Source: Octopus sinensis
Lineage: Eukaryota
Length of the DNA stretch: 64,000 nt
Reading direction: 5' to 3'
Assembly (NCBI RefSeq): GCF_006345805.1
Contig: NC_042997.1
Coordinates: forward strand, 101,928,001-101,992,000
Part shown: in pieces, positions 1-64,000 of the stretch
How positions within the stretch are numbered: position 1 is the stretch's first letter
Layout of the letters: the number at the start of each line of letters is the position of its first letter
Made by a program: the position numbers and the translations under genes
The notes under the pieces: model-generated
The model's database searches: none
What the model was told of the DNA's origin: nothing
The model's input: only the letters and a program-made list of their open reading frames with translations

Positions 1-574
1 AATGAAAGGACAAACTTGAAAATGTGATTGAATAAATCGTGTGAAATAATCTGACAGAGGTGTTATACTATTTTACTTAAACAATCTTGCTGAAATTTTA
101 GAACATGTTTGGAAGTTTAGAAACTTCAACAAAATGTGCATATTCAATAAGAAAATTTTTCTCATGATAGTTTCCATGAAATGTAGAATTGGTTTTTCAG
201 TTAATATTTCTGTTTTAATGCAAAATTTATATATTTGCTAAGTTTAAAAATACCTGTTGAATATGAGAAGCCTCTATGCTTGTGGTTCTCAAACAATGTA
301 CTGCAGAATACTAGTGTGTTGCAAAGGGTATTTAGGTAACTCTTGGAAAATATATAATTCCTGATTTTGTTATAAACAATTAATAAAAACCAGGGAAGAA
401 GTAATTTTCTATATATTTAAAGAAAAAAAAAAGATTTTAAACTTTCTAGGTGAAGTGCACCATCAAATTTTTTACTTATCATAATAAAAGGACACATTAG
501 ACAACGTAAGGCTGGAACATCTGTGATCAGGGGTCTGTTTTGTCTGAGATGACCTGAGGCTAAACAACATGGAT

Positions 575-1487
575 TGTGGCCATACTGGGGCATCACTTTG
601 AAGAGCTTAGTCAAATAAATTGACTGTCAGTCACTTTTTGCTGAACTGCTAAATTATGGGGATGTAAACAAACCAACATTGGTTGTTAAGCAGTGATGGG
701 GGACAATCACACACACACACGCACAATCTATTTGATGGACTTCTTTCACTTAAACATCTATCAATTCCACTCACAAGTCTTAGGTTGGCCCGGGGCTATA
801 GTAGTAGACACCCAAGGTGCCATGCAGTGGGACTGAACCTGGATTCATGTGGTTGGGAAGCAACCTGTTAAACATTTATAAATATTTTTGTGTGGTTAAT
901 AAGTTTGTCCTCCAACTACACGGTTTCAGGTTCAGTCCTGCTGTGTGGCACCGTGGGCAAGCATCTCCTATTAGAGCCTTGGGTCAACCAAAGCTTTGGT
1001 AGTAAATTTGGTAGATGGAAAGTGAAAGAAGCCTGTTGTATATTATGTGTATGGTGTGTGTGTTTGTATATCTTGTATTTTTTACTAGTTTTAGTCATTG
1101 GGACATTACCTTGAAGGGTCTAGTCAAACAATTTGACCCCAGTGCTCGTATTGTTTTTGACCTTATTCTTTTGGTCTCTTTTGCTTAACCATTAAGTGAC
1201 AGGGATGTAAACAAATTAATACTGATGGGGGACAAACACAAAGATGCACACATAGATAGATAGATAAGTTGTTAAGCAATGATAATGATGAGATATATAC
1301 ACATGCATATATACATACATACACTCACATGACAGCCTTCTTTTTAATTCTGCCTACCAAATCCATTTACAAAGCTTTGGTCAGTGCAGTGCTATAGTAG
1401 AAGACACTTGCCCAGGTACCAAGCAGTGGAATTGAACTTGGAACCATGTAGTTGGAAAGCAAACTTCTTATCACACAGCCACATCTG
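575..1487. mobile_element. three degenerate SINE-B copies (about 575-870 minus, 890-1050 plus, 1090-1487 minus)
   Basis: tRNA-like head (gctgtgtgg...ggttcagtcc), CORE-like ttgggcaag.gtcttctactatagcc and internal microsatellite shared with other copies in the window. Confidence 0.75.
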
Positions 1488-1670
1488 TGTGTGTGTGTCT
1501 CCTTGTCTTGATATCTTTCAATCTTTTATGAAATCATGTCTGGTCATGTGGAAATATTACCTTGTTTGGAAACAGGTGAGTGTTGGCAACAAGGAGAAAA
1601 TGTTGCAGAAGAAAATATTTGCATTAATGTATTTTATCTGATCTAAGCAAGCATGCAAAAGCAAACATTA
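1487..1670 (+). mobile_element. RTE-type 3' tail repeat (also about 5310-5470 and 24130-24335)
   Basis: ggaaacaggtgagggttgg.gacaggaagggcatcc...gcatgga aaagtgga..ttaaa (gat)n, three similar copies. Confidence 0.6.
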
Positions 1671-1729
1671 AAATGGGAATAAAGACAAACAATTTTTGTG
1701 TTTTTTGTTGTTTTTGTTTCTTTAAATCA

Positions 1730-1735
1730 TTTATT
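1730..1735 (-). promoter_or_regulatory. candidate polyadenylation signal of the SLC6 gene (3' UTR about 1.3 kb)
   Basis: AATAAA on the minus strand followed by a T/GT-rich tract; 1740-3025 lacks recognisable SINEs. The hexamer is common in AT-rich DNA. Confidence 0.25.
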
Positions 1736-3025
1736 TAAAAGATCTTAAAAGTGGAGGTTAAACTGAGAGTAATTGATGGATGGAATACTTTTTTGTTATG
1801 AAGAAATGAAAGTTCATGGTCATGCTGAGATCCAGATTAAATGAAAGTGATTATAATCTCTTTCATGTTTTCTATTTACAGCATCTATATTTCCCATAAA
1901 AAAAAAAACATTTCAAACTAGAGTAATATATGCTCAACTATATATAACTTATACAGTTATCTTCTCATTTTCTCAAAATCTAGATTATGAAAAACCTATC
2001 TTTCCAGTTCATTGTGGTTTTACACATCATAATATTGCTTTTCTCATGATAATAGTTTTATCTCTATCCAGCAATAAAGCAGTCTTAGTAGAATTATTAC
2101 TCCTACTGTAATTTCAGTTTCATAATTTAAACAACTGGAGTCTTCTTTGTGGTTCTAATCACCAATGCAGAACAAATCTCTAATAATTTTATACAATTTG
2201 TAAAAAAATAGATTTAACCAATAAAAAGACAAGTATTTTTTTTTGTTTCGTTATACCTCCACTTATAAAAATGGCTTTAATGTTTGATTAGCTCAACTGA
2301 ATTATTAATCAATTAATGGACAAATTGAGTTTGCAGGGGTGTTGATTTTATTTTGGAAGAACCCAATAGAGGTACTAATCATGTTGTAGCTAACATTCAT
2401 TCGAGCATAATTACTAACATTCAACATTGGAATAATTCTAGGGTGGCTTATGTTTCTCTAATGTACATATTTTCTTAAAGCTTTCATTTGAAAGTTTGAT
2501 ATTAATATATGTACATAACACCACTGAACTGAATTATGTAACACCACTAAAACTTACCAATTGTTTTTCTTTTTCACAATGGCCATAGGTCATCATTATT
2601 ATTAGTGTAAATATCTGATTACTACATAACCATGGTATAATTTTCCATGGATATTCATCAGGTTTTAGAAAATAGATTTTACTGATATTATAATTAGTAA
2701 CCAATTAAAATACCATTTAAAAATTAGTTTGCACAATTAGACTTTTAGTTTGTATTGAGTTGGTATTAACAAAACATCTGGGAAAGATCTATACTATGAG
2801 TAGTTTAACTAACGGTGGTTTAACACATTTCTCCTGTATCATATTGAAACCTACTATTCATTTGTAACAATACAAGAGAGCATTTTCCCACCACTAACTT
2901 TTGGTCACTATGACATCAGGCTGCTGGTATCAAAACCATTTGATGAAGTGTTCAGCTGTGAGATTTTGCTCAGTACCTATCACATATCATCAGATAAAGT
3001 TTTAAATTAAACCAGTTGTGTTGAT

Positions 3026-3136
3026 TTACAGCTTGGTCATTTGTGTTACTTCAATTTCCAATACAGCAGGTCCGTCTTCAGTGTCTGGCAATGATGTTTC
3101 ACTGGACTGTGATGTGGAATGAGTAAACCCAACTTC
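3026..3136 (-). CDS. SLC6 exon 14 (inferred): terminal coding exon ending TKL-stop
   Basis: tttacag|GAA GTT; [39 protein letters not shown]; phase 0 matches the exon 13 donor. Confidence 0.75.
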   Translation of the reverse strand, partial: EVGFTHSTSQSSETSLPDTEDGPAVLEIEVTQMTKL

Positions 3137-6100
3137 CTGTAAACAATGATATAAAATGTAGGTTAGCATGTACTTATAACTTAATAATTCAATATGTCTA
3201 GATGCAAGTTACACAAACATACTTGCTGCTACTAAAATTTGTGTTAGTGTCTATATTTGTAATGTGCGCTATAATGGAATCCCACCCAAACCTGTTAATC
3301 CTTAGGTTGTGGTCTCCCGAGCAAAAAACTATTGTTGACAATGGATGGATGTCTGTGGTTTGATGATAAGGATTCTGTTGTTTGGTCAACTGAATTACAT
3401 ATTCGTGAATTACCTTGCTAAATATGTCGCTTGTGAGTTGCAACACATTATTTCTGTAGTTTCTGTTAAATAAATATTGAATTCAACCAAATATGCAGGA
3501 AATACTTCTTCGTTAGTCAAGTAGTATAGAAATAAGTACACAGATTGTTGACTAGTTTTATTAACGTCTTGATGAAATGATTTGATGTAGAGATACTTAA
3601 GGAAGGAGTGGAGTTAAAAATTAATAAAATTTAACAATATTGCCAAAATACGGGCAATGGTGATTATCAAGACAATAACATAGTGAATGTATTGTAATAT
3701 TTTTGTTTGTACATTATGTCCTGTGTTCAAATCCCTTATCTGTTCTCCTTGAGTGGGTAAAGTAAGTACCAATGGTATATTAGTATATTCACTTAATTAA
3801 CCTTACCCTACACATTTTGAGAAAAGAACCAAGATTACCAAAGTTTTAGCTGTAGTAGAAGCAAATTCAATCACTTGAGGGCATACAAAATGTCTTGTAT
3901 TTCTTTCAACTCTTTACATTCTGACTTCAAATACAATTAAAATCAATTTTGCCTTTCATTCATTCAGGGCCAATGAAATAAAGTATCAGTTAAGTGTTGG
4001 GGCTGATGCTATGTACAATCCCTGCTTCCCTCAAAACTGCTGGCTTGGAGCCTAATTTAGGAATAATAGTTAAGTGAGCCATCCAAATTTTCTATGTGGT
4101 TGAGAAGTTCACATTTAATCACACAGTTCTGGATTTGTTTCTGCTGACAAGCACCTTGAGAAAATGTCTCCTGGTTTGTGTGTAGAATTTGGTGGATGAA
4201 AGCTATTGAGTGTGTGTATCTGTGTGCGTTTGTGTGTGATGTTGCCCTCTTTAAATTTAAAGGTAATGGCCCAGAAGAGTTTCCGAGACCATAGCATGTT
4301 GAAACCACTTTAGTAAGTTTACATTATCATTAAAGTAATCAAACTTTTACTTGTTTGGCTAATTGCAAATAATTCTAATTTCATTGGAAGACTAACTGAT
4401 AACTTGAAATATGAATTTCTGCTTCATTCATTTGCTAAATCATTGAATACTTTAATCAAATATTTAAAAGTTTGTTTTATGCAACAGAAGCAGTATTAGA
4501 TTAAAATAGCTATCTGTCTCTCATATTTAATGTAAATATATTGGGGAAAGGCAAATGAACTGTAGTATTCATCCAGAGATAATATTCCTTGTGGAAGTAC
4601 TGTGTTTAAAAAACACAAACACATCAGTAGCAAACAAAAATCAACCAGCAGCAATTTTTTAAACATTTAGAAGTTTAAAAACAAATTGTTCAAAACAGAC
4701 CTACACACGAAAATTAATTTCCAATATGGAATGAATTTTAATGACTGGACAAAGTTTAAAACAGAACAGAACTAACTTTTACTGCAAAAATCAGATGTGT
4801 ATACTCAAAATTTCATTACCCTTACCAACAAAAAGAAATTTTATATACCAGTCTATATCTTCTTGAGGAATGTCATATTTGAAGCTATTTCCCATTGAGA
4901 TGTGTCAAGTTCATTGAAGCAACGTGACTCGCAGAAAATATCAATTCTATTTTTAGGTAGATATTTAACATCATTGTGGAGGCGCAATGGCCCAGTGGTT
5001 AGGGCAGTGGATTCGCGATTGTAGGATCATGGTTTTGATTCCCAGACCGGGCGTTGTGAGTGTTTATTGAGCGAAAACACCCAAAGCTCCATGAGGCTCT
5101 GGCAGGGGGTGGTAGTGATCCCTGCTATACTCTTTCACCACAACTTTCTCTCACTCTTTCTTCTGTTGGTCTGCTCGCTTAGCCAGCAGGGTGGCGTCAT
5201 TTGAAGGCTAAAACAATGCGAAGTGCATTGTGACTAGCGATGTGTAGCAACATCTGATAGCCTGGTCGGTCACGTGATCACGTGATTAAATATCATTACT
5301 GGAAAACATTGAAAACATGCCTGGCCATGGGGAAATATTACCTTGCTTTGAGACAGGTGAGAGATTAACGACAGGAAGGGTATCCAATTATAGAAAATCT
5401 GCCTTAAATTCCATCTGATTCATGCAAGCATGAAAAAAGTGGACATTAAAAATGGTGATGATGATGATAATAAGGAGGCAGAGGAGGAAAAAATAGATAA
5501 TAGTATGCAAAATAAATGTGATGTAAAGATAAATCACTTACATCTGAAGGATACGTTTCGGTATGATTACCAATCTGTTCTTGTTTTAATTCTTCAAGTT
5601 CTGATTCCTTGTCACTCATGCTGACATTGTGCTTTGGTGAATTTTGAAATAACACGACTGAATGATGTTCAGGTGAGTTTTCCATTGATACGCTTGCATT
5701 ATGTTCGGGTGAGTTTTTCATTGATAGACTTGCATTATGCTCAGGTGAGTTTTTCATCGATGCACTTGCATTGTGTTCAGGTGAGTTTTTCATTGATACA
5801 CTTGCATTATGCTCGGGTGAATTTTTCATTGATACACTTGCATTATGCTCAGGTGAATTTTTCATTGATACACTTGCATTATGCTCTGGTGAATTTTTCA
5901 TTGATACACTTGCATTATGCTCAGGTGAATTTTTCATTGATACACTAGCATTATGCTCAGGTGAATTTTTCATTGATACACTAGCATTATTCTCAGGTGA
6001 ATTTTTCACTGACACTCTTCCATTATGTTCAGGTGAGTTTTTACTAAATACATTTGTATTATGTTCAGGTGAATTCTTCATCAAAACATATGCATTGCTA

Positions 6101-9100
6101 TCCGGTGATTTCTTAACTAACACATTCATAGGATTTTTTGATGAATTCTTAATCAAAATACATTGATTGTTCTCAGGAGAATTTTTCACCAGCATGCTTG
6201 TAGTCTTCATCAATGAACTGTCAGGATTGTCAGGTGACCTCATTACCAAAACATTTGCATTGCTTCCAGATAAACTCTTAATCTTTAGACCTGTATTACC
6301 ATTGGATAAATTGTCACCCAACAAATTAGTATTGTCAGGTGAGCTTTTAGTAAGTGCATCTATATTGCTTTCATTTGAATTTTTGCGTTCAAATAAATTT
6401 TTTCCTCGAAGTCCATCTGAAGATGCTTTACCTAATATAGGCTTGATTTTATCTTTGCTTGACTTACTTACTTTCTCCAAACTTTGTGGAACAGGAACTG
6501 CTTTCCTTTTGATACTTGATTTCAGGGCTTTATTTGGTATCTTGTATAGCTTGTCTGGGATATTTTCTTCTTTTTGTAGCATCCGTTCATCTGCACATTT
6601 TTGAGGATCACTATCAATTTTGACATTCAGTTTGTCTTTTTTTAACAATGTGACTTTCTTTAATTCAACATTTTCAACATTCTTTGCTCCGGTTGGACTC
6701 ACAGGAGAACTTGCTGCCCTTGTATCTTTTCTGTATTCTTTTTGTCGAACAATTTGATCATTTTTTTCCACTAAAATATTTGGTTCAAGTTTAGGAAATG
6801 GATAGTCTTGTTGTGGAAGGGATTGATTGTCTTCTGTATTTTTTATTCTGTCCAATTTGACTGAGTTGATAAAATTGTCTATATCAGGAGCCGCTTTTTG
6901 GTTCACTTTACTTTTGTCTGCTGAATTCATTACTTCAGGATGTTTTTCAAATTGTACTTCACATATGCCATTGGTAGCTTCGTAAGTACGTAAGGACCCC
7001 TCATTTTCTGCATAATCAAATGTAAGTTCTTTACTGAATCTACATTTTGGCATTTTATTTTCTAATGTCTTACTTTTACGCAGTTCTTCTCGGCTGTCAG
7101 CCATTTTAACTTTTTCCATTGATCCTCGGTAATCACTAACACTATGTTCACTATGCAAGCTTGTTCTGTCCAAACTTATGGTGCTGCTTTGACTGAAGAT
7201 GCTATTGTGACTCATCCTGACATTTTGCCAAGAAGCACCATTTGCATTATTTAAATCAGCATTTCTTGAATCTGTCTGAGTCGCAACATCATGCATCTGT
7301 ACTTTGATCTGATTCCTTGGTACAATAATTATTTCATCATCAGAATGCTCATAAAGTAATGGACGAGTTAATCTCTCTGTGGAACCTATAAGAGAAAATT
7401 AGCATGAAATCTTATATTTATTATTTTAATACATCCATCCAGCCAGCCAGCCATACATCCATATATCCATACATACATAGGCTCGTTAGCTTTGGCAGAG
7501 ACAAAATTGATCCTCAAACGCAGAACCATTCACATGGCAAAAATCTACTGGCCAATTGCATGCCATAACTTAATGTATAAGATACATACATATTTCTTTA
7601 TTACCCACAAGGGGCTAAACACAGAGAGGACAAACAAGGACAGACATAGGTATTAAGTCGATTACATCGACCCCAGTGCATAACTGCTACTTAATTTATC
7701 GACCCTGAAAGGATGAAAGGCAAAGTCGACCTCAGCAGAATTTGAGCTCAGAACGTAACGACAGACGAAATACTGCTAAGCATTTCACCTGGCGTGCTAA
7801 CGTTTCTGCCAGCTCGCCGTATAAGATACATACAGTATGCTTAATCCTCTTCCCCCAGGACCATTGTGAAACCAATAACATCATCACAGCAGAACAAGCA
7901 GCTGGGAATAAGAGTGTCTGGGGATGTGCTGAGCAATTGTTAATCAACAAAACTGTGATGTCAGAGGTGCAAGAGCATAGGAGGAACCTAATTATAATGA
8001 GGCTAGACTACAAGAAAGCTTTTGACTCTGTTCCCCACTCATGGATGTTACAAGCCCTTCAACTTGCTAAAGTTCCAGTGAGAATAGTCAAAGCCATAGC
8101 TGACCTGACTTCATCATGGGCCACCATCTTGAAATTAAGCACAAAGTATGACTGTATTATCACTGATATAATACAGTATCACAAAGGCATATTCCAAGGG
8201 GACAGCCTCTGTGATATTTATACTTTCTGTAAACTCCTTGTCATTCATGTTAAGGAAATCTGTAGGATATCTCACTGATTCCCAAGGAGACATGATGTTG
8301 TAGCTGGGACACAGTAATGAAATCCATCGGAAGGATAATCCTGAGGACAAAGAAATAAGAACCCACAATATATCAGAAGTCACAGCCACTCATAATAAAA
8401 AGGAATACTGGTGGAATGTACCAGGGAAGACCTCAATAAAATATAAGCACAACAGACCTGATATAATGATTTGGGATAAGAAGAGAAGCTGTACACAGTT
8501 GTGGAAATTAGCTGCCCATTGAATGTGAAAAAGAAAACACCTATGCTGAACTATTGAGAAATTTGCAGTTACGCTATCCAGATTACAAGTTCAAATTTAT
8601 ACCTGTAATTATTGAGGCCCTGGGATATGTAACACACTGCTAAAATATCAATCTTGAGAAATTAGGCTTCTCAAAACCAGAAAGGAGACAGCTAATTCAA
8701 AGACTACAGATCCAATCCATCACTGGAACTGTAAAAATCTGTAAAACTTTCCAGAAGTTTATCATTTAAATATATATGAGCATGGCTAGATATGCAAGTA
8801 TATCCATGAAAATACATACATAAAGCAAAACATGCAAATTTGCACATATGCATGCATACATACATACATACATACATACATACATACATACATACATACA
8901 TACATACATACATACACATACATACATACATATATGTGTATATACTGTTGCATCTTGGGAGGGTCATTACACCAATAATAACAAACACATTAACTGGTTC
9001 AATATCACTTCTTTATTGTTATTCAATTGGTTAAATATTTAACCAACTAACTAATTGATTGCTTGTTTAACTTGCAGGTTATACAACTGATTGATTGCTT

Positions 9101-11578
9101 GTTTAATGTGCTGGTTAAACAATTAATCTGTTGTTTGTCAAAGTTCTTTCATAATTATTTGCTATCTCATCAATAACATACCCTCTCTTCAAGGTCTGCA
9201 AGAATATTGCAAACCAAATGCAAAAATGATATATCTGTATCAAAGTTGATAATGTAATTTTGCATAGATTATGAAACAACTGTAACCTTTACAGGCATAT
9301 TAAAACTCTTTGCCTCTCCATGAAGCTAGCCCTGAATGAGGACTTTCACTGCTACTCATACAAGAGATGCAAGGGACAAATTCTGACAGCTAATGCCAAG
9401 GGGAACTACTTGACAAAGGCAAAGAAGCTCCTGAATAAGCTGAGGTATCCTGTTGAGCTGAGGATGATCTGGTTCTTCTCAGATGAAAAGAGCTTCTGCT
9501 AGAATCAGTTGCACAACACCCAGAACAACAGATGACTTGCCTACAATCCATGTGATGTCCCATGTATCATGAAAACCAAGTTCCCTCAAACTATGATGGT
9601 CTTTGAGGTGTATCTCTAGTGAGAGTGATGTCATGCCACCCCAAATCTTTGAACAGGGCCTTGGGCTCAATTAAGATGGCTATGTGAAGCTGTTGGAGAC
9701 TGTAGTCAAAATTTGGCTGCAGAAGGTTACTGTTAGAAAGCTATATGTGAGGCAGCAGGGTTCAGCATGTTGTCAAACCTCCCAGAAAGAGTCAGTAGTG
9801 GAGAATTTCTCTGATTTCACCAACCTCAATTTCTGACCCCCTCCCCACCAGGGATTGTCATCCCATGGATTACTATGCATGTGTTGCAGTTGGGAAAGAC
9901 ACCAACTGCTTTGCCTGCAACACCAAGGCTGAGCTGGTGGCTAAGATCGAGAACATAGTGCTCCAGCATGGCCACTGTCCAATGAATGAAAACAGGAAAA
10001 GATACAAATAAAAGATAATAGTGACTTAACTGAAAATATATTTAAACAGGATTAGGAACATGCCATGCAGTCTGCAGAATAAATAAGTGGAATGAATATC
10101 CAAGTAACTATGGTAACAAATGTAACACCACAGACTTTGATTTGTACCTTTGATTTGTTTTTAAACTGAGTGTCCTTGCACTTTTTATAAGAAATTTGCC
10201 AGATCCTTATATTTTAATAATTAATAAAAAAAAATTGCATATACATTAATACTTACCAGCAGAAGAATTGCATTGAGGATTGCTGTATGCATGGTTTAGT
10301 ATTGCTCTTTGGCGCATATCTAATTGCTTGCGATTACGAGCTAATTTTGGTGATAAGGATATCAAACTTGTTGTTTCAGACAAACTTGGGACCCGAATAC
10401 CAGAGGTAGTGAATTCAACGTGATCTAAACATATTTAAAATAAATCTATTAGACATTGGTGCAAAAATTCATTAGATAATTCTTTATTAGAAAATTCATG
10501 CACAAACATAATGTCATAATATCAACAATGTAATTAGGAAATGATGAAGGATGATATAAAACCAGAAGAAATCTGTTAATTTGTGAGAAAACATTTTAGA
10601 CATATATGGATAAATTTCAAGTTATTTAACGGATAAATCTGCTTTTATATGTGTATAGAACTCCGCTTAGTTTTTAAAGGCTGAAATAATCTTGAATGAA
10701 ACTAAATGACCTAAATTTCTTTCAATGTAACCATTTTCTTTCTACTGGCACACACAACGTGATGTCTTTGATCAGAATTATAACAACTATAAATGCGTGT
10801 TAAAAATACCGGATCTTTTCGCTTTGATCGGCAGATTTTTAAAATTTCTTTGCAACTAAAAAATTTGAAACTTCATATACCGGTAGAATGTGTTTATAAA
10901 ACATCTTTTTCTCTTAGCTTTCTTGAGAAAAATTTGTAGTTTGTAAGCTATTTCTTGTTTATTTTCTTGCATTTCGGCAATTTCAACCAATCAATGACGT
11001 CTATTGAGGTGAATTCAATATCTCCGGAGCATTGTCAACAACACTAATTTCTGGTGTCATATGAAATTGTCCCTGTTATTTATGAGAAAAAAGATACCCT
11101 GTGGCCATAAACTGAGGTGTCACACATTCTACCGGTATACGAAGTTTAAAAGTGTTTAGTTACAAAGAAATTATTTTAAAAATCTGCCAGTCAAAGCGAA
11201 AAGATCCAAAATACCATATATAACTTTGGAGCTGTAAAATTGAAATGTAGATATAATTTTCTCTGAGTAAGAGCTTTATATAGATTCTTATTCAGGACTA
11301 TTTGCTAGTTGCATAAATTAGTCATTAACTACTAAGTTAAACTTAATGGAAGTAATTTTAGTGAGTCTTTTACTCTGTCATTGATCATAGTTACTGGATT
11401 GCAGTCATGCTGCAGTACGATTATCAAAGGTTTTAGTTGGTCATTTAGGTCCCAATACTTTGTGTAGTATTTGTTTTATTGGTCAGATGAGAGGAAAGCA
11501 AAAATTGATCTGGACAAGTTTTGAGCTCAGAATGTAAATGGGTGTAATTAGATACCAAAAATATTTTGTCCAGCCTGA

Positions 11579-11622
<44 letters not shown>

Positions 11623-11625
11623 ACA

Positions 11626-11680
<55 letters not shown>

Positions 11681-11831
11681 ATCTATCTATCCATCTATCC
11701 ACCTATATATACATATATATATATATATATATAAATGGCGGTGCCCCAGCATGGCCACAGCTCGTGAGCTGAAACTAGAATCAATCAATCAATCAATATA
11801 TATATATATATATACACATATATATCTAATT

Positions 11832-11872
<41 letters not shown>

Positions 11873-14414
11873 CATATAGTACTAATTAATGACTGGACTC
11901 AAACCTCCTCGACTCAAGCCTACTTGTCTTTCCTCTGTCTTTCTCATCTCGCCTCTGACCTACTTGTCTCTCCTTTGTCTTCCTCCTTTCTTCACCTCTC
12001 ATTTTCCTTGTTGCATCCACTCCTCCAGCCCTACACTAATCATTATAGCCAGCTCTTCTCACCTAGAACATTGATCCTCTGGAATCTTCTCTCTGCTCAT
12101 GTGTTTCCTACAGGTGTTGGCTTGCAATATGCTAAACAGAACATTAATGGCATCAGGATCACTGGTCTTGGAGGATCTACAAAGCTCATGGTTGCTTCCA
12201 GACTGAGTAAGTAAAAACAAAATGCCATAACTATTCAGTTGCTATATTATAGCAAAACCATCAATGTAGACTGTAATATAACAGACTAATAATACCTTAT
12301 GAACCTAAGCCCAAATTGGATAAGATGGATACATTTCATAAAAAGCAAAAATAGTTTTCAAAGTGCAGACTATTATAATCAACCAAACTTAATTATTTTT
12401 TAAATTAAATTCTTACAGGGCATTAGTTAGGTTGCATTTATAAATTTCTAGTTTTTGCAAGTTCTCTGTTTTTACCACCCAGATAATAAATTAAATATAT
12501 TCATAATCAAGTGTCTAATTATTTGAGTTAACCGTTTAGTATTTAAACTGGCCATATCCGGCCAAAATATTTAATCTGTTTTATATTCAAACTGACCAGA
12601 TCCAGGCTCTCACACCTACCCTAAAATGTTATTCTACATTAAGTAATTACACCATCAAGATCTTGAAGATATGAGATAATGCTTGATTAATTCAAATCAA
12701 TGGGAATCAATTAGCAATATGTATGATAGACTAATCAGAACACTAAAGGGTTAAACTGTGTGTGTACATATCTAAGTTGATATTAAAAAATGCAACTAAA
12801 AACAGACTTGAATGAGGATGTTTTTGCTTTGATTTTACAAATTATTTATTTTCTTAGATATTTTATTAGCATAATTATACTATTAAATATATTAATAACT
12901 AAATATATTGTCATATTTTCATTAAAATTCTTTCAGTTTCACATAAAGAAATCATATATTTATGTCAGAATGCAAATATCTAACATTTAAATTTTTACAC
13001 TCACCACTAATGTTAATTAAATAACAGCTGAAAACAAACTTTTACAAACATGTTTGTGACTCAGGTTTATAATTATTTGTGCATTTACAGAAACAAAGCT
13101 AACATGCAAAAAAAAAAAAAATTAAAAATTAAAATTAAGCTGAAGTGAAATAAGTTTGTGCCCAGTAGAAAAATCAAGATTAATTCAGTGAAAAGAGTTA
13201 AGTGAGTCAATTATAATTTGTAGAGAATATTGTTTTAAAAAACTAATAAATGGTTATAAATTCCACAGATGATTTAAATTCAGAAACATGGCAAAAGAAA
13301 ATAAACACATCAAAAACACTTCAGACCAGTGCTCTACTGCCTCAGTCATTTCTACTGTTTCTTTGTAGAGAATATTAAATATAAACTGTTGTTCTGGGGT
13401 CTAGTTTTGAAAGTTAAGTAATTTCATGTCATAAACACAACACTCATGCATACATATACATATATACAAACACCACAATCACAGAACCCATACATATATA
13501 GCATGTCATTCATATAGAGTTGCCAAAAATTTTAATATACTATAAATTTGTAAGAAAGAAATTTGGTACATGATACTAGTAAATTAAGTAAATTTTCATG
13601 ATTTACTTGTTTTGATGTATGATAAAAGATTGTTCCCAATTCAAGGAAAGTTAGCTTTATGAGAGTTTAGGAATATAGAATATGAGAGGTGTGTTTATAA
13701 AATATGTTTTAAATACAGAAATATAAATGGAAAAGTATAAAGAATTTTTTTCGATTTCTGTATTGTAAAATGCAACAGATTGCTGGGTCAAAAGAAATGT
13801 AGAGTCATAGAGGCAAAGAGTAGAAGTCAATTATTATGGCATAAACACAACTCAGAGAGGATCAACACAGTTATGTTAGATAAAAATTTCGAAACATGGA
13901 ATATTGGACTGATGAATGATTGAAAGACAGGGGTTGATGCATCAAGGTGTCAACTAGAAGATGGGTTGATTCCCATGAAATTCTCAATTTTGACTTGCTT
14001 TCAGATGTGATAAGGATATGCATCCATAACTGGTTTAAATATTGAAATGTAGAATATTTTATATCAGTAGATATAATAATTGCAACAGTAGAGATAAAGT
14101 AGTAATTTAATAATTTAAACAAAAATAAATTTTATGAGGCTTGTACTACTTTTTAATTTTCGCAAGTAAATTCTTGTTGATAGAATCAACATCTCACCTT
14201 AGAGATGCATTACTTGATGTTGTTTACTTCTGAGTGTTGGGAAGGTTACTGTACTCTGACCAGACTACTAAGAAAACCGGTGGCCAAATGATCAAGCATG
14301 GTTTTATTTACATCTGTGAAACTTCAAGTAATGCATCCCTAATATCAATTTGTCAACATAAATATTCAAACTCCATGTCACAGATATTGAGCAATTTTAT
14401 GCCTTTTTTGTGAT

Positions 14415-14469
<55 letters not shown>

Positions 14470-17215
14470 ATATATATACACATATATATATATATATATG
14501 AGATGGGTGCAAAACAAGTTCCTGGTTTTAAGAGTGTTGTGAAAGGTCTGGTTAGAGACCCAACCTCCTGAGTTCTTTTACAGGGATTAGAAAATCTGAA
14601 GGACCACTGCAATAAGTGTGTGTGAATCTGAGAGGGGAATATGTTAAATAAAATCATAATTAACTGATCCTCCTGTATTTTCTTTTATCCAAAGCCAAGA
14701 ACTTTTCAGTTCCACCTCTTGAGTGTGTACACATATACACACACACACATATATATATATATACACACTCACAGAAACTTACATATATATATATACACAC
14801 ATGCACATATATAAATAAATATAGATATTTATACAAATAAATTATATGCATAAATCATGGACATTGAATTATGATGAAGATATACTCTGAATAGTAGAAT
14901 TAAAAAGCATTACTACATTTTAAGAATTTGTTTTGATAACCTCTTTTTGTCTGAGGCAACGGATTGCTGAAGTAGACATATCTTTTTATCAATAGAGTCT
15001 CACATAAGAATAAGGAAACCTTCTAGTAGTGTTTAATACCTAAGTTTGGATCCATTTCAAAATGTTTACTTGTTTTTGTTTGAGAGTAGATTTAAATTGA
15101 AAAAGCAAGACTTCTCATGTGAAAAATACTATTATAACAGAGTATATGATATCTTAAAACATTGCATCTTGTAAAAGTGTTAAAGTTCTAGCTATTTTTG
15201 GGAAGTCAAGGAATGATACAACTTTGCTATTTACATCACTAATAGTCGGCTGATGAGTGGTTGAGTTCAGATGCTCGGATGTCCATATTAAAAAAAGATT
15301 TATTATTATTTAGCATTACTGATTCATAGTTAGAAATGTTCCTATCCTGTCTACACTTCTGTAATATTACAGTAAAAGAAATGACAACTGTCCTCTTTGT
15401 TGCTCTTTAACTTTGACATTTTAACATTTTAACATTCTAAAAGTATTCTGACCTCAGGTTGCTTTCTTTACTATAAATATTAAAGAAGTATAGATACACT
15501 AAGGTCTTTCTTTAGTAATGAAAAATGTTGAATGCAATGTAGCTACTTCATATTTTACTGTAAAATATAAATACTAAGGTATTTGCAGATATTAGCTTAT
15601 ATTTATGGAATTATGTTTGTAATGATTATGTATTATGTAGATATTGGTTAATATTTTATTGTTTATAAACTGATGTTTACTGTTGATACCACTGTTGCAT
15701 GTTGCATTTAATTTTTCAACTTTGGTTGTAATGCACATTTGCTATATGAAGTATGAATAAAATTGAATTGAAAATTAATTTTAGATTATACTAGAGTTGT
15801 CATGGTAAGATATCAGTAGTCCAACATGTTAGTATGGAAAATACAAAGCTGCAAATTAATTCTCATGATTCACTTCAGAACTTTGCAAATTTTAATTTAT
15901 TAATTTATGTTCTAAAAGAATCCTTGTTAGCTAGCAGCCATTAGATTCATCAAAATGTAAATTTGACCACCATACCGATGTGAATTACTATTGTACACAT
16001 CGATAAAAAAAGGAAGCTTGACCTTTAGTGTCTTTGGGATTCCAAACTTGAGGCTGTAGAAAGTCCATTGATTCAGATCGAATGTCTAGATGGAGTTGTC
16101 TGGAAGGTTCTTTATCTGCATTCCTCATAACCTGCTTGTGCCGGCCATGATGCTTGATGGAGTGCAGTTCTAGTTGTGTTTTGTAAGTCCGTGCACCTGA
16201 AGCGGACACATAAAATTATGCATATATATATGTAAACATATGTATACACACATGTACACAAGTATGGACACACACATATGGACACATATAGTTTAGTATA
16301 TGTTGGTATCTGTTCCCCAGAAAAGGGAATAAAGCTGGAAACCAAATTGAATTATTTTATTATAAACTAAATCTTAAATTAATTTGCGTATAATTGCATC
16401 TTTGAAAATGAATAGCCAAAACATAATATAAGCCAATCTACAAGATAGATTAACTACAATTGAAAACTTACTCTCTAATAGCAATCAAATAGAGAGATAA
16501 ATCTAAGACCATGCTATGATCACTTAAAAGAGTTTTCTCATTCAAATCCATGTTTATTATATTCAATATTATGATTAGCTCTTCACAATAACCAAAGAAC
16601 CGTTTCTCTAATCTACAGAACAAAACAGATCACATATTGATTGAAAAAAATAAAATACTGAAATTATAAAAATAAGGTAATACTAATTTATGTAAAAATC
16701 ACCTGCAAAAACTTATATGTACATAATAACTTAGTAAAAATAATTTAATAAAAAAAAATTTACCCCAGTCAATGGGAAACCAGTATAAACAAAATTGCTT
16801 AGAAATTTGTCTAGTACTGCCTTATCACAAATCGTTAACCCACTTGCCATTTAAAGGGCTAAACATAGGGTATAAACTTTGAGTAAATTTTCTATGTTAA
16901 CAAAAATGTTAGAATATACAAACAAAATAATGTGATGATGTTTATGGTTATAGAACTTAACAGAACAGAACTTTCCATGCTATTGTGTAATCTTGAAGAT
17001 TTAGCATGGTGAACAATATATACCATTATGGTTATGTATCATGACAAGCTTACAAATCATGTACCTGCTTCAAACATACATTTTTTTCCAAGGTTTAAAT
17101 TACACACATGTGCATGCATGTGTGCACACACATGCATGCATGCACACACATGCATGCATGCACACATGCACTCACATGTATGCAACATATGCACATGCAC
17201 ACACGAGCATACATG

Positions 17216-17252
<37 letters not shown>

Positions 17253-20031
17253 TCTCATACTCACATGCTCACATTTTTTAATGTTGTTCTAAAATATCAG
17301 CGCGAATTATGAAAAAGTATTTGATATACTAACAATGGAAAAATTTCCAAAAAATGTGATCAAAGAAAAATGTTACATAAATAGACATGGCTGTATGATT
17401 AATATGCTTGCTGGTTTCAGGTTCAGTCTCACCACAAGGGCATCCTGGGATTTTACTATAGCCCTAGGCCAACCAATGCCTTGTGAGTGAATTTGGTACA
17501 TGGAAGCCCATCATATGTGTGTCTTTGTGAGTTTTCCCCAATACTGCTTGATAATGGTATTAGTTTGTTTACATCCCTGTAACTCAGCAGTTTGACCCAA
17601 GTGACCAATACAATAGGCACCAGACTTAAAAATAAGTAATGAAGTCAATATGTTTGACTCAACCTTCAAGCATTGTGACCAGCATAGTCGCAGTCCAGTG
17701 ATAGAAACCAGTAAAAGATAATAGATTTTCAGAGAATCAAAAAATGCTTTATTCTACATTAAAGATTAGGTAAGGTTGATTTTCAGTTGTTATCAGATGT
17801 AGACATAGCACTAGATTGGATTTGAACTTGGAGCCTTTATTTCTAAACTTAACGGTAGTAATGCTCACATCCATATGCCCAGTGCATGTACATGCATCCA
17901 TGAGTAAAACATCTGATAATGATTGGAGAACAACAAATCAATATGTAATGAAAATTTAAAATATCTCTTATGTCTAAAGGTGAATATAATAGTCTCAAAA
18001 ACTATAATTGTATTAGAAATAACTCATCTAAGGTATTTAAACATGTAATCATGTCATATGAATGACATTCAAAAATAGCATGTGGTCTACAAGTTAGGGT
18101 GTTTGACTCCCAGGCACTCATAAAGTAAGATCTTTATGATTGTCTTTTATTCAATCAGTCAAGTTGAAGCATATAAAGATGCATACTATGCTCAACATAA
18201 AAGCTTACAGCTTAGGCTTGAACTAATAGTTATGGGATTTGTAGTTTAGTACCATAAATCTACAAACATTTCTCTTTCTCTCTTCCCCTCCCTCACCTAT
18301 CTCTCCACTATCTGCTCCCTCCCCATCTTACACAAAGAAAAATGTAATGTACATATAAAAGAGACAAAGTTAAAAATGCAATCTGTTTCCTGAGCTTCAA
18401 ATATAGGAAATTTATTTCTAATTAATTGTGCAGAATGAGTTGTCCAATATCTAGAAATGTAGGTGACAACAATTTCTCCCACCTATCAATTAACTTCTTA
18501 TAAAAAAAGATCATATACTATAAATGATTAATTTTGATTCAGCTATTGCATAGGTAAGTCAATATATATTGGTTCTATATTTAGAGCACCATTATTCTGC
18601 TATTGTTTTTTGGATAGTTTTCAAAACCTTTAATGATGTTTATGTGGAAGTTGTTAAGCTACTCTGTTTCATTATTGAAATTTTTTTCCCATTCTCTTTT
18701 TATTGCTTCATTCTTTTCCACGGTATCACAACCACAACAATTACATCCCTCCCCTTTCACTGAAGAATGAGCACTTAACTGAACTGCTGGATAACCTACA
18801 GTTTTTCTAATCTTTCTCCCTCTATTCCAATTACAGAACAAGAAAAATAAAAATTGCTTCTTTAGTTGTTTTAAAAGCAATTCATCCTGAAAGTTGGACA
18901 CTCCAAAAAGAAACACCAGTGCAATCAACATGCTTTTTGTCCTCATGTTCATAAGACTTGGGTTCCATAAGTTGTAATGAAAGCAACTGAGTACTATAGG
19001 TGCAGGCGTGGCTGTGTGATAAGATGCTTGCTTCCCAATCACATGGTTCTAGGTTCAGTCCAACTGTGTGACACCTTGAGTGCATGTTTTCTACTATAGC
19101 CTTGGGCTGATAAAAGACTTCTGATTGGAATTGGTAGATGGAAACTGAATGAAGCCTGTCGTAAATACACACACACACACACACACATACACACACACAC
19201 ACATATATATATATATATGTGTGTGTGCGTGTGTGTATGTATATATATATATATATATATATAGTCATGCATGTGTGTCATTGTGTATGTTTTTCCCCAC
19301 CCCATAGCTTGACAACCGATTTTGGTGTGTTTACGTCCCCATAACTTAGTGGTTCAGCCGAAGATTGATAGAATAAGTTCTACGCTTACAAAGAATAAGT
19401 CCTGGGGTCCACTTCTTCGACTACAAAACCTATTCAGGCAGCGCTCCAGCATGGCCTCAGTCAAATGACAGAAACAGGTAAAAGAATAACTAGGAGAGCA
19501 GCTTCTATGAATTTAAACTTAAAAGGCATAGAAACGACTTTAAGACCTACAATATGGGATCACTTGTGTCAGTGGTTTTATAAATATTCTATTACACTCT
19601 GCTGCTGGTTGACAATAGGAAGGGCATCAGTTATAAAATCCCTGCTATTCTAACAAGACTGAAGAGATCTGTTATATCAGGAACACTTTAGAAGTAGAAC
19701 CTGTACCAAGTGCCTCATCATCGGTCACAACTTCCTTCTTTTCAGATCTTAATTTTAAGCTCCTTATCTGTCTATGCGACGCGAAGGTTTAACTTAGCGT
19801 ATTTACTAGTTAGAAAGAACTTTTAAATTTTTACTAGGGGAGGCAACTCTAAAGGCTTGTGTCAAGGTTATACAAAAGTCTTTTAGAATCAAGGGGAAAT
19901 CACTCTGGAAATTTATTAAAAAAAAATTTATTACCTACTGTTTAAAATTCTGTGAAGAAATATTTTCCCTATGAGGGCTTAGGAAGAATATTTAATACCC
20001 GAAGTAGATTTCAGGAGTCACAATCAGTCAG

Positions 20032-20112
<81 letters not shown>

Positions 20113-20124
20113 CACAGAGACAGA

Positions 20125-20197
<73 letters not shown>

Positions 20198-23100
20198 TGG
20201 TAGTCTCACATAGTCTGGGAAAGACATGCAATTTCTTGCTGAAAACTGGTACAGATGATTTGATTATCATGATCAACTGTTTGTGCTCAATCTCTCCATC
20301 AAATCGACATTGGTGGAACAGGTGGAAGGTGTACCACACGTCAGGTGTTGAAGTGATTGCAGAGCCACGTGTGATGAAGTGCTTTGCTTAAGAACACAAC
20401 ACACCACCCAGTTCAAGATTGAAGTCATGGATCTTGTGATTGTGAATGCAGCACCTTAACCACTAGGCCATGTGCCCTCATACATACATACATACATACA
20501 TACATACATACATACATACATACATACATACATAGATACATACATGCACACAAAATAATCTAGGGTAAGGAGGAAGCTATCTACAAATGAGAAAGGAGTG
20601 AATTTGGTAGAGGTAATCTTCATATCTGGAGCGTAGGAGTGTAACTACAGCTATTGGCTAGCTTCCATTCTGAGGTGATCAAATTAGTAGTTGAGTAGAG
20701 TGTTCTGAAAACATAGTAGCCACAGTAAGAACAAGGTGATGAAATTCAGTGAGCTTTGTCAACAAAGACATTTTACTTTGGGAGAAGTGCAAATTGTATC
20801 AGACTTGTGTACTTAATGTGATGTTCTGGATGAGGGAAACATGGATGCTAAATGTTGAAGATAATCCCAGAACAGAAAGAAATGCAATGAATATGTTCCA
20901 TTGAATGTGTAATGTAAGTGTACATGACGATGGAGGACAAATGAGCTAAGAAAAGAAACTGGGCATGAGAGGAATCAGATGTAGGTGTGTAAGAGAGAAG
21001 ACTTAACTGCTATGGACATGTGGTACACATGTAGAATGAGAACTAGACAAAGAAATGCCAAGCAAATATAGACGGAAGAACCTGCAAAGATAAATAGACT
21101 CTGCAGTCCATTTCGGACAAACACTCAGACAGAAATACATAAACACACACACACACACACACACGCACACACACACACATCGACAAATGCACACATAGTT
21201 TACCCTCCCACCCAAGCCACCCACAAACTCACGCACATTAGATGCAGGCATTCCTATAAGGTTAAGAAGTGCACTTCTCAACCATGGTTATGGGTTCAGT
21301 CCCACTGTGCAGTACCTTAGGCAAGCGTCTTCTACTATGGCCCCAGGCTTGCAAATGTGAGGGAAGTTGGCAGACAGAAATTTCATGAAGCCTGTTGTGT
21401 ATACACCCCCCCAACACACACATGAACATGCATGTGTGTGAGAATGTATGCATGTGTGTGCATGTGTGCGTATGTGCATATGAGAAGGTATATGAAGTAA
21501 AAAAAAAACTTGATTGATAATTCATTAAAGAATAATCTCTTTTAGGTACCAACTAAGATATTAGAAACCTTTGTGGTTGAAGTATTACAAATCACATGGA
21601 TACAAAAACATAGAGACAAATAAAACTGCTGAACTCTATATATGATATTAACTACAGTTAATACTTTCATCAAAATTATTTCTGAAGATTTTGAGTAGTC
21701 AAAGAAAAAGTTCCTGAAACAAAGTTTTGTAAACCATATTTCTTTCCTATTTCTTATATTTCAGTCAGGACAAGTAGAAATCAATGGAAAAAAAAGAAGC
21801 TTCTTACATTTAAAGAACATTTTATTGTTGTAAGAGGATATAAATGTGTTACAGGAAATGATATAATTAAACTGAATCTAATAACTTTACTGATAATATG
21901 TGCAAGATATTTAAATATATTTGATACATTTTTTTAAAAAAGAAATTATATGTGCACTAATGGTGATATTTAACATAAAAGCAAATCAAGAACTAATATG
22001 CATGCATAAGAGCAATAATAATAAAATATATAAATTTATTAATAACAATTTAGTTCTATATACTTTGAAGTCTTACCTGACACCGAAGAGATCGGTAATT
22101 TCTCCACCCCAAATCCACTAAAAGATCCTGAGCAAGTGAATACTGTTGGCACATATTCAATGTGTTCCCAATGTTTCTCAAGTGCAGGTCCCCAATCAGC
22201 TTCAGATTCACAAAGGAACCGTATTCTCTGTTGTAGTGTAGTTATTGCAAAGATATTATTAGGTATTTTGTCCATGTATAGAATAAGGTTAAATTATTTG
22301 TGAATGAGAAAACATTTACAGATCATGTCTCAGATGTATGGTAAATGTAAACATTATGTATATCTTATTATTTTAATTTGTGAGCAATAGAAATACATTT
22401 TATAAAAACAAAAGCTACTGGTTACATAAAATACTACAAAGTGTTCAAATGAAATTACTTTTGATACAAAAATTATTGATTTCTAACTTATGGCCCAAGG
22501 CTCTACATTTTGAGTAACTTTGGTAAGGATCAGATTTAGAACTCAAAGAATCATAGCTAAATACTACAGGAATTTTGTCTGATGTTTTACTGATTCAGGC
22601 AAACCATTGCAATTGCTTTTACAATTAAAGGTGAGAAGTAGGAGGTTCAATTGGATGCTAGTATTGCAGGTGCTGACACGGTAATGCACCAGCTCCAGTA
22701 TTTGAACCTCAGTAGAGGAGAGGTTAGGAAAAAGGCCAAACTTACTATCTTCAGTTTGGTTTTTGTGCCTGTCTTCAGCTATGGTCATGAATACTGGGTA
22801 AAGACTAAAAGAGTACAATCATGAATACAAACAGCTGAAATGGGGTTTGTCTGAAGGATTTCTTGGATATCAGGATGTCTCTCCATGTTGAGCTGAGACT
22901 TCTCTGCATTAAGAGGTCACAACTCTGGTACTATGGGCATGGGATAAGAATATTTTAGGAAGGAATTGCAAAACAGACTCTTCATGTCAAGCCAGCTGGC
23001 AGGAGACCTAGGGACAGACCAAGAATAAGATGGTTGGATAATATCCAAAGTCTCAGATGGTCATGCTTGGAAATCCAGCTGGAAAGTGTAATGATGGTTA

Positions 23101-26050
23101 CTTCTGATTGGATCCTATGATGGAGGTGATTGAGGACTTTAACCTCATGACCCTCACTCCAGAAATAGTAGGCAAAAAAAAAAAAAAAGGAATACTTAAT
23201 ATAATGATAAAATATAAAAAGAAAGAAAAGAATGAAAAATAAGCAAAGCAACAAATTTAACATACCTCTTTGAATGTTCCTTCAGCATAAATTAATTTGG
23301 TAATTATACAGAATGGAATTGAAATAACAGGAACTGTCATGATAAAAAATGCTGCTATATCTGACCAGTATGGATAGGCTGATGACACGAATTTTTCAGC
23401 TAAGGGTTTGTAGTCTATTACAGAGAAGATGAGCACAAACTGTTGGAAGTAAAGTTAAAAAAAGGAGAAAAAAAAATAATCATGCATTTTGATATGGTAT
23501 TTTATTTGATATTAATGTCATTTACTACATAAGTGAATTAACGTTCATTTGAATTAATGTTCATTTAAATCAGTTAATTTTACTATCCATATCACAGAGG
23601 CACAGACGTGACTGTGTTGCTAAGTAGACTGTATCCCAACCATGTGGTTTCAAGTCCAGTCCTAGTGTGCAGCACCTTAGGCATATGTCTTCTACTGTAG
23701 CCTAGGGTTGACCAAAGTCTTGTGAGTAGATTTGGTCAACAAACTGAAAGAAATCTTTATATACATAGGCACAGGCATGGCTATGTGGTAAGAAGCCCGT
23801 CGTATATATATAGTTCAAATATACAGAAAATAAAATATGAAGACAGGTAAAGGAACAACAGGTAGGTGTATTAGTTTAACTATGTGTGTGTGTCTTTGTG
23901 TCTGTGTCTGTCCCCCTATCATTGGTTGACAACCGGTGTTGGTGCATTTACATCCTTGTAACTTAGTAGTTCAGCAAAAGATACTGTTAGAATAAGTACT
24001 AGGCTTAAGAAATAAATCCTGGGCTTGATTTTTTCGATTAAAAACCCTTCAAGCATGGCTACAGTCAAATGACTGAAACAAGTAAAAGAATGTGTGTGTG
24101 TTTGTGTGTGTGTGTATTTGTGTCTAACTTTGTCTTGACATCACATAATATTTGTAAACAAGCATTCCCATCATACAACTGATATTACTCATTTCGAGTC
24201 TTCCATAATTTTGCTTGGAAACAGGTGAGGGTTGGTGACAGGAAGGGCATCCAGCCATAGAAGGTCTGTCTCAGCAAATTTTGTCTGACCAATTCAAGTA
24301 TGAGAAAGTGGATGTTGAATGATGATGATGATGATAATAATAATGATGACAATGAGAATGAGGAAGAGGATATCAAATTAAAGAGCAGCTGCTTGTTAGC
24401 TATCAGCATTTTCTGTTTTGGTATTTTATTTATAGATAAAAGGAGAATGGAGTCCTTTGAAAATTTACAAATTTTCATATTTTTTAACCCTTTAGCATTC
24501 TGATTACTCTGTTAAATGTAATACTTAGTTACATTGTTTTGAATTGATCATACCTTATCTCCTGGTTTTGAGATTTTGATGGTACAATGGTTTATCTTTA
24601 AGATCTCATTGTAGAGTAGGTGCAAGAAGACAAATTTGGCTGGTTAAACATAAAACAAGTGGAATTTTGGCCCAGGTTTAGATGCCTGGTTTAATTGCAA
24701 TATATATTTCTTTATTTCCCACAGGGGGCTAAACATAGTGGGGACAAACAAGGACAGACAAAGGGATTAAACTGATTACATTGACCCCCCAGTATGTAAC
24801 TGGTATGCATTTAATCAGCCCCGAAAGGATGAAAGGCAAAGTCGACCTTGGCAGAATTTGAACTCAGGACGTAGTGGCAGACGAAATACCGCTAAGCATT
24901 TCGCCTGGCCTGCTAACGTTTCTGCCAGCTCGCTGCCTCAATAACAAAAACAACAACAATAATAAAAACAAGAGCACTCAGAGAGTGCAAACTTCTGCCA
25001 AGGCAACACCAATGTCTTCTCAATGATTAGCCGGAGATGATTAGAATGGGAATATCTGAAATAAACTGGACTGCTCTCACAAACGAGAATACTAAAAATT
25101 AACCTGACCGCTTTCAAACAAAAAATAATCTAAATATGTAACAGTAGACAAAATACTGCTAAGCATTTCGCCCTGCATACCAACAATTTTGCCAGCTCGC
25201 TTCCTTCAAAGCTTTACTGCAGTATAAGAGAATAGTTTAAGGCAGTGAGATGGCAGAATAGTTAGCACACTGGGGAAAATGCTTAGAGGCATCTTGCCAA
25301 TCTTTACTTTCTGAGTTCAAATACCACTGAGGTTGACTTTGCCTTTCATCCTCTCAGGGTTGATAAAAGAAGCACAAGTTGAGCACTGGGGTTGATGTAT
25401 TCACACAACCTTTTCCCTGAAACTGTTGGCTTTGTGCCACAATTTGAACCAATGTAGGAGAATAGTATCTGTTACAAACAAGTTGCTAAATACAAGTAGA
25501 ATAAATCATTAAAAAAATTATCTAATTTTAATTATGAACTCTCAAATTTTACTTATTAAAACTACTTAGATCAATTACATGATACTGACTATGTATTGTG
25601 ACGCATCTGTAAGATAAGATGATAACCCCTGACAGCAATTGAAAGAATTTCTCTATGAGGGACAGAATATTTTGAATATGACCATAAGTATAAATATTTT
25701 GTCTTGCTCTAAGATATGATCTTCAGAAAGATATTGTAAAGAACAAAGGAAATATCGAACGTATGACAATACAATGTATATATCTTTTATATATATATGT
25801 ATATATGTATATATCTTTTATATATATATATGTATATATGTATATATCTTTTACTTGTTTCAGTAATTAAACTGTGGCCATGCTGGGGCACCACCTTGAA
25901 TAATTTTTAGTCAAATGAATCAGCCTCAGTACTTACTTTTAAGCCTGGTACTTATTCTATTGGTCTCTTTGCCAAACTGCCAAGTTATGGGGTCATAAAC
26001 AAACATCACTAGTTATCAAGCAGCAGTGGGCAACAAGCACAAACACAAAG

Positions 26051-26088
<38 letters not shown>

Positions 26089-27649
26089 CACACACACACA
26101 CACACATACATATATATGACAGGCTTATTTCAGTTTCTGTCTACCAGATCCACTCACAAGACTTTGGTTCACCCAAGGCTGTAGTAGAAGACACTCGCCC
26201 AAGGTACCACACTTTGGGACTGAACCTGGAACCATGTGGTTGGGAAGCACACACAAAATATAAAGAGAGACAGGATGAGATAACCAAGATGATCTTTGCA
26301 AACCTACTACAGCAATATAACATAAAAAAAAAAAACCCCAGAAAATCAGAAACGTACAAATAGAAAAGATAACAACAAGTGAAAAGATTAAGATCTTAGC
26401 AGATAGCCCAGTAATAACATCAAACCATATAGAAACAATAAACCTGATATTACAACTTATAAAAGCAGTGAACCTGAAGTAATTTTTTCATCAGGCTCCT
26501 ATAATCACTCTGCAAGCAGAGCACAAGTTAATGCCCAAAAAGTAGTTGACTCAATGAAGAATGAAGTAATGAAAACTGGTACAGTATCTTCACAGGAAGT
26601 AATTGCTACTACTGTACAAAATCTCCATGAGGAAACAAAATCACAGTGCAAACAATCCCTGGACTTTCACATAACATACATAACTGGAGGCAGCATGCTT
26701 TAGGGATTCCAGCACTTCCAACTTGCAGGTCAGGATTTGAAATTCCTGATACAGTTAAGTATTTAGAAGATGGGTCCTTGTTTTTGGGCCTTGACAGGTT
26801 TGGATGATTTAGAAAGCTCCTAGAATTGAGCCTGTGATGGGACTTTCAAGGTATCTCCTAGTTTGTTGAGTCATTTAGTGACACTACATATCATCACTGG
26901 AAGTTTGTGTGTGCCCCAACTATTTGGGCCTCATATCATCTTCTTCTGTCTTCTGTGTGTTATTTAAGACCAAATTGTTGACCCGTAACCTGTCTCATGG
27001 ACTTTGAAAAAGCTCCCCATAATGCATTTATTTCTCTATTTCTCTTTTAGGATGATGCAGAAATTATCAAAATGTTTTTAAAAATTCCAAAAAATTCTCC
27101 AAGAGTTCTCCATGAATCTTGGAGTATTTTTAAAAATTTAAATCTTCAGATTCAGTCCTCATGAATTTTCAAGGCATTAAACATTAGTTCAGAGAAAAAT
27201 TAATGAAATTTATCACTTGGGTTAATTATAACATATTACATTAGACCAAGTTAATACTTGGCTGAATAAAAGAATATTATTCTTATCTCAGTTAAATATT
27301 CATCTGAAAAGGAAAAAAAAAAATTGCACCCTTAAAATACAATTATTAAGATATACTAGAAAATAAATAGAAATAAGTATGTATACTAACCAGAAGTATG
27401 ACAGGGGATACACCCATCCACAAGATTCGCCAAAACCAGCTGACTTTGTGTTGAATCATATGTGTGATATTTGCACAAAACCGTTTTACACCGTAAACCC
27501 ATGCAATTGCTACACACATACAGATACCTATAATCATCACGGGGAATCCTGTACACTCGTCCATCAGTTGTAAAATATAGAGTCCTCCCTGAAAATTGAA
27601 TCAATATAATTTAAGTAAAGTTAAAATAAATTTAGTAAACTTATCATTC

Positions 27650-27701
<52 letters not shown>

Positions 27702-29063
27702 GTAATAGAAATAACTACAAGGGTATCAAACTGAAGGTCACAGTGAGGGTCATAGACCATCTCATTAGGGACAGAGTCTGCTTACATGAGATGCAGTTCG
27801 GTTTTGTGCCAAGTAGAAGCACTACTGATGCCATATTCCTGGTTTGACAACTGCAGGAGAGATACCTAGCTAAAGATAAACCCCTATACTTAGCTTTTGT
27901 GGAGTTGGAGAAAGCCTTTGACAGGGTCCCTCAATCCCTTATCTGGTGAGCGATGTGGAAACTGGAGATTGATGAATGGTTAATATGGGCTGTACAGGCC
28001 CTATACAGAGAGGCCATTAGTAAGGTTAGGATTGGCAATGAGTATAGTTAAGAATTCTGGGTAGAAGTAGGGGTCCACCAAAAGCCCCCAGTCCCCTTTT
28101 ATTCATCATAGTCCTCCAGGCAATAACAGAGGAATTCAAGACGGGTTGCCTCTGGGAGCTCCTCTATGCTGATGACCTGGCCCTCATAGTAGAATCACTA
28201 GCGGAACTAGAAAAGAAATTTCAGGTGTGGAAGCAAAGTTTAGAATCAAAAGGCCTTAGAGTTAATGTCGCAAAGACCAAAGTTCTAGAAAGTAGGAAGG
28301 CAAATTCATCACACACACCCTCAGGTAGGTGGCTCTGCACAATCTGTAGGTAGAAACTCCATAAGATGTACCCAGTGTAAGCTATGGGCACATAAGAGGT
28401 GCAGCAACATCAAAGGAAGATTAACCGAGAAGATAGCTTTCGTGTGCGGCAGATGCACAGGGGCAATAAATACCACAGATGCTCAGAAAACAGATTCCAT
28501 CACACTCCAGGGGAAGAAACTAGAAGTAGTTGATAGCTTCCATACCTAGGTGACCAAGTTAATAGTCAGGGTGGATGCTCAGAGAGTGTTATCACTTGAA
28601 TAAGAATAGCCTGAGTAAAGTTCAGAAAGCTTCTACCCCTACTGGTGACAAAGGGCCTCTCGCTCAGAGTGAAAGGTAGATTGTACGATGCATATGTGTG
28701 AACTGCCATGCTTCATGGCAGTGAAACATGGGCCGTGACTGCGGAGTACATGCATAGGCTCAAAAGAAATGAAGCTAGCATGATCCGCTGGATGTGTAAT
28801 GTCAGTGTGCACACATGACAGAGTGTAAGCACCTTGGACATAAGAAGCATTGGATGTGGCGTGCAAGAGAGACGTTTGCGCTGGTATGGTCATGTACTAT
28901 GGTTGGATGAAGAGAAATGTGTGAAGAAGTGCCACTCCCAAACAGTTGAAGGAATTCAGGGTAAAGTGTCTTGTCAAGAACACAACACGCAGCCCGGTCC
29001 GGGATTCGAGCTCACAATCTCACGATCGTAAGCTCGACGCTCTAACCACTGAGCCATGTGCCT

Positions 29064-29105
<42 letters not shown>

Positions 29106-30015
29106 GTGAAGGGAAGAAATGGAGCTGAACGAAGATTCTACATAATTCCTTTTATTATCTTCTACACATGTTTCAAAGGCCGCAAATTTCCAAATTCGGA
29201 TTGAATAAGGAGACCATTTGCAGCATTCTCTTCAGGAAAATCCAGGAATTTAAAAATCCAAAACAAATGCGCAGCAAGGTAGAACAAAGCGCTCCTTAGG
29301 AGCCCATGAAAGCACAAAACTGTCTCTCACTGTACGTTGACGTCTGGGGGGGTGGTGGTGGAGGCCGACGAAAATGTCCGTTGGAATCAATCGGGTTCAG
29401 ACAGCGGTCAATCCTGGTAGTGGGAGAAATACTGAAAACCAAATGGTGTGAATATATTCTGTGTAATTAATGTTCAGATTGTTTTAAGAATTAAGGCTAT
29501 CTAATATAGGTGTGGGACCCTGCCTACATGTATATGTGTGCACGCCTGTGTAAGTGTGGGAGTCTGTCAAGCAGCGGGTGGAGGGAAAGAGAACTGCTGA
29601 TTTTGTTGGTCGTGTCTGTGTGTCCGTCTGTGGTCAGTTTGTAAAGAGATAACTTGTCAAATCAAAGAGAACATAATTCTTGATCTCACTTCTAAAAAAG
29701 TAGCGGACCAAACGCTAAAATTCCTGGATTTTCCTGAAGAGAATGCTGCAAATGGTCTCCTTATTCAATCCGAATTTGGAAATTTGCGGCCTTTGAAACA
29801 TGTGTAGAAGATAATAAAAGGAATTGTGTAGAATCTTCGTTCAGCTCCATTTCTTCCCTTCACTAAATATATCGAACTTCAATTATCCGCGCTAAGGCAC
29901 GGTTGAGACACCCCAAGGTCGTAACTTCAATCGTGTCTTTTCTGTTGTGATTTTTGCTACCCGGGATCGGTTAAATTTTGAATAATCCTTAACAAGATAA
30001 TTCATTTATCCATTT

Positions 30016-30060
<45 letters not shown>

Positions 30061-33000
30061 ATCAAATATAATGTATGCACATACACACACACACATATAT
30101 ATGCATGCATATGTGTGTTTGCATATATATATATATGCAAACACACATATGTGTGTGTGTGTGTATGTGCATACATTATATTTGATAAAAAGCAAAAAAA
30201 AAAAAAAACTATGAAAGTCTGTTGGTTTCTTTGGTGCCACTGTAGAAATGCAAAGAGAGTTGTAAAGCACTGCAGGGTCATCAATACAGGTGCAGAAGTA
30301 GCCAAAATAAAATATGGAATAATATTGTTAATTTCAGCCAAGTTATTATGTCTTTTCTTGGTTTTATTTTTCGACACTGGCTAATAGAAGTAAAACTTGA
30401 TCTCTAACTTAGAATCACATGAATATGCATGTTAGTAAAATGAATATGTATATGCATGGTAAGTGTATATGCTCTCTCAATTACACATTCTGAGGACGAT
30501 ATATTATTGTTCTCTGTTGTCCTGAGAAAGTTGTTATCTGGTAGTTACAAGGATGACAAGATTTTTGTTAAAGGAGACTTTAATGCTAGATTAGGGACTG
30601 AGCATGATATATAGCTTTCCCTGGGAAAACATGGCCTTAGTAAAACCAACAGCAATATACTGCATCTCCTGCATTTATGCAATGACTATAACCTGGCTAT
30701 CAGCAAGACTGTTTTTCTTCAAAAAAGCAAGTACATCTAGCAGTAGGAAATTCATGTGAACATAGAAAATGGATGATAATAATGATGATAATGATGATAT
30801 ATATATAATACATGCAAACATATATACATACATAATATACATACACACACACACACATGCATGCATGCATACATACATGCATGCATGCATACATACATAC
30901 ATACATACATACATACATACATACATACATACATACATACATACATACACACATACACACAGAGCAATAGAAACTGATGTGGATTCTCCTAATCCAATTA
31001 ATTTGTGGCACAGCAAAGATAGGTAAGACATTCCCAAAATTCTCCATCTGAGATTCTAATGTGAATAGGTGCACACACCTGGGTGTATGCATCGACAATT
31101 CAACCAACATACCAACTTAACCACATATTTACAAACACTGGGAACTCTCTTAACTCAAAAAGTCTTGTTGCTTTGTTAGCAACCAGCTTGAACTCTCTCA
31201 AGAAGAACTCAAAGAAAAATCAAACATTCATTCATTTATCCATACATGCATACATACATACATACATACATACATACATACATACATACATACATACAAA
31301 CATACATACATTCATACATATATACATACATCAACAAAAACAGTTATGTTTCTTACCTCTGTTGTCATAGGTAAACCCATGAAGTAAAGTAACATACAAA
31401 CAATAAATAACACTGTCACTCTCTTTTTACGCAAAACTTCAATTTTTTCATCAATAATAGCAGTGACAACAGTTTCGACAACGGTAATTTCTGTGCTTAA
31501 ACCCATCATTACAAGCATCAGGAAGAAAAGGATTGCCCACAGTGGGGCTGCTGGAAGGTATGTAAGGGCAGCAGGATAAGCTGTAAATGCAAGTCCAACA
31601 TCTAGGAGAAAAAAAAAAGGGATTTTAAATGTTAAAATTAGTTTATAGAAATGTAAAATATTTAAATAATATCAAGAATAATTTAATTTTCATTTTTTGT
31701 TTCGTTTTTAAGTTTACAATATAATCTCATAGAAAATATATGACAACTTAGCACGTTTTGTTTTTACCCATCTGAATCTAATATCAGCAATTAAGGCATA
31801 GAACAGAAAGTCATGATATAGGGAGCAGTCATGAGCAAACAGCAGCCTGCAGGACTTTCTGAATAGCATGCCTAAGTGAAAATTTACCTTGTATTTTTTT
31901 AGCAGTATGGCCTGTCTGATGGTTAGCCATGTCTCATGCAACCTGCTTCTCATAAAAGTTGCCCATGCCTGTTTGAGAAACTTAAACATTCTTGTTCTTA
32001 TGTCACTGATAAAGCAAATGTTCATCTATTAACAACACTAAATGTTTATTACTGACAATAAAGCTGGTGTTATTTTTCTTTCTTCGAAACCTTACCCTTT
32101 CTTATTACATAAAAGCTGATATGTTTAAGCTTATAAAGACCCCTCTGGGTGACCACTTGACCGACTAGAATAGTATCCAAGTCTTATAAACAAAAGTATT
32201 CAGGTTACATCCATTTTGTCTTTTATTCAGGTATATTGTACACTGGTTGATATTACAGGATGACTTTAAAAGTGGCATATATAGTGGTTGTTGTACTGGG
32301 TGCACTGCCACACCCAATGCCACCAAATTTCATGCAGGAGTAAACAAAAGTTTTCATTAAAATTTGCAATTAAATTTATGAGTAAGGTTAATATTTATAA
32401 TGAATTTGCCATTTTTGATGGGTGTACAGTGCACATCTAGCACACCCAGAATATACACCCCTGGACCTTAGAGCAACAAGTTGACAGAATTGTTAACATG
32501 CCGGGTGAAATGCTTAGCAGTATTTCATCTATCCTTATGTTCTGTGTTCAAATTCTGCTGAGAGTGAATTTGCGTTTCAGCCTTTTGGGATCAATAGAAT
32601 AAGTGCCAGTTGAGCATTGGAGTTGTGTAATCAACTCACCCCCTCCTTCGAAGTTGCTGGCCTTGTGCCAAAATTTGAAGTCGATATTACTGGATGACAT
32701 TATCCAATACATGATTCTTTTTAAAGATGGCAAGTTGTGATTTAAAGAGAATTTGGTTATTTCTATAAGATCTAATTGATAACTTAGATTTTAAATGTCA
32801 AATTACAACTGAGAACTCTTTTATTCTTTTACTTGTTTCAGTCATTTGACTGCAACCATGCTGGAGCACCACCTTTAGTCAAGCAAATCGACCCCAGGAC
32901 TTATTCTTTGTAAGCCTAGTACTTATTCTATCAGTCTCTTTTGCCGAACCACTAAGTGACGGAGACATAAACACAACAGCATCGGTTGTCAATCAATGCT

Positions 33001-33656
33001 AGGGGGACAAACACAGACACACATACATACACACACACATATATATATACATATATATGATGGGCTTCTTTCAGTTTCCATCTACCAAATCCACTCACAA
33101 GGTTTTGGTCAGCCTGAGGCTATAGTAGAAGACACTTGCCCAAGATACCACGCAGTGGGACTGAACCCAGAACCATGTGGTTGGTAAGCAAGCTACTTGC
33201 GATGCATGCAGCCACTCCTATGCCTATAAAATAAATGCAAGCTCACCAGGAAATGTAGTCTTACCAAACAAAGCAGTGCAATGTAAAGTTTAAACTAATT
33301 TCATTCGACTGAGTAATTTGACATCTTAAAATTAGGTATTAAAAGCAAGAAAGTGGTAACTGTAGGCATTTAATCAGTGATAAATGAAGTAAAGTATTAT
33401 AAGAGACTTACCAGACTCAACAACGTTTTCAACAGTGGTGTTAAGTTCTTTGCCTAGGACTCCCATCACGGCAAAAACTGAGAAACCAGCCAAGAGACTC
33501 ATTAATGAATCTCCTAAACATACAAAAATGGCATCTCTAAAAAAAGTAACAAATATTATTATATTGTGTGTGTGTGTGAATGTGTGTGCATATATGTATC
33601 ATCCGTGCTAGCATGGAAGGTAGACATTAAATGATGATGATGATGATGGTATATAT

Positions 33657-33709
<53 letters not shown>

Positions 33710-36700
33710 ATGTGTGTGTGTTTATATGTTTTCTTTGAGATTTATTTCAGTTTTTTTTTTCATAATGATAAGACTTTTTAGTTAAAACAATTCCCAGGGT
33801 TGTAAACATGTGGTTAAGTTAGTGTGTTATGAATGAGTGAAATGTGAATGATCTGCCAATGTCATGAAGGAAACAACCATTTCCACACTAGCTGCTTCAG
33901 TAAATTTCTTGACAGAAAGTGACAAGACAAAATCCCAGACATTGACTCACCTGTGCTAGTCTGCCTAACATATACACCATCCCAATGCAGTCACAGCCTC
34001 ACTGAGTAGGCATGTAGTTCCCATGTCAGACAGCTAGCTTTCACAGAAACTATTATATGGTGAACTTCAACAAGGCAAACTCTTCCAGAGAAGCCAGAAG
34101 TGCTTCAAAGATAATTTAAAAGCTTTCTCAGAGGTCTTCTGCATCAGCCATGTCATATAGGGGCAGACAGCACAGAACAGAGGCAAGTGGAAATCAGTCG
34201 TCTGCAAGGGCATAGCAACTTGTGAAGCCAACAGGACTGCTGTAATGCAGGCAGGCCAGGAAAACAAATGCCATTAAGTTCCTAACTACTACCAACATTT
34301 CTTGACCACATTGCCAGAGAACCTTCTGGATGCATCTTGGTGCTTTGAAATCATGAAGTCCTAGGTTCAATCTGACTGTGTGGCATCTTGGGCAGGTGTC
34401 TATTATTTCTACTCTAGCTGTGAATTGTGGGTGAAACTGGACAAACAGAAACTGTGGAAGTTCATTGGACAGATTGTATCTGCAACAAAAGGGCTCAAAC
34501 TTGCTGTGTGCACTTTGTTGTACTGATTCTTACAATGGATTACATTAAAAGAACAATGTGTTCTTATATGCTAATTGAATGAACAGGTAATTCAGTTGAT
34601 CAAATATTCATTATCAAAATGGGCAAAGTTCCATTTATTCATGTGTCTATGCATGTACATGTGTGTGTGTGCACACATATGCTTGTGTGTGTATGTGTAC
34701 GTGTGCATTATCATATGTGTATGTGTTTGTGTGTACAGTGCATTATTAACTAACTACTAACTCAACCCTGATGGACTAGCCTAAAATCTTTCAACTATGA
34801 CCATCTTTTTGTTTAGCTGTACTATTTTTAAAGTAGGTCTACATTCTAATACATTCATTCCTTATTCAAGACAGCATGTGATTCGGCTGCTATTTCTAGC
34901 AGACTGAACAACCACGTAGCAGTTCCATTGTTGTTGGCCCATGTGTGATATGTGTAGGCATTAGCAACGTTAGCAACATTAGCAACAGCATTGTTTCTGG
35001 GTTTTATACAGATTTTAGTTTTAGTTTTACTTATTTGACATTGAGAACCCTTTTCAATTTATTTTCTACCTTTAGTTTCCTTTTGTAGAGAGTAACCTTT
35101 CAAGTTATGTCAACTTCATTTAATATACATTTCTTTTTACTTCAATCATTATAACTAACAGATGTATGAAATCCTATGATGCAGGATTATGGATCACTAT
35201 AATCTATTGACTTGCAAAACATCTTAATAAGTATTGTGTCATGATAAGAGAATGCAAATGTATGAAGAGGAGAGAAGAGGAGACAGAGAGAAGTTGGTGA
35301 TGTTATTGTCACTATTAATTATATCCTTGGCCTACATCTTGTCACAGAATTCTTTCAAAAACAACTTATATGAAAAGAAAATGACCCTTTGTCCATGAAA
35401 TCAATACTCTACTTAACTTCTTTCACCTGAACCAACAAAAAACCTTGAGATTATGAAGCAGCATTAGTAAGGAGGGGCTTGAAGTTAAAGGAGAACTCCT
35501 GTTTATGAATGAAACAATGATCTGCATATTTATTCTTAATAAATTCTGGCAGATTCAAATGCAATTATGCTGATTGCTGTTGTGTATGTCACAGGGGAAC
35601 AATTTCTCCTTTTACAAAGACAATGTTTTCATAATGCACCCAACTCATTGGTACAAAGAAAAATGTCTCCTTTTTATAACGACAATGTGTTCACACATTC
35701 CAGAATCCCTTGCAGTAATGAGTCAAGTGTGTTATGAACACATTGTCTTTCTAAAAGAAGTTGTTCTTCAGTGACATACACAACAGTGACCAGTGTATTT
35801 GTGCTTGAATGTCAGAATGTATTATGAATATGCAAGTCATTGTTTCAGACCTCACAGAGAAAATAACAGTTTAATAACTTTTTGCTAAGTTTTTATCTTA
35901 AATATTTGAAATATTAATCCCTTAGACATCTTGTTTTGGACAGATAACAAGGTCATTTTAGAGAGTCAAAAATCAGTTTCTAACACTGTTGCAATGAAGC
36001 CAATTTAATAGAGTACACAAAGGTGTACACTATTTAACTGGATCCATTACTTGATTTTGATTTTTACTTTTTACCTCAGACCCAGAAAAATGACAAAATA
36101 GTGTTTACTCTGGTAGGCTTTGAACTTAGAATATGATGCAAGTGGATTGAAATAATCCAGCTAAGCTCTGAATAAGTTCAGTGGCCATATATCTCAAGGA
36201 AAATAAATCCTCTTACCTGAATATATTATTGTGAAATTTGTTGTAACTGGAAAGTGTTGACAGTCCTCCCCAGCACAGTGAAAGGGAGAAAAACACCTGT
36301 GCTGCTGCATCACCCCAGACGTGGACTTTTTTCAACTTCTCCCATTTTGGTGTGAGGTAAAATTTTATTCCTTCGAGATGGCCATCTACTGTTATTCCTC
36401 GTATCAACAGTACAAACATAATGATATAGGGAAATATCACAATTAGGTACACAACCTAGAAAAGAAAAAGAAAGAAAAACATAATAAAAAACTGTAATAG
36501 TTTGTTCTACAGATTAAGTGTATTTGTAGTTTCCATTTGTATATTATAGTGTTTTGAAGGTAATTTAAGCCAATTCCCAGAGGTCAAAAGAACAAGCTTT
36601 AGATTATAATATTTTCTTTTATGCTTGTTGGTGATAAATGCTGGTTGTCATTGTCACCATGCTCCTAATAAAGAAATAGTATTGATGATGATGAAAATAA

Positions 36701-36942
36701 TTCTTTCTACTATAGGTACAAGGCCTGAAATTTTAGGGGTGGGGGCAAGTCAATTACACCAACCACAGTGTGTAACTGGTGCTTATTTCACTGACTCTGA
36801 AAGGAGGAAAGGCAAAGTCGACCTGGGTGGAACTTGAACTCAGATCGCAAAGACAGAAGAAATGCCACTAAGCATTTTGCCTAGCATGCTGCTGCTGCTG
36901 CTGCTGCTGCTACTACTTCTACTACTACTACTGCTGCTGCTG

Positions 36943-36990
<48 letters not shown>

Positions 36991-38711
36991 ATAATAATAA
37001 TAATAATAATGGTTTCAATTTTTCAAATTTTGATACAAACCAGTAATTTTTGGGGAGGGGCTAATCACTTACTTTGACTCCAATACTCAACTGGTACTTA
37101 TTTTATCAACCATATAAGGATGAAAGGCAAAGTCAACCTCAGCAGAATTTGAACTCAGAGTGTAAAGAGTCAAAAGAAATGCTACTAAGCATCTACTCTG
37201 ACATACCAGCAATTCTGCCATCTCACTGCCTTCATAATACTAATAATAATCCTTTTTACTATAGGCATCAGGCTTGAAATTTTGGCAGAAGGGGTGAGGT
37301 TAGTTGATGACACTGACTCTATTTTCCAACTGGTACATATTCTATAAACTCCAAAAAGATGAAAGGCAAAGTCAAAATGCATAGCTGGAAGAAGTACTTC
37401 AAAGAATTTTGTCTGGCATGGTAATGATTCTGTTTGCCTACCACCTTAAAAATGATAATAACAATCCTTTTCTTCTGTAGGTACAAAGCCTGAAATTTTG
37501 AGAGTGCTCAACTGGTATTTATCTTATCAACTCTGAAAGAATGAAAGGCAAAGCCAAACACTCAGCAGTATTTGAACACAGAATGTAAAGATGGATGAAA
37601 TGCTGCTAAGCATTTTGTCTGGCATGCTAACAATTCTGCCAGTTCTCTGCCTTAACAACAACAACAATAACAACAACAACAACACCAACAACAATAATAA
37701 TGATCTTTTCTACTAAAGCAACAAGGCCTGAAATTTTGGGGGAGGGGGCCAGTCAGTTACATCAACCTCAGTATTTCACTGGTACTTAATTTATCAACCC
37801 CTGAAAGGATGAAAGGCAAAGTTGACCTTGGTGGAATTTGAACTAAGAATGCGGTGACGGGTGAAATACCTATTTCTTTACTGCCCACAAGGGGCTACAC
37901 ACAGAGGGGACAAATAAGGACAGACAAACGGATTAAGTCGATTATATTGAGCGCAGTGCGTAACTGGTACTTATTTAATTGACCTCGAAAGGATGAAAGG
38001 CAAAGTTGACCTCGGCGGAATTTGAACTCAGAACGTAGCGGCTACACACAGAGGGGACAAACAAGGACAAACGGATTAAGTCGATTATATTGATCCAGTG
38101 CATAACTGGTACTTATTTAATCGACCCTGAAAGGATGAAAGGCAAAGTTGACCTTGGCGGAATTTGAACTCAGAACGTAGTAGCGGCACACAAAATACCG
38201 CTAAGCATTTCACTTGGCCTGCTAGCGATTCTGCCAGCTCGCTGCCTCAATAACAAAAGCAGCAGCAACAACAACAACAATAATAAAAACAAGGGCACTC
38301 AGAGAGTGCAAACTTCTGCCAAGGCAACACCAATGTCCTTTCAATGATTAGCCAGAGATGATTAGAATGGGAATATCTGAAATAAACTGGACTGCTCTCA
38401 CAAATGAGAACACTAAAAATTAACCTGACCGCTTTCAAACAAAAAATAATCTAAATATATATTTATTGAGTGAGAGGTGAAGGGAGAGGAGATGAAATAC
38501 TAATTCAATGAAGAAGTAGTGAGAGTAATAGCCATGACTGAGAGGGAGTGAGAGAAAGTAATGACAATGAGAAAGACAAAACAAAGTGGCAAAGAGTGTC
38601 CTATGAATGAGAAAGGAAGAGGTGATTAATGAATAACGAAGGAAGGAGTGAAAAAGCCAATAAACAGTGTTTGAAGTGTGTGTATATGTGTGTGTAAAAG
38701 AGAGGTATGTT

Positions 38712-38750
<39 letters not shown>

Positions 38751-39756
38751 ATGTGTGTGTACAATGGAAATGGGATGGTAATGTTCAATGCTGAAAATGT
38801 GTGAGTATATGTGTGTATGTGTGTGAACTATGTGAAACTTTACATATACAAGTAAAGTAAAAAAAAATCGGAAAAATAATCCAGAATCCTTGTCCAGTAC
38901 TGGATCAATCCCAAAATCTAATGAGACTGAGCAAGTCACAAGGTCACACATCCCTGAAAGTTTCATCCAAATCCATCCAGCCGTTCTTGAGATATCTTGT
39001 CCACGGACAAACAAACATGACTGAAAACAATACCTCTGCCTTCGCTAGGGTGGAAGTAATAAGTACAATCCCCCGGTAGACACAATATCTTCAATCTACA
39101 ACATCAAGATATTGGATAATTGTGTAACGTCTTCAATAATAATAATAATAATCCTTTCTACTATCGTCACAAGGCCTGAAATTTGTCGGGAGGGGACTAG
39201 TTGATTATATCAACACCCAGTGTTTCACTAGTACTTAATTTATTGACCCCGAAAGGATCAAAAGCAAAGTCGAACTTGGCAGAATTTGATCTTAGAATGT
39301 AGAGATGGACAAAATGCTGCTAAGCATTTTGCACAGCATGCTAACAATTCTGCCACCTCACTGCTTTAATAATAATCCTTTCTACCAAAGGCACAAGGCC
39401 TAAAATTTTGGTGGGTGAGGAAAATTGATTATATTGGCCCTAATATCTGAATGGTTCTTATTTTATTGACCCTGAAAAGATGAAAGTCAAAGTTTACTTC
39501 TGCAGAATTTGAACTTAAATCGTAAAGATGGCCTGGTTTCTATCACTGGATGCCCTTCCTAATACCGACCACTTTACAAACTGTACTAGGAACATTTTCT
39601 AATAGCACCGACACTAGAGAGGTTGCCCTCCTCTTGTTTTTATATTAATTATGTCGCACATCCCTACATATTTTTGATTTACTCTTGTAATAAGTCTGTC
39701 GTATATGTGAATGGGTACTACTACTATTGTTACTGTTACTACTACTACTACTACTA

Positions 39757-39794
<38 letters not shown>

Positions 39795-42700
39795 TCATTA
39801 TTAGGCAGTGAAATGGCACAACATTTAATGTGTTGGTAAAAATGCTTTGTGGTGTTTCTTCCAACTTTTTATATTTTGAGTTCAAATACTGCTTAGGTTG
39901 ACTTTGCCTTTCATCCTTCCAGGGTTGATAAAATAAGTACCAGTCAAGTACTGGGGTTGATGTAATTGACTTATCTCCATCCCTAAAATTGCTGGCCTTC
40001 TGCCTATAGTATAAAGGATGATTATTATTATTATCATTATTATCATAAAAAGGACAAATATTCATCACATATATTCATGCAATTAGTAGCATCAATTACT
40101 TGATCTTATGTGATCAAAGATCCCTATCAAGATGTGATTATCTCTAGATATAGGATAAAGTGATTTGGCCTGATATACAATGGAACTGGAATACTAGTAG
40201 CATTTTTAAACTCCTGATTTATGAGCAGTTAGTGTTCAATATTTATATAATGTACCATATTTGCCTCATTGTTATTATTGTTTTCAGTTAAAATATGAAG
40301 ATAATATTACCATCTCAGACGAAAATTTTTTAGAAGAATAATAATAATAAAAGAAAAAAAGTCTTCCTTCACCATACTCACATATACAAAAACAAAATAA
40401 GTACAATTCTCTTTTGGAACAGTGAATCTTGAAGCACATAAAGCAATAAATAATCCTTTCTACTACAGCCATGTGGCCTGAAATTTTGTGGGAAGGGATA
40501 GTCAATTACACCGACCCCAATGCTTGCCTGGTACTTAATTTATTGATCCACAGGTTTTGAACTCAGAGTGTAAAGTGTTGGAAAAATGTCACTAAGCATT
40601 TTATTTGGCATGGTAATTATTCTGTCAGCTCACTATCTTTATAAAATTCTAAATAACAGTATGTAATATTGGGTTGAAAATCCCTTTGGGACAGAAGAAG
40701 TCGAAGGCTGCCTGCAGGATATAAACCCATGTCTCTTGCTGACATGACAGCCTTCAACTTTTTCTATCTAAAAGGGTCTTTCAATCCAATATTTACATGC
40801 TATTATTTATAGCTTCATGTGATGTGATTCAAGATCCAATGTTCTAAAAATTAACTATTCCACAGAATCTTAAAAGTTTATGAAATACTTCAAAAATGTT
40901 TCATACATACCTTCCCAGAAGATTTAATTCCTTTGAAGACACATAAAAAGACAATCACCCAGCAAAGAAGGAGACACAAAGCCAACTGCCAGCGAATGGT
41001 ACCAAGCTGGCCTATACTTTTACTTGTATTTAAAACCCATATACTGTAATAACAAATATTTTAAAAGAGGCGATTCATAGTAATGCTAAAAAAAAAAAGG
41101 TAAGAAGACAACATACAAATTTATGTGAATTTTAGAATATTGTAAGTAATATTGTTTTCTAATTTTGGCACAAGGCCAGCAATTTTAGGGGAGGGTGTTC
41201 AACAGGTACTTATTTTATCAACCCTGAAAGGATGAAAGGCAAAGTCAACTTTGGTGGAATCTGAACCCAGAACATGAAAATGGATGAAATGTCATTAAGC
41301 ATTTTGCAAGGCATGCTAACAATTCTGCCAGTTCATTGCCTTAATATTGAAAGTAATATTGATTTCAAATTTTGGCTGCTCTCGTCAAGAGAGTGACTGC
41401 TGGAACACCCTAGACTCTGCACCATACCACAGAAGCAGGAGAACCTAGTCATGGCTGTCAGATAATTTCTGCGACCACATCACCCTTAATATCTAGCCAC
41501 CTAACTCCTCAGATTGCAACACCCTTGATTATTATGTGTGGGGTGCAGTTGAGTGAGAGATCAACAAAACTCCTTGTAACATCAAAGATGAACTGAAGGG
41601 AAGAATTATGGCAGCATTCACCAACTTAAACAAGGAGACCATCCAGAAGAGTTGCAGGAGATTCCAAAGTCGTCTGGGGGCTGTAGTCAAAGCCAATGGT
41701 GATTTTATTTAATAAATTTACTCTTTAGTATTTCAAAATATTTTTATGTAATTTTAGTAAATATATCTGTTAAAATAAGATGTCAGTGGTATATTCATTT
41801 TTGCGTAACTTAGATGACAATTTATTCACCGCACTCTGTATGTGTGTATGTATATATGTATGTATGTATATATATAAATATATATATATGTATATAAATA
41901 ATGAAGCTAAAGCACTCAGAGTAATGCTTCCTGGTACAGGTTGACCTTGACCTCTGCTGGGCCTGTGCACTAAGTTTTAATGTTCTAACTCACTTCCGCT
42001 GTTTACAGCAGTGCTTCGAAGTAACATGTGTAATGTGTCACCATGACAAAGTTGTCATGGTGATACCTACTCAGAGGCCTATGCAAAGTTGCAGAAAGTA
42101 TAGAGAGGAATGTATGAGCTGCACACAAATGTATGAGTGGTTCAGACATTTTCAAGATGGCCGAAAACATTTTGATAGTGGTGAATGTTCTGGGAGACCA
42201 ACAGCCAGCAGAACTGAGAAAACATTGCAAATGTGCGTGCAGCTGTGAGGGGAAATCATCAAGTCACCATCCATGAGTTATCAGAGGATGTGCAGATTAG
42301 TTACAGTTCAGTTCTGTCTATTGTCTCTGAAGATTTGGGTATGAGATGTGTCTGCCAAGTTTGTATCAAAACTGCTTTCAGCTGACCAAAAAGACACTTG
42401 GGTTTCAGTTGCACAAAATCTTGATTGTGTCAAGAATGATGAAAACTGTGTGTAGACCTCTGAGCAGGTAATGCCAAGCTTTAGGGAAAATTTGATGCAG
42501 ATTCTCTGCTCAGTTTTCTTCGTCATGGTCAATGCTACGAATACATGCTACACACGTTACTTCCAGGCACTGGAAGTGAATTAGAATGTTAAAACTTAGT
42601 GCACATGCAAAGCAGAGTTCAAGGTCAATCAGTGCCAAGTGGCTTTACTCTGCATGATTTAGCTTTGTTACCATGGCAACAGTCCAGATACTTATTGATC

Positions 42701-44593
42701 AGACCATGTATATATATATATGTATTTATAAACAAACTTTGGAGAGCAAGTGTATGCACACACACACACAAACACGTACATATGTATGTAGTTAATAATG
42801 TAATAGCATGTATGATACATTATTAGTGAGTTTAGAGCTCAGTGATTGGTTCCACATTAAACTCCTCTATTTTATGCATAATGAATTCAATCAACACATT
42901 GGAAAGTAAACACAAGTGCAATGTCTGAGTGACATAAAATTAAAAGAAGTTAGGTTACTGATGTTCTTATGTTTTAATATACACGTGTTTCAATGAATCA
43001 GCAGCTCACTTCCTCAGTATTTCAGCAAAATATCAAGAAAATAAATGATTAAAGAAATAAAAAGCCTAAATGTTTACTGATAGCATTTATGCTGTTTGGC
43101 ACAACAGAAGGCAGCAATACTGCAAGATGCCAAAATCATTGTAATCTTCAGATGTCAACAAATGAAGTGAATGTCACACAGATCAAATTGTGTGTAGGGT
43201 GCATGCACACACACACGCACACAGCTATGTGGTTAAGAAGTTTGCTTTGCAACTACCTAGTTTAATTCTTCAGTGTTTTAACTAGTCATATCCGACCAAA
43301 ATATTCTACCTGTTTGATGTTCAAACCAGCCAGACCTGACCTCTCACACTTATCTTACTTTACAATGTCATTCTAAAAGAATCAATCACATCATTGAAAT
43401 CATGAAGCTATGAGACAACGTATGATTAAATCAAGTCAATGTGAATAAATAATCAACACATTTGACAATAATCTGAAAGCTAAAGGGTTAGGTTTCATTC
43501 CTACTGTCTGGCTCTGTGGTCAAGTGTCTTCTATCGTAGCCTTGGGTTGACTAATGCCTTGTGGGTAGAACTGGAAATAGATACTATACTGAATCATGTG
43601 ATGTGTGAGTGAGTGTTCATGACAATCTATGTATATGTACATGTTCTCTTACATACATATAAGATGAAAGAGAAAAAGAGAAATTGGAATAAAACTTGGA
43701 TTTTATAGTGAAGTGTCAAGGGATTTCACTATTGTTGACTTTGTAAGAACAAAATAAGTTCAGTTGTAATTTTCTAATTTGGTTCAATTAACAAGAGATA
43801 ATCAAAACTAAGCCTGAACTTACTAAAAATACTCCTCACTGGGAGTCTTGAAAGTGACATTGGCTTCCAAGCTTCCTGATGAGGAACCTTCAGCAAACAA
43901 CGAGAAAGATGCATTCCACATACAATTAGTTGAGACGGAAATATTAGTCAAGTTCAATTCTTGTTCTTTGGTGTTGTTCATGATGTCGGAACAATTTGGC
44001 AGGTGATATTTTTCCGTTTTGCAATCTGAAATATAAGGATAAAAACAAGCTAAGTCATTCAGAAAATATTGCATACGGTGTGATAAAAAAACATAATAAT
44101 AAAAATGAATAAATAAATAAATAATAATAATAACAACAACAATAACAATAATAGAGATTGACTGTTTATTAAAATGAAAATTAAACAAATGAACAATATT
44201 TCGACTCTGTGTGTCTTTCATAAGTTCAAAATTTTAAATAAAATTAAATTCAAAGATAGAAAATGCTGAAATATTCAAAATTAAATGAGAATAGCTAAGT
44301 AAAACGATGTCATCAGTAGGTAACAGAAGGAAGGAAAGAAAGAAAAAGACAAAAAGAATGAATAATTTTTTCTCCAATTCTTTCCTTTCTTTTTTGTTTT
44401 TTTCTTTCTTTCCTTCCTTCTGCTACTTTTTTGTGAAAGACCGAAGACTGATGATGTCATTTTACTGGGAAAGAAATGCTGTTATTCCGGTTTAATTTTG
44501 AATGTTTCAGTGTTTCCTATCTTTGAACTTAATTTCACTTTATATTTTGAACTTGAAGACACATGGAGTTTCAAAATATTGTTCATTTGTTTC

Positions 44594-44644
<51 letters not shown>

Positions 44645-45352
44645 TCAATAACAACCACAAGAACAACACAAGATCAAAGCCTTCCCACCAGAAATCACCA
44701 AAAACATGTAATAAAAAGAAATACAAGTAACTGCAGAATATGTGGTGATAGAGAAGAAATAATAAATCATATTGTCTCTGGCTGCTCAGTCCTGGCTAAG
44801 AAGGAATATATTCACAAACACGACAGAGTTGGGACCTATATACACTGGAAGCTATGCCAACACTATGGAATAACAACAGAAAAAAGATGGTATAGGCACA
44901 CACCAGAAAAGATCAAAGAAAATGAGAAAGCAGCCATACACATGCAGATATAGTTGTCAGAATTCACTGAGAAAAAAAATGCTTTTTAATCAATGCATCA
45001 ATACCAACAGATGACAATGTTTCTCTAAAAGAAATGGAGAAACTTTCAAAATACAAAGATCTGGAAATAGAGGTAACTCAAATGTGGAGACTAAAAACAG
45101 AAACAATTCCTTTTATAGTAAGTGCATTAGGTGCGATAAAAAAAACATTTAAACAAATACATAACAAAAACACCAGGACTTACAAGTATATATAACATAC
45201 AGAAAATAGCACTACTAGGCACTGCACACATCCTATGCAAAACACTTTTAATAAAGTGAAAATAAGAGCACCACAACAAACCACAGCACCTACCCAAGGT
45301 GCACAGAGTTGTGCTCGGTAGTGCAGTGAAAGTATGTGATAAAAATAAGACT

Positions 45353-45411
<59 letters not shown>

Positions 45412-47178
45412 CCCAGATGCTGTACCAGGCAGTGGCTCTCATGGCTTCTGATCTTAACTGATTGGAAGTGTTACGATGTACATGTTTTGTCTTTGTGTAA
45501 AAGTTGGGCTACAACAAATATTCTGCTCAGTACCACAGCTTTGCTTGTCAGTTGCTTGACCATAACCACTTAGCATGTCCCTTAGTGGCTGGCAATATGT
45601 GCATCACTGATCATGAACAGTGAAGGCGCATGGCTCAGTGGTTAGAGTGTCAAGCTTATGATCATGAGGTTGTGAGTTTGAATCCCGGATCGGGTTGCGT
45701 GTTGTGTTCTTGAGCAAGACACTTTATTTCACATTGCTCCAGTTCTCACAGCTGTAGAAATGAGTGGTGACGTCACTGGTGCCAAGCTGTACTGGCCTTT
45801 GCCTTTCCCTTGGATAACACTGGTGGCGTGGAGAGGGGAGGCCGGTATGCATGGGTGACTGCTGGTCTTCCATAACAACATTGCCCGGACTTGTGCCTAG
45901 GAGGGTAACTTTCTAGGTGAAATCCCATGGTCAGTCATGACTGAAGGGGGTCTCAGATCATGAGCAGGAGTAGTGGGGAGGGAGCATCATAGTCCTGTGT
46001 TGAGAAGGATTCTTTGGTATTTGAATAATTCACCTCTAGAAACATGGGTGTTTTGTTCACCATCCTTAAACAACCCTTATTCAGGGACCTTTTAAGAGGG
46101 ATGGGCTGCTCAACCTGAAGAAAATTCTAAGTAGGCTCCACCTACAAGATCATGTACTGTTTATCTTGATATGAGGTCACCATAGCATATGTATATGATT
46201 GTGATGCATGTCCCTTGTGTACCCTTATCAGGCAAGCCATCAATTTGATGGCATGAGCTGCTGTCTCACTCTATAATAATAATAATAATAAAATAATAAT
46301 AATAATAATAATAATGCCCAGATGCTGTACCAGGCAGTGGCTCTCATGGCTTCTGATCTTAACTGATTGGAAGTGTTACGATGTACATGTTTTGTCTTTG
46401 TGTAAAAGTTGGGCTACAACAAATATTCTGCTCAGTACCACAGCTTTGCTTGTCAGTTGCTTGACCATAACCACTTTAGCATGTCCCTTAGTGGCTGGCA
46501 ATATGTGCATCACTGATCATGAACAGTGAAGGCGCATGGCTCAGTGGTTAGAGTGTCAAGCTTATGATCATGAGGTTGTGAGTTTGAATCCCGGATCGGG
46601 TTGCGTGTTGTGTTCTTGAGCAAGACACTTTATTTCACATTGCTCCAGTTCACTCAGCTGTAGAAATGAGTTGCGATGTCACAGGTGCCAAGCTGTATCG
46701 GCCTTTGCTTTTCCCTTGGATAACACTGGTGGCGTGGAGAGGGGAGGCCGGTATGCATGGGTGACTGCTGGTCTTCCATAAACAACATTGCCCGGACTTG
46801 TGCCTAGGAGGGTAACTTTCTAGGTGCAATCCCATGGTCAGTCATGACTGAAGGGGGTCTCAGATCATGAGCAGGAGTAGTGGGGAGGGAGCATCATAGT
46901 CCTGTGTTGAGAAGGATTCTTTGGTATTTGAATAATTCACCTCTAGAAACATGGGTGTTTTGTTCACCATCCTTAAACAACCCTTATTCAGGGACCTTTT
47001 AAGAGGGATGGGCTGCTCAACCTGAAGAAAATTCTAAGTAGGCTCCACCTACAAGATCATGTACTGTTTATCTTGATATGAGGTCACCATAGCATATGTA
47101 TATGATTGTGATGCATGTCCCTTGTGTACCCTTATCAGGCAAGCCATCAATTTGATGGCATGAGCTGCTGTCTCACTC

Positions 47179-47239
<61 letters not shown>

Positions 47240-50200
47240 GGAAAAGGAATAATTGGAAAGCAGCTGGACCTGATGATGTTTAGGGGTACTGAATAGTTGG
47301 GAGTGGCATAAAAATAGCAGAACAACTTCATGAAATGATCAATGGGATTGAAAAGATTCCTAAGAGGATAACTTTTGGATGAACAGTACTGTATTTGAAG
47401 GATACCTTAAAAGGTAATGCTGTGGATAAATACGGACCTATATCATGCCTTCCATTAATGTGAAAGCTGCTCACTAGAATATTCACTGATGAAATGTATA
47501 TGTTTCTTGATGATAGAACTCTCTCTTTTGAACAGAAGGGATGTAAATGGAATTTCAGGGGAACTAAAGACCAGCTACTCATAGATGAAATGGTTATAGA
47601 ATATTGTAAGCAAGAAAATGACAAATTTGGCAATGGTCTGGATAGATTACTGTAAAGGCTACAATATATTCCATATTCATATATCATTGAATATTTGAAT
47701 ATGTTTGGAGTTTCAATGAATGTCAAGAGCTTTTTGAGAAAAAAACATTGAAGTGTGGAAAACTGAGCTCACATCATGTGGACCGGAATGTTAAGAATCA
47801 AGAGAGATTTTTCAAGGAGACAGTGTATCTTTTTTACTATTTGTCTTATGCTTGATCCCTTTAACATTGCTACTGGGAAAGTAACATCAGGGATATGAAT
47901 TTAAAGGAAATCAGCAAAAGATCATCCATGAATTATTTATTAATGATCTCAAGCTGTATGGTAGTGACAAAACTCCAGTCAGCTCTTTAGTGAACAGAGT
48001 TCATTGTTTTAGCAACTACATCAAAATGGAATTTGGTCTAAAAAATGTGATAAAATATTCCTGGCAAGAATGAATGATAGTAGACTTGAAAGTATAGAAT
48101 TATCATCAAGGGAAATCATGAAAAAGATTGACAGCACTGGGTTTTAATTCCTGGGCATATTGGAAGTGAATGAAGTAATGGGTGAAGAAATGGAGAAAAG
48201 CTTCATGCAAGAGTATCTCTGAAGACTTAGTCTGTTGTTACAGTTAAAACTGAATGAAAGGAATAAATTTCAAGCAATCAGCACATGCAGTTATTATCAA
48301 GTTGGGGAGAGAGAAGTAAAAGAGGCTAAACTAAAAATTGGGAAGTTTACTCACAATGCATGGAACATTCCACTTGAAGAGTGATATTGACAAGTTATAT
48401 CAAACCAGGCACAAAGACAGGTGAGTGCTAATCAGCTGTGAAAGTTGTGTATGCTCAGAAGAAAATATGGGGTGGTACAACAAGAGTGCCATAGAACACT
48501 TGCTGCAATAATATTAATATTAATAATGATGATGACAAAGATACACAATACTAATAATTATATAGTAATCTCTTTTATTTGCCACAGGGACATTTGGTGA
48601 GGGGTTATATTACAGGTGCAATTTACAGGGACAATTTACCATTTATGTGGGTGTTTTACATAAAAAGATGAGGTGAATAAAAGGAGAAGAGGAGATAAGT
48701 AGTATATATAATACAAAATTTGTGAAAACAGAGATAATGCAGTCCTCATGACAGGGGAGAGTATCCAACTGGAGCCAATCAAGGAACTGCACAGATCAAG
48801 GATTAGTCTGACCACCTAGACCACCTAACTGTTATTCTCCAATATACTGACACATGCTTGGAGCAGTTCCATTCATTCTAACCATTTTTCCGCAGTCACA
48901 CACACTTTTAGACAAATTCACTGTGTGAGAACACATCCCTCTTCACACTAACTTTCCTTTTCCAAGTTGAAAATTGAAAAAGTTTTTGAGGGCTTAACCG
49001 AAGAGGGATGTCAGTCCACAAACCTTTCAGCTTCATCCGTCATACAACCTCATTTGCCATAACCAATAGCAAGAGAACACCGTCTGCTTTGCCTAATTAA
49101 TAACATCTTTTATTGTAAATGTAAAAAAAAAAAAGAAAGAAAAATGTAAGAAGAGAAACGATTTCTTAAAAAGGAAAAGTTTGAGAAGACATACATTTTG
49201 TATTCCAACTGTTAGAGCAACTTCTCCATGGAAGCATTGTAGTCATTGAAGAGAAGAGAAAATGGAAAGCCCAAGCAGTCACCATTGTATAATAGATAGC
49301 TATCATTGCTGATACCAACACCATTCCATAACCAATACCTGTGGTAAATAAAAACTATGCTAATTATACTTTATAATAACAAAAAACAAACAACATTTAT
49401 GAAACTGTGGTAGTTAAAAATGAGTTATTTCTTACAGGGGCACAAATAAATGAAATCTATATCTGAGGAATGGAGTGAAATTGTAGTCAGCAGTGTCAGT
49501 GATGGCAGCAGTGGTATCAGCTGTGACTCTTGTGTCTTTGATAATGGCAGCAGTATCAGCACAGCATCAACAACATCACCAGCACCACCACTATGACCAC
49601 CAGCAACATCACCAGCATCACTACTGCCACCACAACCACTACCACCACACTGCTACCACTACCACTACCACCACCACCACCACCGCCACCACAACCACCA
49701 CCGCTGACACTGTCACCACAACCACCACCAACACACTACACTACATCACCACCACCACTGCCACCACCATTATAATACTAATAATCGTCTTTATCATTGG
49801 TATTTCTTGAGCATTTGTAACTTTAGCTTGATCCGATACTCAGTAAGGATGCAAACTCTTTTAAGTTTGGTGCTGTTTTCCTTTCTTCTTTTTTGTTACT
49901 TGACTTGGAAGAAATTACTTCCCTATAATGATATTCCAGATGAGATACTGAAATAATAACACATTGAGAACCTTGGATTGATACTTTACTTATCATTTGA
50001 AAAGAAAAAAAGGCAAAGTTGACCTTGGTTGGATTTGAACTCAGAACACAGAGTCAGAATATCCACTCTAATGTTCCTTCCAGTTTGTTGCCATTTCGTA
50101 TAAAGTTGTGATGTCATAAGCTTTCTACATATTGTTTAACTTCACACAACACAGATTATATTCTCAAACCTTGTCTGTTGTGTTGAAAAACTGAAAAGAA

Positions 50201-52677
50201 ATTCTTATGTTATCTTTCACTTGTTTCACTCATTGGATTATGCCCATGCTGGAGCACTGTCTTGAAGAATTTCAGTTGAACAAATTGACCACAGTATTAG
50301 TTTTCTTTTTTTTTAAATAGCCTAGTACTTAGTCTGTTTTGTCTCATTTGCTAAACAACTAATTTATGGAAATGTAAACAAGCCAACACCATTGTTCAAG
50401 TGCAAGTGGCTCTGGTGATGGTGATGGGGGAAAACACCACAGCACACACACACACAGAGGATGGGCTTCCACACAGTTTCCATCTTCCAATTTCACTCAC
50501 AAGGCATTGGTTTGCCTGGGGCTATAGTAGAATACTCTTCCTCCAAGATGCCCCGCTGCTGGGTCGAACCTGAAACTATATGATTGCAAAGTGGGTTTCT
50601 TAACTACACAACCATGCCTGTACTTACTGAATATCATATGCAATCTCTCTTGTAACTTTTTATTTTAATCCAATATTAAGTATAATTTGGTTTCCAAGAC
50701 TACAGCTTCCTATATAGGACCTTTACTGAGCTTAAATGGAATTTTTTTAAAAAGAGCTAAATTGCATATTTATATCAATAGGGCAGTGCTTGCTTAAAAC
50801 ATGACTCATATCTAATTTAGCTTTATAAAAGTTACAAACCTTTGAAAAATGGTACTGCTTTCCAAACTGTTATTGGACCAAGACTTCCATACTGACCATA
50901 AGCAAGTTCCATATAGGCCAATGGAATTCCACAAAATATCAACATGATAACATAAGGGATAAAAAAAGCTCCTGAATGTGAAAACAAAACAAAACAAAAA
51001 TATCTTTAGGTACAAATATAAGCTTTTAAAAGAAATGTATTTGGAATATTGTAAGATCATGAAACAATAACAACAACGACAACAACAACAACAACAATAA
51101 TAATAATAGCCCTGATGCAATACCAGGCAGTGGCTCTCATGGCTTCAGATCTTAACTGTTTGGAAGTGCTATCATGTAAATGTTTTGTCTTGGTATAAAA
51201 GATGAGCTACAGCAAATATTCTGCTCAATACCACAGATTTGCTTGTCAGTTGTTGACCTTAACCAGTAGAGAATGACCCTTAATGGCTGACAATATGTGC
51301 ATCACTGATCATGAGCAGAATTAGTGAGGGAGTATCATAGTCAAGTCTTGAGAGGAATTCTTTCACCTCTGGAAACATGGGTATTTTGTTCAACATCCTT
51401 AAACAACCCTTATTCAGGGACCTTTTGAGTAGGATGAGCTACTTGAAGAGTCTAACTGGGCTCCACCTACAAGGTCTTACAGTGTTTATCTTGATATGAA
51501 ATCATCATGTCATGTACACATGGTTGTGATACATGTGCTTGGTGTACTCTTATTAGATGGGTATATTGGGCTTTGTATACTTGTACCCCAGTGTCACTTT
51601 GATGGCATGTACTGTTCTCTCACTCAACAATAATGATAATAGTGATAGAATAAAGTAAGAATGCATATGTTTTTTTCATGTTTTATCTACTTTGGTTTTA
51701 AAAGTTTTTAATTGTTGTCTTCCAGGAAAAATATCAGTAATTATAAAAAGCTTTTAAGAATGGAGGCCCTTACATAACTTTTTCATGGTTGCCAAATGTT
51801 TATAGTTATATATACAAAATGAAATTTCCATGTCTGGAATGGTCATGTGTACATAGGTGTTATGCATAGCTTAACTTTCTGGTTAGGAATTTATTCAAAA
51901 GACACACACATGTACACATGCACATGTACACAAACACACACATCCCCCCCACAAATATATATATACATACACACACACACATATATTCATACATATATAG
52001 CTGTAGCTAATTAGAAAATTACAGATATAAGCCAGCAATAGAACTGTCAGAATTCATAAAACTTTCCAAAAGTTTGATATTTAAGTTTATATATGAAACT
52101 ATAAGCATGAGAATACATGCATAAAGCATACAAAACTGTGTATGTACTGACTCCAAATATTGCACATATACATACACCATGATTAGGGAATGAAAAAAAG
52201 GAAAAAAGTTAATTTTGACAATTCAATCGATGGCTTGTATCTGTAATCTTGTTGATTTGTTTAAAATTCCAATAAAAGAGCTTTGGCTCTAGGTTAGAAA
52301 CCTATTCTTTCTCTATTGGCAAGAAATCTAGAAGTAAAACTGAATAGCATACATACATATATATATACTTATAAACACAATACAAACATACATATATTCT
52401 TTTATTCTTTTACTTGTTTCAGTCATTTGACTGTAGCCATGCTGGAGCACTGCCTTAAAGGGTTTTAATCTAACAAATCAACCCCAGGACTTATATTTAA
52501 GCTTGGTACTTATTCTATCGGTCTCTTTTGCTGAACCACTAAGTTATGGGGATGTAAACACACTAACACTGGTTGTCAAGTGGTGATGGGGGTGGAAACA
52601 AACAGACACAAAGTCACACACACATAGATATATACATATGTATGTGTATGTATATATGTCTATATATATACACACAC

Positions 52678-52708
<31 letters not shown>

Positions 52709-52715
52709 TATGCAT

Positions 52716-52767
<52 letters not shown>

Positions 52768-52819
52768 GTATGTATGTATATGCATATATATATATATATG
52801 CATATACATACATACACAC

Positions 52820-52875
<56 letters not shown>

Positions 52876-52948
52876 CATGTATATACATATATATGTATAC
52901 ATACATACATACATACATACATACATACATACATACATACATACATAC

Positions 52949-52979
<31 letters not shown>

Positions 52980-54056
52980 CTTACATACATGTATACATAC
53001 ACATGACAGGCTTCTTTCAGTTTACATCTACCAAATCCACTCACAAGGCTTTGGAGGCTATAATAGAATATATTTGCCCAAGGTATCATACAGTGGGACT
53101 GAACCCAGAAACATGTGGTTGGGAAGCAAGCTTCTTATTACACAGACATGCCTGTGGCTTTTCCCTCTGTAACATAGATATATATGCATATATCTATGAA
53201 GGGAGATTTTATCATGGACAAAATCCTCAGTATCATGCCTGTCAAGGGTGTATACATGTTATGATACATATCATTTACCATTCACTTGTTTTAATCATTA
53301 GACTATGGCCATACTGGGGCACCACCTTCAAGAACTTTTAGTGGATTAAGGCTACCGTTGGTTTCATGTTAAGGAAACGCTTAACTGTTATCAAGCCTAT
53401 CACAGGGAACACCAGTGGTCATTCATGTGATAAGTTTGGTAATTGTTAAGGACTTCCTTAAAACCAACGGTAGCCTTAATTTACAAGTAAATAATCTTTA
53501 TCCACCAATGCAGTGTTGAGTACACATTCTCATTGTTCAGTATTTACACATATATATATACATATAATGGGATTCTTTCAGTTTTCAGCTATCAAATCTA
53601 CCCATAAGGCATTAATCAGCTCAGGACTATAGTAGAAGGCATTTGCCCAAGATGCCATGCAGTAGGACTGAATCCAAGATGACCATGTTTGGAAAACAAG
53701 CTTCTAAACCACACAGCCACACCTGTACATGCAGTAAACTTATACTAGTCATTCCATTTCCCAAAAATTTCAATTTAAAAAATATAAATGAATTACAAAC
53801 CTCCACCATTCCTATGTACCAAATAAGGAAACCTCCAGATGTTTCCAAGACCAATCACATAGCCTAAGCATGAGAGCATGAAATCTAGTCGACGATTCCA
53901 GTATCCTCTCAGCTTGTTTTCCTCTACTGTCATAGACTCATTAGTGCTTTCATTGCTAGTGATGGAAATTGCATCTGCTAAATAACTACCACCTGACTGT
54001 GTTGCTCCAGCAATGGCAACAGCAGGTGATACACCAGCTGGTACATCGGACTGATC
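3026..54056 (-). CDS. SLC6 family Na+/Cl- dependent amino-acid transporter (glycine transporter GlyT2/SLC6A5-like), 14 coding exons, at least 1373 aa, 5' end incomplete
   Basis: Manual splice reconstruction: 54056-53801, 50971-50840, 49338-49195, 44025-43824, 41043-40911, 36455-36217, 33536-33412, 31601-31357, 27588-27391, 23439-23266, 22227-22077, 10424-10257, 7385-5542, 3136-3026. All GT-AG, phases 1,1,1,2,0,2,1,0,0,0,1,1,0 are compatible, no internal stop. SLC6 hallmarks: [18 protein letters not shown]8-C in EL2, [26 protein letters not shown]. Orthology is not established, so no symbol is given. Confidence is lower for exons 12-14 belonging to this transcript. Confidence 0.92.
4975..5285 (+). 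mobile_element. SINE-D, tRNA-head SINE
   Basis: ggcgcaatggcccagtggttagg A-box and ggttttgattccc B-box-like head followed by a non-tRNA body; CpG-rich relative to flanks. Confidence 0.7.
5542..7385 (-). CDS. SLC6 exon 13 (inferred): 1844-nt exon encoding a low-complexity tail with a 12-aa repeat
   Basis: cttatag|GT TCC ACA acceptor in frame with ORF 5446..7296 (29 codons upstream of its Met); TCA GAT|gtaagt donor; 614 open codons in an AT-rich genome. Confidence 0.8.
5622..6195 (-). repeat. coding minisatellite: about 16 copies of a 36-bp unit ([12 protein letters not shown])
   Basis: Plus-strand unit cattatgctcaggtgaatttttcattgatacacttg at strict 36-bp period; 8 central MKNSPEH copies, degenerate at both edges. 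Confidence 0.95.
7591..7818 (-). mobile_element. SINE-A, full length with a perfect 16-bp TSD
   Basis: gtataagatacataca at 7575-7590 and 7819-7834; body gtcgactttgcctttcatcc shared with more than 15 copies in the window. Confidence 0.9.
7848..8830 (+). mobile_element. R4/Dong-like (RLE) non-LTR retrotransposon, internally deleted
   Basis: RT motifs [12 protein letters not shown] and GIFQGDSL, then a jump to the RLE region ([11 protein letters not shown]); frameshifted; followed by (TACA)n. Confidence 0.8.
9300..9955 (+). mobile_element. Tc1/mariner transposase remnant, maT/DD37D-like
   Basis: [17 protein letters not shown] and PMDYY motifs with stops and frameshifts. Confidence 0.7.
10257..10424 (-). 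CDS. SLC6 exon 12 (inferred): tail
   Basis: tttag|AT CAC GTT...TCT GCT G|gtaagt; open 168-nt phase 1-1 exon [56 protein letters not shown]; GC-richer than its flanks. Confidence 0.75.
10811..11207. mobile_element. 397-bp MITE with about 85-bp TIRs and an 8-bp TSD
   Basis: ggatcttttcgctttga...taccggtagaatgtgt / acacattctaccggta...tcaaagcgaaaagatcc; TSD aaaatacc at 10803-10810 and 11208-11215. Confidence 0.85.
11950..12210 (+). mobile_element. CR1/L2/Jockey-type LINE 3' fragment
   Basis: [22 protein letters not shown] resembles the ORF2 C-terminal SFFPRT..LWN.LP motif. Confidence 0.55.
12532..12750. mobile_element. piggyBac-type MITE (related copies about 24488-24695 and 43270-43490)
   Basis: ttaa|ccgtttag...ctaaaggg|ttaa, TTAA on both sides; internal similarity to the two other copies. 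Confidence 0.7.
14497..14725. mobile_element. short mariner-derived non-autonomous element
   Basis: Degenerate TIRs (gagatgggtgcaaaacaagttcctggtttta / aaagccaagaacttttcagttccacctc) around a transposase 3'-end-like segment; next to (TA)n. Confidence 0.55.
15970..16200 (-). mobile_element. possible LINE ORF2 3' fragment
   Basis: ...[11 protein letters not shown] resembles a CR1/L2 C-terminus; GC-richer than flanks. Confidence 0.35.
17385..17722 (+). mobile_element. SINE-B, degenerate
   Basis: Head, CORE-like segment and 3' tail (gcagtccagtgatagaaaccagtaaaaga) recognisable. Confidence 0.7.
18998..19488 (+). mobile_element. SINE-B, full length with internal (CA)/(TA)/(TG) tract
   Basis: gcaggcgtggctgtgtgataag head through ccagcatggcctcagtcaaatgacagaaacaggtaaaagaat tail. 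Confidence 0.85.
20200..20480 (-). mobile_element. SINE-C-related copy, degenerate
   Basis: Reverse tRNA-like head (accactaggccatgtgccctca) and aagtgctttgcttaagaacacaac segment. Confidence 0.55.
21255..21415 (+). mobile_element. SINE-B 5' half
   Basis: ggttcagtcccactgtgcagtaccttaggcaagcgtcttctactatggcc. Confidence 0.7.
22077..22227 (-). CDS. SLC6 exon 11: membrane-proximal C-terminus
   Basis: [50 protein letters not shown], with the DWGP motif; aacag| and |gtaaga; 151 nt. Confidence 0.92.
22650..23165 (+). mobile_element. RTE-clade (Rex3/Expander-like) LINE 3' fragment
   Basis: Degenerate YGHE.WV.T.RV.S.IQ.AEM.F and RPR.RW motifs; A-rich end. Confidence 0.65.
23266..23439 (-). CDS. SLC6 exon 10: EL6 and TM12
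   Basis: [58 protein letters not shown]; aacag| and |gtatgt; 174 nt. Confidence 0.93.
23593..24090 (+). mobile_element. SINE-B with a second partial head and a small insertion
   Basis: Head at about 23595, repeated head ggcacaggcatggctatgtggtaagaagcc at about 23768, tail at about 24085. Confidence 0.75.
24706..25455. mobile_element. SINE-A (24706-24938 minus), Helentron-like 5' fragment (24964-25138), SINE-A (25241-25455 plus)
   Basis: Direct similarity to 7591-7818 and to 38287-38460. Confidence 0.8.
25845..26255 (-). mobile_element. SINE-B, full length
   Basis: Reverse complement of the SINE-B consensus with internal (CA)n. Confidence 0.8.
27391..27588 (-). CDS. SLC6 exon 9: TM10 and TM11
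   Basis: [16 protein letters not shown]...AWVYGVKRF...[10 protein letters not shown]; ttcag| and |gttagt; 198 nt. Confidence 0.95.
27698..28960 (+). mobile_element. RTE-clade LINE reverse transcriptase remnant
   Basis: [35 protein letters not shown] (YADD at 28165-28176), Cys-rich insert [20 protein letters not shown]; several stops. Confidence 0.9.
28961..29066 (-). mobile_element. SINE-C 5' head, truncating the RTE copy
   Basis: Reverse of gaaggcacatggctcagtggttagagcgtcgagcttacgatcgtgag...tcgaatcccggaccggg. Confidence 0.85.
29157..29241 (-). ncRNA. type I hammerhead ribozyme fold (sense to the SLC6 pre-mRNA)
   Basis: attttc-CTGAAGA-gaat gctgcaaat...atttgcggc cttt-GAAA-catgt-GTA-gaagat: 6-bp stem I, conserved core, 9-bp stem II helix plus G.U-closed base, minimal stem III, GUA triplet. 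Confidence 0.75.
29728..29812 (+). ncRNA. type I hammerhead ribozyme fold (antisense to the gene)
   Basis: Identical to the minus-strand copy: CTGAAGA 29734-29740, GAAA 29795-29798, GTA 29804-29806, stem I 29728-29733 with 29807-29812. Confidence 0.75.
31357..31601 (-). CDS. SLC6 exon 8: EL4, TM8 and TM9
   Basis: (D)[51 protein letters not shown]...GLPMTTE; cctag| and |gtaaga; 245 nt. Confidence 0.95.
32820..33222 (-). mobile_element. SINE-B, full length and well conserved
   Basis: ttcttttacttgtttcagtcatttgactgc tail to accatgtggttggtaagc head. Confidence 0.9.
33412..33536 (-). CDS. SLC6 exon 7: TM7
   Basis: (R)[41 protein letters not shown]; tttag| and |gtaagt; 125 nt. Confidence 0.95.
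33845..34330 (+). mobile_element. RTE/BovB-like LINE 3' fragment
   Basis: Degenerate [16 protein letters not shown] and QKCFKDNLK motifs. Confidence 0.65.
36217..36455 (-). CDS. SLC6 exon 6: TM5 and TM6
   Basis: [10 protein letters not shown]...[33 protein letters not shown]; ctag| and |gtaaga; 239 nt. Confidence 0.95.
36690..38245 (-). mobile_element. head-to-tail array of about 7 SINE-A units separated by trinucleotide microsatellites
   Basis: gaaaggcaaagt recurs near 36808, 37123, 37361, 37543, 37812, 37993 and 38137, all in the same orientation. Confidence 0.85.
38287..39060 (+). mobile_element. Helentron-associated (HINE/DINE-1-like) non-autonomous element
   Basis: 5' subterminal acttctgcc (38312-38320), internal GT/GA simple repeats, 3' imperfect hairpin acctctgcc-ttcgcta-gggtggaagt (39032-39058). 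Confidence 0.5.
39145..41344. mobile_element. further SINE-A copies: 39145-39365 (-), 39370-39530 (-), 39804-40020 (+), 40450-40635 (-), 41160-41344 (-)
   Basis: Shared cctttctacta...caaggcctgaaatttt tail and ctaagcatttt head segments; the span also contains SLC6 exon 5. Confidence 0.8.
40911..41043 (-). CDS. SLC6 exon 5: TM4
   Basis: (Y)[44 protein letters not shown]; tacag| and |gtatgt; 133 nt. Confidence 0.95.
41400..41840 (+). mobile_element. maT/DD37D-like transposase 3' remnant
   Basis: [25 protein letters not shown] and [18 protein letters not shown]. Confidence 0.75.
41900..42715. mobile_element. two convergent mariner 5' ends forming a fold-back
   Basis: Plus arm encodes an HTH region ([11 protein letters not shown]...SGRP); minus arm carries the TIR (catggtctgatcaataagtatc) and [13 protein letters not shown]. 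Confidence 0.75.
43824..44025 (-). CDS. SLC6 exon 4: EL2
   Basis: (Y)[13 protein letters not shown]...FKTPSEEYF; tttcag| and |gtaagt; 202 nt. Confidence 0.93.
44660..45359 (+). mobile_element. R4/Dong-like element 3' fragment inserted in (AAT)n
   Basis: [18 protein letters not shown] (CCHC knuckle), [12 protein letters not shown] (RLE), 3' UTR; (AAT)n at 44595-44645 and 45358-45410. Confidence 0.85.
45411..47178. repeat. 905-bp tandem duplication of an (AAT)n-flanked element carrying a nested SINE-C
   Basis: Units 45411-46272 and 46316-47178 are near-identical; SINE-C at 45621-45955 and 46527-46862. Confidence 0.95.
47239..48490 (+). mobile_element. R4/Dong-like RT fragment starting at (AAT)n
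   Basis: [24 protein letters not shown] and NDLKLY motifs; heavily decayed. Confidence 0.75.
48570..49075 (-). mobile_element. L1/Tx1-like LINE 3' fragment
   Basis: Degenerate [10 protein letters not shown] / [10 protein letters not shown] / KMVRM segments resembling a Tx1-type ORF2 end. Confidence 0.4.
49195..49338 (-). CDS. SLC6 exon 3: TM3 and start of EL2
   Basis: (G)[47 protein letters not shown]; cag| and |gtatgt; 144 nt. Confidence 0.95.
49490..49785. repeat. (CAC/CAT/CAA)n trinucleotide low-complexity tract
   Basis: Direct reading; lies in intron 2. Confidence 0.9.
50215..50622 (-). mobile_element. SINE-B, degenerate
   Basis: Tail, internal (CA)n and head recognisable. Confidence 0.75.
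50840..50971 (-). CDS. SLC6 exon 2: TM2
   Basis: (G)[43 protein letters not shown]; cag| and |gtttgt; 132 nt; not in the ORF track. Confidence 0.95.
51109..51625. mobile_element. (AAT)n-flanked non-coding element, SINE-free version of the 45.4-47.2 kb unit
   Basis: gccctgatgcaataccaggcagtggctctcatggcttc...ctctcactc, colinear with 45411-46272 minus the SINE; single gatcatgagcag site at 51307-51318. Confidence 0.85.
52400..53155 (-). mobile_element. SINE-B with a compound (TA)/(TACA) microsatellite of about 380 bp (52620-53000)
   Basis: Intact tail 52400-52615 and head 53005-53155 on either side of the tract. Confidence 0.85.
53350..53475. mobile_element. 126-bp palindromic MITE with TTAA TSD and GG termini (Kolobok-like)
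   Basis: ttaa|ggctaccgttggttt...aaaccaacggtagcc|ttaa; perfect 15-bp TIR extended by imperfect pairing. Confidence 0.75.
53801..54056 (-). CDS. SLC6 exon 1 (first identified): N-terminus and TM1
   Basis: ttccag|GATCAG acceptor; DQSDVPAG...[36 protein letters not shown]; G|gtttgt donor; 256 nt. Confidence 0.95.
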
Positions 54057-55802
54057 CTGGAAATGAAAAAGAAAAAAATTACTGTCATTATTCTTGTTAT
54101 AACTAATGAGGTGACTGCAAAGGATAAAATCTATACAGAAAGATAGCAAAAGAGATGAGTGAAAATGAAAGGAATGAAATAAAGATGTAGATGGTTTGAA
54201 CTGTAAATATCCAAGTGACATGTATTACAGTGTTTAGTTTTGTATTTCGTCTTTTAAAAGTCAATAAAATAAACAAGTAGAATTCTTGGGTATCTTGGTA
54301 AATGGTTCTCTGAAACAATTAGACTTGTTTCTAAATGAGACAATTGCATTTAGATGAGTTGGTAAGAGTATCATTCAAATGATTTAGGGCTCATGATTTA
54401 CCTCCTATCAGTGGTACTGCACTGTGTCCATATTCAAAATACTGACTTTGTCCATTTAACTGTGAATAGACAATATAGTTAAGAAAATTTCAGATAGGTA
54501 TGAGGGTTCTATAACCTCACATAACTGAGTTTAAAAGCTTCTGTACACATATCCTGAAAAGACATGTGATCTACTTTGCAAACCTTTTAATATACTACAG
54601 GATTAAATATTCAAGAGATGTCACTATCATCTAATAAGTGTTGTACTTACAGTCTAAGACAAGGCAGTACATTTGGTAAAAATATCTTATGATATTTTGA
54701 TGTAATGCTGTTCTGAGTTCAAATTCTGTTAAGGTAGACAATGCATTCTATGGTTAATAAAGCAAGTACTTGATTTATTGAGCTTGATTCACTCAAATGC
54801 ACTCTTCTGAGGTATCAAAAAAGAGTCACCAGTTTTAAGTCAGTACATTTAAAATTTATTCTTTATACAAAAATGAAAGTAAAATTGTGTCTGAATACCC
54901 TAGAAACCCTTCTATATCTTAAATTTTGAGAATATCTGTTTATATTTCTAAATCTTCTACCATACCATGACCAATTATGAAGTAATTTCTTATGGTAAAC
55001 TTCGAAGGAAATTTGACTGTCATTTCTTGCAGGTGAAAGAATCATGCAGAAGCTTTTACCATTTCCCTATTAGCTTACAAATGGTGAATACAGTAGATAA
55101 ATTAGTGATGAATATAATATGCTAAAAAAGAAGACATCATGATCATGGTTTGAATGTTGATTGAATGATGGAACTTCAACACTTAGGTATGTTGAATGAA
55201 ACTCTTATTATAATGCTATTCATGAGAAACCTTGTAAACATAACACAAATGAAGGAAGACTACAACAGTACTAATGACCTGAAAAAATGTTCATAGAAGC
55301 GGAAAAAAAAACTCCCCCAAAATAATAAAACAAACAAAACATATGTTAGCTTGTATGATGTTCCACATATTGCAACCCTCTCAAATTCCAAACTACAAAT
55401 CGATAAGACTGGAGAGACCATTCACATAGGTGGTATCATAACTATACATAATATATCTCAGCTACATCACCTTAAGACTCTCACAAATACCAATACAACA
55501 CTGAAGATGCTTATATATATATATATATATATAAGATCCAAGGATTGAGGTGTAGAAAGAAAGCTTCAAGCAACCCGTAATAAATATAAAAACAACTTTC
55601 AGGGAAAATAGTTATTTATTGAAGCAGAAGGTTGTGGATTTTTCCATATCAAAGTATGATAAACCAAAAAAAGTTCTTTTTATATTTCACGGTAGGTGAC
55701 CAGGATTGCCAGGTATGCAAGTAAGAATACAAGAGTTAAGATAAGATTCCAGATCTTATTTACTCAATTCCTTAACTGTTGCATATATATATATATATAT
55801 AC

Positions 55803-56250
55803 ATGCATTAAATACTACAAAGCATTCGTGTAGGACAGATACAGAAGGATCCTAATTCTTTATCAGCTATCGACCAAAATACTAATACTCAGTTTTGTGC
55901 CTTTAACGATAAGACTGAGAATTTCATATATTGGCGGCACCCGCAAAATTTGAAGAGAATTAAGGCTTGAGCAAACAACAATACAGGGTGGATGTATGAA
56001 AGTAAACAAATGCAATTTGAAATGGTAGACAAAGACAGAATAAATACAGCCTTTCGCCAAATGTGTGGGTGATGGATAACACGTAGAAGAAATCTTCAAT
56101 GGATATAGAAAGGGAAATAGCAAGAGAGGATAAAACATTGACCGGCAAGCCAAGCATCTGGTGGCAAAAAAGCAGAGAGATGAGAAAATTAGTCACGGGT
56201 CACATGTGGGCAGTAGATAGAAGGGAAGAAGGATGAGAGAGAGAGGAAGA

Positions 56251-56304
<54 letters not shown>

Positions 56305-56930
56305 AGAGAGAACTGGGAAGGAAGGAAGGAAGAAAGTCTACAGTTAAGAGTGAGAAGACAAGAGAGAGGGTGAGTGGAAGCTGGGATGCTAGAAAAGGAT
56401 GAGAGAGAAAGAAAGAAAGAAGATAGAGTCGCAAAAAATATATAAAATCTTACTGTTAATGAAAGTCGGGATGTGTGGCATTCAGTTACTCAATAAATGA
56501 AAAATGCATTAAATACGGCAAGACATACATGTAGGACAGACACAGACGGACTCTAATTCTTCATCAGTTATCGACTGAAAAGTACTAATACTCAGTTTTG
56601 TGCCTTTAATGATAGGCATTACCCATCACTCTTGTGTTTGGCCAAAAGGCTGTAGTAATTCCATCTTCATCTATCGTTTCAAATTACATTTGTTTACTTT
56701 CGTACATTCACCCTGTATTGTTTTGTTTGCTTGAGCCCTAATTCTCCTCAAATTTTGTGGGTGCTGCCGATATACAAAGTTCTCAGTTTTATTGTTAAAG
56801 GCATGAAACTGAGTATTAGTATTTTGGTTGAAAACTGATGAAGAATTAGGGTCCTACTGTGTCTTGTCCTATGTGTATGTTTTGTAGTATTTAATGCACT
56901 TTTCATTTATTGAGTAATTGAATGCCATGC
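55803..56930. repeat. rearranged repeat with direct and inverted segments (A-B ... A-B'-A')
   Basis: A at about 55803-55915 and 56495-56612; B at about 55915-56075; reverse complement of A-B at about 56613-56930. Confidence 0.8.
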
Positions 56931-56932
56931 GG

Positions 56933-56966
<34 letters not shown>

Positions 56967-57095
56967 ATGTATGTATGTATGTATGTATGTATATATATCT
57001 ATATATAATATTATGTATAAATATATTATTATAATGTATATTATGTAACTGTCTGTCTGTCTGTCAGTCTACCTATCTATCTATCTATCTATCTA

Positions 57096-57130
<35 letters not shown>

Positions 57131-58534
57131 ATCTATCTATATATATATATATGTATATGTATATATAGTACCTATCTATAACAGTATCATTATCACCACT
57201 TTTTACTATAAGCAAATTTTCTTAGTAACCATTACAGTCTTCTGACCAACATTTAGATGTCTAATAACTATACACCAATATTAATTTTGATATTATGAAA
57301 AGAAGCTAAAATTCCCTTTTAAATCAAACTGAATTCTTATTTCCTTAAAGGCAAAACAGAATTGCATCACAACTCATTACTTATGTCATATCTCAGCTTC
57401 ATTTAAGTTTTTAGATAAGAATGTGTATTAATCCACTCCTCCCTCATAAGCTCCTTACCTAATTTACTGTCCTAAATTTATTTCTAACAATACTAACTGA
57501 AAGCTGTACATGAGATTAGACAAAACTGCTCTGAGGGGAAATACCGTATTAGTGAAAGATGCTTTTATGTTTGCACATGTTGTCTGTGTACATTTGTTTT
57601 AAAAGAAGACAATTCAAAAATTTAGAATTAAAATTCTTTATTTCTTTTTAAATAAAACAATTTGAAAAAAAAATCTAGTTTGAAATTTTTTCCTTTATAC
57701 CATCCTAAGGGTGTAGTTAATATTTAATAAGTCATCTCCATTAACCCATTCTAAAAATTAACTCTTTGTAAACTGAAAAAGAATTAACACTTTCTCAACT
57801 GAAATCATAGTTATAGCTTGAAGGGTATTAATGCATTCTAAAATGGAGTCAAATATTTGACTAAGTGGGTTATGTTTACATTACTTGTGGGTCATCTTAA
57901 AAATTAGGTTACTGATCAAGTACAATTCATAGTAATGCACTTTAGTTACTGCACTTTTATTTAGTTATGCATTTATTTATGCATTTGTGCATAAAACAAA
58001 GTAAAAACAAACACGATTCACTTTAAGATTGCTTATCTTGGAATCTAATACAAGGAGCAAGTTCAAAATGTCACCAGAAATGTTAATATTTGTTCGGAGT
58101 CATTATTATTCTGATTTCAAATCTCACTGTGATCAATTTTCTCTTTCATCCCTCTGGAGTCAATAAAATGGAGTTCTAGTCAAGTACTGGAGTTAATTTA
58201 ATCAACTAGCACCCTCTCCCAGATTTGCAACGGTCAAAATCATCCCTTTTGTTATCGGTGCACTCAGAACAGTCTCAAAGAATCTGAATGCAATACCTGA
58301 GATTTTGGGCATACCAGATATAGCAGGGAGCACACAGATGGCTGTGGTGCTTGAAATAGCTAATGTTCTGAGGAAAGTGTTGTGCCTCTGAGCTGTGGGC
58401 AAGAGCTGAGGCATAATTATACACAACCTGATCATAAAAGATCTATGTGTTGGAGAACAATGACAACAATGATTAACAATAATGATGACAAAGACAACAA
58501 CAACAACAATAATAATGACAACAATGACAATTCT

Positions 58535-60185
58535 TTCTTATTTTTGGTTTAAAGCCAGCAAATTTGAGGGCTTGGGAAGTCAATTATATCGATCTCAAAA
58601 GGATGAAAGGCAAAGTTGACCTCAGCAGAATTTGAACTCAAAATGTTAAATCAGAAGAAATGCTACTAAGCGTATTGTATGACACAGTAACGATTATACC
58701 GGCAATGTTTATGATGATGATAACAATAATGAAAATAACAACAACTAGAATAACAACAATCTGGTTGAGAAACATAAGTCTGAGCTCTGAAGATTCTTGA
58801 ATGCAGCACACACTCGAAGCCCCCTGCCAATAAGCCCATCAAATGCATATAATGAAGCAGAATATTAAGTAGCTGCAGAATATACGGAGCAAGAAAGAAA
58901 CTATTAACCGCATTGCTTCTGGCTGTCTAGTCAAAGCTAAGAAAGAATACATTCATAGATGTGAAGAGTTAAAACTTATATACACTGGAAGTTACATCAG
59001 CATTATGAAACACCAGAAGATAAGAGGTGGTATATAGAAGTTTGAGAAAGCAAACATACTCTGGGATGTATCAATACACTCAGGTAGGAAGATCAAGGCT
59101 AATGGAACAGATATTGTTGTCAAAGATAACCACAAATAGAAATGCATCCTAATCCCAACAGATAATAATATGTCTGGCAAGAAATGGGGAAATAATTCAA
59201 ATATAAAGACCTGGAAATAAAAATAACTTAAATATGAAAGTTGAAAACAGAACAATAATTGGTGTTTTGGTAATAATAAAAGAAACATGCAAACAAATGC
59301 ATAACCAAAATCTCAAAACTTACAAATATGCACAACATGTAGAAAAATAATACTACTAAGCACTATGCATAATTATGTAGAGTACTTTCAATATGAAAGA
59401 TGGATCAAAACCAACGCAAAATACTGCACCTACCTAAAGCACATAGAGCTGTGCTTGGTAGGGCAATGAAAGCATGCAATAAAAACAAGACTACTGAATG
59501 ACAGTAACAACAACAACAACAACAATAATTCTTTCTACTATTAGCAGAAAGCATGAAATTTTGAAGGAGAGGAATAGTCAATTACATCGATCTCAGTGTT
59601 CAACAAATACTTATATCATTGACGCCAAAAGGATGAACGGCAAAGTCTACCTCAGCAGAATTCAAACTCAGAACTTAAAGACATGAAATATGCTAAGCAT
59701 TTTGTTCAGTGTACTAATGATTCTGCCAGCTCGCTACCTTATCAATAAAAATGTTTTCTAATTTATGCACAAGGCCAGCAATTTGGTGAGAAGGGAGTTA
59801 GTTTGTACCATCAACCTCAGTGCTTGACTGATATATTGTTATTTTATCAATATTAGAGATAGAATTTTATTTGAACCCAGTACGTGAATAACTGGAATGG
59901 ATACCACAAGCTATTTTTTCCAACACTCTAATGATTCTCAAATATTAATATTTGCTGGTATTATTTAATATTAAAGGCAGTGAGCTGGAAGAATGGTTAG
60001 CATGCCAGACAGAAAACTTCATAGCATTTCATCCATCTTTATGTTTTCGCTTCAAATTCTCTTGAGGCTGACTTTGCTTTTCATCCTTTACGGTTGATAA
60101 AATAAGTACATTTGAGATCTGGGATCGATGTAATTGACTTACCCCATCCCTTGAAATTGCTGGCCTTGTGCCAAAATTTGAAATG
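58535..60185. mobile_element. SINE-A copies (58535-58690, 59525-59740, 59755-59930 minus; 59975-60185 plus) around an R4/Dong-like 3' fragment (58830-59499 plus)
   Basis: SINE-A motifs as above; KLIIHWKL, ANGTDIVVKD, KYKDLEI and the same aataaaaacaagactactgaat end as 44660-45359. Confidence 0.7.
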
Positions 60186-60454
60186 AGTATTTTTTATTAT
60201 TTATCAAAAAGAGGTAGAGAAGAAAATTATAATTTTAAATATGATTTTTCCAAAATTATCAACATTTTACTATTCTAAGATAGGGAATTTTAAACTATGA
60301 AGAAAGTATCAAAGTATATGTAAGTTTCACTATATCAAAAACTAAATTTCAAACGTCTAGAGAATGTAAGATGTAAGAATCCTTTCTACTGGAAGCACAA
60401 GGCCTCAAATTTGGGAGAAGAGATCAAGTTGATTACTGGTACTAATTTTATTGA

Positions 60455-60935
60455 CCAGGTCTTCTCAAGCACAGCATATCTCCAAAGGTCTTGGTCACTT
60501 GTCATCACCTTGGTGAAGCCCAACGTTCGAAGGTCGTGCTTTACCACCACATCCCAGGTCTTCCTGGGTCTACCTCTTCCACAAGTTCCCTCTACTGCTA
60601 GGGTGTGACACTTTTTCACACAGCTGTCCTCATCCATATGCAACACATGACCATACCAGTGCAGTCATCTCTCTTGCACACCACATCTGATGCTTCTTAT
60701 GTCCAACTATTTGCTCAGGGTACTTACACTCTATTGTGTATGCACACTGACATTACACATCCAGCGTGTCATATTAGCTTCATTCTTTGCAAGCTTACAC
60801 ATATCCTCAGCAGTTATGGCCCATGTTTCACTGCCATGTAGCATGGCTGTTTGCACACATGCGTCATACAGTCTACCTTTTACTCTGAGTGAGAGGCCCT
60901 TTGTCACCAGCAGAAGTAGGAGCTCTCTGAACTTT
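60455..60935 (-). mobile_element. RTE-clade LINE 3' fragment, same family as 27698-28960
   Basis: CVKKCHTLAVEGTCGRGRPRKTWDVVVKHDL...LWRYAVLEKT. Confidence 0.85.
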
Positions 60936-61789
60936 TTTTAAAAATAATTTTAAAAAAATCATATATTATTATTTTAGGATGAAAGAAAAATGACATGCTG
61001 ATGAATAACATCACCGAGTGTAAAACCACTGCAGCCAATAAAAATCTAGGAGTGTGCACTCAATACTGGTTGCATGTTTGCCCTTCTAGAAACAGTAGTC
61101 AACATTTTCACAAACCACACCTTACCATCTTAAAAAAATGAGAACATATTGGATAGTGGAGTTCAGGGTACATTACTCCTAGAAAAGAAAGGTTTGTCAT
61201 CACTGGTATGCCATGATCAGCCTATCATATAATCATATGTCTACTAAATAAAGGCTGACTTCAGTCAAAGCAATAACAAGCATATTGCAATTGAAGTTGA
61301 AAAAGAAATGGATTCAGAATGATACCAGAAAAATGAATGTTTCTATAGCAGTGAACCATCGGAAATTTATAAGAAAAGGATACTTGCTATGTGGAAACTA
61401 TTGACAAGTTCTCAATCTAAGAACAATGATTAGTGGATCAAATATATTTAATTAAATGAAAAAAGTAATGATCTGGAGACTTCAGAAGGGAGTGTGATCA
61501 AATGCAAAAATTGCAGTTGGTAGTGAGGAGAAGGGAAATTATATTTATAATGTCTATAATGAGTTTGGTATTTGTTCCAGTCCAGTAAGGAAGACCCACA
61601 GTAGAGTATTTACTCAAGTCAAGTTGTAGGTATGTGAAATTTTTTACGACTTTATTCAATGGAACAACCCAACTCCTGCATTGAACCACTTCTAACCATG
61701 TTAAATAGTTTTAACCTTAAGATCATTGGACACAAGATTGTAAAAACATGCAGTGCTATAACAATATGAAAGTCGCAATGCCAACAACA

Positions 61790-63070
61790 ACAACAATAAT
61801 AATAATGGGAAAATATACATTATGTAAGAAAGAAATACTACAATACCAAGGCAAGAGTGATAAAGGATAATGTGGAAGAAGAGAACACAACTAATGAAAA
61901 AAGATTAGAAATTTTAGAAGGCTTAATGATATCAAAAGAAGAATATAAAGGGATTAGGAAACTTAAAGGAATAAGGAAGAATTACCAACCAAAATTAATT
62001 ACCATCATTAAGAAGAAGAGAAAATGCAGATAATCCTTGGAAGTAAGAAAATTTAATGACATCCTGAAAAAGACAAGTAAACATTACTAATACCAAAGTT
62101 CTGTTAAACAATGGATCTGCACTTGTCACAGATATGTTTGGTGTTGAATTTAAGGAAGTAAAAACATAAGTAATAGAGCCAAGGTGGAAAAGGTAACTGA
62201 AGGACAAGTAAAAGATCTTAAAAAAAAAAGGATCAGAGGCATCTTTCTCAATTTCTGAAAAGAGTATCAAAAAGGCTTATAGGAAATTACCTAGAGGGTA
62301 GATTAAAAGAATACAAAGAATGAAAACAAAAGAATATAAATAAATTAATTTCAACAATAGACAAAGCAGTGTAAATGAAACAGAATGAAGGCTTTGTTAT
62401 CATAAATGCTTAACCAGTATTATTTTGATTTATCCTTATCTGGCTCATTGTTTTTTTATTGTTTTTCTGTCCAGTTTAGATGCTGATAGAGTAACATGAA
62501 GGCAACATGAGTGGGGTCAAAAATGAACTGAAATCTGTAAGTAATGCACATTGAGGTGTATCCATGATACAGTGTTGATATACTGTTTATGCTGACAGAG
62601 GTGGGATACAGAAGGCTACTTCATACAGCACTTTCCACTTATAAATTTAATAAAATACACTAGAAAAGGGAAGAGAACTTTATATGTGCAACTGATATAA
62701 AATATGTTGAAACAGAAAAGGGATTACAAATAAAAGAAAAGGGAGAGGTTGTCTCAATGAAAAGAAAATGTGTGGCATGTACAGTTTTACCTGACAAACT
62801 GGAGATCTAAAGAGAGAGTAACAGTGGGGTTGTCTAAAAGTCAAAAGATTAAAGAGGGGAAACTGATAGCCTGATCATGGTTGTACAAGAACAATGATTT
62901 GAATAAACTTGTTAAATACTTAGTTATATTGAGTAATAATATAGGAAAGTGTTAACTGAGACTATTCTTGTATTGCAGACATGCAACCAATACAAGAGGT
63001 ATTTACAAGACCAAATTATTTGGATGAAGCAGGAACCTCTTGACATCAGGGAAAAAGATCATCAACACAA
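61790..63070 (+). mobile_element. highly decayed R4/Dong-like remnant
   Basis: Scattered motifs (LIMVVQEQ, ETILVLQTC); starts after an (AAC/AAT)n tract. Confidence 0.4.
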
Positions 63071-63087
63071 ATGTGAAGCTTCATCTA

Positions 63088-64000
63088 TTAGGTTGGCAAC
63101 TAAGTTCCTGCCATTTTACAAAATTTTTGAAATTATTGTGTTTTTAAATTTTGGAATCTATATTTTTTTCAAGAATTCTATTTTTGAATCATTTTGGAAT
63201 CTATTTTGTTTCTTTTCTAGTTAATTTTAGTTAGTTTTTGTTTATTTTCAGATCATTAAAATGGAATGTCAAGTTAGGAAAAACGAGTATTTCCGACTCC
63301 TCCTTCTTTTTGCTTTTAGTGAAGGTTCTAAGGCCGCAAGAATTGCTTGTGATTGGTATGCCAAGTTCAAAAAATGGAAATTTTGACCTCAAAGACGCAC
63401 CTCATTCTGGTTGTCCAGTTGAGTTTGATGAAGAATGATTAAACCACCTTTTGCACGAAAATTCTCGTCAAACTGCTTTGGAGAAGCATCTTCACTCGAT
63501 GGGAAAGGTTCAGAAGTATGGAGCATGGGTTGTGCATGCTTTAAGTGACAACAACAAAAATCAACGAGCTACAATCTCTGCTAGTTTGCTTGCTTGTCAT
63601 TGCTCAACTCATGGACACAAGCAACGATTTCTTTACTGAATCATTACTGGTGATGAAAGATGGTGCCTGTACATCAATATGAAGCAGTGTAAGGAATGGC
63701 TTAGCCCTGGTAAACAAGTGACACTGCACATGAAACAAGTTCTTCATCCACGTAAAATGATGTGTGTATGGTGGGACTGGGAAGGGATTATCCATTACAA
63801 ATTGCTTGAATGGAACGAAACGGTCAATGTGGAACTCAAAAGATGGAACGACTCAACACGACTATTCAAGAGAAATACCTAATCGGCAGCATGGAGTTCT
63901 TCTGCTGCATGAGAACGCCCGCCTTCATATCGCCAATATGACCAAGGAAGACATTCAAATGCATGGCTGGGAAGTGCTGCCACACCCACCATACTCTCCT
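63088..64000 (+). mobile_element. mariner (DD34D) transposon, pseudogenised, runs off the window end
   Basis: ta|ttaggttggcaactaagttc TIR; ATG at 63261; WVVHALS, IITGDERW, VWWDWEGIIHY, LHENAR, WEVLPHPPYSP; stops and frameshifts. Confidence 0.9.

Follow-up and report, generated by a model that had tools for sequence, protein, structure and literature searches.

The transporters GlyT2 (SLC6A5), GlyT1 (SLC6A9) and PROT (SLC6A7) have a 12-TM core, followed in the vertebrate GlyT1/GlyT2/PROT group by a post-TM12 segment of the form ER(I/L)..L....DWGP; the octopus protein described here has both features in common with them. The hallmark extension of GlyT2 is N-terminal, unlike the C-terminal extension of the octopus protein. 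C-terminal PDZ ligands occur within SLC6, that of GAT-3 being ...THF, that of BGT-1 ...THL and that of DAT, with PICK1, ...LKV. In 62 other proteins of the GlyT clade, a median of 56 residues (range 35-129) follows the Trp of DWGP, versus 745 in the octopus protein, the tail of which is about 13 times the usual length; this bears out the first-pass annotation of the locus, which had regarded the tail as exceptional in a family with C-termini of normally tens of residues. We consider it likely that the locus is one real gene for a mollusc SLC6 transporter of the GlyT/PROT group, with a cytoplasmic C-terminus extended to about 765 aa (about 823 aa when exon 11b is included) that serves as a docking and trafficking arm.

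Gene model

We rebuilt the gene within the window, the 64-kb stretch of Octopus sinensis DNA that was analysed. The model, on the minus strand, has 14 exons, 4122 nt and 1373 codons with one terminal stop, and every border of the 14 exons is AG/GT (Table 1). Exons 1-10 (23266..54056, minus strand) encode an N-terminal stub and TM1-TM12 in a frame that is open throughout; the exon with the start codon is absent from the window. Exon 11 has no in-frame stop and is 100% identical to that of O. bimaculoides, and exons 12, 13 and 14 are each open in the frame needed for joining. At 616 aa, the ORF over exon 13 exceeds every other ORF in the window, the runner-up being a microsatellite ORF of 217 aa; the frame of the tail is far beyond chance. 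The region singled out in the first-pass annotation is the 3′ half of a single real gene: the phase-1 donor of exon 11, the three downstream exons with their phases, the stop and the length of 1373 aa were all recovered where they had been placed. The earlier exon list holds for the 14 exons but had overlooked a cassette exon, 11b.

Table 1. Features of the long-tailed SLC6 gene (positions are those of the window)
Feature	Position	Strand	Basis or borders
Exon 1, N-terminal stub and SLC6 core	54056-53801	-	tblastn with orthologues
Exon 2, SLC6 core	50971-50840	-	tblastn with orthologues
Exon 3, SLC6 core	49338-49195	-	tblastn with orthologues
Exon 4, SLC6 core	44025-43824	-	tblastn with orthologues
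Exon 5, SLC6 core	41043-40911	-	tblastn with orthologues
Exon 6, SLC6 core	36455-36217	-	tblastn with orthologues
Exon 7, SLC6 core	33536-33412	-	tblastn with orthologues
Exon 8, SLC6 core	31601-31357	-	tblastn with orthologues
Exon 9, SLC6 core	27588-27391	-	tblastn with orthologues
Exon 10, SLC6 core	23439-23266	-	tblastn with orthologues
Exon 11, post-TM12 segment ending PISSVS	22227-22077	-	acceptor ...caacag, donor TCAG/GTAAGA, phase 1
Candidate read-through end of exon 11	22035..22076	-	sequence read directly
Cassette exon 11b, 174 nt, 58 aa, in intron 11	16196-16023	-	cttcag acceptor, gtcaag donor, phase 1 to 1
Exon 12, 168 nt, 56-aa module	10424-10257	-	tttag acceptor, gtaagt donor, phase 1 to 1
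Exon 13, 1844 nt, 615 aa	7385-5542	-	ttatag acceptor, gtaagt donor, phase 1 to 0
Coding minisatellite in exon 13	5665..6081	-	36-nt unit, 11.6 copies, 88% matches, 12-aa repeats
Exon 14, last 36 codons and TAA (3028-3026)	3136-3026	-	ttacag acceptor, TKL then stop

The transporter core

Among solved structures, GlyT2 is the best match to the core (582 bits, E 1e-173), with PROT at 544 bits and GlyT1 at 541 bits, and the octopus TM1 GLGN, TM6 QVFFSLS..WGG and TM7 SSYNKFHNN match GlyT2. The comparison with human GlyT2 made in the first-pass annotation does not, however, amount to orthology. In a rough NJ tree the protein falls into its own mollusc clade within the GlyT/PROT group and is neither the GlyT1 nor the GlyT2 orthologue; O. 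sinensis also has an ordinary GlyT1-like gene of the same SLC6 subgroup, annotated 'sodium- and chloride-dependent glycine transporter 1' (P0067, 666 aa). Its product, only 44% identical to the long-tailed protein, carries GLDS in TM8 and Glu in TM10 and has a tail of ordinary short length; since it lies in a different clade, the long-tailed gene counts as a paralogue rather than as the GlyT1 of octopus. On the alignments and the tree, the core is that of an SLC6 amino-acid transporter of the Na+/Cl- type, placed in the GlyT/PROT group in a distinct mollusc clade.

At the Na2 site, Ser replaces the TM8 Asp (GLDT/GLDS in GlyTs) across this clade, the TM6 Trp varies within it, and the TM10 Glu of the GlyTs, part of the third Na+ site of GlyT2, is Met in the octopus core. 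The TM8 Ser and the non-conserved TM6 Trp suggest that substrate and coupling may differ from those of the GlyTs, although most likely the core still transports a small neutral amino acid. Alternatively, as the first-pass annotation proposed among other roles, the protein might act as a transceptor, the core mainly sensing an amino acid and the tail relaying the signal, with net transport secondary or lost. The Ser at the Na2 site throughout the clade would fit such a role, as would the heterobranchs Lymnaea and Elysia, in which the core is only 33-36% identical to that of octopus and several canonical TM6/TM8/TM10 residues are lost, while the exon-12 module motif is intact. Yet the octopus, Patella and bivalve cores keep the TM1, TM6 and TM7 motifs of working GlyTs, and no signalling domain, whether a kinase, a GTPase regulator or another, is present in the tail. 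Moreover, Na+ binding reportedly tolerates Ser or Thr at this TM8 position in GAT-1 mutagenesis, as with Thr354 of LeuT, and arthropod GlyT-like proteins have Gly there. We regard a core that chiefly senses as improbable and favour one that transports.

Continuity of core and tail

Both NCBI models of the O. bimaculoides gene (XP_014791269.1 and XP_014791260.1) have the same join, PF00209 plus a tail that is 95% identical over 100% of the query. In an intron-free Logan RNA contig from another, squid-like cephalopod (L001), an uninterrupted ORF of 973 codons runs from the core into the tail, and exon 11 (blastn 805-940) abuts exon 12 (941-1103) at the same base as in octopus; in a squid genome contig (L003), exons 11, 12 and 13 follow one another in the same order within 11 kb, all on one strand. 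Patella, Batillaria and a bivalve transcript have the core, the module, the tail and a PDZ-type end, and the partial models of Elysia and Lymnaea the core, the module and a long tail. Judging from these models, transcripts and exon orders, exons 12-14 belong to the SLC6 gene, as the first-pass annotation had it, and the architecture recurs in other cephalopods, gastropods and bivalves.

That exons 12-14 instead form a gene of their own downstream, or a spurious ORF attached to the transporter by mistake, could be argued from the 11.6-kb intron between exons 11 and 12, from the possible end of exon 11 by read-through, at a TAA (22041-22039) overlapped by AATAAA, and from tail-only public models such as those of Haliotis (P0022, 242 aa) and Bulinus (P0025, 445 aa). 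The tail-only models, however, begin inside TM12 or exon 11 and are thus truncated models rather than independent genes; PF00209 lies upstream of the exon-12 module in every mollusc model long enough to show the core, and in such models the module occurs only directly after it. With the identical junction in the RNA contig, the join shared by the two octopus models and the exon order kept in squid, a separate gene is already largely refuted, and we hold it to be very improbable.

Isoforms

Exon 11b is included in O. bimaculoides isoform X1 (XP_014791260.1, P0031; 58 of 58 residues identical by tblastn) and not in X2, and no counterpart was found in the squid contig L003. Retention of intron 11 would add 13 codons up to the TAA, with which an AATAAA (22040-22035) overlaps, a hexamer that, by our estimate, this base composition would yield about once in every 0.8 kb. 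Read-through after exon 11 thus gives a possible, candidate short-tail isoform. The long tail might then be real but minor or tissue-restricted, the main product being short-tailed through intron retention or alternative polyadenylation: the stop and AATAAA are 36-42 nt beyond the exon 11 donor, a Lottia model (P0037, 639 aa) finishes by such read-through after ...TTITG, and alternative splicing is evident in octopus exon 11b and in the 37 additional aa that follow exon 12 of the squid-like transcript. However, the GTAAGA donor is strong, no short-form transcript was found, and the Lottia model may be an ab initio artefact. Moreover, exon 12 is conserved at least as well as most of the transmembrane core, which argues for its regular translation. 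A predominantly short-tailed product seems to us unlikely.

The C-terminal tail

TM12 ends near aa 608, and the tail makes up 56% of the model. No known domain was matched in the tail in Pfam or the PDB, and no membrane segment is apparent there, no 19-aa window being above a Kyte-Doolittle value of 0.87. In charge-hydropathy terms, its composition lies across the line on the disordered side. In AlphaFold2 the pLDDT stays below 50 over residues 522-1193 of the octopus orthologue, run on the O. bimaculoides model, which is without TM1-3, and over residues 712-1016 of the Patella orthologue, values that are only indicative because the alignments are shallow over the tail. The only ordered tail element is a helix at MRQ(R/Q)AILNHAY. 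The tail is predicted to be mostly disordered, in agreement with the disordered scaffold envisaged earlier, and would serve in docking and trafficking as a flexible arm rather than a folded domain. It has three strongly conserved islands, the exon-12 module, DVATQTD and the C-terminal PDZ ligand, with a fast-evolving spacer in between.

The helix-forming motif of exon 12 (10320-10270) has a pLDDT of about 68-69 in two orthologues. The core motif of the exon is identical in all six aligned cephalopod, gastropod and bivalve proteins, and AILNHAY.NPQ is present in 12/12 sequences when exon fragments are counted as well; compared with the squid-like transcript, octopus exon 12 is 94.6% identical, at the upper end of the 74-95% of the core exons. 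An exhaustive profile search with the module among 1.84 billion representatives gave 20 matches, the named ones all from molluscs but one; that exception, a match to an alga, was weak (E 1.3e-4) and was taken as spurious. The helix would bind a partner or dock onto the inner face of the transporter itself.

The first ~110 aa of exon 13 are conserved and include IIIVPR (7332-7315) and DVATQTD (7290-7270). Sliding identity between octopus and the squid-like transcript is 12-19/20 to about aa 828 and then 2-8/20, the spacer (~490 aa) being ~20-25% identical. The consensus for LC8, found in disordered regions, is [D/S]KX[T/V/I]Q[T/V][D/E], with a preference for Asp at -4 and for D/E/P at +2 (PMC3078936, PMC6607443). 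Octopus D-V-A-T-Q-T-D agrees with it at five of the six specified positions and Lingula D-K-C-I-Q-T-D at all of them. As in LC8/DYNLL clients, the octopus motif lies in predicted disorder and has Asp at -4, a small Ala at -2, the TQT anchor and Asp at +2, but position -3 is Val, not Lys/Arg. The motif is kept in Patella, Haliotis (VQT), Batillaria, Elysia, Mya, a second bivalve and Lingula (DKCIQTD), and is missing from Lymnaea. A TQT anchor by itself is no guarantee of LC8 binding (PMC6607443). Kir4.1, a membrane channel that co-purifies with LC8 (PMC11999606), offers a precedent, and no SLC6 member described as an LC8 client was found in the literature searched. DVATQTD is a putative site that would recruit the dimeric hub LC8/DYNLL, thereby pairing two tails or tying the transporter to other LC8 clients.

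The minisatellite in exon 13, which is part of the spacer, has 14 SP sites at an exact spacing of 12 aa. Its copy number and sequence differ from those of O. bimaculoides, and the 12-aa repeat is missing from the squid-like orthologue (P0002). By this comparison the SP repeats, earlier listed among the docking motifs, are a young octopus-lineage minisatellite and not a conserved feature; they are likely proline-directed phosphorylation sites, recently gained in octopus.

The conserved end of the protein (3070-3029) finishes in T-K-L, by sequence a class I PDZ-type ligand. The orthologous ends are AILEIEVMQMTKL (squid-like), PAVIDVEVTHF (Patella), PAVIEVEVTRF (Batillaria), PAVLQVEVTKF (bivalve), ESTKL (Elysia) and ETQM (Lingula); in Lingula, a brachiopod, the TQT-type motif is kept and the TQM end is only loosely class I. 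Since the TQT motif and the PDZ-type end are conserved at aligned positions in cephalopods, gastropods and bivalves, they are no chance matches, and these two of the proposed docking motifs hold up. The T-x-hydrophobic end, a putative ligand, would bind a PDZ scaffold, anchoring the transporter at a membrane site.

Comparison with known systems

The orthologue in O. bimaculoides, LOC106884409 (X1 XP_014791260.1, 1251 aa; X2 XP_014791269.1, 1193 aa), is annotated 'uncharacterized protein'. Identity is 99% in the part of the core that is covered and 95% in the tail, and the orthologue has the same exon 11-12-13-14 join, module, TQT motif and TKL end, with a different copy number of the 12-aa repeat. 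Its models start inside exon 4 (MNNTKEQ...), without TM1-3, whereas the present window supplies the TM1-3 exons. No paper on LOC106884409 or on an SLC6-plus-giant-tail architecture was found in the literature searched, so that the earlier statement that no such SLC6 had been described stands for papers, but public gene predictions already contain the architecture. Within this well-known family the protein is an unusual variant, predicted in databases and apparently undescribed in that literature. Its tail ends in S/T-x-hydrophobic, a C-terminal PDZ-type ligand as in GAT-3, BGT-1 and DAT, the THF of Patella and the TRF of Batillaria being of the GAT-3 type; in those transporters the ligand lies tens of residues from TM12, whereas here it is placed 750-820 residues away, on a tether predicted to be disordered.

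The tail exons belong to the transporter gene

The first-pass annotation had joined three exons, 12-14, to an SLC6 core downstream of exon 11, and the joined model holds. When the upstream exons were placed by tblastn with orthologues and each border was then read, the complete in-window model came to 14 exons, all with AG/GT borders and 4122 nt in total, and its 1373 codons are exactly the protein length of the first pass. Exons 11-14 chain into 2274 nt, divisible by three and with one stop, at the end. TM12 ends at about residue 608 and the ~765 residues that follow make up 56% of the model, that is, the tail is, as claimed, more than half of the protein. The open frames, the AG/GT borders, the matching codon count and the outlying length of the exon-13 ORF (616 aa, three times the length of any other ORF in the 64 kb window) together confirm the observation. 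What had been overlooked is an alternative exon inside intron 11, cassette 11b, which is present in isoform X1 of O. bimaculoides; with this cassette added, the gene model is right. The start-codon exon and the N-terminal linker of other molluscs were searched for at 54057-64000, and neither is present within the window.

Tail-region exons of the long-tailed SLC6 gene (window positions)
Feature	Position	Strand	Borders and frame
Exon 11	22227-22077	minus	ends TCAG/GTAAGA, phase 1
Cassette exon 11b	16196-16023	minus	174 nt, phase 1, AG/GT borders; 58/58 residues identical to X1
Exon 12	10424-10257	minus	tttag/ ... /gtaagt; single open frame
Exon 13	7385-5542	minus	ttatag/ ... /gtaagt; single open frame
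Exon 14	3136-3026	minus	ttacag/; ends TKL-TAA; single open frame

That exons 12-14 form a gene of their own is effectively excluded, because the same join recurs in the NCBI octopus models, in RNA, in the exon order of another cephalopod genome and in other molluscs. With the 707-aa tail as sole query, seven proteins were matched, six of which carry the SLC6 Pfam domain PF00209. The top match, isoform X2 of O. bimaculoides LOC106884409 (XP_014791269.1, 1193 aa), shares 95% identity with the full tail and has the same join; isoform X1 (XP_014791260.1, 1251 aa) has 58 more residues between exons 11 and 12. A squid-like orthologue (P0002) is coded by L001, a Logan contig of 3263 nt (SRR27666061) with an unbroken 973-codon ORF that extends from the TM6-TM7 region as far as ...EIEVMQMTKL, with an A-rich 3' end beyond it; its uninterrupted ORF and A-rich end mark this contig as RNA-derived. 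Transcripts were also sought in the contig index for the O. bimaculoides protein and for the exon-13 ORF of the window, and neither has an entry. Exon 11 of the window aligns with L001 805-940 and exon 12 begins at 941, placing the junction at the same base. In L003, a genomic contig of a further, decapodiform-like cephalopod, the orthologues of exons 11, 12 and 13 lie in this order on one strand within 11 kb, such that the tail exons stay downstream of the SLC6 orthologue. Finally, the module coded by exon 12, a conserved segment of 56 aa, directly follows the SLC6 core in Patella, Batillaria, Lymnaea, Elysia, Mya, Tegillarca and one bivalve transcript. A short isoform, from a transcript ending soon after exon 11, is possible: left unspliced, exon 11 stays open for another 13 codons, up to a TAA (22041-22039) that overlaps an AATAAA.

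Several other elements were seen in the window. A fragment of a mariner-type transposase (PF01359, E 5e-10) lies at 63679-63879 on the plus strand, upstream of the first in-window exon, and an ORF in intron 3 (44498-44950, plus strand) has a weak zf-RVT match, below the Pfam cutoff. Two intronic regions, 28200-29030 and 60386-61140, hold similar sets of ORFs and look like retroelement remnants; the ORFs submitted to Pfam had no match. Intronic microsatellites of the (CA)n, (TG)n, (CATA)n and (TATG/ATAC) types (19950-20200, 20425-20620, 30700-31370, 52540-53170 and 8851-8932) are the source of the longest spurious ORFs, of up to 217 aa.

The transporter core

A phmmer search against the PDB places the core within the SLC6 family, with GlyT2 matched over query residues 43-636 (E 1.3e-173); by score the solved relatives are GlyT2 (582 bits), PROT (544) and GlyT1 (541), and PF00209 is on record for the orthologues P0001, P0002, P0004 and P0006. 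In a rough neighbour-joining tree built from 597 well-aligned columns, without support values, the long-tailed mollusc sequences form a clade of their own, apart from the mollusc GlyT1-like group and from vertebrate GlyT2. Orthology to GlyT2 (SLC6A5) was considered and rejected on this separation and on the TM10 position, which is Met (ICMCV versus IFELV); a further trait of GlyT2 is a long N-terminal extension, and the N-terminus of the octopus protein lies beyond the window. Orthology to GlyT1 (SLC6A9) was likewise rejected: octopus has a separate 666-aa protein annotated as GlyT1 (P0067) that is only 44% identical to the long-tailed core, and the mollusc GlyT1-like sequences cluster elsewhere. 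Judged by sequence, the long-tailed transporter is a distinct mollusc SLC6 paralogue.

The octopus protein is probably still a transporter, as read from its core, which keeps GLGN in TM1, QVFFSLS..WGG in TM6 and SSYNKFHNN in TM7. The TM8 Asp of the GlyTs (GLDT/GLDS), a Na2-site residue, is replaced by Ser in the whole long-tailed clade (here GLST, codon 31497-31495 in exon 8); arthropod GlyT-like proteins have Gly at the same position. In TM10 (exon 9), Met takes the place of the Glu that GlyT2, where it belongs to the third Na+ site, shares with the invertebrate GlyT1-like proteins, and the TM6 Trp is variable within the clade. The TM8 and TM10 changes may alter Na+ stoichiometry. The cores of the heterobranchs Lymnaea (P0005) and Elysia (P0024) share only 33-36% identity with the octopus core, and several of the canonical residues in TM6, TM8 and TM10 are gone from them, yet a 12-residue stretch of the exon-12 module is intact in these proteins; because the core has diverged and the stretch has not, the module of the tail appears to be under stronger constraint than the core in these animals.

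A long, probably disordered arm with conserved islands

In 62 other GlyT-clade proteins from many phyla, a median of 56 residues (range 35-129) follows the Trp of the DWGP motif. In the window protein the count is 745 (803 if the cassette is included), and within the long-tailed clade it is 755 in Elysia, 725 in the squid-like orthologue, 386 in Patella, at least 307 in Lymnaea and 282 in a bivalve. Hydrophobic segments are absent from the tail of the window model: its 102 hydrophobic 19-aa windows are all in the core, and the tail reaches a 19-aa Kyte-Doolittle score of 0.87 at most. The 815-aa tail had no meaningful match in Pfam, nor did a profile of the exon-12 module find a meaningful relative in the PDB. 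The first pass had proposed a disordered tail; AlphaFold2 on two orthologues and the composition, which the charge-hydropathy boundary classes as disordered, favour this. For the full-length Patella orthologue, modelled from a 71-sequence alignment, most of the core has a pLDDT above 90 and shows the helix series expected of the 12-TM LeuT-type fold, and pLDDT drops below 50 at 646-696 and 712-1016; the exception is a helix at 701-711 (MRQQAILNHAY, pLDDT ~69). In O. bimaculoides X2, pLDDT is below 50 over 522-1193, and the same helix is predicted at 511-521. Thus, the lack of hydrophobic segments and of Pfam matches, the composition and the low pLDDT indicate that the tail is, as modelled, a long, disordered, cytoplasmic arm with conserved short motifs. 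NAS sequons in its repeats were considered as N-glycosylation sites and ruled out, the tail being cytoplasmic, with no TM segment past TM12.

Comparison of the octopus tail with the squid-like transcript divides it into three zones. The proximal ~220 aa are conserved: identity is 86% in exon 11 and 94.6% in exon 12, which puts exon 12 level with the best of the core exons (74-95%), and the zone extends ~110 aa into exon 13. Next comes a spacer of some 490 aa, with matches at only ~20-25% of positions, and then a distal conserved zone of ~55 aa. The module pattern DHVEFTT.G.RVPSLS... is present in the window protein directly after the DWGP segment, and a 12-residue stretch of the module is identical across the six full-length cephalopod, gastropod and bivalve proteins aligned; the module is nearly unchanged since these groups diverged. 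Short ORF fragments from environmental contigs all stop right after ...NPQC..SG; therefore, the module forms an exon by itself and is followed by a conserved phase-1 intron. Also kept across cephalopods, gastropods and bivalves is the IIIVPR...DVATQTD segment. The extreme C-terminus reads PAV(L/I)(E/D/Q)(I/V)EVT and then QMTKL, HF, RF or KF, the Elysia protein ending in ESTKL.

The docking-type motifs of the first pass fared unequally: the TQT motif and the PDZ-type end are conserved, but the SP repeats are young. They are coded by a 36-nt minisatellite in the spacer (5665-6081; 11.6 copies, 88% matches), giving a 12-residue repeat with 14 SP sites at an exact spacing of 12 residues; since the copy number differs from that in O. 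bimaculoides and the repeat is missing from the squid-like sequence, the minisatellite is lineage-specific.

Between the equivalents of exons 12 and 13, the squid-like transcript carries an insert of 37 residues (GSPLIKAKSHSKIRVNETGMISNQKMRNTMGELTLIN; L001 1104-1219, L003 5658-5864), part of it due to a longer exon 12. This insert was sought in the octopus window, with no convincing match, and cassette 11b had no match in the squid contig L003.

Distribution of the architecture

An exhaustive search with the module profile, covering 1.84 billion representative proteins, gave 20 hits, and the named ones are from molluscs except one from an alga; the algal match is weak (E 1.3e-4) and was taken as probably spurious. 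PF00209 lies upstream of the module in all mollusc models long enough to show the core. In the part of the literature covered, on long-tailed SLC6 proteins, mollusc GlyT and disordered SLC tails, the architecture is not described. Public gene predictions already include it, as 'uncharacterized protein'.

The long tail may predate the molluscs. An SLC6 protein of the brachiopod Lingula anatina (P0046, 1092 aa, annotated as proline-transporter-like) has 362 residues after the DWGP Trp; its tail contains MILVRKPKKPVPMEDKCIQTDP, a stretch similar to the IIIVPR...ATQTD segment of the molluscs. DKCIQTD in this tail comes after MILVRKP, and the protein ends in ETQM. It is the length of this tail (~360 aa), with DKCIQTD and the ETQM end, that points to a possible pre-molluscan origin. 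The mollusc exon-12 module profile had no match in P0046.

Five gene models from molluscs (P0035, P0059, P0027, P0023 and P0026) carry a divergent SLC6 core N-terminal to the long-tailed transporter, the two being fused by way of a conserved linker (...WGPG...PDYVICTPD...LTANLYIPNL...) that lies outside the window, 5' of 64000. In the RNA contig L002 (upstream part at 1-480), TM10-12 of such an upstream paralogue come first; an apparent retained intron containing a stop codon follows, and after it the linker and the complete long-tailed ORF. With the obvious GT...AG stretches removed, L002 goes out of frame; a weak GTGTTC donor alone brings it back. The arrangement could be a tandem 24-TM fusion, read-through between tandem genes or a merging of gene models.

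What the tail may do

LC8/DYNLL recognizes the consensus [D/S]KX[T/V/I]Q[T/V][D/E] in disordered regions (PMC3078936, PMC6607443). As defined there, the motif spans 8 residues, with [T/V/I]Q[T/V] as anchor, D or S at -4 and D, E or P at +2. The octopus HDVATQTD (aa 754-761) lies in a stretch with pLDDT <50 and is kept in most orthologues; D-V-A-T-Q-T-D fits five of the six specified positions, with Asp at -4, a small residue at -2, Asp at +2 and a disordered context, and is a candidate LC8 site. DKCIQTD of Lingula fits the consensus in full. Many TQT peptides fail to bind LC8, and the TQT anchor is no guarantee by itself (PMC6607443). A precedent among membrane proteins is Kir4.1, which co-purifies with LC8 (PMC11999606). 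At the C-terminus, T-K-L before the stop has the form of a class I PDZ-type ligand, and the orthologues end in TKL, THF, TRF, TKF or TQM; T-x-hydrophobic ends of this type also occur at the C-termini of other SLC6 members.

As a dimer, LC8 brings disordered clients together in pairs, and in this way it could join two tails to each other or link the transporter to its other clients. The exon-12 helix, without a known counterpart, may bind a partner or the transporter's own cytoplasmic face. A bolder proposal is that the conserved islands (the helix of exon 12, the LC8 site and the long PAVLEIEVT...PDZ end) would turn the clade into a scaffolded, LC8-dimerised signalling or anchoring platform. 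The function of the tail would then count for as much as transport, or more, as is hinted by the fast evolution of the heterobranch cores beside an intact module. This proposal, along with the further possibility of a tandem two-core (24-TM) SLC6 protein in some molluscs, strikes us as quite unlikely; the idea of a transceptor, also raised at first pass, is speculative.

The mollusc-specific lineage identified here should be kept apart from the ordinary GlyT1-like gene when 'GlyT' markers are used in cephalopod neuroanatomy. SLC6 transporters remove neurotransmitters and import amino acids, and their short C-termini control ER export, PDZ anchoring and regulation by kinases. The long-tailed clade carries the same types of signal on a disordered tether of 300-800 residues, along with an extra module, and offers a natural test system for how tail length and multivalent docking bear on the location, pairing and turnover of a transporter.

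Follow-up and report, generated by a model that had tools for sequence, protein, structure and literature searches.

Type I hammerhead ribozymes have been associated with Penelope-like elements and retrozymes (PMC4209133, PMC8557442), and the link to these two kinds of element that was drawn in the original prediction for the present locus agrees with both sources. In invertebrates, helix III of the type I hammerheads has been described as 2 bp with a palindromic tetraloop (PMC7229834; PMC4209133). Hammerheads with such a minimal helix III are reported to need a second copy in the sense orientation with which to dimerise; in vitro, single motifs of this kind were found to be inactive and dimers to be of low activity, and conservation of the G10.1-C11.1 pair was described as high among them (PMC4209133). 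Dual minimal hammerheads lying on opposite strands, 100-700 bp apart, were reported from Schistosoma and attributed to truncated elements of the Penelope class (PMC4209133). The scheme described for Penelope-like insertions comprises an adjacent inverted and 5'-truncated copy and a hammerhead located towards the 3' end, and it shows (TA)n among the preferred targets (PMC8557442). Moreover, a purified Penelope-like element protein was shown to cleave and extend both DNA strands, and for the Anolis element the start of reverse transcription was found to lie within the RNA, some 85-92 nt beyond the hammerhead cut (PMC11167929). Such cleavage and extension of both strands provides a direct mechanism for the formation of twin, outward-facing copies. 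Retrozymes, in turn, are thought to derive from Penelope-like pseudo-LTRs (PMC7229834; 10.64898/2026.07.22.740005).

Here we describe a 776-bp non-coding feature (29097-29872) located in an intron of an octopus SLC6 gene, within a window of 64 kb that makes up the whole stretch of DNA analysed. The feature is a near-perfect inverted repeat with one type I hammerhead-like motif in each arm. With a probability of about 60%, we read it as a young, non-coding and heavily 5'-truncated hammerhead-bearing retroelement of the Penelope-like (pLTR/retrozyme) kind, inserted as head-to-head copies at a (TA)n tract; both the family of the retroelement and its origin by twin priming are what we infer from the layout described below.

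Anatomy of the inverted repeat and its hammerhead-like motifs

According to the repeat finder, the two arms (left, 29097-29251; right, 29718-29872) are 155 nt long each, are 99% complementary and enclose a spacer of 466 nt (29252-29717, no strand assigned). The original prediction had given two 154-bp arms with one mismatch at a distance of 467 bp, from which our values differ merely in the placing of the boundaries. When the arms are compared directly, their sole difference is T29143 vs C29826. The outer ends of both arms run into a palindromic ATATAT; the arm terminus reads TTTAGTGAAGGG on the plus strand, to the right of a (TA)17 tract, and the 3' end of the arm reads ...CCCTTCACTAAA.

No ORF is found in the element, in which all six frames are interrupted by stops, and no RT, GIY-YIG or transposase domain is found in it by Pfam, which returned two sub-threshold matches at chance level only. 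The spacer, for its part, has stops in six frames and no credible Pfam match. The GC content of the element is 41%, compared with 35% for the window, and its CpG o/e is 0.67, compared with 0.24. Together with the low divergence of the arms (1/155), these values above those of the surroundings point to a recent foreign insertion. Across the window as a whole, the CpG o/e of 0.24 is accompanied by a TG value of 1.37, a strong depletion that is unusual for an invertebrate-looking gene.

Further copies of either arm, of the spacer or of the right flank were searched for within the 64-kb window and none was detected, and the repeat finder gave no direct or tandem units besides (TA)n in 28500-30500. 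The six-frame translations of the arms had no match at E<=10 among 5.8 billion proteins, and exact-pattern scans of metagenome contigs and viral contigs returned no related copy. Among the prokaryotic genomes scanned, a single 20-mer matched, in a Chitinophagaceae MAG; this match has no CUGANGA upstream and is explained by chance, about 2 such matches being expected.

The right copy of the hammerhead-like motif lies at 29728-29812 (+), where it is supported by the descriptor, by a full-length alignment to Rfam RF00163 and by its fold; the left copy, at 29241-29157 (-), matches the descriptor as the mirror of the right one and is sense with respect to the SLC6 pre-mRNA. On the plus strand, at 29728-29812, the motif has the sequence attttc-CUGAAGA-54 nt-GAAA-CAUGUGU-A-gaagau. 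Three helices surround the core, with helix I open, and the core contains C3U4G5A6N7G8A9, G12A13A14, the A15.1-U16.1 pair and an H17 that is not G, every core position being aligned to RF00163. Helix I has 6 bp including one G.U; in helix II, whose arm spans 54 nt, 12 pairs are formed and the base contains one mismatch. Helix III is the sequence ACAUGUGU, which is self-complementary if G.U is allowed; in a monomer it would form 2 bp, A-U and C-G, that close an AUGU tetraloop, and in a dimer an 8-bp quasi-palindrome. The complete type I anatomy that the original prediction had ascribed to each arm, with its coordinates, could be read directly and is matched by the descriptor. Its predicted minus-strand cut at 29163/29162 agrees with our mapping from the GUA cleavage triplet, which ends at A29806, and its caveat regarding the 10.1-11.1 pair is borne out as well: this pair is G.U (g29742/t29794) and not G-C. 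Three wobble pairs fall on TpG dinucleotides, namely U11.1, the U.G of the extended helix III and the U.G of helix II. Given the CpG o/e of the window, this is the pattern that would be expected from CpG decay of a tighter ancestor, and U11.1, within its TpG, may be a decayed CpG.

The type I descriptor demanded the exact core, at least 5 bp in helix I, at least 4 bp and at most 60 nt in helix II, at least 2 bp in helix III and an H17 other than G. On both strands of the 64-kb window it matches only the two arms, with 0 matches in the reversed sequence. First-order Markov simulation at medium stringency gave a chance expectation per 64 kb of 0.005 (200 windows) and 0.0065 (766 windows). At the stringency of the motif itself (helix I 6/6, helix II with at least 8 pairs, helix III with at least 3 nested pairs), 0 matches were obtained in 766 simulated windows and 0 in the reversed real sequence. 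Since the arms are copies of each other, the two descriptor matches count as one independent event, and chance matches of the medium descriptor in the order of a hundred would still be expected from a genome of gigabase size. The simulations render the motif credible without proving it, and a chance origin is unlikely.

In the covariance-model searches, no Rfam match was found at the gathering threshold in the whole window, and no hammerhead in an E-value scan of 1.2 kb; the microRNA-family matches that appeared in the latter scan lie on the (TA)n palindrome and were discarded as an artefact of composition. When 116 nt were scanned, Hammerhead_1 (RF00163) aligned end to end (positions 1-45) to exactly 29728-29812, with a score of 17.7 bits, about half of the gathering value of 34, and E = 0.047 for the 116-nt search. 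The covariance-model check named in the original prediction accordingly gave an alignment over the full length of the model, although at a score below its threshold. Much of this shortfall comes from the 50-nt insertion in helix II, which is heavily penalised by the model. As for the folding of the monomer, the hammerhead-constrained fold is predicted at -15.5 kcal/mol vs -18.5 kcal/mol for the MFE structure, a gap of 3 kcal/mol; in the competing fold, AUUUUC pairs with GAAGAG and sequesters the CUGAAGA box. The predicted stability of the 91-nt region is not unusual (z = -0.96).

A relaxed descriptor gives a third hammerhead-like match in the window, at 43023-42974 (-), reading gaaata-CUGAGGA-19 nt-GAAACACGUGUA-uauuaa. 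It is located in another intron of the same SLC6 gene, in sense orientation, and has the helix III palindrome of the arms, but with CG replacing UG. This third match has no Rfam hammerhead match and no homology to the arms in its flanks.

Intronic surroundings and origin of the element

The intron is crowded with repeats. A 3' fragment of a LINE at about 27.6-28.95 kb is followed, from left to right, by a SINE head, by (TA)17 and by the element itself; beyond the latter, a unique stretch of 144 bp leads to (TA)19, to the right of which lies another palindrome. The LINE fragment (27600-28954, +) has a YADD motif and is cut off in the middle of its ORF at 28954, beside the tRNA-derived SINE head (28962-29068, -), which has AGTGAAGGC as its 5' end. 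The (TA)17 microsatellite (29068-29102, no strand assigned) abuts the terminus of the left arm and is the likely insertion target; the right end of the element has only TATAT, and the next tract, (TA)19 (30019-30056, from the tract scan, no strand assigned), is 144 bp off. Tracts of (TA)>=8 make up only 0.7% of the window. The (TA)19 tract may once have formed a single target, since split, with its counterpart on the left, and the 144-bp unique segment (29873-30016, no strand assigned), which has no similarity elsewhere in the window, may either be original flank or prolong the right copy at its 3' end. To the right of (TA)19, a microsatellite-like palindrome at 30057-30190 consists of two arms of 47 nt, with 96% complementarity and 40 nt between them.

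Across (TA)17, the SINE 5' end AGTGAAGGC faces the arm terminus AGTGAAGGG, and the two form a 9-nt palindrome. On the plus strand, the arrangement is GCCTTCACTA-(TA)17-TTTAGTGAAGGG, at which the left 9-mer is the SINE 5' end (minus), as confirmed by two other SINE copies, and the right 9-mer is the arm terminus, present too at the end of the right arm. The resulting palindrome, CCTTCACTA-(TA)17-TAGTGAAGG, lies at about 29060-29115. In the window, TAGTGAAGG occurs 4 times vs 0.42 expected, the other 9-mer sites being 29857-29865, 45619-45627 and 46525-46533. Read along the minus strand, the order is the 3' end of the hammerhead copy, (TA)17 and the SINE 5' end, with the same orientation throughout. 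This palindrome could be a stem-loop at the start of reverse transcription or a tail, a scar of hairpin repair, or a coincidence. A derivation of the arm from the neighbouring tRNA-SINE was tried and abandoned, the alignment beyond the terminal 9 nt scoring no better than shuffles. Likewise, an empty site could not be reconstructed from the interrupted LINE, which is not resumed within 3 kb.

Several features of the element correspond to the scheme of Penelope-like insertion. The ribozyme sense strand is (-) in the left arm and (+) in the right arm and in both copies heads to the outer end; the 3' end of the left copy is therefore directed leftward and that of the right copy rightward, both outward, with the 5' ends joined in the middle of the element. 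In both copies the cut site is 58-66 nt from the arm end, which places the hammerhead near the 3' end with the presumed start of reverse transcription some tens of nucleotides past the cut, and each copy has as its neighbour an inverted, 5'-truncated partner. An ORF with RT and GIY-YIG is absent from the locus, as is to be expected of a copy truncated to its 3' end, and this absence neither proves nor excludes such a derivation. At the ends of the element, no tail of 30-40 bp could be recognised, and 29873-30016 is at most a candidate for an extension.

On the preferred reading, the (TA)n microsatellite inside the SLC6 intron would have served as the target of insertion. Both 3'-OH ends of the cleaved target would have primed reverse transcription of the element RNA, beginning some tens of nucleotides downstream of the hammerhead, and the two cDNAs, of about 150 nt and about 620 nt, would then have been joined at their 5' ends. 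Such a process would yield identical inverted arms with their 3' ends outward, each with one hammerhead motif from the parent, and the spacer (29252-29717) would presumably be the upstream sequence of the longer copy. Against the reading as a truncated Penelope-like insertion stand the sub-threshold covariance score, the G.U at 10.1-11.1, the 54-nt helix II, a right flank that is not (TA)n for 144 bp and ends that show no recognisable tail, as well as the lack of a related copy in the window or in the searched collections; the 9-nt palindrome shared with the SINE head is left unexplained by it.

The near-perfect terminal inverted repeats, set around a non-coding core of MITE-like size, would also suit a non-autonomous DNA transposon (a foldback element or MITE with long TIRs) that inserted at a TA of the microsatellite, the hammerhead-like motif being in this case a product of chance or a captured retroelement fragment. 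The inverted repeat enters ATATAT at both ends, where any TA duplication would be invisible because these ends are palindromic, and TA-targeting mariner-like remnants are present in the same window. Nonetheless, the arm termini TTTAGTGAAGGG are unlike the mariner end of the window, TTAGGTTGGCAAC at 63089, the arm translations match no transposase domain, no second copy exists in the 64 kb, and a full hammerhead descriptor match arising by chance in 310 nt of arm sequence has a probability of about 1e-5, as scaled from the simulations. We consider an origin as a DNA transposon unlikely. A derivation of the arm from a mariner in particular, to which a weak resemblance of 'FKGRKF..D..RRP' to the mariner HTH and a shared AAGGCCGCAA decamer might have pointed, was rejected, since no Pfam match was obtained and the mariner end of the window is unrelated.

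Perhaps the locus began as the insertion of a single hammerhead fragment, whose end was duplicated in inverted orientation at a later time by a local rearrangement such as fold-back repair or replication template switching, or else the palindrome was created during assembly. The surroundings are in fact rich in palindromes, with CCTTCACTA-(TA)17-TAGTGAAGG on one side and the 47-nt arms at 30057-30190 on the other, and (TA)n tracts are self-complementary and prone to form hairpins; in addition, the end of the neighbouring LINE fragment at 28954, with no continuation nearby, suggests a rearrangement. Yet the outward 3' polarity and the distance from hammerhead to arm end are predicted by twin priming with no need for an extra event, and the arms differ by one T/C, which speaks against a duplication of purely computational origin. 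Both variants taken together, a later inversion or an artefact appears quite improbable to us.

Other repeats are scattered over the window. Further LINE fragments are found at 60386-60941 (-), at 7742-8278 (+), with an RVT_1 match, and at 44498-44953 (+), with a zf-RVT match. At 45387-47200, a tandem duplication consists of units of about 906 bp with 97-100% identity, and in each of them an (AAT)n tract is present together with a head of the tRNA-derived SINE (45619-45726 and 46525-46632). A mariner-like remnant at 63089-64000 is degenerate, with its TTAGGTTGGCAAC end at 63089, a frameshifted transposase and a weak HTH_48 match. A mariner-like inverted pair at 41899-42670 has 99-nt arms that are 81% complementary, with mariner N-terminal fragments on both strands.

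The host gene and its pre-mRNA

The SLC6 gene is encoded on the minus strand. By tblastn with SLC6 homologues, exons were located at 53993-53799, 51002-50835, 49339-49196, 41087-40908, 36455-36216, 33541-33392, 31596-31357, 27591-27382 and 23436-23248; one more, at about 44.2-44.0 kb, was recognised from its ORF only and is absent from the tblastn output. The best matches of these exons are in diverse animals, across phyla, at only 58-68% identity. The element sits in the 3.8-kb intron between 31357, where the upstream flanking exon ends, and 27591, where the downstream one begins. The original prediction had called this intron 8, and it is indeed the eighth when counted from the TM1 exon in the window; its true number is uncertain, as at least one exon probably lies further upstream. 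An ORF of 616 aa with about ten tandem repeats is found at 5446-7296 (-). No Pfam match was obtained for it and the protein collection contains no record of it; it may be either a long C-terminal SLC6 exon or an unrelated ORF.

As the gene is read from the minus strand, transcription reaches the right arm, antisense to the ribozyme, first, and the sense hammerhead follows 466 nt later, exactly the order that had been proposed for this locus. For the 776-nt RNA of the minus strand, a fold of -361 kcal/mol is predicted, with both arms lying wholly in one duplex. In thermodynamic terms, the predicted 155-bp pairing, at -361 kcal/mol vs -15.5 kcal/mol for the isolated hammerhead, is in line with the proposal that the ribozyme would be trapped in a duplex, and the 5' half of the hammerhead could, on this model, pair with the pre-existing antisense RNA ahead of the synthesis of its 3' half.

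On these grounds, the locus could be regarded as a regulatory module, in which the sense hammerhead would cut the SLC6 pre-mRNA and the antisense arm, being made first, would hold it in a 155-bp duplex that feeds ADAR or Dicer. Geometry and strand order are as the original prediction gave them, and the arms are predicted to pair completely. However, the hammerhead is a weak one, scoring below threshold, with a G.U at 10.1-11.1 and a competing hairpin favoured by 3 kcal/mol. Hammerheads with this type of helix III are reported to require dimers and to have low activity in vitro, and each transcript holds one sense copy. In addition, the insertion is young and bears no sign of selection, and retrozymes are reported to be depleted from introns. 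A regulatory role of this kind is a doubtful proposition. The claim of a ribozyme that would be active but for its silencing by the antisense arm fares poorly for the same reasons: with a single sense copy for a helix III of the dimer type, a competing local fold and the G.U at 10.1-11.1, the sense hammerhead in the pre-mRNA is probably inactive even without the antisense arm.

Intronic inverted pairs of transposons form long dsRNA, as seen for inverted Alu pairs, which are edited by ADAR, and for hairpin-RNA loci. Processing of the predicted duplex by ADAR or Dicer is a reasonable, generic expectation that would apply to any long intronic inverted repeat. Given that the layout is already known for truncated Penelope-like retroelements, the element is most likely an ordinary passenger of the host transcript. 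That the inverted twin is more than debris, be it as a co-transcriptional switch that would couple polymerase speed or helicase/ADAR activity to SLC6 pre-mRNA cleavage, as a 155-bp hairpin used by the host as hairpin-RNA or editing hotspot, or by a functional pairing of two non-autonomous retroelements through the complementarity of the arm 3' terminus and the SINE 5' end (CCTTCACTA/TAGTGAAGG), is very improbable.

Comparison with described hammerhead-bearing elements

If our assignment is right, the locus adds another case of hammerhead motifs scattered through animal genes by insertions of Penelope-like elements or retrozymes, and it would illustrate how one integration event can create a long dsRNA hairpin within an intron. 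It could also offer a clean and datable test case, with arms that would have been identical at birth, one sense and one antisense motif in a known transcript and an unusually long helix II. Such a locus is suited to asking whether passenger ribozymes cleave host pre-mRNAs, and whether an inverted layout neutralises them. A literature search for the helix III strings returned primer sequences only. The layout of a truncated Penelope-like element and the pattern of twin hammerheads have both been described already, and the locus belongs with these known forms, opening no new category.

With the Penelope-like insertions, which have their hammerheads in the pseudo-LTRs (Cervera & de la Pena 2014, PMC4209133; Craig et al. 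2021, PMC8557442; PMC11167929), the element has in common a minimal palindromic helix III near the 3' end, inverted copies with outward 3' ends, heavy 5' truncation and, at its left end, a neighbouring (TA)n tract. Moreover, the two octopus motifs, on opposite strands, are separated by about 490 bp, a distance that falls into the range of 100-700 bp given for the dual hammerheads of Schistosoma. It differs from the Penelope-like insertions in that this locus has no RT/GIY-YIG ORF, no direct pseudo-LTR and no identifiable tail; its helix II is 54 nt, compared with 4-8 bp in Penelope-like hammerheads, and its 10.1-11.1 pair is G.U, compared with G-C.

The metazoan non-LTR retrozymes (Cervera & de la Pena 2020, PMC7229834; preprint 10.64898/2026.07.22.740005) resemble the element in being non-coding and of low GC, and in having a type I hammerhead whose helix III consists of 2 bp and a tetraloop, as in the invertebrate examples. 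Retrozymes, though, are arranged as head-to-tail tandem units of about 170-400 bp, whereas here two inverted partial units occur with no direct repeat, and head-to-tail units with one hammerhead each are absent from 28500-30500. They are also reported to be depleted from introns, unlike this intronic element.

The amniote hammerheads known from introns (Rfam HH9/HH10; de la Pena & Garcia-Robles 2010, as cited in PMC7229834) share with the octopus motif their location in an intron of a protein-coding gene and the sense orientation. They are single, deeply conserved and stable as monomers, in contrast to the octopus hammerhead, which is young, transposon-borne, below the model threshold and accompanied by an antisense twin.

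Finally, the near-perfect 155-bp intramolecular duplex predicted in the SLC6 pre-mRNA likens the locus to inverted Alu pairs and to hairpin-RNA loci. The members of an inverted Alu pair, however, are two independent insertions, whereas on the preferred reading both arms of the octopus element would stem from one insertion event.
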